A stretch of 32,000 nucleotides of DNA from Geotalea uraniireducens Rf4. GTDB lineage: Bacteria > Desulfobacterota > Desulfuromonadia > Geobacterales > Geobacteraceae. The position numbers and the translations under genes were made by a program. Shown one piece after another: positions 1-32,000 of this stretch (the first letter of the stretch is position 1; each line of letters starts with the position of its first letter). Location: positions 2,220,001 to 2,252,000 of the forward strand of contig NC_009483.1 of NCBI RefSeq assembly GCF_000016745.1. The letters run 5' to 3'. The notes under the pieces were generated by a model. That model ran no database searches. It was given only the letters and a program-made list of their open reading frames with translations, and had not been told where the DNA came from.

Positions 1-192
1 ATCGCCAAAGAAGCTTTGAAGAGGAGAACCGGTGCAAGAGGGCTGCGCTCGATTCTGGAGAACGCCATGCTCGATATTATGTATGAAATCCCTTCGCAGG
101 TCATGGTGAAGGAGGTTGTAATCAGCGAAGATGTGATTTATAACAAAGAAAAACCGATTATAGTCTATGAAAGCGTGGCGGAATCCGCCTGA
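1..192 (+). CDS. clpX: ATP-dependent Clp protease ATP-binding subunit ClpX, C-terminal fragment (5' end off-window)
   Basis: Frame 1 is open from base 1 and reads [32 protein letters not shown]...[10 protein letters not shown], with stop TGA at 190-192. The TGARGLRS segment and tail match the ClpX C-terminus. clpX directly upstream of lon is the classic arrangement. Confidence 0.85.
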
Positions 193-202
193 CGTATAGG
201 AT

Positions 203-2635
203 ATGTTCATGCCAGAAAAAGCAAATGCCGGTCGAAACAAGAGAGGGAATCCGACAAGGTTCCCTCTCTTTCCATTAAGAGATATAGTGATTTTCCCCCA
301 TATGGTGGTTCCGCTCTTTGTCGGTCGCGAAAAGTCCATCTTGGCGCTTGAAGCAGCCATGAATGGTAATAACAAATATATACTTCTGGCCACTCAAAAA
401 AATGCTAAGAGTGAAAACCCCCGCGAAGAAGATATCTATCGGTTAGGAACAATCTGTCAAATAATCCAACTGTTGAAGCTTCCCGATGGTACTGTTAAGG
501 TTTTGGTTGAAGGTAAACGGCGTGGCTCCATAGTTTCTTTTCTTCCTGATGCCGGTTATTTCCAGGTTGAGGTCGAGGAGGTTAGTGAGTCTAGTCCGAA
601 GAACGCGAAATTGGAAGCACTAATCCGTGGGATATACTCAACCTTTGAAAGATATGTTAAGCTGACAAATTCGATCCCTGGCGAAATAAGCAATGCGGTT
701 ACCAATATTGCAGAGCCGTCGAGGCTTGCCGACAGTATAGCTGCGCATCTGAATATAAAAGTGTCCGATAAGCAGGAAGTACTTTCAATCACTTCCCCCG
801 CAAAGCGGTTGGAGAAACTTCTTGTTTTAATGGAATCAGAAATTGAAATTTTACAGATTGAAAATAAGATTCACTCTCGTGTAAAAAAACAGATGGAGAA
901 AGCGCAGAAAGATTATTATTTGAACGAACAGATGCGCGCCATCCAGAAGGAACTTGGCAATAAGGATGATTTTAAGCAGGAACTTCGTGAACTGGAAGAG
1001 AAGATTGAGAAGCGAATATCATCAAAAGAAGCCAAGGATAAGGCATTTGTTGAACTTAAGAAGTTGAAGCTGATGTCTCCAATGTCTGCTGAAGCAGCTG
1101 TGATAAGAAACTATATTGACTGGTTGGTTTCTTTGCCTTGGGATAACTCTACTGCGGATAATAACGACATTGTAACAGCTGAAGCCGTTCTGAATGCCGA
1201 CCACTACGGACTTGACAAGGTTAAAGAGAGAATCCTCGAATATCTTTCCGTAACTTCACTCGTGAATAAAATCAACGGCCCGATACTCTGCCTGGTGGGA
1301 CCTCCCGGGGTTGGTAAAACCTCGCTGGTTCGCTCCATTGCCAAGGCTACCGGACGCAATTTCGTCAAGATGTCTCTTGGTGGGGTTCGGGATGAAGCGG
1401 AGGTTAGGGGACATCGCCGTACTTATGTTGGCGCCTTGCCAGGAAAAATTATTCAGAACATGAAAAAGGCGGGAAGCAGCAACCCGGTTTTTCTTCTGGA
1501 CGAAATTGATAAGATGAGTGCTGACTTCCGAGGCGATCCGGCTTCAGCCCTACTTGAGGTTCTTGATCCCGAACAGAATCATGAGTTCAATGATCATTTC
1601 CTTGATGTAGACTATGATCTTTCCAAGGTTATGTTCATAACTACTGCCAATTCACTTCATAATATCCCCAAACCGCTTCTTGATCGGCTGGAAGTGATTA
1701 AGCTTGATGGTTACATGGAAATGGAGAAACTTGCAATTGCGAAAGAGTATCTCGTGCCGAAACAACTGGCTGCGAATGGTCTTGAGGGAAAAAACGTCTT
1801 GATTGCAGACAGGGCAATTCTGGAGGTTATCCGCCGTTATACCCGCGAAGCAGGGGTGCGTAATCTGGAAAGGGAGATTGCACACATCTGTCGTAAGATT
1901 GCTCATATGATTGTTAAGGGAGTCAGGAAAAAACTCGCCGTCCAACTGAAGCATGTTGGTGAGTATCTTGGTGTTCCTCGCTTTAAATATGGAGTCGCTG
2001 AAGAAAAAGATATCGTGGGTGTTGTTACCGGTCTTGCCTGGACCGAAGTCGGGGGGGAGTTGCTGAACATAGAGGTAGCGGTACTTCCCGGAAAAGGTAA
2101 GCTGACCATAACCGGAAAACTTGGTGAGGTTATGCAGGAATCTGCCCAGGCAGCTATGACTTATGTTCGATCGCGAGCCCAAATCTTAGGCCTGGATCGT
2201 GATTTTTATCAGAATATGGATATCCACATCCACGTGCCTGAAGGAGCGATCCCCAAAGACGGTCCTTCAGCTGGAATTACCATGGCGACTGCAATTACTT
2301 CTGCTCTTACCTGTAAAGCGGTTCGCCGAAACATTGCTATGACAGGCGAAATAACTTTGCTTGGTCGGGTGCTACCCATAGGTGGTTTAAAGGAGAAAAT
2401 CCTGGCAGCCAGACGAGCTCAGATCAAAATCATTTTAATTCCGAAGGATAACGAAAAAGATCTTGTCGAAATACCTAAGGATCTAACATCGGGAATTGAT
2501 ATTAGGCCGGTGAGCCATATGGATGAAGTAATTGCCTATGCACTTTTGGATAAAGCCCGACTTACAGCGAATAGAGGTTTTGTCGGGGAATGTACAGACA
2601 TACCGGATGGTGCAGAAGCTGTAATAGCACATTAA
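203..2635 (+). CDS. lon: ATP-dependent Lon protease (LonA type)
   Basis: 810 aa ORF. It has an N-terminal LON substrate-binding domain, Walker [10 protein letters not shown], Walker B FLLDEIDK, and a protease domain with catalytic Ser in [14 protein letters not shown] at 209 is an alternative start. Confidence 0.97.
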
Positions 2636-2659
2636 AAAGATATTTATGGAAAAAACAGC

Positions 2660-2689
2660 TTGACACAAATTATGATATTCTGGTATAAG
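2660..2689 (+). promoter_or_regulatory. Putative sigma70 promoter for the HU gene
   Basis: TTGACA (2660-2665), an 18 nt spacer ending in TG-n (extended -10), then TATAAG (2684-2689). It lies about 50 nt upstream of the HU start. Confidence 0.45.
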
Positions 2690-2739
2690 GTGTGTCTGCT
2701 TTGTGATGAATTATTGAGAAGGAAGTTTGGAGGTAAATC

Positions 2740-3015
2740 ATGACTAAAACTGATCTGGTAAACGCTGTTGCAGAAATTGCCGGTATAACAAAAGTTGATG
2801 CAGAAAAATCTGTTAAAGCTTTTCTTGAGGCAATTACTGATTGTTTGACAAAAGGTGATAAACTTACACTTGTAGGATTCGGGACATTCAGTACTGCCAA
2901 GAGGGCTGCTAGAAAAGGTCAGAATCCACAAACTGGTAAAAAAATCGATATTCCTGCTTCTGTAAATCCTAAATTTAAAGCAGGTAATACCTTGAAAACC
3001 TTGGTAAACGCCTAA
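2740..3015 (+). CDS. hup: DNA-binding protein HU (histone-like)
   Basis: 91 aa reading MTKTDLVNAVAE...GFGTFSTAKRAARKGQNPQTGKKIDIPASVNPKFKAGNTLK, the canonical HU/IHF fold signature. GGAGG RBS at 2729-2733. Confidence 0.93.
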   Translation: MTKTDLVNAVAEIAGITKVDAEKSVKAFLEAITDCLTKGDKLTLVGFGTFSTAKRAARKGQNPQTGKKIDIPASVNPKFKAGNTLKTLVNA

Positions 3016-3057
3016 ATAAATTCAGTTTAATTGTAACGTATACTGAATAGCTTGCAA

Positions 3058-3134
<77 letters not shown>

Positions 3135-3141
3135 TCATTTC

Positions 3142-3217
3142 GGGCGAATAGCTCAGCTGGGAGAGCGCCAGCCTTACAAGCTGGATGTCACAGGTTCGAT
3201 CCCTGTTTCGCCCACCA
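3142..3217 (+). tRNA. tRNA-Val (anticodon TAC)
   Basis: Acceptor GGGCGAA/TTCGCCC, D-arm GCTC-AGCTGGGA-GAGC, anticodon stem CCAGC/GCTGG with loop CTTACAA, T-arm ACAGG-TTCGATC-CCTGT, encoded CCA. Confidence 0.92.
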
Positions 3218-3223
3218 TTAATA

Positions 3224-3259
3224 AATCGGGAGAAAATTGTCTCCCGATTTATCTTTTTA
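3224..3259 (+). terminator. Rho-independent terminator between tRNA-Val and the second tRNA-Asp
   Basis: Perfect 10 bp stem AATCGGGAGA (3224-3233) / TCTCCCGATT (3240-3249), followed by TATCTTTTT. Confidence 0.6.
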
Positions 3260-3288
3260 ATGTTTAATGCAAATTGTACGTTTAATAC

Positions 3289-3365
<77 letters not shown>

Positions 3366-3367
3366 CT

Positions 3368-3409
3368 AAAAATAGAAAGCCATGTATTATACATGGCTTT
3401 TTCTATTTC
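3368..3409 (+). terminator. Rho-independent terminator after the tRNA cluster
   Basis: Long hairpin AAAAATAGAAAGCCATGTA / TACATGGCTTTTTCTATTT with a tiny loop and a T-rich 3' arm. Confidence 0.65.
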
Positions 3410-3665
3410 AACCCCAGCACTTTGCATGCCTGCATGCCCTTTCTGTCGGATTCTCATCAGTCCTTTCACTTGACTTAGAAGTCTAAAATCGTTTATTCTG
3501 AAACATAAATTAAATTGTATTTTCTACACAATAATTTTTTATTGTTCTCGTTGAATCTTTTTTTAATTACCAGATTTGATGTTTTGGGGGAAATTAGATG
3601 ATAACGAGAAGTGCGTCTGCTCATTATGGCATTGTTCTTTGTTTTTATTGTAAGTCAGAGAGACG

Positions 3666-4412
3666 TTGTTGATTAAGGGGGCTATTTTGAAGGCAGTAGT
3701 TGTAATCCCGACCTACAACGAGCGAGATAATATTGAGAGGCTTACCACAGAAGTACTGGCAAAAGATAGCTCTATACATATTTTGATTGTTGACGATAAT
3801 TCCCCCGATGGTACTGGTGAATTGGCAGACGGGATGGCCGCTGTCAATGATCGAATTCATGTTCTCCATCGTCAGGGAAAGCTTGGTCTGGGTTCTGCCT
3901 ATCGAGACGGGTTTCGGGTTGCCCTTGAGCAGGGGGCTGATTATATCGTTGAGATGGATGCGGATTTTTCCCACGATCCTGAAATTCTTCCCCGCTTTTT
4001 TGAAAAAATGTCAGAGTATGACTTATTAATAGGTTCCCGCTATTTAAATGGTGTAAGTGTTGTTAATTGGCCATTACGTCGCCTTATGCTCAGTTATTTT
4101 GCCAGCGTATATACGCGGATCATTACCGGTCTTAAAATCTCTGACTGCACAAGCGGGTTTAAGTGTTTTAGTCGAAAGGTTTTAGAATCCATAGACATGA
4201 GTAAGATCCGTTCTGATGGATATTCATTTCAGATCGAGATGAATTACCGCTGCGTTGAGAACGGCTTTCGTGTTGGTGAGATTCCCATCATATTTATAGA
4301 CAGGCATGCCGGTTCATCAAAAATGTCGAAGAAAATTGTACGAGAAGCGGTATTTATGGTTTGGAAGTTGAAGCTTGGTTCACTTTTTCATAAGTTTTTT
4401 CATAGGGGATAA
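3666..4412 (+). CDS. GT2-family polyprenol/dolichol-phosphate mannosyltransferase-like glycosyltransferase
   Basis: VVIPTYNERDNI, IVDDNSPDGT, EMDADFSHDP and SDCTSGFKCF are the Dpm1/Ppm1-type GT2 motifs. The true start is probably TTG 3687 (MKAVVVIPTYNE), which follows an AAGGGGG RBS at 3675-3681. Confidence 0.88.
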   Translation: MLIKGAILKAVVVIPTYNERDNIERLTTEVLAKDSSIHILIVDDNSPDGTGELADGMAAVNDRIHVLHRQGKLGLGSAYRDGFRVALEQGADYIVEMDADFSHDPEILPRFFEKMSEYDLLIGSRYLNGVSVVNWPLRRLMLSYFASVYTRIITGLKISDCTSGFKCFSRKVLESIDMSKIRSDGYSFQIEMNYRCVENGFRVGEIPIIFIDRHAGSSKMSKKIVREAVFMVWKLKLGSLFHKFFHRG

Positions 4413-4413
4413 A

Positions 4414-4599
4414 ATGATATCCGAAGCGTGGGCACTTGTATGTCTTGCCGGTTTCTATGGATGGATACTGTCAACAATAGGGTTCATTTTTAAGTCTTTT
4501 CCAGTTAAAGGTGTTTTTCATGGTAAGTCTGCAGCAGGATGGGGCGGTTCCGTCGTTATCTTCTATATAATCTGGTTGGCAGGAATGTTCAACGCTTGA
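4414..4599 (+). CDS. Small hydrophobic membrane protein (about 61 aa, two predicted TM helices)
   Basis: Internal ATG 4414 of track ORF 4375-4599, 1 nt after the GT2 stop and preceded by AGGGGA. The sequence MISEAWALVCLAGFYGWILSTIGFIF...VVIFYIIWLAGMFNA has two hydrophobic spans. No family recognised. Confidence 0.45.
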   Translation: MISEAWALVCLAGFYGWILSTIGFIFKSFPVKGVFHGKSAAGWGGSVVIFYIIWLAGMFNA

Positions 4600-4613
4600 G
4601 TGGGAGGACCATT

Positions 4614-5645
4614 TTGTACTCCAGACTGTTTCTTGTATTAGTGTTTTTTACCATTTTCGGCTGTACCACTGTTGAACCACTCGTACTGCGAGATACTAAG
4701 ATTGATCTTGCATGGCCACTCCCTCCAAACTCCCCCCGGATAAGATTCCTCCGCACGATAAATGGTCCAGATAATATTATTACCGCTCCTGGAAAGGTGC
4801 AGCATTTATTCGAGATGGTAACAGGTGAAAGTAGACTTAAGGTTGATTTTGATGCGCCCTATGGCATCACCGGAGATGGAGAATCTGTTCTATATATAGC
4901 AGATACAGGTGTCGGTCTTGTTCATAGGTACGATTTAATCAACAGAGAGGTTGGTTATATTGTTCAAGCAGGAGATGAAGAAATGTCCAGCCCCGTTGGA
5001 GTGGCTGTTGATGGTGAAAAAAATCTTTATGTTGCTGATTCTGTGAATGCTAAAGTCTACAAATATAATAAGAAGGGACAGTTTCTTAGGGAATTAAAAT
5101 ATGAAGCAGGATTTAAAAGGCCTGCCGGTATAGCGGTGAATAGCCGAAATGAAAAATTTATTGTGGATGTGCTGGCACATAAATTGTATATTTTTGGTGA
5201 GGATGATCGATTTATACGTGACTTTCCCAAAATGAAGAAGGGCGAAGAGCTTAATTATCCGTCTAATGTTGCTATCGACCGTGCAGATAATGTTTATGTC
5301 ACCGATTCGATGAATTTTACCATTAAGGTGTACAACCGTGAAGGGGATCTGCAAAGGACTATCGGTCAAATTGGCGATTCACCCGGTTCTTTCGCGAGAC
5401 CTAAAGGCATTGCGGTAGACAGCGATCAACAAATATATGTGGTTGATGCAACCCTTGACAATTTTCAGATATTCAATCAAAAAGGAAATCTTCTGCAACT
5501 CATAGGCAAGAACGGTGGAGGTGCTGGCGAATTTTATCTGCCGAGCGGCATATATATTGACAAGCATGATCGTATATTTGTTACCGACACCTATAATCGG
5601 AGAATTCAGGTATTCCAATACCTGAAAGAAGGTGGGAAACTGTGA
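4614..5645 (+). CDS. NHL-repeat (six-bladed beta-propeller) lipoprotein
   Basis: Track ORF 4539-5645. The likely start is TTG 4614 after a GGGAGGA RBS, giving MYSRLFLVLVFFTIFGC with lipobox IFGC. Six NHL-type repeats follow the pattern P.GIAVD...IYV.D..N..I.V. Confidence 0.85.
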   Translation: MYSRLFLVLVFFTIFGCTTVEPLVLRDTKIDLAWPLPPNSPRIRFLRTINGPDNIITAPGKVQHLFEMVTGESRLKVDFDAPYGITGDGESVLYIADTGVGLVHRYDLINREVGYIVQAGDEEMSSPVGVAVDGEKNLYVADSVNAKVYKYNKKGQFLRELKYEAGFKRPAGIAVNSRNEKFIVDVLAHKLYIFGEDDRFIRDFPKMKKGEELNYPSNVAIDRADNVYVTDSMNFTIKVYNREGDLQRTIGQIGDSPGSFARPKGIAVDSDQQIYVVDATLDNFQIFNQKGNLLQLIGKNGGGAGEFYLPSGIYIDKHDRIFVTDTYNRRIQVFQYLKEGGKL

Positions 5646-6391
5646 AGAAAACATTTACACTACTAATTATTATAACCTTGTCCGTCTTTTCCTTGTTGCC
5701 ATCTGCAAGTTTTGCCTTGTATGGTCCGAAGATTACGGAAATCGGGAATAAGCATAATTTATCCTATGGCAATTCAAGCGTAACCTATAAAGCAAGCGAC
5801 CCTAACGATCCGCGCGGGCGACAGATTTGTATTTTTTGTCATACACCGCATAATGCTGTATCAACACGCTCTCTTTGGAACAGGAGAGATACAACACAGT
5901 CCTTTGGCCATTACTCTTCTAGTGGTCTTCACATTAACGAAGAACTGAAAGCCGCGAGCGGTTATAATGAACCAAACGGTTCTTCCCGTCTCTGTTTAAG
6001 CTGCCACGACGGGGTCATGGCCCTTGGCGCCGTAGTTAATGGTGGTGGGAGCGATATTGCCATCAATGGCAGTACCAATACCGCCATGGGGGGAGCAAAT
6101 GTTTTTGACCGTGTTAAGATGACTAATTCTCATCACCCTGTTTCGTTTAACTATGCCGGCACTGTGCAATCGGCTTTGGCTGTCATAGGTGATTACAAAC
6201 TTCCGCCACCTGGCAGTAGAGTAAAACTTGACAAAGAGGGGCGAATGCAATGCACCACATGTCATGATCCCCATCAGACACGTGATACGGCTCTCCCCTT
6301 TTGGGTTTGGGAGGACACTGGGGATATTAACAACTCATCGCATGATGCAGTTTGCAAGACATGCCATAATGTTGTTTACCCCACATTTTAA
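5642..6391 (+). CDS. Periplasmic/secreted tetrahaem c-type cytochrome (doubled-CXXCH type)
   Basis: Signal peptide MKKTFTLLIIITLSVFSLLPSASFA. Four CXXCH motifs: CIFCH, CLSCH, CTTCH and CKTCH, with CxxCHxPH...CLSCHDG spacing. The GTG start overlaps the NHL gene stop by 4 nt (GTGA). Confidence 0.88.
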   Translation: MKKTFTLLIIITLSVFSLLPSASFALYGPKITEIGNKHNLSYGNSSVTYKASDPNDPRGRQICIFCHTPHNAVSTRSLWNRRDTTQSFGHYSSSGLHINEELKAASGYNEPNGSSRLCLSCHDGVMALGAVVNGGGSDIAINGSTNTAMGGANVFDRVKMTNSHHPVSFNYAGTVQSALAVIGDYKLPPPGSRVKLDKEGRMQCTTCHDPHQTRDTALPFWVWEDTGDINNSSHDAVCKTCHNVVYPTF

Positions 6392-6404
6392 AGGATAATA
6401 CTTA

Positions 6405-7502
6405 ATGTCATTGCATAGCATTCTTATAGCTTTTTTGATGATGTTTATTACAACGCCCATATTGGCTGTGGAATCCAATCAACCATCTCACCTTGATGTT
6501 CATAACGTTCCCAAAGGTTGTGCAACATGCCATTACGGGGTTAATTTTAAAACGGGTGGCGGACCGAATGTCTGTCTTATTTGTCATGGCGATCCGTCAA
6601 AATTGAAGCAGGAGTATAAATTTATGCCTAAAGGGTTTGCTCCCCAAGGCATTAACCTTAAAAACATTGAGACTGAATTCAGGAAATTATATCATCACCC
6701 GACTTTTGATGGGGCAGGAAAGCACAAGGTGAATGAGGTATTGCCGGAAATTGATGTAAGAGCTTTGCGTCATGCCGTGTGTGTTGATTGTCACAATCCC
6801 CACAACGTCTCCGCCGCTAACAAATTTGCCGGAATCAAAGATAAAAGGATGGGGAACTTACCGGTTGCAATTTCCAGCGAATATGAGCTTTGTTATAAAT
6901 GTCATGGTGATAGCGCAAATCTGCCTGGTCGTTCCACCAACAAACGGGTTGAATTTTCAAAAAATAACCCTTCTTTTCATCCTGTCGAGGCCGAGGGGAA
7001 AAATGCTGCCGTTGTCAGTCTGACAAAGCCTTATAAAGAAAAGAAACTTAGTCCTGGCGATGTTTCAATAATATCCTGCAGCGACTGCCACGGAAGTGAT
7101 AATTCATCTGCTCCCCAAGGCCCTCATGGGTCTAATTATGAATACATACTTGTGGATAATTTCTCGATTAAAGATAATCAACCGGAAAATTCATTTAATT
7201 ATGCCTTGTGCTATCGTTGCCATAGTCGAACCAGTATCCTGAGTGACGAAAGCTTTAAATATCATTCGCTTCATATTAGTGGTCGAACTGGTATTAATGT
7301 TTCCGTGAGTGGCACATCCTGCTATACATGCCACAGTTCTCATGGCAGTACGGAAAATAAATATCTGATCAGGTTTAATAAGGATGTTGTCTTTCCGAAC
7401 TCCAGGGGGGTGCTGAAATTTGTGGAAAAAGGAGTGTCTACGTTTCGTGGGGAGTGTTATCTAACCTGTCATGGTGTAGATCACGATCCAAAGAAATACT
7501 AA
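6405..7502 (+). CDS. Multihaem c-type cytochrome (7 CXXCH + 1 CX3CH)
   Basis: N-terminal signal/anchor. Motifs are CATCH, CLICH, CVDCH, CYKCH, CSDCH, CYRCH and CYTCH, plus CYLTCH at the C-terminus. Confidence 0.88.
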   Translation: MSLHSILIAFLMMFITTPILAVESNQPSHLDVHNVPKGCATCHYGVNFKTGGGPNVCLICHGDPSKLKQEYKFMPKGFAPQGINLKNIETEFRKLYHHPTFDGAGKHKVNEVLPEIDVRALRHAVCVDCHNPHNVSAANKFAGIKDKRMGNLPVAISSEYELCYKCHGDSANLPGRSTNKRVEFSKNNPSFHPVEAEGKNAAVVSLTKPYKEKKLSPGDVSIISCSDCHGSDNSSAPQGPHGSNYEYILVDNFSIKDNQPENSFNYALCYRCHSRTSILSDESFKYHSLHISGRTGINVSVSGTSCYTCHSSHGSTENKYLIRFNKDVVFPNSRGVLKFVEKGVSTFRGECYLTCHGVDHDPKKY

Positions 7503-7571
7503 ATTTACTTGTACTATATGACGTTTTGTAAATTGTTGTTGAAATGTCGTTAATAAATGGGATTACAAACT

Positions 7572-7602
7572 AAAACCATAGGTTTCTCAACCTATGGTTT
7601 TT
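7572..7602 (+). terminator. Rho-independent terminator closing the GT2-NHL-cytochrome operon
   Basis: Perfect 13 bp stem AAAACCATAGGTT / AACCTATGGTTTT with loop TCTC, running into a T tract. Confidence 0.7.
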
Positions 7603-7645
7603 ACTTGTTTTAAATTCAATTATTTTATGTTAAATTTATATCTCT

Positions 7646-8854
7646 ATGGCAATTTATAAGTGCAAAATAGGCTCATCAGACGGCAGAATTCTTGAAAAGG
7701 AAATTGAGGCCGTCAATACGGAAATTCTCAAGCAAAGTCTTGAAGAACAAGGTTATTTTGTATTTGAAATAAAGAAAAAACCCCTGCAGTTTCTTTTGGA
7801 AAGCGGCATTACTCGTCGTAAGGTAGACAATAAGGATCTTCTTACGTTCAATCAGGAACTGTTGGTGCTTATTAAAGCTGGACTACCCATAATACAGGCT
7901 TTAGATACAATTTTAGAGAGGGTTGAAAAAGGAAAGCTCGGAGAGATATTAAGTGAGATACGCGAAGATGTTAAGGGTGGAGCAGCGTTATCTGTTGCTT
8001 TTGAAAAACATCCCAAGGTTTTTCCGCATCTCTATATCGCATCTATTCAAGCCGGCGAAAGAACCGGCGATTTACCGCAAACCATAAGAAGATACATTGC
8101 TTTTCTCAAGAAAGCCGAGGGTTTCCGAAAAAAAGTGTTGTCTGCCTTGGTTTACCCTGCCATAGTTATTACTGTTGCTTTTGTCGCCGTTACGCTGTTG
8201 TTGGTCTACGTGGTTCCCACATTCAGCCAGGTATACGCCGATTCCGGTTCAAGCTTGCCTGTGCCAACTCAGATGCTGATTGCCTTTACGGGTATTCTCA
8301 AAAAATTCTTTTGGGCCGGTGTAGGTCTTTTTATTTTGGCAATTTTTATTTTTAGACGTTGGGCTGAGACTGAACGCGGGAGATATAGGGTTGACGCTTT
8401 GCTGATAAAGGTACCTTTTATTGGTCAGCTTCTCATTAAGTACGCCGTGTCAAGTTTTATGCGAACGTTGGCAACGGTATTGGGGAGTGGCATACCGATT
8501 ATAGAATCGTTGAAGATGTCCGTCGGAACTCTCAATAATATGGTTTTGGAACGTAAGCTGCTGGAAGCGGTCGTAAGAGTGGAAGAGGGCGTTCAATTGT
8601 CAACTGCATTGGAAGGTGCTAAAATTATGCCGCCGCTTGCGCTTCGTATGCTAGGTGTTGGAGAAACCACAGGTTCTTTGGAAGAAATGCTGGGTGATAT
8701 CTCGGATTATTTCGAAGAGGAAATCGAACGTCATCTGAACGTATTAACCACTTCAATAGAGCCGGCAATTATGATAATTATGGGTGTTGTAATCGGTGTT
8801 ATTATTGTAACTATGTATCTTCCTATATTCAAAATCGCAGGAACTGTCGGATAA
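7646..8854 (+). CDS. gspF: Type II secretion / type IV pilus inner-membrane platform protein (GspF/PilC family)
   Basis: 402 aa with the duplicated T2SSF domain architecture, three TM segments and the typical N-terminus M.IYKCK..SSDGRILEKEIEA. Confidence 0.93.
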   Translation: MAIYKCKIGSSDGRILEKEIEAVNTEILKQSLEEQGYFVFEIKKKPLQFLLESGITRRKVDNKDLLTFNQELLVLIKAGLPIIQALDTILERVEKGKLGEILSEIREDVKGGAALSVAFEKHPKVFPHLYIASIQAGERTGDLPQTIRRYIAFLKKAEGFRKKVLSALVYPAIVITVAFVAVTLLLVYVVPTFSQVYADSGSSLPVPTQMLIAFTGILKKFFWAGVGLFILAIFIFRRWAETERGRYRVDALLIKVPFIGQLLIKYAVSSFMRTLATVLGSGIPIIESLKMSVGTLNNMVLERKLLEAVVRVEEGVQLSTALEGAKIMPPLALRMLGVGETTGSLEEMLGDISDYFEEEIERHLNVLTTSIEPAIMIIMGVVIGVIIVTMYLPIFKIAGTVG

Positions 8855-10585
8855 ATGGAAAGAATGAATCAATCATTTAAAAGAAAAAAACTTGGTGACA
8901 TTCTGCTAGGCAAAAATGTCATTACACCGGAACAGCTCGCATTCGTTATCGATAAGCTGAAAACAACAGATGAGCGGTTTGGTGTGATATGTGTCAATGA
9001 TGGACTAATCACTGAAGAAGCTTTGTCCATGGCACTTGCAGAGCAATTTGGGCTTGAATATGTCGATCTTCGTGGATTTAAAATGGAGGAGGCTATCCTT
9101 AACACCCTTCCTCCTGATGCCATGCACCGTTATCACTTCATCCCTTTGGAAGTCCGGGGGGAAGCCCTGGTAGTCGCCATTTCCGATCCGACCGATGTTC
9201 TCAAGCTGGATGAAATGGAACTACTGCTTGACAGGCCGATTATTTTTAAAATTGCGGCTGAATCCGAAATAGCCATTCTGCTAAAAAAAGGAGAAGGTAC
9301 TAGTCGAGTCCTCAAAGAAGTTTCTGAGGATTTCATGCTCCAGTTGGTTACTGAGACCGAGAAGGGCGAGGAGGTCTTGTCTGTAGAAAAGATTTCCGCC
9401 GACACCAGCCCGATAATAAAGCTTGTGAACTCCACTATTCTGGATGCTCTCAACCGGCGAACGAGCGATATTCATATTGAAACCACACAGGATGGAGTTA
9501 TTATCAAATACCGGATCGACGGAGTATTATACAAAGCTACAGATCCGATAGATCTTCATTTTCAAGGTCCGATTATCTCCCGGCTTAAAGTCATGAGTGA
9601 ACTGGATATTTCTGAACGGCGCATTCCCCAGGACGGAAGGTTCAAAGTCAGAATTAATGGGAAATCCATCGATTTTCGTGTTTCTATTATGCCCAGCGCG
9701 TTCGGCGAGGATGCCGTTATACGTATTCTCGACAAGGAAAGTATTGCCACTGATCTTAAAGGATTAACGCTTGAAACCCTTGGTATGGACCCTCGGGAAA
9801 TCAAGCGCTTTCGTAAAATGATCAAAGAGCCTTACGGCATGGTGCTTGTCACGGGTCCCACCGGCTCAGGGAAAACCACCACGCTTTATGGGGCACTAAC
9901 TGAAATTCATAGTGGTGAAGAAAAGATAATCACTATCGAAGATCCTGTTGAATACGTTCTGCGCGGTATTGTTCAGATCCCGGTTAACGAAAAGAAGGGG
10001 TTGACCTTTGCTCGCGGACTTCGTTCCATATTGCGACACGACCCTGATAAGATCATGGTCGGAGAAATAAGGGACCCGGAAACTGCACAGATAGCCGTGC
10101 AATCCGCCCTAACCGGGCACCTTGTATTTACAACTGTCCATGCGAATAATGTTTTTGACGTTATCGGTCGTTTTACCCATATGGGAATCGACCCGTACAA
10201 TTTTGTCGCCTGTTTGAATTGTGTTATGGCCCAGCGACTCGTACGAAAGATCTGTCCAAAATGCAAGGTTCCAGTGACGATTTCCGATGAGAAGCTGCTG
10301 GAATCAGGAATCAGTCCCGAACGATGCCGCGGCGTAACATTTTATGATGCCAAGGGGTGCGACGACTGTAATGGCACGGGATATCGCGGTAGATCTGCTA
10401 TTGTTGAATTATTGGATCTGAACGATGAAATTCGTGAGTTGATCATAGCTAAAGCATCTGCAATACAATTGAAAAAGGCGGCCAAGGAAGCAGGTACGGT
10501 GTTTTTACGTGAATCAGCCGTAGAAAAGGTATTAGCCGGTGAAACGACATTGCGCGAGATTAATCGTGTCACCTTTGTTGAATAA
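8855..10585 (+). CDS. gspE: Secretion ATPase (GspE/PilB family) with an N-terminal T2SSE_N/MshEN-type domain
   Basis: Walker A GPTGSGKTT, Walker B IMVGEIRD, His box TGHLVFTTVHAN and tetracysteine CPKC...CDDC. The ATG abuts the gspF stop. Confidence 0.95.
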   Translation: MERMNQSFKRKKLGDILLGKNVITPEQLAFVIDKLKTTDERFGVICVNDGLITEEALSMALAEQFGLEYVDLRGFKMEEAILNTLPPDAMHRYHFIPLEVRGEALVVAISDPTDVLKLDEMELLLDRPIIFKIAAESEIAILLKKGEGTSRVLKEVSEDFMLQLVTETEKGEEVLSVEKISADTSPIIKLVNSTILDALNRRTSDIHIETTQDGVIIKYRIDGVLYKATDPIDLHFQGPIISRLKVMSELDISERRIPQDGRFKVRINGKSIDFRVSIMPSAFGEDAVIRILDKESIATDLKGLTLETLGMDPREIKRFRKMIKEPYGMVLVTGPTGSGKTTTLYGALTEIHSGEEKIITIEDPVEYVLRGIVQIPVNEKKGLTFARGLRSILRHDPDKIMVGEIRDPETAQIAVQSALTGHLVFTTVHANNVFDVIGRFTHMGIDPYNFVACLNCVMAQRLVRKICPKCKVPVTISDEKLLESGISPERCRGVTFYDAKGCDDCNGTGYRGRSAIVELLDLNDEIRELIIAKASAIQLKKAAKEAGTVFLRESAVEKVLAGETTLREINRVTFVE

Positions 10586-10617
10586 ACAATGCGTATTCGG
10601 AATTCCAGTTTCTTTGC

Positions 10618-10646
10618 TTCGAAGCGCACATCCTTTAGGGTATAAT
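10618..10646 (+). promoter_or_regulatory. Possible internal sigma70 promoter ahead of the pilM-like gene
   Basis: Perfect -10 TATAAT (10641-10646) with a weak -35 TTCGAA 17 nt upstream. The -35 overlaps the 10 bp palindrome GCTTCGAAGC (10614-10623). Confidence 0.3.
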
Positions 10647-10716
10647 TTCCCTTTAAACATAGCTTATAAAGCTGAGCTCTGCGCATCTTCCAAGCAGAAT
10701 TACCAAAAGGTGTTTA

Positions 10717-11643
10717 ATGCTATTTCCTAAAAAAGCCTTAGGTGTTGAAATATGCAGCGAAGGCGTTAAGATGGCCCTTGTTGAAGGGCGACAAAATGCT
10801 TTACGTCTGGACGCCTATACTGCCTCGTCTTTGCCTGCCGATACGATTAAATTTGCCCTTAGAGAGCAAAATGTTCTTAACCCATCGGTATTTGTCAATA
10901 TTATTCGAGAGACTTATCTACGGTTGTTGACAAAGACCAAACACGTTTCCGTTTCTTTGCCTGACACAACGGGTCGGGTGATCCTTTTGGATCTGGAAAC
11001 TCGCTTCAAGAGCAGGGATGAGGGTGCAGACATTATTCGCTGGAAGCTGAAAAAGAGCTTTCCGTTTAATATCAGTGATGCGCACCTGGATTATCAGTTG
11101 TTGGAAGAAAAAGATTCCGGCGAGATATCTCTTCTCGTGTCAATTATTGCAAGGCAGGTGGTTAATCAATACGAAGACTTGTTCGTGGAAGCCGGACTCG
11201 AACCCAATTGCATAGATTTCACAACCTTTAATCTGTACCGGCTTTTCTCGGGTCGGCTTTCAATATCTGAAAACGCCGCTTTCATGACTTTTTACGGTGG
11301 CATGGTTACCATACTTGTTTTTTATGCCGGCGTACTATCATTCTATCGATCCAAAGAAATCCCCGGCGGTACCCTTGAGATAAACCGCGCATACCGAGAA
11401 ATCAACAGCTCGCTGCTTGTTTATCAGGATATGCATCCAAGTCATACTATCAATGAAGTTTTTTGTGTCGCCACCGGTGATGATGCCGAAGCATTTCGTG
11501 CTATTGTCGGTGAGGCAACCGGTCTGGAACCGATACTCCTGGATGTCAATCGGGTTGTTTCTGCCAAAAGCGGCTTGACTGTTGACAGAGTAACGCTTCA
11601 TTCTCTGACAGCAGCGTTGGGCGCAGCCGTAAGGAATCTCTGA
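10717..11643 (+). CDS. pilM: PilM-like actin-fold assembly protein
   Basis: 308 aa. The N-terminal LGVEICSEGVKMALVEG matches the PilM/FtsA-like phosphate-1 region. The position directly upstream of PilN/O-like genes supports the call. Confidence 0.85.
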   Translation: MLFPKKALGVEICSEGVKMALVEGRQNALRLDAYTASSLPADTIKFALREQNVLNPSVFVNIIRETYLRLLTKTKHVSVSLPDTTGRVILLDLETRFKSRDEGADIIRWKLKKSFPFNISDAHLDYQLLEEKDSGEISLLVSIIARQVVNQYEDLFVEAGLEPNCIDFTTFNLYRLFSGRLSISENAAFMTFYGGMVTILVFYAGVLSFYRSKEIPGGTLEINRAYREINSSLLVYQDMHPSHTINEVFCVATGDDAEAFRAIVGEATGLEPILLDVNRVVSAKSGLTVDRVTLHSLTAALGAAVRNL

Positions 11644-12182
11644 TGCAACTGAAAATAAATCTGGCAACCAGAAGTTATATCAACACCCGGCAACTAAATC
11701 TGGCTATTGCGGTATCGATTGCGCTTTTATTGCTCTGGATGTTTTTTAATGTCAAGGATATCGCTTACAACAGTGGTGAAATGAAGCGTTTGACAACAGA
11801 TACAACGGCATTGGATACAAAATTCAAGGCAGCGAGTAAGGGTGTACCTGAAAAAGAATACAGCACGCTCTTGTTAAAAATAGGTTTTGCCAATTCGATT
11901 ATTGAAAAAAAATCCGTCAACTGGCTTGTGTTGCTTGACAATCTTGAAGCAGTCGTGCCCGAAGGGGTGGCCATTTCTGCAATTGAACCCGACCCCAAAA
12001 AACAGATTCTGAAACTCTCCGGTGCTGCAACGAATTTCAATAATGTGCGACAATTCGTTGAAAATCTGGAGTCATCGAACTTTTTCACCACCGTATTCCT
12101 TGAGAATCAGGCGGAAATCAAGGTTGGACAGAGCCAAAAGGGAATATCCTTTACCATCTCCTGTAAGGTTGATTATAAATGA
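11643..12182 (+). CDS. pilN: PilN-like bitopic assembly protein
   Basis: Starts MQLKINLATR, has one TM helix (LAIAVSIALLLLWMFF), then a coiled coil and a ferredoxin-like C-terminal domain. The start overlaps the pilM stop (TGATG). Confidence 0.8.
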   Translation: MQLKINLATRSYINTRQLNLAIAVSIALLLLWMFFNVKDIAYNSGEMKRLTTDTTALDTKFKAASKGVPEKEYSTLLLKIGFANSIIEKKSVNWLVLLDNLEAVVPEGVAISAIEPDPKKQILKLSGAATNFNNVRQFVENLESSNFFTTVFLENQAEIKVGQSQKGISFTISCKVDYK

Positions 12183-12733
12183 TGAAATATAAATTTATTC
12201 TGGAGACGATCAGGGCGTGGCGAAAACCCGCTATATTCGTGGTCGTATTGCTTTTGATAAATGTCTGTTCTTATCTATATCTTACTATCTACCAGGAACC
12301 ACGCCTCGAATCATTGCAGAATAACTGGTTTGAAAAACGGCAAAAAATTAATTCTATGGCCGTTGTGGATCCAGCTACGGTATATGAGCAGGGAACACGA
12401 GATCTGAAGACCTGGTCGTCCAGAATTCCACCTAAAAAGGATTTTGCCCGTTTTCTGGGGGATTTGTTCGAGACGGCTGCCAATAACAATCTTTCAGTTA
12501 AAAGCGTAACCTACAAGCCTAATCTTATTAAAGATGAGGGACTTCTTGCTTACTCCATCGCATTTTCAGTTTCTGGAAATTACGCGGCGGTAAAAAGTTT
12601 TATCTCAGATATTGCCCGCTCACGACAGATTGTTACGATCGATAACCTATCCCTGAATAACAGCAGTACGACACAGGAGGCTATAGAGCTCAAGCTTCAG
12701 CTTACTACGTATTTACGGGTGGAGGGGGCATGA
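12179..12733 (+). CDS. pilO: PilO/GspM-like bitopic assembly protein
   Basis: One TM helix (AIFVVVLLLINVCSYLYL) and a periplasmic alpha/beta domain. ATGA overlaps with both neighbouring genes indicate translational coupling. Confidence 0.72.
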   Translation: MMKYKFILETIRAWRKPAIFVVVLLLINVCSYLYLTIYQEPRLESLQNNWFEKRQKINSMAVVDPATVYEQGTRDLKTWSSRIPPKKDFARFLGDLFETAANNNLSVKSVTYKPNLIKDEGLLAYSIAFSVSGNYAAVKSFISDIARSRQIVTIDNLSLNNSSTTQEAIELKLQLTTYLRVEGA

Positions 12734-13359
12734 ACCGCCAAAAGATGATCCTCGCTATCCTGCTGGTGCTCCTGGTATTGGCAATAATCTATAGTTTTGC
12801 TCGCCAACCAAGACCGAAGCGGGCAAAGAGCCTCAAATATACTCCTGGAGTTGCTGCTGTCAGCAGCAGGCCAACTTCCAATGCCACCGGTGCAGTCCGA
12901 GCCGACGATAAAAAACTTCATCTTGAACTTCTTGACAAGGAGTTCCCACATTTTTCCGGTTTCCGACGTAATATATTCAAACCAATCTTTCATGAAGAGA
13001 TGAAACTTCCTTTAGCGACATCATCCCCTTCTGTCAGACCGACTTTGCCGGTGCCACCCCCTCCGCCATCGCCGTCACTTCCACCGCCACTGCCGCAACA
13101 AATTGTTGAGGCAACGCCAATCCAGCGTGATATGGCTAGGTTCACGTTCCTCGGTTTTTTGAAGAAGGATAATAAGAAAACAATTTTTCTCTCCAGTGAT
13201 AAAGAAATTTATCTCGTGAAAAAGGGAGATACCATCGCGGGTAAGTATGAGGTATCCAATCTTACCGAAGAGGCATTAACCATTCATCCGTTGATAGATG
13301 GGGGTGAGATTATTATTCCGCTGGTAGAGAACAGGGCGTTAGTTGCCCCGCGACATTAA
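12730..13359 (+). CDS. PilP/GspC-like protein with a TM anchor, poly-proline linker and C-terminal beta domain
   Basis: TM helix ILAILLVLLVLAIIY, linker PTLPVPPPPPSPSLPPPLPQQ, and C-terminal FTFLGFLKKDNKKTIFLSSDKEIYLVKKGDTIAGKYEVSNL, which resembles PilP / GspC-HR domains. The call is positional as well as motif-based. Confidence 0.55.
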   Translation: MNRQKMILAILLVLLVLAIIYSFARQPRPKRAKSLKYTPGVAAVSSRPTSNATGAVRADDKKLHLELLDKEFPHFSGFRRNIFKPIFHEEMKLPLATSSPSVRPTLPVPPPPPSPSLPPPLPQQIVEATPIQRDMARFTFLGFLKKDNKKTIFLSSDKEIYLVKKGDTIAGKYEVSNLTEEALTIHPLIDGGEIIIPLVENRALVAPRH

Positions 13360-13389
13360 AAGACGACTGCCGACTAAGGAGTGACAACC

Positions 13390-15780
13390 ATGCGTTATAT
13401 AAAACAGATGTCAACAGTGCTTTTTTGCCTGGCAATTTTATCGGGTTGTGCAGGCGGTCGCTCTGCATTCAGCAAAGCAGAAAAGCTCGAACGTGATGGG
13501 CGTCTGGATGAAGCAGTGATGAAATATGCAGAAGTTGTAGCGGCAAATCCTGGTGTAGGTGAATATCGGGCTAAGTACCTGCAATCAAGTGCTGCCGCAG
13601 CTCAAAAACATCTTCAAAAAGGGGACGATTTTGCTGCTGCTAAAAAATATGACGATGCTTTACGGGAATATCAGACGGCATTTGCACTAGATTCTTCATT
13701 GGCGCGTGCAAAGCAGGAAAGCGATCAGGTTATAAAGCTCAGAAACGCTGAAGTCTATTTTAAGGAAGGCGAGGAGTTTGAAAAAAACCGTAAGCTCAAG
13801 GAAGCTGTCCGTGCCTATCAGAAGGCGCTTGAATTCGACCAAAACAACAGTGCTGCCAAAGATGCAGTCGAGAGGCTTATAAAGAGTAAACGGCCGAAAC
13901 TCGACGGTTATGAACTAAATCTCAAATCAAACAAACCGATCACACTTAAGTTCAAGGATGCAAAAATTAAGGAAGTTTTTAATATCATTTCTCAACTTTC
14001 CGGCATCAACTTTGTTTTCGACGAGGGCGTAAAAGACCAGAATGTGTCTATTTATCTGGAGAATGCCACGTTCCAGCAGGCGCTGGAGATCATATGCGGC
14101 ATCAACAAGCTCGGAAAAAAGGTGCTGAACGAGAACACCATCATTATTTATACTAAAAACCCCGAAAAAACCAAACAGTACGAGGAGTTGTTCGTACAGA
14201 CTTTTTATCTCAATAAACTTGAGGCAAAAAAGGCGGTAAACCTTATCCGCACCATGCTGCAGGTAAGAAAGATCTACGTGAATGAAGAGATGAATGCCCT
14301 TGTAATACGCGATACACCGGATGTCATCGAGGTTGCCCAGAAGATACTGGAAGCTAATGATCTTCCCGATGCAGAAGTGGTATTGGAGGTTGAAGTGATA
14401 GAGATCTCCAAGAACAACGCAGAGAGCTTTGGTCTTGCATTGAGCAGATACGCTGTTTCCACAGCTGCAGCAGCGGAAGGCTCCTCAACGTTTCTCTCGG
14501 ATGTACTTGTGCCACCTGTTTCTACAACTCCAACAAATACAACTAACACTCCAACTTCGAATCTCCTGAATTACTTTAGATGGCGTGGCTTTAACGGGTT
14601 TCTTACGGTACCGAATGCCACGTTCAATTTTGGCAAGACCCTGTCAAACAGCGAAACATTGGCAAATCCGAAAATCAGGGTCAAAAACAGAGAAAAGGCC
14701 AAGTTTAATGTCGGTCAAAGGGTCCCCATCACAACCACCTCATCTCCGACCGGCGGCGGAGTCAGTGTCAATGTCCAGTATGTGGATGTAGGGGTGAAGT
14801 TGAACGCCGAACCGACCATTCAGCTTAATAATGAGGTTTCAATCAAGCTAAGCCTTGAGGTTAGTTCAATCCTCAGCAAGGAGAAGGTGGGGTCGACGGA
14901 TTCGTTGACAACGGTTGTGACCATCGGCACCCGCAACCTCGATACAGTTTTAAGTCTCAAGGATGGTGAGACCAGCATTATCGGTGGCCTTATGCAGGAT
15001 TTAAAAAGCAAGAACAAGCAAAAAATCGTGCTCTTGGGGGATATTCCTCTCATTGGACCGTTGTTGTCCCAAAATGATGACACAAATAATAAGTCTGAAC
15101 TGGTGTTGGCGATAACTCCGCGGATAGTACGTTCGATAACCATTCCTGAAGGGGATGTTGCTGCTTTCTGGTCCGGTAAGGAAGATGAACCATCCACATC
15201 AAAACCATATTCCTCCTTTATTCAGGAACCTGAAATATTACCTGCGCCGCCGATTTCGCCGCTCCCGGCAGGGGAGCCTCAAAAGCAGCCTGCTGCCGAA
15301 GTTCAAAAAGCACCGGCAGTTCCGCCGGCCACGGGGGCAAAGGTTGAGCCGGAGAAAGCTCCTGCCCCACGAATAACCTTGAATGTCGTTGCCCCCGCTT
15401 CAGTCAAGGTGAATGAGCAGTTTAGCGTTGGGATAAAAGTAGCCGATGCAAATAATCTATTAAACGCACCCTTGACGCTGGTTTATGATCCTTTGTTTCT
15501 GGATTTTGTCGGCTTGGCCGAGGGGGGATTTATGAAGCAGGATGGGAAAGCAACCCTTTTCCGGCCCACCATCGATAAAAATACCGGTCAAATTGCCGTT
15601 ACCCTCAACAGAGTGGGGGACGTCGGCGGGATAAGCGGGAGCGGCACCCTGCTTACTGCAACATTCAAGGCCAAGAATCAAGGGCCGGCCAGTATCGGTT
15701 TTCTCGATGTAAATTTCACCGCGCCCGGCGGAAAACCGCTGGAGGCAATTCCGTATAATGCAGTAGTGGATATTAAGTAG
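13390..15780 (+). CDS. Outer-membrane secretin lipoprotein (GspD/PilQ family) with N-terminal TPR repeats and a C-terminal cohesin module
   Basis: Track ORF begins at GTG 13381. ATG 13390 follows an AAGGAG RBS. Lipobox LSGC; TPR-like repeats at about aa 30-170; N0/Secretin_N-like domains; secretin core VVLEVEVIEIS...LGDIPLIGPLL...ELVLAITPRIV; then a P/E/K/A-rich linker and a cohesin-like module. Confidence 0.9.
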   Translation: MRYIKQMSTVLFCLAILSGCAGGRSAFSKAEKLERDGRLDEAVMKYAEVVAANPGVGEYRAKYLQSSAAAAQKHLQKGDDFAAAKKYDDALREYQTAFALDSSLARAKQESDQVIKLRNAEVYFKEGEEFEKNRKLKEAVRAYQKALEFDQNNSAAKDAVERLIKSKRPKLDGYELNLKSNKPITLKFKDAKIKEVFNIISQLSGINFVFDEGVKDQNVSIYLENATFQQALEIICGINKLGKKVLNENTIIIYTKNPEKTKQYEELFVQTFYLNKLEAKKAVNLIRTMLQVRKIYVNEEMNALVIRDTPDVIEVAQKILEANDLPDAEVVLEVEVIEISKNNAESFGLALSRYAVSTAAAAEGSSTFLSDVLVPPVSTTPTNTTNTPTSNLLNYFRWRGFNGFLTVPNATFNFGKTLSNSETLANPKIRVKNREKAKFNVGQRVPITTTSSPTGGGVSVNVQYVDVGVKLNAEPTIQLNNEVSIKLSLEVSSILSKEKVGSTDSLTTVVTIGTRNLDTVLSLKDGETSIIGGLMQDLKSKNKQKIVLLGDIPLIGPLLSQNDDTNNKSELVLAITPRIVRSITIPEGDVAAFWSGKEDEPSTSKPYSSFIQEPEILPAPPISPLPAGEPQKQPAAEVQKAPAVPPATGAKVEPEKAPAPRITLNVVAPASVKVNEQFSVGIKVADANNLLNAPLTLVYDPLFLDFVGLAEGGFMKQDGKATLFRPTIDKNTGQIAVTLNRVGDVGGISGSGTLLTATFKAKNQGPASIGFLDVNFTAPGGKPLEAIPYNAVVDIK
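15370..15777 (+). other. Cohesin-like domain at the secretin C-terminus
   Basis: RITLNVVAPASVKVNEQFSVGIKVADANNLLNAPLTLVYDPLFLDFVGLAEGGF...GSGTLLTATFKAKNQGPASIGF matches the cohesin beta-sandwich sequence pattern. Identified by eye only. Confidence 0.6.
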
Positions 15781-15802
15781 GCATCCGAATGACGGCTTGC
15801 AG

Positions 15803-16297
15803 ATGAAAAATTTGTCTAAAAACAATAGTGGTGTCAGTCTTGTAGAGCTGATCGTCACCCTGGTCATACTTTCGTTTCTGGCTGCGCTGGTCTTACCGTC
15901 TGCGCAGATGACGGCAAAAAGAAGCAAGGAACTTGAGTTACGGAGAAATCTGAGAACGATCCGTACTGCCATTGATGAGTATAAGAAATATTATGATAGG
16001 GCCGTTGAGGATAGAAAACTGATTCCGTCCTTAAACAAGTCGGGTTATCCTGAAACCTTGGAGCAACTGGTGGAAGGCTATGATTTTGGCGGGCTTACCA
16101 ATTATAAAATAAAGTTTCTCCGCAGAATCCCGGCAGACCCTTTCAACCCTCTCAAGCCCGGTGACGATAAGCCGTGGGGGCTTCGTTCCTACGTCGACAA
16201 GCCGGACAGTACGAATTGGGGGGGAGAGGATGTCTATGATGTGTATTCCCTGAGTGAAGAAACGGCCATTGACGGTTCGAAATATACGGATTGGTGA
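15803..16297 (+). CDS. Pseudopilin with an atypical prepilin N-terminus
   Basis: MKNLSKNNSG/VSLVELIVTLVILSFLAALVLPS has a G at -1, E at +5 and a hydrophobic helix. The track ORF begins at TTG 15797. Confidence 0.75.
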   Translation: MKNLSKNNSGVSLVELIVTLVILSFLAALVLPSAQMTAKRSKELELRRNLRTIRTAIDEYKKYYDRAVEDRKLIPSLNKSGYPETLEQLVEGYDFGGLTNYKIKFLRRIPADPFNPLKPGDDKPWGLRSYVDKPDSTNWGGEDVYDVYSLSEETAIDGSKYTDW

Positions 16298-16348
16298 TTA
16301 ATTCGCGGACGCGCTACCTATTGCTGCGTGCAATAAACGAGAGAATCG

Positions 16349-16765
16349 ATGCAGAAAAAGCTAAAGCAGCTGCTGAAAAAAAGGAATAAGGGTTTTACCC
16401 TGATCGAGTTGTTGATCGTCATGACCATTATCGGTATTCTTGCCGCGATATCAGTTCCCAATTACAGATGGGGCATTATCAAGGCAAAGGAAGCGGTGCT
16501 CAGGGAAGATCTTTACAATTTGCGCACAACCATCGATCAGTTTTATGCCGATCAGGGGAAATATCCTGATTCTCTTCAAGATATGGTGGACAAGAAGTAC
16601 CTGCGTGACATCCCCAAAGACCCCTTTACCAATTTGAAAGATACGTGGGTCGTTGTCACTCCTCCCCCGGCCGGTGAAGGACAGGAAGTCAAGGGATCGG
16701 TCTACGATGTGCATAGCGGTTCGGACGTGATAGGTACTACCGGAACCCCATATAATGAATGGTGA
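16349..16765 (+). CDS. gspG: Major pseudopilin, GspG/PulG-like
   Basis: MQKKLKQLLKKRNKG/FTLIELLIVMTIIGILAAISVPNY is a canonical prepilin cleavage/methylation motif. The body is GspG-like (LRTTIDQFYADQGKYPDSL..L....YL..IPKDP). Confidence 0.85.
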   Translation: MQKKLKQLLKKRNKGFTLIELLIVMTIIGILAAISVPNYRWGIIKAKEAVLREDLYNLRTTIDQFYADQGKYPDSLQDMVDKKYLRDIPKDPFTNLKDTWVVVTPPPAGEGQEVKGSVYDVHSGSDVIGTTGTPYNEW

Positions 16766-16848
16766 TATTGAACACAAAATGAGTTATGATTTGCTGGGGC
16801 ATAGGAAAAGCACTGTAGATGCCCGAAAATGAGAAAGAGGCTTGATTG

Positions 16849-17520
16849 ATGATACAACTTCATAACGTTTCCATGGCCTATCAGAGCGATATTTCGGCGC
16901 TGAACGGCATTAATCTAAAGGTCCCCAAAGGGGATTTTATTTTTTTAACCGGCCAATCCGGCGCCGGGAAATCCACCCTCCTGAAGCTCCTCTATGCGGC
17001 ACTATTGCCGACCCGCGGCCAGGTCTTGATTGAAGGACAAAATGTCACCAGACTTACCCGTTCGCAAATTCCCTACCTGCGTCGGAATGTGGGGGTGGTT
17101 TTTCAGGACTTCAAGCTACTTCCTCATCGGACTGTCATGGAAAACGTGGCCATAACCCTGGAGGTACTTGGTTGGGGGAAAAAGGATATCGGCAAAAAGG
17201 TTTACCACATCTTGAAGCAGATGGGTCTGGAGCATAAGATCAATTCCACGCCATTGAGACTTTCCGGCGGGGAACAGCAACGGGTGGCGCTGGCGCGAGC
17301 GCTGGTCAATGATCCCAAAATACTTCTGGCAGATGAGCCGACCGGCAATCTTGATGATGAGAATAAGGAACAGATCCTTTCCATTTTTAAAGAGGCAAAC
17401 ATCAGGGGTACTACCGTGGTTGTTGCAACCCATGATCGTCGACTGATAGAAAACTCGCATCGGAGAGTCGTGGTGCTTGAAAAGGGATGTATTGTGGAGG
17501 ATTCCGATGTCTCGAAATAA
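16849..17520 (+). CDS. ftsE: Cell-division ABC ATPase FtsE
   Basis: Walker A GQSGAGKST, signature LSGGEQQR and Walker B ILLADEPTGNLD. The gene is followed by ftsX. The track ORF starts one codon earlier, at TTG 16846. Confidence 0.93.
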   Translation: MIQLHNVSMAYQSDISALNGINLKVPKGDFIFLTGQSGAGKSTLLKLLYAALLPTRGQVLIEGQNVTRLTRSQIPYLRRNVGVVFQDFKLLPHRTVMENVAITLEVLGWGKKDIGKKVYHILKQMGLEHKINSTPLRLSGGEQQRVALARALVNDPKILLADEPTGNLDDENKEQILSIFKEANIRGTTVVVATHDRRLIENSHRRVVVLEKGCIVEDSDVSK

Positions 17521-18451
17521 GCCCGTCAAAAGGCAAAAGCTTGCGAGCGAAGGATTTACCGGCCGGACGGCATATTTTGTTTCCAGGGCTTTTCTTAATT
17601 TGCGCCAGAATATTTTCGTGAGTTTGCTGACAATCGGCACTATTTCCCTTGCCCTACTCATTATTGCGCTTTTCTTACTGGTTTATGTGAACCTGGAAGG
17701 TATGGCTGAATCGTGGAGTGAAAAAGTTCAAGTTACTGCATTTTTCGATCGAGAGCTGGCGCAGCAGGAAGTTGTGGCGCTGAAGGGAAAAGTCCAGTCG
17801 CTGAGCGGCACCGATAAGGTCGTGTATGTCTCGAAAGACGAGGCTATGAAACGTTTTCGTGCCCGTTTGAAGGGTCAGGAAACGCTTCTAGAGGGGGTAG
17901 CGCCCGAAGTTTTGCCTTCATCAATGGAGATCAGCCTCAAGAAAGAAAACCGCAGTAGTGAAATGGTAGATGCCTATGTCGCACGTTTGAAATTAGTACC
18001 CGGCATATCCGAGGTCCAGTATGGCGAGGAATGGGTCAAGCGGTTCAATACCTTCATGAACTTCATGCGTCTTGTGGGTGCACTGCTTGGCGGTTTTCTG
18101 ATTCTGGCGGGGCTGTTTATCGTATCCAATACCATAAAGCTGACCATCTATGCACGCAAGGATGAGCTTGAGGTTTTGGGACTCGTTGGCGCGACCCGAT
18201 TTTTCATAAAGGCTCCTTTTTTAATAGAAGGAATATTTCAGGGGGCTGTCGGAGCACTTCTGGCGCTGCTCATACTTACGGCCTGTTATTTCGGGTTTCT
18301 CCATAACGCCGGAAATTTCCTGTCTTTTAATCTTGCTGCGACCGGCCTCTCTTTTCTGCCGGTTTCTTATCTGGTGGCCCTGTTCTTAGGAGGAATAGGC
18401 GTGGGTTTCCTGGGCAGTCTTACATCTTTAAAACGTTTTATCACCATCTGA
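17507..18451 (+). CDS. ftsX: Cell-division permease-like protein FtsX
   Basis: ATG 17507 follows a GGAGGA RBS and overlaps the ftsE 3' end. The protein has four TM segments with a large first periplasmic loop. The track ORF extends to 17477. Confidence 0.9.
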   Translation: MSRNKPVKRQKLASEGFTGRTAYFVSRAFLNLRQNIFVSLLTIGTISLALLIIALFLLVYVNLEGMAESWSEKVQVTAFFDRELAQQEVVALKGKVQSLSGTDKVVYVSKDEAMKRFRARLKGQETLLEGVAPEVLPSSMEISLKKENRSSEMVDAYVARLKLVPGISEVQYGEEWVKRFNTFMNFMRLVGALLGGFLILAGLFIVSNTIKLTIYARKDELEVLGLVGATRFFIKAPFLIEGIFQGAVGALLALLILTACYFGFLHNAGNFLSFNLAATGLSFLPVSYLVALFLGGIGVGFLGSLTSLKRFITI

Positions 18452-18453
18452 TT

Positions 18454-19644
18454 ATGCCCAGACCCAGATCCAATGCAGCTCTATATGTCTGTTTTCTGCT
18501 GTTTCTATCCGTACCCTGCTTTGCCGATGTCAAAGATGATTTGCTGGGCATTAAGAGGGAGATAACAGAAAAGAAACTTCTGCTCAAAAAGACGAAGAAG
18601 GTTGAAAGTAAAGTATCCGGCGAGTTGGACCAAATTCAGAAAAACTTGCGGGAAAAGGAAGCGAGTCTCAATTCCCTTGGTCGTGATATGAAAGGTGTGG
18701 AAATCAGTCTGAACCGTACGCAAAGGGATATCGATCTTGCCAAGGCAGAGGCTGAACGAAAGAAACAACAGATAAACAGGCGATTAACTTCGCTTTATAA
18801 GGCTGGAGAGGCAGGCAGTCTGCGCATGTTCTTTTCCTCTGAATCATTTCCACAGATGACGGAAAATCTTCGTTATATGAGGTCTGTGCTTGAAAATGAC
18901 AAAAAGCTCTTTGCAGATTATAATGCGAAAATGGAAAACTTGCGAGTCCTCAAGACAACTCTCGAACGTGACGTGGCCCGCAAGGAAAAGATCAAAAGCA
19001 GTATAGAGGTTAAAAAGCATGAGATTGAGCAGGAAAAAAATAAAAAGGCCGGCTATCTCCTTAAGGTCAGAGAAGACAAAAAAACGTACATGTCCTCCAT
19101 AAAGGAGCTGCAGGCGAATGCAAACAGGCTTCAGGCTATGGTGGAAAGGCTTGAAGCAAGGAGTAGAAAAGGGTATAATTCAAAAAATAAAAATAAAACG
19201 GTGGTCGGATCGGAACACCTGCTTCCAAATGTCCCCGATAAAGGTCTGGGCGCACAGAAGGGGCGGCTGAATCTGCCGGTTAAAGGAAACATCGTCGGCC
19301 AGTTCGGCCGGCACAAGCATCCCGAATTTAACTCGTATACGGTGAATAATGGGATATCCATAGAAGCTTCAGTCGGAACACAGATACATGCCATTTATGA
19401 GGGACAGGTCATATTTGCCGATTATTTCAAGGGATATGGCAATATGGTTATTGTTGATCACGGAGGCGGTTTTTTTAGCCTTTATGCTCACGCTGCAAAT
19501 TTGTTTAAAAAAGTCGGCGCAACCGTTGCAAAAAATGATGTGGTGGCCAGCGTCGGTGATACCGATTCCAGCAAAGGCCCGATGCTTTACTTTGAAATAA
19601 GATACCAGGGGAAGCCGGTAGATCCATCTCCCTGGTTCAGATAG
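18454..19644 (+). CDS. envC: EnvC-like murein hydrolase activator / M23 (LytM) family peptidase
   Basis: Signal peptide, a long coiled coil, and a C-terminal LytM domain (GISIEA..GT.IHAIYEG.V.FAD.FKGYGNMVIVDHGGGFFSLYAH). Its position after ftsEX supports the call. Confidence 0.88.
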   Translation: MPRPRSNAALYVCFLLFLSVPCFADVKDDLLGIKREITEKKLLLKKTKKVESKVSGELDQIQKNLREKEASLNSLGRDMKGVEISLNRTQRDIDLAKAEAERKKQQINRRLTSLYKAGEAGSLRMFFSSESFPQMTENLRYMRSVLENDKKLFADYNAKMENLRVLKTTLERDVARKEKIKSSIEVKKHEIEQEKNKKAGYLLKVREDKKTYMSSIKELQANANRLQAMVERLEARSRKGYNSKNKNKTVVGSEHLLPNVPDKGLGAQKGRLNLPVKGNIVGQFGRHKHPEFNSYTVNNGISIEASVGTQIHAIYEGQVIFADYFKGYGNMVIVDHGGGFFSLYAHAANLFKKVGATVAKNDVVASVGDTDSSKGPMLYFEIRYQGKPVDPSPWFR

Positions 19645-19709
19645 TTAATATATAACCAGAAAATATTCGGAAATTTTAAAACGATAAATAACGAGCTTTT
19701 GAGGGAGGA

Positions 19710-21047
19710 ATGATGTTTAGAAGCGGTAAGGGCAGGAAGATAACCATATTCATTACAGTGGTTTCTGCATTGGTGATCTTCATTGGCATGGGTGTCCAGC
19801 GTAGATGCGCAGCCCAAGGGGGTAACGACTATGAATCGATTGAGTTGTTTACCGATGTTCTCTCTATTGTCAAGAAGAGTTATGTGGAAGAGGTGGATAC
19901 GAAAAAACTGATTTACGGAGCGATCAACGGCATGTTGTCTTCCCTTGATCCGCATAGTTCTTTTATGCCGCCTGAAACGTATAAAGAGATGAAGATAGAT
20001 ACGAAGGGGTCGTTTGGCGGGTTAGGTATCGAGATAACGATCAAGGACGGCATATTGACGGTAATCTCGCCAATAGAAGACACCCCGGCATTCAAGGCAG
20101 GCATCAAGGCCGGCGATCAGATACTCAAGATCGACGACAAATTCACAAAAGACCTGACCATTACCGATGCAGTCAAGCGCATGAGAGGCCCAAAGGGATC
20201 CAAGGTCACCATCTCCATTTTCCGCGAAGGGCTGGATAAGCCGAAGGAGTACACTTTGGAGCGGGATATCATCCAGGTGAAGAGTGTCAAGTTCAAAACA
20301 CTCGACGACGGATATGGATATGTAAGAATTGCCCAGTTTCAGGAAAAGACCGACGATGACCTCGATAAAGCCTTGAAGACTCTACGTGATGAAAATGGCG
20401 GCAACCTGCGCGGCCTTGTTCTTGACTTGCGCAATGATCCGGGCGGACTCCTGGATCAAGCGGTCCGGGTTACCGAGCACTTTATCGATGAAGGCAAGCT
20501 TATTGTTTATACGGAAGGTCGTGAAAAAGATTCGAAGATGAAGTTTACTTCCCGCAAAGGGGGCAAGGAGCAGCATTATCCGATGGTGGTCCTCATCAAC
20601 AGCGGCAGCGCCAGTGCCTCCGAGATTGTTGCCGGCGCCCTGCAGGATCATAAGCGGGCTGTAGTTATGGGGACCCAGAGTTTCGGTAAAGGGTCTGTTC
20701 AGACCATAATTCCTCTTTCAGATAATTCCGGCCTCAGATTGACCACGGCTCGCTACTTTACACCCAGTGGACGTTCGATCCAGGCCAAGGGAATTACTCC
20801 CGATATCGTTGCCGAACGGGTTGAACTTGCAGCAACAGAGAAGAAGGAAGGGATGCACATCAGGGAAAAAGACCTGGAGAACCATTTCGAGGTGGAAGGC
20901 AAGGAAAAAGTGGACGAGAAAAAACCTGTAAAAACACCGGCTTATAAAGCGGATGAGCAGGTCAAGGCTGATTCCCAATTGCTTCGCGCATTGGACCTGC
21001 TGAAGGGATGGGAAATACTGAAAACGATCGATAAGCCTGCTGCATAG
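19710..21047 (+). CDS. ctpA: Carboxy-terminal processing protease (S41 family, PDZ-containing)
   Basis: PDZ domain (GGLGIEITIKDGILTVISPIEDTPAFKAGIKAGDQILKID). S41 core with LVLDLRNDPGG and catalytic GSASASEI. The start is ATG 19710 or 19713, after a GGGAGG RBS. Confidence 0.93.
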   Translation: MMFRSGKGRKITIFITVVSALVIFIGMGVQRRCAAQGGNDYESIELFTDVLSIVKKSYVEEVDTKKLIYGAINGMLSSLDPHSSFMPPETYKEMKIDTKGSFGGLGIEITIKDGILTVISPIEDTPAFKAGIKAGDQILKIDDKFTKDLTITDAVKRMRGPKGSKVTISIFREGLDKPKEYTLERDIIQVKSVKFKTLDDGYGYVRIAQFQEKTDDDLDKALKTLRDENGGNLRGLVLDLRNDPGGLLDQAVRVTEHFIDEGKLIVYTEGREKDSKMKFTSRKGGKEQHYPMVVLINSGSASASEIVAGALQDHKRAVVMGTQSFGKGSVQTIIPLSDNSGLRLTTARYFTPSGRSIQAKGITPDIVAERVELAATEKKEGMHIREKDLENHFEVEGKEKVDEKKPVKTPAYKADEQVKADSQLLRALDLLKGWEILKTIDKPAA

Positions 21048-21076
21048 ACCACATAGTATTTGGTTTAATTGTGGAG

Positions 21077-21105
21077 AGAGGGGGCTTATAACCCCCTCTT
21101 TTTTA
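21077..21105 (+). terminator. Rho-independent terminator after ctpA
   Basis: Stem AGAGGGGG (21077-21084) / CCCCCTCT (21092-21099), loop CTTATAA, then a T tract. Confidence 0.75.
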
Positions 21106-21133
21106 TTTGTCGGCAATTATTAAAAATAAACCA

Positions 21134-21161
21134 TTGACTAAAATGACTTTTGTAGTATAAA
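21134..21161 (+). promoter_or_regulatory. Putative sigma70 promoter for the SARP regulator gene
   Basis: TTGACT (21134-21139), a 16 nt spacer, then TATAAA (21156-21161), in an AT-rich intergenic region. Confidence 0.35.
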
Positions 21162-21255
21162 AACAAGCTTCAAAATATTGACTGAAACTATGATGTTTTA
21201 TTGGGCAATAGCAACCCGTTGAATTTTCAACGGTTGCATAAATCAACGCATTGCA

Positions 21256-21900
21256 ATGGAGCCTGCCATGGGTCGTGCAAGAGGTGTGAAAAAAACTGAA
21301 GAAATAGAAGAGCTGTCAGTTCATGCCTTTGGCGGTTTATCCATTTATTACAATGGAATACCGATCACGGTGATATGGGAAAGCCAGAAGGCACGTCTCC
21401 TTTTTTGTTATCTCCTTGTTACCTACGACCAATGGATGCATCGGGACAAGCTGATTGAGGCCTTGTGGCCGGGATGCGAACCGAGTGCAGGCGCCAATAA
21501 TTTTAAAACCACCATCAGTCGGCTGAGAAAATCTTTCAGCGGCGCACATATTGTCAATCCGGTCCTGATGCAGGGAGAAGCGGTAAGAATCAACATCGCT
21601 TCAATCAGTCTGGATTCCAGTAAGTTCGTACAGAAAGCCACGTCCGGTATCAAGTCTTTAGCGCGGGGTGAAATGAGCGAGGCGAGAAAATACCTGGAAG
21701 AAGCCCAAGACCTCTACACCGGCGAATTTCTCACAGAAGAACCTTTCAACCAGTTCATAACCGGCGCGCGCAACGAATTGAGTGAACTCCACATTTCAGT
21801 CATCAAATCTCTCGAAAAGATTTATCAGCAGGAAGGGAATACCGACGCCCTCGATGCCATTCGCATGCTTACCAAGTCCCTCATTACCCGTATTGCGTGA
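21256..21900 (+). CDS. SARP-family transcriptional activator (OmpR/PhoB-type winged helix + BTAD domain, no receiver domain)
   Basis: LSVHAFGGLSIYYNGIPI....SQKARLLFCYLLV......HRDKLIEALWP........NNFKTTISRLRK is the SARP DNA-binding pattern. It is followed by a BTAD helical region (ARKYLEEAQDLYTGEFL). ATG 21268 has the better RBS (GGAG 21258-21261). Confidence 0.8.
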   Translation: MEPAMGRARGVKKTEEIEELSVHAFGGLSIYYNGIPITVIWESQKARLLFCYLLVTYDQWMHRDKLIEALWPGCEPSAGANNFKTTISRLRKSFSGAHIVNPVLMQGEAVRINIASISLDSSKFVQKATSGIKSLARGEMSEARKYLEEAQDLYTGEFLTEEPFNQFITGARNELSELHISVIKSLEKIYQQEGNTDALDAIRMLTKSLITRIA

Positions 21901-22005
21901 TTCTGCGTATCGTTCACAAACCATTCAAGGTCGTAGTTTTTTCCATAACTGAACTTTCCTTTATTTATCGTTATCTTAGCGGTAGTTACCGTTTCCCGGC
22001 CATGC

Positions 22006-22034
22006 TTGACATTAATTTTCCGCTCAAGTAATAT
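22006..22034 (+). promoter_or_regulatory. Putative sigma70 promoter for the Big_1 lipoprotein / cohesin gene pair
   Basis: TTGACA (22006-22011), a 17 nt spacer, then TAATAT (22029-22034). Confidence 0.5.
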
Positions 22035-22052
22035 AACACCTGTTGTGTATTG

Positions 22053-22080
22053 GGAAATGCGATAACTATAGTGCATTTCC
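22053..22080. promoter_or_regulatory. Perfect 8 bp inverted repeat (operator or 5'-UTR hairpin) between the promoter and the Big_1 gene
   Basis: GGAAATGC (22053-22060), 12 nt, then GCATTTCC (22073-22080). It sits just downstream of the predicted -10 element. Confidence 0.35.
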
Positions 22081-22117
22081 TGCTTGATAATGGGTAAATA
22101 TCCTCGATTCAAAAGGA

Positions 22118-23713
22118 ATGAATACTATGAAAATGAAAACTTGTGCGTATCTGGTGCTGGCGGCTTTCATGACTGTGCTCTTTGCCGGATGCGGCGGTGG
22201 AGGGGGAAGCACTCCCGCGCCGGCACCTGCACCTGTGCAGTTTGCAATTTCGCCCTCGCAGGCAAATGTGCTCGCCGACGACACCGATTCTGCCTTGATT
22301 ACCGCCACATTCATTTCTCCCGTACCAGACGGGACCGTGGTGAATTTTTCAATCCCCGTCGGCGCCGCTAAACTGGCCGCAACATCGGCTACCACTATCG
22401 GGAACAAAGCCACTGTAAAAGTAACCAGCCTCAATAAACAAGAAAGCTTGGCCACCATTTCTGCGGCTTCGGGCGGATTTACGGCTACAACAAAGGTTAA
22501 TTTTGTCGCAAACATTGCCGTAAACACCTCAAAGATCATAGTTACCGCTGATGGCAGTGATTTTGCCACTATAACCGCTACACTGCCGGCTACAGTAGCC
22601 GATAACACGCAGATTGATTTTGTTACTTCCGGCACCGCTTCGCTCAGCTCTTCCAGCGCTTTTACTTCAAACGGAAAGGCTTCTGTTACTGTCAATAGTA
22701 CATCGTTGGGGCAGGTTACCGTATCCGCGAGTTTGCCAAATTCTGCAATAACCGGCAGTGTTGCTGTGAACTTCACCATTCAAATTCCGGTCGCTGCATC
22801 CAAGGCGACGATACTCGCTGACGGCAACGACTTCGCCACAATTACCGCCACACTCCCCGGTTCAGTACCGGTCGGCGCAACGATAAACTTTGCCGTTTCA
22901 GGCGACACTGCTGTTCTCAGTTCTCCAACCGCTCAAACCACAAGCGGAGGTTCGGCCTCGGTAACGGTTAAAAGTTCAACGCTTGGCGCGGCTGTGGTAA
23001 CGGCGACCTACTTGGGCTCTGCCGGAAGCGCTAATGTGACTTTCATACAACCACAATTCTCTGTGTCTGCGTCAAAAGGGCTGGCCTTAGCCAACAATAC
23101 GGATACCATCACTATCACGACTGCGTTTCAGGCACCAGTGCCTGCCGACGGCTCTGTCGTCAACTTCTCCACCTCCGGGGCCGCTAGTTTGAGTGCAGCA
23201 TCCGCCACCACAACCGGCGGGATTGCCACGGTGACGGTCAAATCCGCGACAGCCGGCCGTGTTACCGTCCGAGCCGATTTATCCGGCAGCAGCGCGACTG
23301 CAAGCACTGACATAAAATTCATTGCTCAGCCGACGAGTATGGCGGTAACCATCGCCATGAATCCACCAATTACATCATTAGCGGCGTTACAGTTTGTCCT
23401 TATAAACGACCCAGGCGCCACATACAATAACGGCTCTTACAAAATAATAAACCAAGCTGCTGAACAGATAACAAGTGAACCAGTTTCCAGTGGCAACAAC
23501 TTGACCCTCGGCGTATTTAGCCTTACCTTTTTCGACACACTCGCAACGCCGATAATCCAGCTTTCATACAATATCAGTAGCGGATTACCCGGCGTACAGG
23601 TCAGCCCTACAGGGATTATCGCCGGCACAGGAATGAATGCAACGCCTGTCACTCCTCCGCTTACTCCGTCTAATTTCTTGCTTGCCGTTAAGTATAATAC
23701 CGATACCTTCTAA
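22118..23713 (+). CDS. Lipoprotein with four tandem bacterial Ig-like (Big_1, invasin/intimin-type) domains and a distinct C-terminal beta-rich domain
   Basis: Signal/lipobox LFAGC followed by GGGGGSTPAPAPAP. Four repeats of about 90 aa follow the pattern ..A.G.D.ATITAT....V..GT.INF...G.A.LS...A.T...G.ASVTV.S...G...V.A. The RBS AAGGA favours ATG 22127 as the start. Confidence 0.85.
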   Translation: MNTMKMKTCAYLVLAAFMTVLFAGCGGGGGSTPAPAPAPVQFAISPSQANVLADDTDSALITATFISPVPDGTVVNFSIPVGAAKLAATSATTIGNKATVKVTSLNKQESLATISAASGGFTATTKVNFVANIAVNTSKIIVTADGSDFATITATLPATVADNTQIDFVTSGTASLSSSSAFTSNGKASVTVNSTSLGQVTVSASLPNSAITGSVAVNFTIQIPVAASKATILADGNDFATITATLPGSVPVGATINFAVSGDTAVLSSPTAQTTSGGSASVTVKSSTLGAAVVTATYLGSAGSANVTFIQPQFSVSASKGLALANNTDTITITTAFQAPVPADGSVVNFSTSGAASLSAASATTTGGIATVTVKSATAGRVTVRADLSGSSATASTDIKFIAQPTSMAVTIAMNPPITSLAALQFVLINDPGATYNNGSYKIINQAAEQITSEPVSSGNNLTLGVFSLTFFDTLATPIIQLSYNISSGLPGVQVSPTGIIAGTGMNATPVTPPLTPSNFLLAVKYNTDTF

Positions 23714-23789
23714 TCAGGTACCAACCTGAGGGCCGGGAGATTTTCCGGCTCTCTGCACAATCAACGTAAAAAAAGAAGAGAGGTTAATT

Positions 23790-25136
23790 ATGAAATTGAG
23801 AGCGATTTTTTCCACATCCATTGTTGTGCTCGCTCTGACGCTCTGTTACTCGCTCCCGGCCTTTGCCATCGCCAATGTGTCCATTTCACGTACCGGCAAC
23901 GGAGTTTATGTTGTACAGGGTACTAATCTGGAAGATATTTCCGGCATGGATGTGTCCTTCAACTATGACACAACCCTCGGCAAGCCAACGGTGACTGCAG
24001 GCGGGCTGGTGAGTGGCTCGATGTTTGCTGCGAACGCCGATAATGGATTCATCCACATAGGAATAGTTACTACCTCGGGTTCCATCAAGGGCACCGGTCA
24101 GATCGCGGTCGTGACCTTTGATAAAAAAGGTGCTGCAGGTAATGTTTTCCCTCCGAAGGTGAGACTGTATAAGGCGGATCTGGCGCAGAGTCCGGTTACG
24201 ACTGATACAGTCACGACTACATCGGACACCAAAACTACAAATCAAGATGGGAGAGGAACTCAGAATACCGGAACCGGCAACCAGAATCCCGGAACTGTCG
24301 CCAATCAGCCGATAATCGTCGGCGGCACGGTGACCTTGCCGACCGATACCCCTGCCGCAACCGAGAATAAGGCGGAGCCTGCCGTGCCTGAATATCGTGA
24401 AGAACCGAGGTCTGAGCAGCCGGTGGCGGCCAGGGAATCAAACGCCGCTCCAGAGGCAAGGCCGCAGGAGGCTCAGGCGAAAAGTCCGGAAAAGAAGCTG
24501 GAATCGCAAAAGAGCGTCTTGAATCGTTTCCGCGATTACAAGGGCGAGCTGAGTCCCAAGAGCCTCATCGCCCTTTTTGACCGGGATGAGAAGAGCGGCG
24601 TAAGGCAGGAGCCGGCATTGTTGCTGGCGGACGGCAAGACGGTCCTCAAGGTCGTTGTTCCCGGTGTTGCAGGAAAGCAGGCCCCGAACTTTGCCTTGAA
24701 GAAGGCTCGGCTCGTGTCGCTGAAAAAGGACACCGATAATAACTGGGTTGTCGAGGCTCGGCCCGAAAAAGGCGCCTATGACGCATCACTTACCATGCTC
24801 CTCGATGAATCCATGGTCGAGTTGCCACTTGTCGTTGCGCCAAAAGTTGATATCGATCTGGATAAATCCGGCAAGATCACGGAAGATGGTTTCAATCGTT
24901 TCCTCAAGGAGCGTGGTACTGAAAAAGCACCCAAATATGACCTGAACGGCGACGGACGTCGGGACTATATCGATGATTATATCTTTACGGTCAACTATCT
25001 GGCTGCCCGGAATAACAAGGCCAAGGCCAAGGAAAAGGTAACTGTAAAGGTAAAGGAAGCCAAGCCCACGGAAAGTCCGGCTGATAGTAAAGCAAAAGAG
25101 AAACCTTCTAAAAGCAAAATAAAAGAACAAAAGTAA
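23790..25136 (+). CDS. Secreted protein with an N-terminal cohesin-like domain, T/N/P/E-rich linker, central domain, dockerin-like Ca-loop segment and Lys-rich tail
   Basis: Signal peptide ending SLPAFA. Cohesin pattern NVSISRTG..VYVVQGTNLEDISGMDVSFNYDTTLGKPTV...GTGQIAVVTFDKKG. Segment DLDKSGKITEDGFNRF...DLNGDGRRDYIDDYIF. Tail KAKAKEKVTVKVKEAK...KSKIKEQK. Confidence 0.8.
   Translation: MKLRAIFSTSIVVLALTLCYSLPAFAIANVSISRTGNGVYVVQGTNLEDISGMDVSFNYDTTLGKPTVTAGGLVSGSMFAANADNGFIHIGIVTTSGSIKGTGQIAVVTFDKKGAAGNVFPPKVRLYKADLAQSPVTTDTVTTTSDTKTTNQDGRGTQNTGTGNQNPGTVANQPIIVGGTVTLPTDTPAATENKAEPAVPEYREEPRSEQPVAARESNAAPEARPQEAQAKSPEKKLESQKSVLNRFRDYKGELSPKSLIALFDRDEKSGVRQEPALLLADGKTVLKVVVPGVAGKQAPNFALKKARLVSLKKDTDNNWVVEARPEKGAYDASLTMLLDESMVELPLVVAPKVDIDLDKSGKITEDGFNRFLKERGTEKAPKYDLNGDGRRDYIDDYIFTVNYLAARNNKAKAKEKVTVKVKEAKPTESPADSKAKEKPSKSKIKEQK
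24849..25005 (+). other. Dockerin-like / EF-hand-type double calcium-loop segment
   Basis: The second loop DLNGDGRRDYID (24939-24974) fits D-x-N-x-D-G-x-x-D-x-x-D exactly and is followed by a hydrophobic helix (DYIFTVNYL). The first loop DLDKSGKITEDG (24855-24890) is degenerate. Loop spacing is about 28 aa. Confidence 0.45.
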
Positions 25137-25164
25137 CCCGGAAATCCCAGCGGATAATCCCCGC

Positions 25165-25205
25165 AAAAACCGGCTCGTCTTAATTGACCAGCCGGTTTTT
25201 TTTTA
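25165..25205 (+). terminator. Rho-independent terminator after the cohesin/dockerin gene
   Basis: Stem AAAAACCGGCT (25165-25175) / AGCCGGTTTTT (25190-25200) with a run of 9 T. Confidence 0.75.
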
Positions 25206-25320
25206 TCTTTTTCGTAACTATTCAACACGGCGAAGTAACGGATTGGTTTTCTCAGGAGCGTGGGCATCCTGCCCGTGTTTCGGGCGGGTTTATGCCCGAA
25301 TACGGTTTGCATTTAACCAA

Positions 25321-25339
25321 TTCAAGCGATTCGCTTGAA
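25321..25339. promoter_or_regulatory. 19 bp perfect palindrome upstream of acnB (candidate operator)
   Basis: TTCAAGCGA-T-TCGCTTGAA, about 70 nt upstream of the predicted acnB -35 element. Confidence 0.3.
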
Positions 25340-25405
25340 ACGCAGGCCGGATGCCTACGCTCCGGGATATGCCGAATAGTTACTCTTTTTCAAGCATTTC
25401 AGCGA

Positions 25406-25434
25406 TTGACAAAACAGGCTAAAAATTGTATACA
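25406..25434 (+). promoter_or_regulatory. Putative sigma70 promoter for acnB
   Basis: TTGACA (25406-25411), a 17 nt spacer, then TATACA (25429-25434), leaving a leader of about 95 nt. Confidence 0.45.
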
Positions 25435-25534
25435 GTATGCGATTTCAGATACGGCGTTTATTGAAATTCTTAATAGTTTGCATCATTGTCTTGTTGAGAA
25501 AGAGACGCCAATTAAATAACGGAGGAATGAAAAA

Positions 25535-28066
25535 ATGATCGAAGCTTATCTGAAACAAGAGGCCGAAAGGCAGGCTATGGGTATTCCCGCCAAGCCGCTC
25601 GACCCGGAGCAGACCGCTGATCTCTGTAAACTTCTGGAAAACCCGCCGGCAGGCAAGGAGTCATTTCTCCTCAACCTGCTGAAAGAAAGGGTTTCTCCCG
25701 GTGTTGACCCGGCCGCAGAAGTGAAGGCCGCTTTCCTGGCAAAAATCGTTAACGGCGCTGCAACGTCTCCCCTCGTCAGCAAAAAGGAAGCTGTGCAGAT
25801 CCTTGGCACCATGCTCGGCGGTTACAACGTGACTCCGCTGGTAGAAGCCTTGAAGGATGCCGCTTTGGCCGAAGATGCAGCCAAGGCCCTTTCAGGCATC
25901 ACCCTGGTTTATGATGCTTTTGACGAAGTGCTGGCCCTGTCCAAGACCAACGCCTCTGCCAAGAAGGTTGTGGAGTCCTGGGCAAACGCCGAATGGTTCA
26001 CTTCCAAGCCGGGCGTTCCCGCGACCATCAAAGTAAAGGTATATAAGGTTGAAGGTGAAATCAATACCGACGACTTCTCCCCGGCAGGCGACGCCTGGAG
26101 CCGTCCCGACATCCCGCTTCATTCACTGGCTATGGGCAAAACCCGTTTCCCGGACGGACTGGCAACAATTGCCAAGTACCGTGCCGACGGCTTCCAGGTT
26201 GCCTTTGCCGGCGACGTGGTCGGGACCGGTTCTTCCCGTAAATCGGCTTGCAACAGCGTCCTTTGGGCTAACGGCAACGACATCCCCTGCGTGCCCAACA
26301 AGCGCCGCGGCGGCGTGATCATAGGCGGCGTCATCGCCCCGATCTTCTTCAACACTGCCCAGGATTCCGGCGCCCTGCCGCTGAAAGCCGACGTGACCAA
26401 GATGAACACCGGCGACGTGATCATCATCGACACCGTCAAAGGCGAAATCAAGTCCGAAGGGGGCGAACTGCTCTCCACCTTCAAGATCAACCCCAATACC
26501 CTGGCTGACGAGTTCCAGGCCGGCGGCCGTATCCCGCTGATCATCGGTCGTGCGCTGACCGACAGGGCGCGCAATGCCCTCGGCATGGGAGCGACCGACG
26601 TCTTCACGCTGCCGGTAAACCCGGTGCCGAAAGCGGGGCAGGGCTATTCACTGGCGCAAAAAATGGTCGGCAAGGCATGCGGCGTGGAAGGTATCCTCCC
26701 CGGCACGGCTTGCGAGCCGAAGATGACCACCGTCGGTTCCCAGGACACCACAGGGCCGATGACTGCCGACGAGCTGAAAGAGCTCGCCTGCCTCAAGTTC
26801 CTTTCGCCCATGTTCATGCAGTCTTTCTGCCACACCGCTGCCTATCCGAAACCGGCTGATGTGAAGATGCACAAGACTCTGCCCAAGTTCATCACCGAGC
26901 GGAGCGGCGTGCCCCTCAAGCCTGGCGACGGCGTTATCCACTCCTGGCTGAACCGTCTCCTCCTCCCCGACACCGTCGGGACCGGCGGCGACTCCCATAC
27001 CCGTTTCCCGATCGGCATCTCCTTCCCGGCGGGTTCCGGTCTGGTCGCCTTTGCCGGCGCCCTCGGCTTCATGCCGCTGGACATGCCTGAGTCGGTTCTG
27101 GTCCGCTTCAAAGGCCAGCTGAACCCGGGCATCACCCTCCGCGACGTGGTCAACGCCATTCCTTACTGGGCGATCAAGCAGGGTCACCTGACCGTGCCGA
27201 AGAAGAACAAGGTCAACATCTTCAACGGCCGTATCCTCGAGATGGAAGGGCTTCCCGAACTCTCCGTCGAGCAGGCCTTCGAGCTGACCGACGCCGCTGC
27301 CGAAAGGTCGGCTGCTGCCGGTTGCATCAAGCTTTCCGAGCAGTCGGTTGCCACTTATCTCCGCTCCAATGTGGCGCTGATGAAGAAGATGATCGCCGAA
27401 GGCTACGAGGATGCCAAGACCCTGCAGAATCGCATTGACGCCGTCAACGAGTGGCTCAAGGCGCCGAAGCTTCTCGAAGCCGACGCCAACGCCGAATATG
27501 CTGCAGTTATCGAAATCAACCTGGCAGAAATCACCGAGCCGATCCTGGCCTGCCCGAACGATCCGGACGACGTCAAGCTCCTCTCCGAGGTTGCCGGCAC
27601 CCCGATTCAGGACGTGTTCCTCGGTTCCTGCATGACCAATATCGGCCATTTCCGCGCTGCTGCGGAAATCTGGCGCGGCCAGAAGTTCAACCCGGCCGTT
27701 CGTACCTGGATCTGTCCTCCGACCCGCATGGATCAGGCGCAGCTCAAGGACGAGGCGCTCTTCTCCATCTACAGCGCAGTCGGCGCACGGATCGAGATCG
27801 CTGGTTGCTCGCTCTGCATGGGCAATCAGGCCCGCGTACCCGATGGGGTGAACATGTTCTCCACCTCCACCCGTAACTTCGACGACAGGATCGGTAATGG
27901 CGCCAAGGTGTACCTCGGTTCCGCCGAGATCGGTGCGGTAATCAGCAATATCGGCAAGCTGCCGACTCCGGCCGAGTACCTGGCGATTTACAAGGAGAAG
28001 ATCGAACCGAAGAAGGCAGAAATTTACAAATATCTTCAGTTTGATGAGATGAACGGGTATAAATAG
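25535..28066 (+). CDS. acnB: Aconitate hydratase B / 2-methylisocitrate dehydratase
   Basis: 843 aa. The N-terminus MIEAYLKQEAERQAMGIPAKPLDPEQTADLCKLLENPPAG is the AcnB-specific HEAT-like domain. It is followed by swivel and catalytic domains with Fe-S Cys motifs (GSCMTN, CSLCMGNQ). Confidence 0.97.
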   Translation: MIEAYLKQEAERQAMGIPAKPLDPEQTADLCKLLENPPAGKESFLLNLLKERVSPGVDPAAEVKAAFLAKIVNGAATSPLVSKKEAVQILGTMLGGYNVTPLVEALKDAALAEDAAKALSGITLVYDAFDEVLALSKTNASAKKVVESWANAEWFTSKPGVPATIKVKVYKVEGEINTDDFSPAGDAWSRPDIPLHSLAMGKTRFPDGLATIAKYRADGFQVAFAGDVVGTGSSRKSACNSVLWANGNDIPCVPNKRRGGVIIGGVIAPIFFNTAQDSGALPLKADVTKMNTGDVIIIDTVKGEIKSEGGELLSTFKINPNTLADEFQAGGRIPLIIGRALTDRARNALGMGATDVFTLPVNPVPKAGQGYSLAQKMVGKACGVEGILPGTACEPKMTTVGSQDTTGPMTADELKELACLKFLSPMFMQSFCHTAAYPKPADVKMHKTLPKFITERSGVPLKPGDGVIHSWLNRLLLPDTVGTGGDSHTRFPIGISFPAGSGLVAFAGALGFMPLDMPESVLVRFKGQLNPGITLRDVVNAIPYWAIKQGHLTVPKKNKVNIFNGRILEMEGLPELSVEQAFELTDAAAERSAAAGCIKLSEQSVATYLRSNVALMKKMIAEGYEDAKTLQNRIDAVNEWLKAPKLLEADANAEYAAVIEINLAEITEPILACPNDPDDVKLLSEVAGTPIQDVFLGSCMTNIGHFRAAAEIWRGQKFNPAVRTWICPPTRMDQAQLKDEALFSIYSAVGARIEIAGCSLCMGNQARVPDGVNMFSTSTRNFDDRIGNGAKVYLGSAEIGAVISNIGKLPTPAEYLAIYKEKIEPKKAEIYKYLQFDEMNGYK

Positions 28067-28102
28067 GAAATGCGTCGAGTACAGCTGTTGCGGTAATTAA
28101 CA

Positions 28103-28138
28103 AAAAACCCCCGTCGGATATTCCGACGGGGGTTTTTG
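28103..28138 (+). terminator. Rho-independent terminator after acnB
   Basis: Stem AAAAACCCCCGTCGGA / TCCGACGGGGGTTTTT, GC-rich with a T tract. Confidence 0.85.
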
Positions 28139-28170
28139 CATAATCGGTTAGGTCCTTGAAATCTGCGTTT

Positions 28171-28211
28171 TCCCCCCTCTCCCTAACCCTCTCCCACCAG
28201 GGGAGGGGGGA
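28171..28211. repeat. C-tract/G-tract palindromic extragenic element
   Basis: TCCCCCCTC (28171-28179) pairs with GAGGGGGGA (28203-28211) and encloses CCCTAACCCTCTCCCACCAGG. More G/C tracts follow up to about 28270. It resembles the CCCTCTCCC...GGGAGAGGG extragenic repeats seen in many proteobacteria. Confidence 0.35.
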
Positions 28212-28312
28212 TTACAAACGCCCCTTCCTTCGATGGACCCAAAGGGCCTAAAGGAGGGGTTGGGGGAGGGTGCATGGCAATGTTTTCATGCCCAAAATGC
28301 CAAATGCAATTT

Positions 28313-28957
28313 CTAACCGGACAAACCGACGGCGCTGACGACTTTCTCGCCGTTGACTGTTGCATCGACTTTCCTGTAAAGCTCGATGGTTACTCCGGGA
28401 GGCAACGGATTGCCTTCAAAGAGATCGGCGGGGGGCGTCGGCGTTTCTTCCGTGTCGCCAAATGCATACTCGACAACGGTGTAGCGGCCGTTGTCGTTGA
28501 GCCAGATGAGACGGTCGTCCTCGGTGCCCGTTTCTTCACCGACGAGATAGGACCTGGTCGCCTGGCTGCTGCATTCACGCGGGTCGTTGACGGTCCTGAT
28601 CGAGTACAGGCAGCGCTCCAGTCGCTCGGCGCGCGCCATGACGTCACGATTGACCTTGGCTAGCTCCTTTTTTGCGGCCATCTCTGCATAGTTGGCTGCG
28701 GCAGAGAAGGCGATCCTGACCCAGCCGCCGGCGGCAGGTTCGGTGGCCCAAGCAGTGACGAATACTCCGTCCGTGCGCTTTTCCACGGCAACCTCGGCCG
28801 TACATCCGGCCGGTGATTTCCCTGACCACTTACGGGTACTGTTGATCTCATCGAACACCTTGGTGGTGCATTCGGCCAGGCTGGTAACTTCGACGGCAGC
28901 GGCCTGTGTTGCGACGAGGAGCAGCACCTGTATGAGGAGCGGGATAAGGTAATGCAT
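28313..28957 (-). CDS. Hypothetical secreted protein (214 aa, 4 Cys), family not recognised
   Basis: Strong RBS AAGGAGG 6 nt upstream of the ATG. The signal peptide is MHYLIPLLIQVLLLVATQAAA. The gene is convergent with acnB. Confidence 0.65.
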   Translation of the reverse strand: MHYLIPLLIQVLLLVATQAAAVEVTSLAECTTKVFDEINSTRKWSGKSPAGCTAEVAVEKRTDGVFVTAWATEPAAGGWVRIAFSAAANYAEMAAKKELAKVNRDVMARAERLERCLYSIRTVNDPRECSSQATRSYLVGEETGTEDDRLIWLNDNGRYTVVEYAFGDTEETPTPPADLFEGNPLPPGVTIELYRKVDATVNGEKVVSAVGLSG

Positions 28958-28972
28958 GTCAGCCTCCTTGTT

Positions 28973-29137
28973 AGGAGTCTGTCGGACTTAGGAATGAATC
29001 TACTGCGAGAATGGCAAATCGGTCCATATTTCCGTAAATTTTCGACGAATATGTCCACTATTCGCTCTCAAATTTCCGGAAATCTGTCCTCGATTTTCCA
29101 TCCTCTCGCTACGATTCCCTAAGTCCGATAGGCTCCT
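28973..29137. repeat. About 165 bp nested imperfect palindrome (structured element, candidate ncRNA leader or MITE-like element)
   Basis: Outer arms are AGGAGTCTGTCGGACTTAGGAAT (28973-28995) and ATTCCCTAAGTCCGATAGGCTCCT (29114-29137), about 21 of 24 complementary. Inner pairs are GCGAGA-ATGG/CCAT-TCTCGC, AAATCG/CGATTT and CATATT/AATATG. There is also a 12 bp perfect palindrome ATTTCCGGAAAT (29072-29083). Confidence 0.5.
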
Positions 29138-29395
29138 ATATGGTGTCGTCGCGCCTGAATAGACAACGATTGTACACCGCATCTTAATTAATAAACATTA
29201 TGAAATTATACCCGGAATCGAACAGAAATAAAGTCGATGCGAAAAAAATGTGGAAAATTTGTCAGATACGAATATATTGGCCCTTTACGGAGGAGTGTGG
29301 GGAAGTGGTGAAGCTTCCTTTATGGTCGGATTCAGGTTGGGAACTCTGATTGAGGGCTGTGAGCGGGGCATGTAAGTCTGTGGGAAGGATATGAT

Positions 29396-30469
29396 ATGAG
29401 CTTTGAACGAATTGGAAAAATGAATACTCTGATGGAACTAGCCACGTTGATCAATACGTCGCTTGATCCAAAAGAGATCAGGACCAGGGCAATCGAGGCG
29501 GGCATCACCCTGATGGATGCGGAGGCGGGAAGTCTGCTCCTCATCGACAGGGTGACCAATGAGCTGTATTTCGAGGTCGCCCTGGGAGAGAAGGGGGAAC
29601 TGTTGAAAGAGGTACGGATGACGCTCGGCGAGGGGTTCGCCGGTTGGGTTGCCCGTACGGGTGAACCGTTGATCGTTGACGATGTGCAGAACGATCCACG
29701 CTTTTACCGTAAGGCGGATGAGAAGAGCCGCTTCGTTACGCGCAACCTTATCGCAGCGCCACTGCGGGTGAAGGGAAAAACTCTTGGGGTGTTGGAGGTG
29801 ATGAACAAGCATAACGGCGCATTCACGGCAGAGGACATGGAGCTGTTCGTTTCTTTGGCCAACCAGGTGGCGCCTGCGGTTGAGAACGCCTATCTGTACG
29901 AAGACCTGCGGGAGACCTTCTTCGGCACTGCCCTGGCCTTGACCGAAGCCCTGGAGAAGCGCGATTCATATACGGGCGGGCATACCCGGCGGGTGCGGGA
30001 CTACTGCATGACCATTGGTGTCGGTATGGGGCTCACTAAGGACGAAATGGACAACCTGTTGCTCTCCGCCATCCTGCATGACATTGGTAAAATCGGTGTG
30101 CGGGACAGTATCCTCGGCAAGGAGGCCCCCCTTTCCCGGGATGAGGCGGCGGTCATGGGCAGCCATGCCCGCATCGGCGCCGATATCCTCCGGCATGTGC
30201 GTACCTTGAAAAATGTCGTGCCGGCAGTGCTTTCCCATCACGAGAAGTTTGACGGTTCCGGTTATCCCGCCCGGTTGAGGGGGGATGATATTCCGCTTAA
30301 TGCCCGTATCATCTCTGTGGCCGACACCTTCGACGCCATGACGACGGACCGCCCCTACCGCAAGGCCTTGAGTAAAGAGTCAGCCATGGCCGAACTGAGG
30401 CGTTGCAGCGGTACCCAGTTCGACCCGACTGTGGTCGAAGCGTTTGTTGCCGCATCGGCTGCCGAATGA
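29396..30469 (+). CDS. GAF domain-containing HD-GYP phosphodiesterase (probable cyclic-di-GMP hydrolase)
   Basis: N-terminal GAF domain (GSLLLIDRVTNELYFEVALGE...GFAGWVARTGEPLIVDDV). HD-GYP core with HDIGKIGV and HHEKFDGSGYP. RBS GGGAAGGA. Confidence 0.9.
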   Translation: MSFERIGKMNTLMELATLINTSLDPKEIRTRAIEAGITLMDAEAGSLLLIDRVTNELYFEVALGEKGELLKEVRMTLGEGFAGWVARTGEPLIVDDVQNDPRFYRKADEKSRFVTRNLIAAPLRVKGKTLGVLEVMNKHNGAFTAEDMELFVSLANQVAPAVENAYLYEDLRETFFGTALALTEALEKRDSYTGGHTRRVRDYCMTIGVGMGLTKDEMDNLLLSAILHDIGKIGVRDSILGKEAPLSRDEAAVMGSHARIGADILRHVRTLKNVVPAVLSHHEKFDGSGYPARLRGDDIPLNARIISVADTFDAMTTDRPYRKALSKESAMAELRRCSGTQFDPTVVEAFVAASAAE

Positions 30470-30550
30470 TTGAAAAGTATAAGTCGGGCTTGAGAACTTT
30501 TCTCCGGCATGGTTTAATGAATGAAAGAGCCTGGTTAACGGGAGGTATCG

Positions 30551-30883
30551 ATGCATGAAATGTCCATAACCCAAAGCGTGGTGGAGATCTGTACGCAAAA
30601 TGCCGGCGGTCGACGGGTGACGGCGGTGATTCTTGAAATCGGCGATCTGTCCGGCGTAGTTCCTGATGCGATAGAGTTCTGTTTCGAGGCCTGTACCAGG
30701 GATACCCAGTTGGATGGTGCACGACTGCTGATTGAGCGTGTTCAGGCTTTGGGCCGCTGTCGTGACTGCAAGGCTGAATTTGCGCTTTCTGCCTATTATG
30801 ACCCTTGTCCGGCCTGCGGCGGCTTCGGGGTCGATGTCCTGTCCGGCGAAGAGCTCCGGGTAAAGGAGCTGGAGGTTGAGTAA
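30551..30883 (+). CDS. hypA: Hydrogenase nickel-insertion metallochaperone HypA
   Basis: 110 aa. It has an N-terminal MHE nickel site and a zinc site CRDC...CPAC. RBS GGGAGG. Confidence 0.93.
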   Translation: MHEMSITQSVVEICTQNAGGRRVTAVILEIGDLSGVVPDAIEFCFEACTRDTQLDGARLLIERVQALGRCRDCKAEFALSAYYDPCPACGGFGVDVLSGEELRVKELEVE

Positions 30884-31090
30884 GCAACAGATGCCTTAGT
30901 CCTGCCGTTGTTTTCAAATCTTTTTCAATCCCTGCCGATAAATTAGTATCCTTTCGTCTGGACAAAATGAACCATTCCCGGACAAAAATACCCAAAAAGT
31001 GTGCGGATAAAAATATCCAATTTTGCTGGACCGTATTGCATGCTCACGTATTTTCAATGGGTTATGACAATGCAGCTATTTGTAAACATT

Positions 31091-31105
31091 TGGCACGGCT
31101 GTTGC
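31091..31105 (+). promoter_or_regulatory. Sigma54 (RpoN) -24/-12 promoter upstream of the hydrogenase small-subunit gene
   Basis: TGGCAC-GGCTG-TTGC matches the TGGCAC-N5-TTGC consensus exactly, 38 nt upstream of the ATG at 31143. Confidence 0.6.
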
Positions 31106-31142
31106 CGTATACGTTGGGTTTATGATTATGTCAGGAGGTGTT

Positions 31143-32000
31143 ATGAAGAAAGAAGAAGATTTTTTGTGTGCAGGGGTATCCCGAAGAAGTTTTATGAAAA
31201 CCTGCATAACTGCCACGGCCATGATGGGGCTGCCGTTCAGCATGCATACCAAGGTTGCCGAAGCGATGGAGAAAAACGGCAACCCTTCGGTAATCTGGCT
31301 GCATTTCCAGGAATGTACCGGTTGTTCAGAGTCGCTCCTCAGGTCTACCCATCCGACAATTTCGACTCTGATCCTGGATATGATATCCCTCGACTATCAC
31401 GAGACGTTGATGGCCGGATCAGGCGCCCAGGCTGAAAAGTCGCTGCACGATTCGATGCTCGCCAACAAAGGCAAGTACTTGCTGGTTGTCGAAGGAGCGA
31501 TTCCGACCAAGGAGAGCGGCATTTATTGCAAGGTCGGCGGCAAGACTGCTCTCGAATCCTTGCAGCATGCGGCTTCAAATGCGGCTGCCATCATCTCCAT
31601 CGGCACCTGCGCATCTTACGGCGGAATCCAGTCTGTCGGCCCGAATCCCACCGGCGCCGTAGGGGTGCGGGATATCGTCAAGGACAAGCCGATCATCAAC
31701 ATTCCCGGCTGCCCTCCCAGTCCCTATAATCTGCTTTCCACCGTGATGTATTACCTGACGTTCAAAAAAATACCCGAGCTGGATGCACTCGGACGGCCGA
31801 AATTCGCTTACGGCAGAAAGATCCACGAGCATTGCGAGCGGCGGCCCCATTTCGATGCCGGCCGGTTTGCCAAGGCGTACGGTGATGATACCCATGCCCA
31901 GGGATACTGCTTGTTCAAGCTCGGCTGCAAGGGACCTGCAACCTATGCCAACTGTTCCGTACAGCGCTTTAATGAAGTTGGCGTCTGGCCGGTATCTGTC
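31143..32000 (+). CDS. [NiFe] hydrogenase small subunit, Tat-exported (3' end off-window)
   Basis: Not in the ORF track because the frame stays open to the window edge. Translation by hand gives MKKEEDFLCAGVSRRSFMKTC... (twin-arginine motif), WLHFQECTGCSES, GTCASYGG, IPGCPP, HEHCERRPHF and GCKGPATYANC. AGGAGG RBS at 31133-31138. Confidence 0.92.
   Translation, partial: MKKEEDFLCAGVSRRSFMKTCITATAMMGLPFSMHTKVAEAMEKNGNPSVIWLHFQECTGCSESLLRSTHPTISTLILDMISLDYHETLMAGSGAQAEKSLHDSMLANKGKYLLVVEGAIPTKESGIYCKVGGKTALESLQHAASNAAAIISIGTCASYGGIQSVGPNPTGAVGVRDIVKDKPIINIPGCPPSPYNLLSTVMYYLTFKKIPELDALGRPKFAYGRKIHEHCERRPHFDAGRFAKAYGDDTHAQGYCLFKLGCKGPATYANCSVQRFNEVGVWPVSV

What the first reader, a model, noticed from the sequence alone, without database searches (positions are those of the whole stretch)
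13390..15780. Secretin pore fused to a TPR lipoprotein head and a C-terminal linker plus cohesin module
Seen in sequence:
- The 796-799 aa secretin starts with a lipobox (LSGC) and about 140 aa of TPR-like helical repeats.
- It has N0/Secretin_N domains and a normal secretin core ending ELVLAITPRIV.
- It then continues for about 60 aa of P/E/A/K-rich linker and a module of about 135 aa with the cohesin sequence pattern (15370-15777).

Established knowledge: canonical GspD/PilQ proteins end shortly after the core, with at most a short pilotin-binding S-domain. Cohesins are dedicated protein-docking modules.

Inference: the pore itself may carry a docking site that tethers a partner (cargo, pilotin-like factor or surface scaffold) at the secretion portal. 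I cannot tell from the sequence which side of the outer membrane the module faces, nor whether this fusion is already catalogued.
Basis: partly seen in the sequence, partly recalled or inferred. Interest (0 to 1): 0.72.

Follow-up and report, generated by a model that had tools for sequence, protein, structure and literature searches.

The report
Geobacter PulQ secretin carrying a cohesin
This is PulQ, the outer-membrane pore of the "Pul" protein-secretion machine of Geobacter-type metal-reducing bacteria, and in every complete relative examined it carries a real cohesin docking module on a flexible tether, while a linked gene encodes a possible docking partner, so how this machine selects its cargo can now be tested.

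Summary
ORF 13390..15780 (+, 796 aa) is intact. It encodes a lipobox, about four TPR motifs, N0/STN, one Secretin_N domain, a secretin core, a Pro/Ala linker and a C-terminal cohesin. The cohesin is supported by Pfam (39-44 bits against a cut-off of 24.1), by a family profile that finds mainly cohesins in the PDB, and by an AlphaFold model (pLDDT 93.5) whose 50 listed Foldseek matches are all cohesins.

The gene is the orthologue, by conserved gene order, of pulQ (GSU1778). [quoted passage not shown]

All 121 close homologues and every complete orthologue in 80 genomes keep the cohesin. So does a betaproteobacterium. Linker length ranges from 33 to 179 aa. Databases already label these proteins "cohesin domain-containing", but I found no paper that discusses the module.

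New lead: ORF 23790..25136, 8 kb downstream, encodes a secreted protein with its own cohesin and a conserved dockerin-like calcium-loop module. It is syntenic in 30 of 57 genomes. One related genome has a true FN3-dockerin protein at that position.

Most likely the cohesins hang in the periplasm around the pore and capture dockerin-like partners. That step is inferred.

The parts
13390..15780 (+). pulQ orthologue: 796-aa secretin lipoprotein with the order TPR, N0/STN, Secretin_N, secretin core, linker, cohesin.
   Evidence: ORF. Shine-Dalgarno and start codon. Pfam and NCBIfam domains. Gene order identical to pulF-E-M-N-O-P-Q-G-oxpG-ftsE-ftsX in P. carbinolicus and to the G. sulfurreducens GSU1774-1784 numbering.
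13390..13449 (+). Lipoprotein signal peptide with lipobox L-S-G-C (Cys20).
   Evidence: Read from the sequence. A lipobox ending in Cys is present in the 120 homologues except N-terminally truncated P0063: 92 match the strict pattern and the rest carry variants.
13447..13941 (+). N-terminal TPR domain of about 4 repeats, directly abutting N0.
   Evidence: Pfam TPR_2 and TPR_11 above cut-off. The family profile hits consensus and natural TPR proteins in the PDB, E = 1e-42 to 1e-10.
13930..14375 (+). N0/STN plus a single Secretin_N (N1/N3-type) periplasmic domain.
   Evidence: Pfam STN 209-259, type_II_gspD_N0 189-229 and Secretin_N 272-331. The NCBIfam PilQ model aligns end to end over residues 184-583.
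14644..15132 (+). Secretin core (outer-membrane barrel and gate).
   Evidence: Pfam Secretin, E = 1e-37, residues 422-584.
15130..15237 (+). Conserved 36-aa post-core segment (RSITIPEGDVAAFWSGKEDEPSTSKPYSSFIQEPEI). It may stand in for an S-domain.
   Evidence: Conserved across homologues in the extension alignments.
15238..15360 (+). Flexible Pro/Ala-rich linker, 41 aa here.
   Evidence: Length ranges from 33 to 179 aa (median 76) across 120 homologues, with 27% Pro and 26% Ala.
15361..15777 (+). C-terminal cohesin module.
   Evidence: Pfam Cohesin 39-44 bits. Profile against PDB sequences finds mainly cohesins. AF2 pLDDT 93.5. The 50 listed Foldseek PDB matches are all cohesins, TM 0.67-0.81.
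7646..13359 (+). Remainder of the Pul machine: PulF (GspF), PulE (GspE with an MshEN domain), PulM/N/O (PilM/N/O-like), and PulP (209 aa, Pro-rich, no Pfam hit).
   Evidence: Pfam. Same order in about 76 of 84 loci.
15797..16765 (+). Two pseudopilin genes, PulG and OxpG by position.
   Evidence: Pfam N_methyl and T2SSG. Order pulQ-pulG-oxpG-ftsE in P. carbinolicus.
23790..25136 (+). Candidate partner ("orf448"). A secreted protein made of a signal peptide, an N-terminal cohesin, a low-complexity linker, a conserved roughly 150-aa middle domain, a dockerin-like module with two calcium loops and two helices, and a Lys-rich tail.
   Evidence: Pfam Cohesin in 16 of 26 orthologues; Dockerin_1 weakly in 4 of 26. 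Profile against PDB finds cohesins. The motif DLNGDGRRDYIDDYIFTxNYL is invariant in its key positions. AF2 pLDDT 90.6. The best Foldseek matches are dockerins but are not significant. Syntenic in 30 of 57 loci.
21256..21900 (+). SARP-type regulator (BTAD plus winged helix), the positional orthologue of GSU1771.
   Evidence: Pfam. In G. sulfurreducens, deleting gsu1771 raises pulQ, pulG, pulP, pulF and ftsX expression.

Best explanation
[quoted passage not shown] This machine combines PilM/N/O/P-type alignment proteins with a GspE/F motor and two pseudopilins.

Proposed working, all steps inferred:
1. The secretin core forms the multimeric gated pore.
2. The lipidated N-terminal TPR domain takes the place of the AMIN domains of PilQ. 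It probably acts as a built-in pilotin or assembly module, as the TPR lipoproteins PilF, PilW and Tgl do for type IV pilus secretins.
3. After the core, each subunit trails a flexible Pro/Ala tether of 33-179 aa that ends in a cohesin. One cohesin per secretin subunit would then hang in the periplasm around the pore.
4. These cohesins capture proteins that carry a dockerin-like module and concentrate them at the portal. The partners could be cargo awaiting export or an accessory or scaffold protein.
5. The best candidate is the linked secreted protein orf448 (23790..25136). It has a conserved calcium-loop/helix module and its own cohesin, so it could extend a chain.
For: Shown:
- The domain architecture.
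- The cohesin, by HMM, by PDB profile and by fold.
- Pul identity by exact synteny with named pul genes.
- The literature link to OmpB export and Fe(III) oxide reduction.
- Conservation of the cohesin in 121 of 121 homologues and in all complete orthologues of 80 genomes, including Aquabacterium.
- A linker that varies in length and is Pro/Ala-rich while the domain itself is conserved, as expected for a tether.

Partner lead:
- The Ca-loop motif is found almost only in the orf448 family: 30 of 35 hits among 7317 ORFs.
- The orf448 family is syntenic in 30 of 57 loci, 5-8 kb downstream of PulQ.
- Its C-terminal model (pLDDT 90.6) has two loop-helix units, and its best structural matches are dockerin chains from cohesin-dockerin complexes.
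- A Desulfuromonadales genome carries an FN3-FN3-Dockerin_1 protein (29.2 bits against a cut-off of 22.9) about 8 kb downstream of its PulQ.

The periplasmic location follows from the known position of secretin C-termini (S-domain and pilotin site). That is established knowledge, not tested here.
Against: - No binding evidence of any kind.
- The window's own orf448 does not reach Pfam Cohesin or Dockerin_1 thresholds.
- Dockerin_1 is hit in only 4 of 26 orthologues, with a best E of 0.032.
- No PDB dockerin is found by sequence.
- The Foldseek matches to dockerins are not significant, with a best E of 0.59.
- orf448 is missing from the 10-kb flank in 27 of 57 genomes although the PulQ cohesin is universal.
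- orf448 could bind its own cohesin instead.
- I could not check whether the known Pul substrate OmpB has a dockerin-like tag.
- The similarity between the TPR domain and pilotins is only generic TPR similarity.
Confidence: 0.45

Rival explanations
1. The cohesin-fold domain is a structural or assembly element of the secretin itself. It might form a periplasmic collar by self-association, contact the peptidoglycan, or contact the PulP/PulM-N-O platform or the TPR head. On this view it replaces the missing S-domain/pilotin or AMIN functions and has no dockerin partner.
For: - PulQ lacks AMIN domains and a recognisable S-domain.
- The cohesin is universal whereas orf448 is not: 30 of 57 loci.
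- No canonical dockerin occurs in this 32-kb window.
- According to the literature quoted, many non-cellulosomal cohesins have no known partner.
Against: - A long linker whose length varies from 33 to 179 aa fits a reaching tether better than a fixed structural collar.
- The domain is a bona fide cohesin by sequence as well as by fold, and cohesins are known as protein-docking modules.
- Dockerin-like and true dockerin proteins are encoded nearby.
Confidence: 0.25
2. The cohesin is displayed on the cell surface and anchors extracellular proteins next to the pore, such as multicopper oxidases, cytochromes or matrix proteins. This would be a cellulosome-style anchoring scaffoldin.
For: - Classical cohesins act outside the cell.
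- Pul is linked to extracellular electron transfer and conductive biofilms.
- An NHL propeller and two multihaem cytochromes are co-encoded upstream in 32 of 62 loci.
- Cohesin-dockerin systems have been proposed to play an extracellular role in ANME archaea.
Against: - In solved secretins the C-terminus is periplasmic (established knowledge).
- There is no known route by which a folded C-terminal domain of a secretin could reach the surface.
- The protein contains no extra translocator domain.
Confidence: 0.12
3. The fusion is an evolutionary relic or a neutral domain accretion with no present function.
For: There is no direct functional evidence, and no literature on the module.
Against: The domain is retained in all 121 homologues down to about 55% identity, in all complete orthologues of 80 genomes, and in a betaproteobacterium. 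Several positions are invariant (P18, D49, E60, G61, G99, G101, G114), while the neighbouring linker drifts freely.
Confidence: 0.05

Closest known systems
PulQ (GSU1778) of the Geobacter sulfurreducens / Pelobacter carbinolicus Pul type II secretion system
   Same: Same gene order: pulF-E-M-N-O-P-Q-pulG-oxpG-ftsE-ftsX-M23-ctpA followed by a SARP regulator. Same annotation as a "secretin lipoprotein". Homologues in Geobacter species are 55-65% identical and share the same Pfam architecture.
   Different: Nothing essential; this is a new orthologue, with Geotalea toluenoxydans the closest named relative at 75-82%. What differs is what has been noticed. The literature I could search treats PulQ as an ordinary secretin and never mentions its cohesin or TPR domains.
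PilQ, the type IVa pilus secretin (TIGR02515)
   Same: The N0, single N1-type domain and secretin core align end to end with the PilQ model (residues 184-583 against model positions 1-427 of 428). It also works with PilM/N/O/P-like partners.
   Different: It scores 165 bits against a cut-off of 284, so it is not a PilQ equivalog. It has a TPR lipoprotein head in place of AMIN domains. It has a 216-aa C-terminal extension with a cohesin, whereas PilQ ends soon after the core.
GspD, the type II secretion secretin (TIGR02517), with its S-domain and pilotin
   Same: A secretin core, and a role in a GspE/GspF/pseudopilin-driven exporter.
   Different: It scores 173 bits against a cut-off of 351. 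Only residues 297-585 align. It has one Secretin_N domain rather than N1-N3. No S-domain is recognisable; the C-terminus carries a tethered cohesin instead.
Self-piloting liposecretins (HxcQ of Pseudomonas aeruginosa) and the TPR lipoprotein pilotins PilF, PilW and Tgl
   Same: An N-terminal lipobox on the secretin itself, as in HxcQ. The TPR lipoprotein module resembles the separate pilotins of type IV pilus secretins. This comparison rests on my own knowledge plus a weak NCBIfam Tgl hit (E = 0.034) and a TraC hit (2.9e-5).
   Different: Here the TPR module is fused to the secretin. The similarity to pilotins is only generic TPR similarity. Function untested.
Cellulosomal and non-cellulosomal cohesin-dockerin systems (e.g. 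C. thermocellum CipA/OlpC, C. perfringens NagJ-NagH, A. fulgidus cohesin 2xdh)
   Same: The C-terminal module has the cohesin sequence signature and the nine-strand beta-sandwich. The nearby orf448 has two Ca-loop-plus-helix units arranged as in a dockerin.
   Different: The host is a Gram-negative metal reducer and the carrier is an outer-membrane secretin. The likely compartment is the periplasm. The candidate dockerin is divergent and falls below family thresholds.

Membership tests
Secretin superfamily (PF00263) | C-terminal secretin core domain above the Pfam gathering score. | tested here: met
   129.8 bits against a cut-off of 27.5, residues 422-584.
Secretin superfamily (PF00263) | Periplasmic N0 (STN) and at least one Secretin_N ring-building domain. 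| tested here: met
   STN 29.8 bits against 28.4; Secretin_N 34.3 bits against 28.2.
GspD equivalog (TIGR02517) | Whole-protein score above the NCBIfam cut-off of 351.35. | tested here: not met
   173.4 bits; only residues 297-585 align.
PilQ subfamily (TIGR02515) | Whole-protein score above the NCBIfam cut-off of 284.35. | tested here: not met
   165.2 bits, although the alignment covers the whole model.
Geobacteraceae Pul system secretin PulQ | Position in the conserved pulF-E-M-N-O-P-Q-pulG-oxpG-ftsE-ftsX cluster. | tested here: met
   Same order in the window, in about 76 of 84 related loci, and in the published gene tables.
Geobacteraceae Pul system secretin PulQ | Required for export of OmpB and for Fe(III) oxide reduction. 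| not testable with these tools
   Known only for oxpG in G. sulfurreducens (Mehta 2006, as cited).
Cohesin (PF00963) | Sequence match above the gathering score. | tested here: met
   39.1 bits (full protein) and 44.3 bits (module alone) against a cut-off of 24.1. The profile finds mainly cohesins in the PDB.
Cohesin (PF00963) | Nine-stranded flattened beta-sandwich (jelly-roll) fold. | tested here: met
   AF2 pLDDT 93.5, all-beta with 9-10 strands. The 50 listed Foldseek PDB matches are all cohesins, E about 1e-9 to 2e-7, TM 0.67-0.81.
Cohesin (PF00963) | Specific, usually Ca2+-dependent, binding of a dockerin. | not testable with these tools
   No complex prediction or binding assay was available.
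Bacterial lipoprotein | Signal peptide ending in the lipobox [LVI][ASTVI][GAS]C. | tested here: met
   LSGC with Cys20. A lipobox or close variant is conserved in the 120 homologues except N-terminally truncated P0063. Lipidation itself was not tested.
TPR domain | TPR repeat HMMs above the gathering score. | tested here: met
   TPR_2 32.7 bits against 27; TPR_11 30.2 bits against 26.8. The profile hits TPR proteins in the PDB.
TPR lipoprotein pilotins (PilF/PilW/Tgl) | Specific homology to pilotins beyond generic TPR similarity. | tested here: inconclusive
   NCBIfam Tgl E = 0.034, 13.5 bits against a cut-off of 225. No pilotin among the 60 best PDB hits.
Dockerin (PF00404), for the C-terminus of orf448 | Sequence match above the gathering score of 22.9. 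| tested here: not met
   The window protein has no hit. 4 of 26 orthologues hit weakly, best E = 0.032. No PDB dockerin is found by sequence.
Dockerin (PF00404), for the C-terminus of orf448 | Duplicated 12-residue Ca2+ loop plus helix (F-hand pair) fold. | tested here: inconclusive
   The sequence has D-x-D-x-S-G...D-F..FL and D-L-N-G-D-G-R-R-D-Y-I-D-D-Y-I-F. The model has two loop-helix units at pLDDT 90.6. Dockerin chains are the best Foldseek matches, but E is at least 0.59.

The most novel reading that the evidence does not exclude
The Pul type II secretion system of Geobacter-type bacteria recognises or stages its cargo through a modular cohesin-dockerin "address tag". A crown of periplasmic cohesins tethered to the secretin captures proteins that carry a divergent dockerin-like Ca2+ module. 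The first candidate is orf448, which brings a second cohesin of its own and could so build a short scaffold at the portal. If true, this would be the first explicit, transplantable docking signal for a type II secretion pathway, and the first cohesin-dockerin pair working in a Gram-negative periplasm.
Probability: 0.2. Interest if true: 0.85.

Novelty: new variant of a known kind. Interest (0 to 1): 0.6.

Why it matters
How type II secretion systems recognise folded substrates is a long-standing open question, because no linear secretion signal is known. Here is a secretin that permanently carries a dedicated protein-docking module, conserved in every complete member examined of a family central to extracellular electron transfer. 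The Pul system is needed for OmpB export and Fe(III) oxide reduction. Its genes are up-regulated in hyper-electroactive gsu1771 mutants, and PulQ is more abundant in conductive biofilms. A syntenic candidate partner gives a concrete hypothesis that can be tested genetically in G. sulfurreducens, using GSU1778 and the gene next to GSU1771. The system also offers a possible handle for engineering secretion or surface display in electroactive bacteria. If the module proves purely structural, it still defines a distinct secretin subfamily with a TPR head, a PilQ-like body and a cohesin tail.

Tried and rejected
1. Searching the protein database with the cohesin module alone returned only 7 fragments and said nothing about other architectures.
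2. My first by-eye idea that the window's orf448 N-terminus is a cohesin failed direct tests on the single sequence. BLASTP gave E = 0.09, hhalign gave 2.8% probability, and Pfam found nothing. It was rescued only at family level: 16 of 26 orthologues hit Pfam Cohesin, the family profile hits PDB cohesins, and the PulQ cohesin HMM hits orthologues at 1e-5.
3. The C-terminal region of the Big_1 lipoprotein (22118..23713) is not cohesin-like.
I repeated it with database homologues.
5. Literature searches for secretin plus cohesin (plus Geobacter), and for GSU1778, gave nothing relevant. Peer et al. 2009 on non-cellulosomal cohesins is not held.
6. The profile search of 1.84 billion representatives showed that the module belongs to a very large cohesin population (13,923 hits). 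The top of the list is dominated by multi-cohesin proteins, and the taxonomic spread of secretin fusions could not be read from it.
7. I did not use a structure job on full-length PulQ, so the TPR/N0 packing and any S-domain-like structure remain unmodelled.
8. I could not obtain the OmpB (GSU1394) sequence to check it for a dockerin-like tag.
Full report

Yes. A single ORF runs 13381..15780 on the + strand. The functional start is ATG 13390. AAGGAG lies 8 nt upstream, and all homologues begin MRYIKQ or equivalent. The product is 796 aa and ends at TAG 15778-15780.

Pfam finds the following, in the 799-aa numbering:
- TPR_2 and TPR_11, above threshold, residues 81-156.
- STN/N0, residues 189-259.
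- One Secretin_N, residues 272-331.
- Secretin, residues 422-584, E = 1e-37.
- Cohesin, residues 672-769, E = 1.1e-9, 39.1 bits against a gathering score of 24.1.

The C-terminal 157 aa scanned alone score 44.3 bits for Cohesin. The signal peptide ends in the lipobox LSGC. A lipobox or close variant ending in Cys is present in the 120 best homologues except N-terminally truncated P0063. None of this can be attributed to chance.

**2. Is the C-terminal module really a cohesin?**

Three independent lines say so.
- The Pfam hit described above.
- A profile built from 32 orthologous modules (alignment A1) finds mainly cohesins among 177,635 PDB sequences; all hits with E of 0.026 or better are cohesins. 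The best are 3l8q at 6.7e-5, 4ums at 3e-4 and 1aoh at 3e-4.
- An AlphaFold2 model of residues 655-799 is confident (pLDDT 93.5) and all-beta. Its 50 listed Foldseek matches in the PDB are all cohesins, with E from about 1e-9 to 2e-7 and TM 0.67-0.81. They include the non-cellulosomal Archaeoglobus cohesin 2xdh (TM 0.79/0.83, rmsd 2.2 Å).

**3. Anatomy of the tail**

After the core motif ITPRIV comes a conserved 36-aa segment (consensus ..DVAAFWSGKEDEPS..KPYSSF.QEPE). A linker follows, and then the roughly 140-aa cohesin, which ends the protein.

Across 120 homologues the linker is 33-179 aa long (median 76) and is 27% Pro and 26% Ala. The cohesin keeps seven invariant positions and about twenty nearly invariant ones. 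A drifting linker joined to a conserved end domain is what a flexible tether looks like.

**4. What gene is this?**

The neighbourhood reads as follows:
- a GT2 glycosyltransferase;
- an NHL propeller;
- two multihaem cytochromes c;
- GspF and GspE;
- PilM, PilN and PilO;
- a Pro-rich 209-aa protein;
- the secretin;
- two pseudopilins;
- FtsE and FtsX;
- an M23 peptidase;
- CtpA;
- a BTAD/SARP regulator.

The same order is found in Geotalea uraniireducens and Geobacter metallireducens, and in about 76 of 84 related loci.

[quoted passage not shown] It also matches the G. sulfurreducens numbering: GSU1778 pulQ, GSU1777 pulG, GSU1779 pulP, GSU1784 pulF, GSU1774 ftsX (PMC10599522 supplement). So the ORF is a pulQ orthologue. 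The organism is a member of Geobacteraceae, with Geotalea toluenoxydans the closest named relative at 75-82% identity.

What the literature says about the Pul system:
- pulG, pulP, pulQ and pulF are up-regulated when the SARP regulator GSU1771 is deleted.
- PulQ and PulE are reported as more abundant in conductive biofilms.

**5. What kind of secretin is it?**

It fails the NCBIfam cut-offs for both GspD (173 against 351 bits) and PilQ (165 against 284 bits). However, it aligns end to end with the PilQ model over N0, N1 and the secretin core.

The body is therefore PilQ-like. It carries a lipidated TPR head where PilQ has AMIN domains, and a cohesin tail where PilQ simply ends. The TPR head has about four repeats and shows only generic TPR similarity. 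Resemblance to the TPR lipoprotein pilotins PilF, PilW and Tgl is an attractive analogy and not a demonstrated homology: Tgl scores E = 0.034.

**6. How widespread is the fusion, and is it already catalogued?**

- All 121 sequences (the query plus the 120 best database hits) match the cohesin HMM.
- In 80 representative genomes fetched by similarity, every complete orthologue has the module. The five loci without it are cut by contig ends.
- The same TPR-STN-Secretin_N-Secretin-Cohesin architecture occurs in a Pelobacter-labelled MAG. At 32% identity it also occurs in the betaproteobacterium Aquabacterium soli, where Pfam Cohesin scores 30.7 bits.
- NCBI and UniRef already label many of these proteins "cohesin domain-containing protein", so the fusion is catalogued.
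- Full-text searches found no paper that mentions a cohesin on a secretin or on PulQ.

**7. A candidate partner**

This goes beyond the finding as given. A six-frame scan of the window for the dockerin/EF-hand calcium loop gave a single hit. It lies in ORF 23790..25136 (448 aa), which I call orf448.

Its family has 26 syntenic orthologues in alignment A2 and 84 database clusters. The family architecture is:
- a signal peptide;
- an N-terminal cohesin (Pfam Cohesin in 16 of 26 members, best E = 1.4e-8; the family profile hits PDB cohesins, 4ums at 3e-5; the PulQ cohesin HMM hits some members at about 1e-5);
- a low-complexity linker;
- a conserved middle domain of about 150 aa with unknown fold;
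- a C-terminal module, D.DLDKSGK.TE.DF..FLKERGT.KAPKYDLNGDGRRDYIDDYIFT.NYL;
- a Lys-rich tail.

The C-terminal module consists of two calcium-type loops, each followed by a helix, which is the layout of a dockerin. The second loop is invariant at D, N, D, DD and I. The first loop has degenerated in some lineages.

The evidence that this module is a dockerin is suggestive only:
- Pfam Dockerin_1 is hit in 4 of 26 members (best E = 0.032), and EF-hand_1 at 0.0013.
- No PDB dockerin is found by sequence.
- The AF2 model is confident (pLDDT 90.6), with helices at residues 32-40 and 60-76.
- Foldseek finds nothing significant. Even so, ranks 1, 2 and 4-7, and nine of the top 25, are dockerin chains from cohesin-dockerin complexes (TM normalised to target 0.5-0.64). 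The remaining matches are geometrically meaningless.

Linkage evidence:
- orf448 lies 5.1-8.1 kb downstream of pulQ in 30 of 57 genomes that have enough flank.
- Among 7317 ORFs in all fetched loci, 30 of 35 Ca-loop motif hits belong to this family.
- In one Desulfuromonadales MAG that lacks orf448, the corresponding region holds a protein with two FN3 domains and a bona fide Dockerin_1 (29.2 bits against a cut-off of 22.9).

**8. Mechanism**

Shown: PulQ is a secretin of the Pul system that carries a genuine, conserved, tethered cohesin.

Established knowledge: secretin C-termini (the S-domains) lie on the periplasmic side of the barrel, where lipoprotein pilotins bind them.

Inferred from this:
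- One cohesin per secretin subunit hangs in the periplasm around the pore on tethers long enough to reach several nanometres.
- They bind dockerin-like partners. The partners could be cargo being staged for export, or the secreted orf448, which could bring a further cohesin.
- The lipidated TPR head helps the secretin reach the outer membrane or assemble there.

I give this model about 0.45. The rivals are:
- a purely structural or assembly role with no dockerin partner (0.25);
- surface display as an anchoring scaffoldin (0.12), disfavoured by secretin topology;
- a relic with no function (0.05), disfavoured by strict conservation.

**9. Verdict**

The object is a known, named gene (pulQ) whose unusual architecture sits in databases but, as far as I could search, has not been discussed or tested. 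I class it as a new variant of a known kind.

Its interest comes from the unsolved problem of substrate recognition in type II secretion and from the role of Pul in extracellular electron transfer. The syntenic cohesin-plus-dockerin-like protein makes the hypothesis directly testable.

Noticed in passing
window 23790..25136 (+): 448-aa secreted protein ("orf448") with an N-terminal cohesin (family-level evidence), an unknown conserved middle domain, and a C-terminal dockerin-like module of two Ca loops and two helices. It is conserved downstream of ctpA and the SARP regulator in 30 of 57 related genomes. Database names are "cohesin domain-containing protein" and "EF-hand domain-containing protein" (Geob_2656).
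   Followed up: yes
window 21256..21900 (+): SARP-type regulator (BTAD plus Trans_reg_C) in the position of G. sulfurreducens GSU1771. Deleting GSU1771 raises pul gene expression and biofilm electroactivity (PMC10599522). Orthology is inferred from synteny only.
   Followed up: partly
window 4539..7502 (+): An NHL beta-propeller protein and two multihaem c-type cytochromes (MtrC/MtrF-like domains) lie directly upstream of pulF. They are co-located with the Pul cluster in 32 of 62 related loci and absent in Geomonas-type loci. They may be Pul cargo.
   Followed up: partly
window 22118..23713 (+): 531-aa lipoprotein with Big_1/invasin-type Ig repeats between the regulator and orf448. It is present in only 8 related loci (the Geotalea group). 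Its C-terminus is not cohesin-like.
   Followed up: partly
L068:20962-22749: In a Desulfuromonadales MAG, a 596-aa protein with two FN3 domains, weak metallopeptidase hits and a true Dockerin_1 domain lies about 8 kb downstream of its cohesin-bearing PulQ.
   Followed up: partly
L082:9506-12082 (Aquabacterium soli): A betaproteobacterium encodes the same TPR-STN-Secretin_N-Secretin-Cohesin protein (32% identity) next to GspE/F and two pseudopilins. This points to horizontal spread or an older origin of the architecture.
   Followed up: partly
window 16846..21047 (+): The cell-division and envelope genes ftsE-ftsX-M23 peptidase-ctpA follow the pul genes in about 70-75 of the 84 related loci examined. 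This tight linkage was already remarked on in the P. carbinolicus genome paper and remains unexplained.
   Followed up: no
proteins P0128-P0146: The PulQ cohesin profile hits 13,923 representative proteins. The strongest are scaffoldin-like proteins with 3-13 cohesin repeats from uncultured bacteria, e.g. Candidatus Desantisbacteria. Large non-cellulosomal cohesin systems therefore seem common in environmental genomes.
   Followed up: partly
window 22000..32000: G+C rises from about 0.44-0.49 to 0.51-0.61 after about 22 kb, peaking over the 843-aa ORF 25535..28066 (aconitase-like by eye; not scanned against Pfam). It may only reflect gene content.
   Followed up: no
window 7502..7646: The small 142-153-aa ORF found between the second cytochrome gene and pulF in G. 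uraniireducens and G. metallireducens has no room here; the gap is only 144 nt.
   Followed up: no

Follow-up and report, generated by a model that had tools for sequence, protein, structure and literature searches.

Programmable protein assembly is usually exemplified by cohesin-dockerin pairs, and to our knowledge almost no such pair has an assigned role outside cellulosomes. The window analysed here, a stretch of 32,000 nucleotides from Geotalea uraniireducens Rf4, raises the question whether a pair of this kind operates at a type II secretion system (T2SS). It encodes a 448-aa protein, designated X (23790..25136, + strand, ATG start, stop codon included), for which a preliminary description, made from the letters alone, had suggested both a cohesin and a dockerin-like module, and 8 kb upstream of it lies the gene of a secretin that itself ends in a cohesin.

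Family and domain architecture of X

X is a real ORF and not a chance one, since its family comprises 763 homologous clusters, and the folded domains show dN/dS values of 0.09-0.45. There are 84 close homologues, the family is found almost entirely in Geobacteraceae and related Desulfuromonadales, with a few MAGs labelled Nitrospirota, and the orthologue in Geotalea daltonii is Geob_2656. A literature search returned no paper on the X family or on a secretin that carries a cohesin, and none for the locus tags tried. X itself has no match in Pfam or NCBIfam at E<=1, and its domains emerged only from family profiles and structure. The order of parts that had been proposed, a cleavable signal peptide, a cohesin-like domain, a low-complexity linker, a central domain of no known family, two calcium-type loops of which the first is degenerate, and a Lys-rich tail, held up along the whole chain.

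As read from the sequence, the Sec-type signal peptide (residues 1-26, 23790..23867, + strand) combines a basic n-region with a hydrophobic core and an AFA motif, after which cleavage is predicted (MKLRAIFSTSIVVLALTLCYSLPAFA, followed by IANV). The consensus across the family is '..A..AFAA', and residues 2-19 form a helix in the AF2 model. An 'LTLC' motif might suggest that X is a lipoprotein, but its Cys is not retained across the family, whose consensus is instead an AxA site for signal peptidase I, and this reading was rejected.

A cohesin is a flattened nine-stranded beta-sandwich (jelly-roll) of ~115-150 residues that binds its dockerin through the 8-3-6-5 face. Residues ~27-141 of X (23868..24212, + strand) were modelled by AF2 as a compact domain with nine strands at residues 28-141 (pLDDT >90). 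When the X model was compared to the PDB with Foldseek, the best match was the cohesin 2XDH (E 3.5e-8, TM 0.69), and the top 38 matches were all cohesin chains except for a CLIPPER adhesin domain and a Coh9-X-DocII chain. The cohesin family PF00963 was matched by 20 of 27 relatives at E<=10 (best 1.5e-8) and is precomputed on about half of the database homologues of X, while the profile of the X family retrieved solved cohesins from the PDB (4UMS, 1.8e-6; 2XDH, 8e-5). The relatives and the modelled structure, rather than the sequence of X alone, thus confirm a genuine cohesin fold.

The linker that follows (residues ~142-231, 24213..24482, + strand) is rich in Thr, Asn, Gln, Gly, Pro and Glu and is predicted to be disordered, with a pLDDT <50 at residues 147-223 of the AF2 model; in strain L083 a Thr-Gly repeat replaces part of it. 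The chain ends in a tail (residues 408-448, 25011..25133, + strand) with 14 Lys, whose composition and length vary across the family and whose pLDDT drops to <65 after residue ~420. The full-length AF2 monomer model has a pTM of only 0.50 and therefore gives no confident arrangement of the domains relative to each other.

The C-terminal unit and its calcium-type loops

Residues ~232-350 (24483..24839, + strand) were modelled, with a pLDDT of 94, as two short helices and a seven-stranded Ig-like beta-sandwich. No Pfam family covers this central domain, and its fold suggests a remote Big_12/filamin type: Foldseek gave filamin and invasin matches for the C-terminal unit at E values of 1.3e-3 or above, and the domain matched the giant protein P0164, which Pfam reads as 24 Big_12 repeats, 23 times. 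The sandwich and the two loops behind it are predicted to be one rigid unit (pTM 0.89).

Loop 1 (residues 356-367, 24855..24890, + strand, DLDKSGKITEDG), in which position 12 is Gly, is degenerate and leads into a helix at residues 365-373. Loop 2 (residues 384-395, 24939..24974, + strand, DLNGDGRRDYID), which lies 28 residues further on, runs into a helix at residues 393-423 that includes DDYIFTxNYL, and this loop and helix are almost invariant across 80 relatives, with D384, D388 and D395 invariant and N386, G389 and D392 at least 93% conserved. Loop 2 is canonical in 78 of the 80 relatives and loop 1 fully canonical in 25; the latter is degenerate in 14 of the 24 syntenic orthologues and in all paralogues from the oxidase operons discussed below. 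Both family consensuses have Asp at position 12.

A type I dockerin consists of two tandem segments of ~22 residues, each with a 12-residue Ca2+ loop (Asp or Asn at positions 1, 3, 5, 9 and 12) and then a helix. In a canonical EF-hand, one helix enters and another leaves the loop, which has Glu at position 12 and a hydrophobic residue at position 8. According to DSSP, applied to both models, neither loop of X is preceded by an entering helix and each is followed by a helix, which is the F-hand topology; a beta-strand precedes loop 1, and the stretch between helix 365-373 and loop 2 is non-helical. Loop 1 fits four of the five dockerin ligand positions, the Gly being at position 12. Loop 2 had been called an exact dockerin match, which was overstated, as it carries an atypical Arg at position 8, where a hydrophobic residue is expected, and X scores 14.6 bits against Dockerin_1 (PF00404), over loop 2 only, below the gathering score of 22.9. 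X falls short because its loop 1 is degenerate: this score was passed by four of ten relatives with an intact loop 1 (23.7-26.0 bits), with alignments that span model positions 3-48 of 57 and cover both loops.

The loop segment does not match a canonical EF-hand pair either. EF-hand models stayed below threshold for X (best EF-hand_5, 18.3 bits versus 25.9), only one of ten relatives passed EF-hand_1 compared to the four for Dockerin_1, and a canonical EF-hand pair would differ from X in its entering helices, in position 12 (Gly in loop 1, Asp in loop 2) and in position 8 of loop 2. When hhalign was run against the CelS dockerin, 43 columns aligned with both loops of the X family in register, whereas the calmodulin sequence used aligned with only one loop. 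Judged from these sequence comparisons, the dockerin-like assignment appears to hold at the level of the family, as a borderline case, but the copy in X fails the threshold. Foldseek found no dockerin in the top 50 matches of the C-terminal unit, all of which cover the Ig-like part, and since small helical modules score poorly in fold searches, this is weak negative evidence. A profile search of the PDB with the same unit gave a dockerin at E 0.058 and an EF-hand at E 0.3, neither of which is significant. An HMM search with the X family found no second dockerin-like module in the window, in agreement with the single module counted before.

These mixed scores also fit another reading, which we consider unlikely, though hardly less likely than the connector proposed below, in which the loops are structural Ca2+ sites that stabilise the Ig-like domain and X is a variable adhesin or matrix protein of the envelope or surface; the N-terminal cohesin would then be the only interaction module, or bind a non-protein ligand, and the proximity to the Pul secretion genes would be inherited. 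It agrees with the conservation of only loop 2 throughout the family, loop 1 being fully canonical in none of the oxidase-operon copies, and with the outcome of the fold and profile searches. The compactness of the C-terminal unit points in the same direction, since the helix after loop 2 may be conserved as part of the core, its near-invariance then simply reflecting contacts with the Ig-like domain. Against this reading, Dockerin_1 is passed over both loops by more relatives than EF-hand_1, and the F-hand topology without entering helices is the arrangement of dockerins. It also does not account for the cohesin-bearing secretin in every syntenic locus, and a cohesin without any dockerin-type partner would be odd.

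Candidate partners in the Pul locus and beyond

The gene order in the window, pulF-pulE-pilMNO-pulP-pulQ-pseudopilins-ftsE-ftsX-envC-ctpA-SARP, is that of GSU1784..GSU1771 in G. sulfurreducens, the Pul locus tags being taken from PMC10599522. Based on Pfam and the literature tags, the T2SS inner-membrane platform (7646..13359, + strand) comprises pulF (T2SSF), pulE (T2SSE), pilM/N/O-like genes and a 209-aa gene in the pulP position, and two pseudopilin genes with N_methyl motifs occupy the PulG/OxpG positions (15797..16765, + strand). The Pul T2SS adjoins cell-division genes and is required for secretion of the multicopper oxidase OmpB (PMC3543383), and the secretin in the window is the PulQ orthologue of the T2SS reported to export OmpB. 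Behind ctpA, a terminator-like hairpin (21073..21103, + strand; 12-bp stem and T-run, a consensus match only) separates the pul-ftsEX-envC-ctpA block from the downstream genes, among them a SARP/BTAD-type regulator (21256..21900, + strand; Pfam) that is assigned to GSU1771 by its position. X and the lipoprotein gene in front of it appear to have their own promoter.

The PulQ-type liposecretin (13381..15780, + strand) shows, by Pfam, NCBIfam and sequence, a lipobox, TPR repeats, STN/N-domains, a secretin core, a Pro/Ala linker and, as had been noted, a C-terminal cohesin (15394..15780, + strand). The latter matches PF00963 with an E value of 1.1e-9 over residues 672-769, the domain extending to the C-terminus, and the X-family cohesin HMM matches it in 19 syntenic loci. 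The idea that it anchors proteins at a secretion portal outside the outer membrane is unlikely for PulQ, because solved T2SS secretins have a periplasmic C-terminus (PMC6532946). By homology, the PulQ cohesin should face the periplasm and not the cell surface.

Co-occurrence of X with a cohesin-bearing secretin was found in all informative loci: the secretin was present in 22 of the 22 X-family loci that extend to it, and an X-family member lay downstream in 4 of 4 informative metagenome loci seeded on the secretin cohesin. X occupies the conserved pulF..pulQ-pseudopilins-ftsEX-envC-ctpA neighbourhood in 22-24 genome loci, in 4 metagenome loci and in the complete G. daltonii genome. A search by protein words for cohesin-bearing secretins gave 15 matches, mostly fragments and without taxonomic information. 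Between pulQ and X lie six housekeeping cell-division genes, among them ftsE, ftsX, envC and ctpA, and the terminator-like site, so that this synteny may be inherited gene order only, which would suit loops that serve as structural calcium sites. The housekeeping gene acnB is as syntenic as X at these loci, and the order of X and pulQ may therefore be inherited rather than functional. There are also ~55 paralogous X-family loci away from any secretin.

The adjacent lipoprotein (22118..23713, + strand; lipobox LFAGC) contains four Big_1/Invasin_D3 repeats (Pfam) and an unassigned C-terminal domain. Its gene is separated from X by 77 bp and both are probably co-transcribed; the pair is also present in loci L001, L004, L006 and L011 and in G. 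daltonii, and a Big_1 protein is encoded upstream of X in L010. The C-terminal domain of ~130 aa, BigC (23315..23713, + strand), ends in KYNTDTF, is conserved directly upstream of X, and had been put forward as a possible third cohesin. This was rejected, as the X-family cohesin HMM gave no match at E<=10, hhalign a probability of 0.8%, the PDB profile matches included no cohesin, and phmmer against the secretin cohesin also argued against it. A homologue search with BigC found only one relative. The cohesin-dockerin interpretation of the preliminary description is partly supported: X combines a cohesin fold with a dockerin-like module and the secretin cohesin is real, but the third cohesin drops out.

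Comparison of close strains separated the two ends of X. With flanks that are 91-98.5% identical in nucleotide sequence, the X cohesins share 37-92% amino acid identity. Where flank identity is 96-98.5%, nucleotide identity is 96-99% in the dockerin-like part and 97.5% in the PulQ cohesin, whereas the X cohesin is 74% identical or unalignable (37-65% amino acid identity). Between close strains, the dockerin-like part is ~95% identical in amino acids, the signal peptide 98.7% in nucleotides, and BigC only 79-82% in nucleotides. Hence, among near-identical strains the X cohesin and the adjacent lipoprotein are hypervariable, and the dockerin-like unit and the PulQ cohesin are constant. Positive selection on the X cohesin was rejected, as dN/dS is 0.40-0.45 and not >1, and its high dS suggests recombination of old alleles. 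Strict co-variation of BigC with the X cohesin, which would be a sign of pairing and was suggested by L083 and L091, is weakened by L092, where the cohesin is 94% and BigC 81% identical. A constant dockerin-like unit and a constant secretin cohesin beside a variable X cohesin are what a dockerin-to-secretin pairing would predict. The hypervariable cohesin and lipoprotein also look like exposed, antigen-like surfaces, which would suit an adhesin with structural calcium sites.

The strain data bear as well on the possibility that X binds itself, its dockerin-like module docking to an X-family cohesin, either head-to-tail in trans or within one molecule, which would give rise to chains or a meshwork, periplasmic or on the surface. 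Of 78 family members, 64 carry both the cohesin and the dockerin-like unit on a single polypeptide, with a long flexible linker between them, many genomes contain at least two paralogues, and the best structural match of the X cohesin, 2XDH, is the non-cellulosomal cohesin of A. fulgidus. Nevertheless, we give self-assembly little credence: partners in a specific interaction are expected to co-vary, and the two modules diverge very differently between strains. In addition, complete paralogous ORFs without a cohesin retain the Ig-like and dockerin-like unit, and the low pTM of the full-length model does not speak for an internal contact. Given the contrast between the variable cohesin of X on the one hand and its constant dockerin-like unit and the constant PulQ cohesin on the other, a partner that is itself conserved, for example PulQ, is favoured over self-binding.

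We tentatively propose that X is a Sec-exported two-ended envelope connector, whose constant C-terminal plug docks to a conserved partner, most plausibly the PulQ cohesin. The plug would be the Ig-like domain with the dockerin-derived F-hand unit, which would hold Ca in loop 2, and the partner the cohesin that each PulQ subunit carries at its C-terminus on the Pro/Ala linker, in the periplasm just under the outer membrane. The socket would be the variable X cohesin, swapped between strains by recombination, which may bind or simply present a strain-variable partner, candidates being the equally variable upstream lipoprotein and an exported oxidase-type cargo. A more specific version, in which Geobacteraceae run a cohesin-dockerin system within a Gram-negative envelope, the PulQ subunits display a periplasmic ring of tethered cohesins, the X plug docks to it in a Ca-dependent manner, and the variable cohesin, with the lipoprotein, captures or retains OmpB-type redox enzymes, seems rather improbable to us.

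The link to extracellular redox proteins that had been suggested gained context from the Pul/OmpB orthology and from paralogues of X that lie inside multicopper-oxidase/SCO1 operons. At least 13 loci pair an X-family member with SCO1 and a 568-aa PBP-like gene. In L023, L027 and L037 the X-family gene comes last and follows the gene of a large OmpB-like oxidase; in L037 this oxidase has 2258 aa, and the X-family start overlaps the preceding gene. In L067 it heads a SCO1-FKBP-PBP-oxidase operon (Pfam annotation), and L068, L069, L072 and L074 have the same SCO1 and PBP-like neighbours (tblastn). These operons suggest that the family is an accessory that would position or retain oxidase-type exoproteins at the secretion machinery or the envelope. 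They could also mean that the family primarily helps multicopper oxidases of the OmpB/OmpC type to mature, to fold or to be retained at the surface, together with SCO1, the FKBP isomerase and the PBP-like protein and independent of the secretin cohesin, and that the copy in the window is a paralogue that landed next to ctpA. We regard this as quite unlikely, since the window copy and its syntenic orthologues, 24 in total, have no oxidase, SCO1 or PBP gene nearby, and neither the oxidases nor the products of adjacent genes were found to contain a cohesin or a dockerin-like module. Furthermore, the acidic loops of X contain no His, Cys or Met, and their Asp, Asn and Gly are of calcium type, unlike expected copper ligands.

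The X family is large, uncharacterised, and belongs to the main model group for extracellular electron transfer, and the analysis singles out a candidate receptor for it, a cohesin fused to a type II secretin. We know of no explanation for the retention of OmpB-type multicopper oxidases on the Geobacter surface. If the more specific version with a ring of PulQ cohesins were true, it would be the first cohesin-dockerin scaffold attached to a machine for secretion, and it would position proteins of extracellular electron transfer. If the pairing of X with PulQ is real, its modular plug and socket would show how a secretion pore can recruit accessory or cargo proteins. The engineering of electroactive bacteria would also gain new orthogonal pairs that bind in a Ca-dependent manner and come with natural allelic variants. 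Even without such a pairing, the family is a well-defined envelope protein that varies between strains and deserves a name.

Comparison with known systems

The A. fulgidus cohesin 2XDH resembles that of X as a compact cohesin from an organism without a cellulosome, and on the archaeal side, too, a cohesin and a dockerin-type module are said to share one polypeptide, which reportedly binds itself. X differs in the fusion of its dockerin-like part to an Ig-like domain, in that only one Ca loop of this part is reliably conserved, in the ties of its family to a T2SS locus and to multicopper-oxidase operons, and in the allelic hypervariability of its cohesin. Archaeal cohesin-dockerin binding is cited in PMC9012536, and for the electron-transferring consortia of ANME and SRB, proteins with cohesins or dockerins have been pointed out as candidate adhesins.

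With the type I dockerin of C. thermocellum CelS (PDB 2MTE/1DAQ), the X family shares two loop-plus-helix F-hand segments that are similarly spaced, a DxNxDGxxDxxD loop, Asp at position 12 and the alignment of both loops in register. The X module deviates from it by a degenerate loop 1, the Arg at position 8 of loop 2, a short first helix (9 residues) and a long last one (~30 residues), and is packed, in the model, on an Ig-like domain rather than free-standing. The order cohesin, Ig-like module, dockerin-type module, with a predicted rigid unit of the last two, recalls the type II X-module-dockerin dyad of cellulosomal scaffoldins, as in CipA Coh9-X-DocII (PDB 3KCP/4FL4). Foldseek aligned the whole X model to 3kcp_A and 4fl4_L over ~430 columns, but these alignments rest on the cohesin and, with an rmsd of 22-24 Å, were not accepted as a sign of an X-Doc fold. 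The isolated C-terminal unit retrieved no X-Doc structures among its top 50 Foldseek matches, and its Ig-like domain resembles filamin/Big_12 rather than a demonstrated relative of the X-module; the resemblance to the dyad is an analogy and not shown homology.

The Geobacter Pul (OxpG) T2SS has the same gene order as the window, and X-family paralogues lie in OmpB-like operons, although X is not a recognised T2SS component. The proposed docking would come closest to the S-domain and pilotin of classical T2SSs, from which it departs in several respects. The appendage of PulQ is a cohesin of ~130 residues on a Pro/Ala linker of ~75 residues and not a short helix, PulQ is lipidated and hence may not need a pilotin, and X is not a lipoprotein. 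The common principle would be that an envelope protein exported on its own docks, on the periplasmic side of the outer membrane, to a C-terminal appendage of the secretin (PMC6532946).

X, its family and its folded domains

The open reading frame 23790..25136 (+) is present and encodes a protein of 448 aa, here called X, as are its syntenic orthologues. Its N-terminus reads as a basic n-region and a hydrophobic core followed by an AFA motif, and because 'AFAA' is kept in the family consensus and Cys is not, X was assigned as a signal-peptidase I substrate and a lipoprotein was ruled out. A word-indexed search yielded 84 homologues with 30-90% identity; those with a named source come from Geobacteraceae (Geotalea daltonii Geob_2656 and members of Geotalea, Geomonas and Geomesophilobacter), where the annotation is 'cohesin domain-containing', 'EF-hand domain-containing' or hypothetical. 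In an exhaustive profile search, the C-terminal half of X matched 763 clusters (50% identity), with E<=1e-30 for 480, and nearly all are 400-460 aa long with the X-type unit at the C-terminus. A GTDB-wide scan gave 79 loci with family members (L-numbers below are handles for such genome and metagenome loci), from Geobacteraceae/Desulfuromonadales and a few metagenome-assembled genomes labelled Nitrospirota. The latter (L004, L010, L018, L033, L042 and L077) have a gene content typical of Geobacteraceae, and could reflect mis-binning or horizontal transfer. The folded domains of X show a dN/dS of 0.09-0.45, and X is a real gene under selection. A literature search found no description of the X family or of any cohesin-bearing secretin.

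Since the sequence of X itself has no Pfam or NCBIfam match at E<=1, its domains were established by means of relatives and structure, using two AlphaFold2 models, one of full-length X with 80 aligned relatives and one of residues 232-425 with 44. Residues 28-141 form nine beta-strands (pLDDT >90), the Foldseek matches of which in the PDB are almost exclusively cohesins, the best being 2XDH, a non-cellulosomal cohesin of Archaeoglobus fulgidus (E 3.5e-8, TM 0.69), with cellulosomal cohesins of types I and II ranking next. By sequence, 20 of 27 relatives match Pfam Cohesin (best 1.5e-8), and the family profile matches solved cohesins (4UMS at 1.8e-6). Residues 147-223 are disordered (pLDDT <50), and residues 232-425 were modelled as one compact unit (pLDDT 94, pTM 0.89). 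It opens with two short helices and a sandwich of seven strands; then come loop 1 and helix 365-373 and, after a stretch without helix, loop 2 and the long helix 393-423. Foldseek matches the sandwich, which is Ig-like, to filamin, invasin and intimin, all at E>=1.3e-3, and a 3377-aa protein in which Pfam finds 24 Big_12/Filamin repeats contains 23 matches to this domain. Thus, sequence, profiles and models bear out the anatomy given in the preliminary description, i.e. a signal peptide, cohesin, linker, central domain and two loops.

A dockerin-like segment with two calcium-type loops

Loop 1 occupies residues 356-367 (DLDKSGKITEDG) and loop 2, 28 residues further, residues 384-395 (DLNGDGRRDYID). 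Loop 2 is canonical in 78 of 80 relatives, with D384, D388, D395 and I398 invariant, and is always present among the 77 family members in the genome loci. Loop 1 is fully canonical in 25 of the 80 relatives, and in X it carries Gly in place of the consensus Asp at position 12. It is near-canonical in ~10 of 24 syntenic orthologues and ~0 of 13 paralogues located in oxidase operons, counts that are approximate because, with a fixed offset, a few sequences were read 1-3 residues out of register.

Several observations argue for a dockerin. Asp rather than Glu stands at position 12, and both AlphaFold2 models show an F-hand topology, with neither loop preceded by a helix. When isolated segments from 10 relatives whose loop 1 is intact were scored, four exceeded the Dockerin_1 gathering score of 22.9 bits (23.7-26.0 bits), each in a single alignment over model positions 3-48 of 57 that covers both loops, whereas only one passed the EF-hand_1 threshold. 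Comparison of the X family with the CelS dockerin (sequence verified as identical to 2MTE/1DAQ) by hhalign placed both loops in register over 43 columns, albeit weakly (P 0.0037, probability 9%), and a calmodulin lobe, in an unverified sequence, aligned with one loop only. Against a dockerin, X itself reached only 14.6 bits on Dockerin_1, over loop 2 alone, and loop 2 has Arg at position 8. In a PDB profile search with the C-terminal unit neither dockerin (0.058) nor EF-hand (0.3) reached significance, and there was no dockerin among its 50 best Foldseek matches. The dockerin-like module of the preliminary description therefore holds for the family, and the copy in X falls outside the formal limits of a dockerin. 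Our reading is that the module is dockerin-derived, with one Ca loop and its helix, placed on an Ig-like domain, as the constant part; at best it may work like a dockerin. A single such module had been counted in the window, and no other was found there, nor in the open reading frames of the 79 related loci outside the X family.

The Pul locus and the genes around X

The window runs from Lon through a GT2 glycosyltransferase, an NHL propeller, two multihaem cytochromes, T2SSF and T2SSE to PilM/N/O-like genes, a 209-aa gene, the secretin and two pseudopilins, and then FtsE, FtsX, EnvC, CtpA, a SARP/BTAD regulator, a Big_1 lipoprotein, X and AcnB. This is the order of GSU1784..GSU1771 in G. sulfurreducens, where GSU1784 is pulF, GSU1779 pulP, GSU1778 pulQ, GSU1777 pulG, GSU1774 ftsX and GSU1771 the SARP regulator (PMC10599522, text and supplement), mutation of which raises pul gene expression (PMC10599522). 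According to PMC3543383, where Mehta et al. 2006 is cited, the Geobacteraceae 'Pul' system with its pseudopilins PulG/OxpG is needed to secrete the multicopper oxidase OmpB, and the Pul genes adjoin cell-division genes. Gene order and domain content identify the secretin with the cohesin as the PulQ orthologue of this system. The regulator gene (21256-21900) stands in the position of GSU1771, which is reported to repress extracellular electron transfer and biofilm genes; it is found in only some syntenic loci (L006, L035, L036, L048, L085, L087 and L088) and is absent from Geomonas and G. daltonii. Directly upstream of pulF (4539-7502) lie the NHL-repeat propeller and the two multihaem c-type cytochromes, one of which has an MtrC/MtrF-like domain. 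L083, L085 and L087 have the cytochrome genes in the same place, and L083, at least, has the NHL gene there too, which suggests a link to the Pul cluster.

PulQ (13381..15780, +) has a lipobox (LSGC), and is thus itself a lipoprotein, N-terminal TPR repeats, STN/Secretin_N domains and a secretin core, followed by a ~75-residue Pro/Ala linker and a genuine C-terminal cohesin (PF00963, E 1.1e-9), as the preliminary description had proposed. The X-family cohesin HMM recognises this cohesin in the window and in 19 other loci, and in the Geomonas orthologues the linker is longer and the cohesin has diverged further (33-40% identity). Solved type II secretins enter the outer membrane with their beta-lip rim alone and are otherwise periplasmic, and periplasmic pilotin lipoproteins attach to their C-terminal S-domain (PMC6532946). 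From this topology we infer that the PulQ cohesin hangs in the periplasm beneath the outer membrane, where Sec-exported X could reach it, which argues against the earlier picture of a secretin cohesin working outside the outer membrane. Export of X itself as well would be compatible with the secretin topology.

The window arrangement recurs in 22-24 of the 79 family loci, and the secretin carries a cohesin in all 22 arranged loci that have a secretin in range. Among metagenome loci seeded on the PulQ cohesin, X follows ctpA and the SARP gene in all four with enough downstream DNA, and the complete G. daltonii genome shows the same arrangement of X and PulQ. The anticipated co-occurrence was therefore found within the clade, although it is inseparable from inherited gene order since acnB, the housekeeping gene downstream of X, is equally syntenic.

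The lipoprotein gene (22118..23713, +) lies 77 bp upstream of X. This gap, together with a terminator-like hairpin 3' of ctpA and a promoter-like site 5' of the lipoprotein gene (consensus matches only), makes the two genes look like a transcription unit of their own. The C-terminal ~130 aa of the lipoprotein (23315-23713; 9535-9948 in L080) had been put forward as a possible third cohesin, which was rejected as neither the cohesin HMM, phmmer, hhalign nor a PDB profile search supported it. L001, L004, L006, L011 and G. daltonii all keep the domain directly in front of X (hhalign 99.9%), and it ends with KYNTDTF, also in its closest copies; the number of Big_1 repeats ahead of it varies, with four in the window and one in G. 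daltonii. Antisense open reading frames over the lipoprotein and X genes (22066-22779 (-), 237 aa; 23886-24245 (-), 119 aa) lack support and are probably composition artefacts; a gene caller apparently chose such a frame in L091 (8500-9516, minus strand).

Independently of the Pul locus, other family members are found in oxidase operons, whose further genes encode SCO1/SenC, an FKBP isomerase and a PBP-like protein of ~570-600 aa. In at least 13 other loci, a family member lies beside SCO1 and a 568-aa PBP-like gene. In L023, L027 and L037 (234-11245) it stands last, behind the gene for a large OmpB-like multicopper oxidase; in L037 its start overlaps the preceding gene and the oxidase (2258 aa) has nine Fn3_assoc/CHB_HEX_C repeats. 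In L067 (9659-17900) a cohesin-less member heads a SCO1-FKBP-PBP-oxidase operon, the cohesin being missing from the family members that take this leading position, and L068, L069, L072 and L074 have the same SCO1 and PBP-like neighbours (tblastn). In L010 (9047-16175) a Big_1 protein is followed by X and then SCO1. The family is therefore tied both to the Pul locus and to operons that encode the kind of protein reportedly exported by Pul. No cohesin or dockerin-like module was detected in the OmpB-like oxidases. In loci of various context classes, a second T2SSE/PilB-type ATPase gene either is convergent to the family member or follows it at a distance of a few kb (L001 15054-15413, L023, L037 11329-13119, L044, L064, L071 and L080 14743-15813).

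Strain-level variation and a candidate plug and socket

The 106-kb metagenome contig L083 is 98.5% identical in nucleotide sequence to window positions 5336-22203, after which the match breaks. The lipoprotein repeat region is unalignable, the lipoprotein C-terminal domain and the spacer to X are each 79% identical, the X signal peptide 99%, cohesin 74%, linker 82%, Ig-like domain 94% and dockerin-like segment 98%, and the downstream spacer and acnB 98-99%. Part of the linker is replaced in L083 (~18560-18650) by a perfect Thr-Gly repeat, (TGT)n in the protein, so the linker varies in length and repeats. In L091, with flanks 96-97.5% identical, blastn finds no match for the X cohesin, whose protein identity is 37%, whereas the Ig-like domain (94%), dockerin-like segment (96%) and PulQ cohesin (97.5%) are conserved in nucleotide sequence. 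L092 has a window-like X cohesin (94%) but not lipoprotein domain (81%), thus the two do not strictly co-vary. The hypervariable cassette, comprising the lipoprotein gene and the X cohesin and linker (window 22118-24482; L083 16844-18900; also in L091 and L092), is 74-82% identical or unalignable between near-identical strains, with flanks at 96-98.5%. One breakpoint lies inside the X gene, between signal peptide and cohesin, and downstream of it the divergence tapers through the linker to near background by the Ig-like domain. The X cohesin has a dS of 0.54 in L083 and 1.32 in L091, compared to 0.16-0.24 for the Ig-like domain in the same strains, and a dN/dS of 0.40-0.45, which indicates old alleles exchanged by recombination together with relaxed constraint, rather than pervasive positive selection.

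The dockerin-like unit is constant and the X cohesin variable among strains, therefore the partner of the former should be constant among strains. This would fit the PulQ cohesin, and not X's own. The X cohesin and the lipoprotein appear to behave like exposed or specificity-determining surfaces. In the mechanism that these comparisons suggest, the dockerin-like unit of X would be a constant plug, the X cohesin a variable socket, and the PulQ cohesin, on the periplasmic side, the candidate partner of the plug. The cohesin-dockerin chain originally envisaged is partly supported: the architecture, secretin cohesin, clade synteny and constant-plug/variable-socket pattern fit, whereas the sub-threshold dockerin in X, the rejected third cohesin and the probably periplasmic location do not. 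That a cohesin-dockerin scaffold sits on the type II secretion pore and positions OmpB-type redox enzymes seems to us improbable.

Among known systems X comes closest to non-cellulosomal cohesin/dockerin proteins, 2XDH being its best structural match; the X-dockerin dyad found in scaffoldins is comparable by analogy only. In PulQ a linker and a cohesin take the place of a short S-domain tail.
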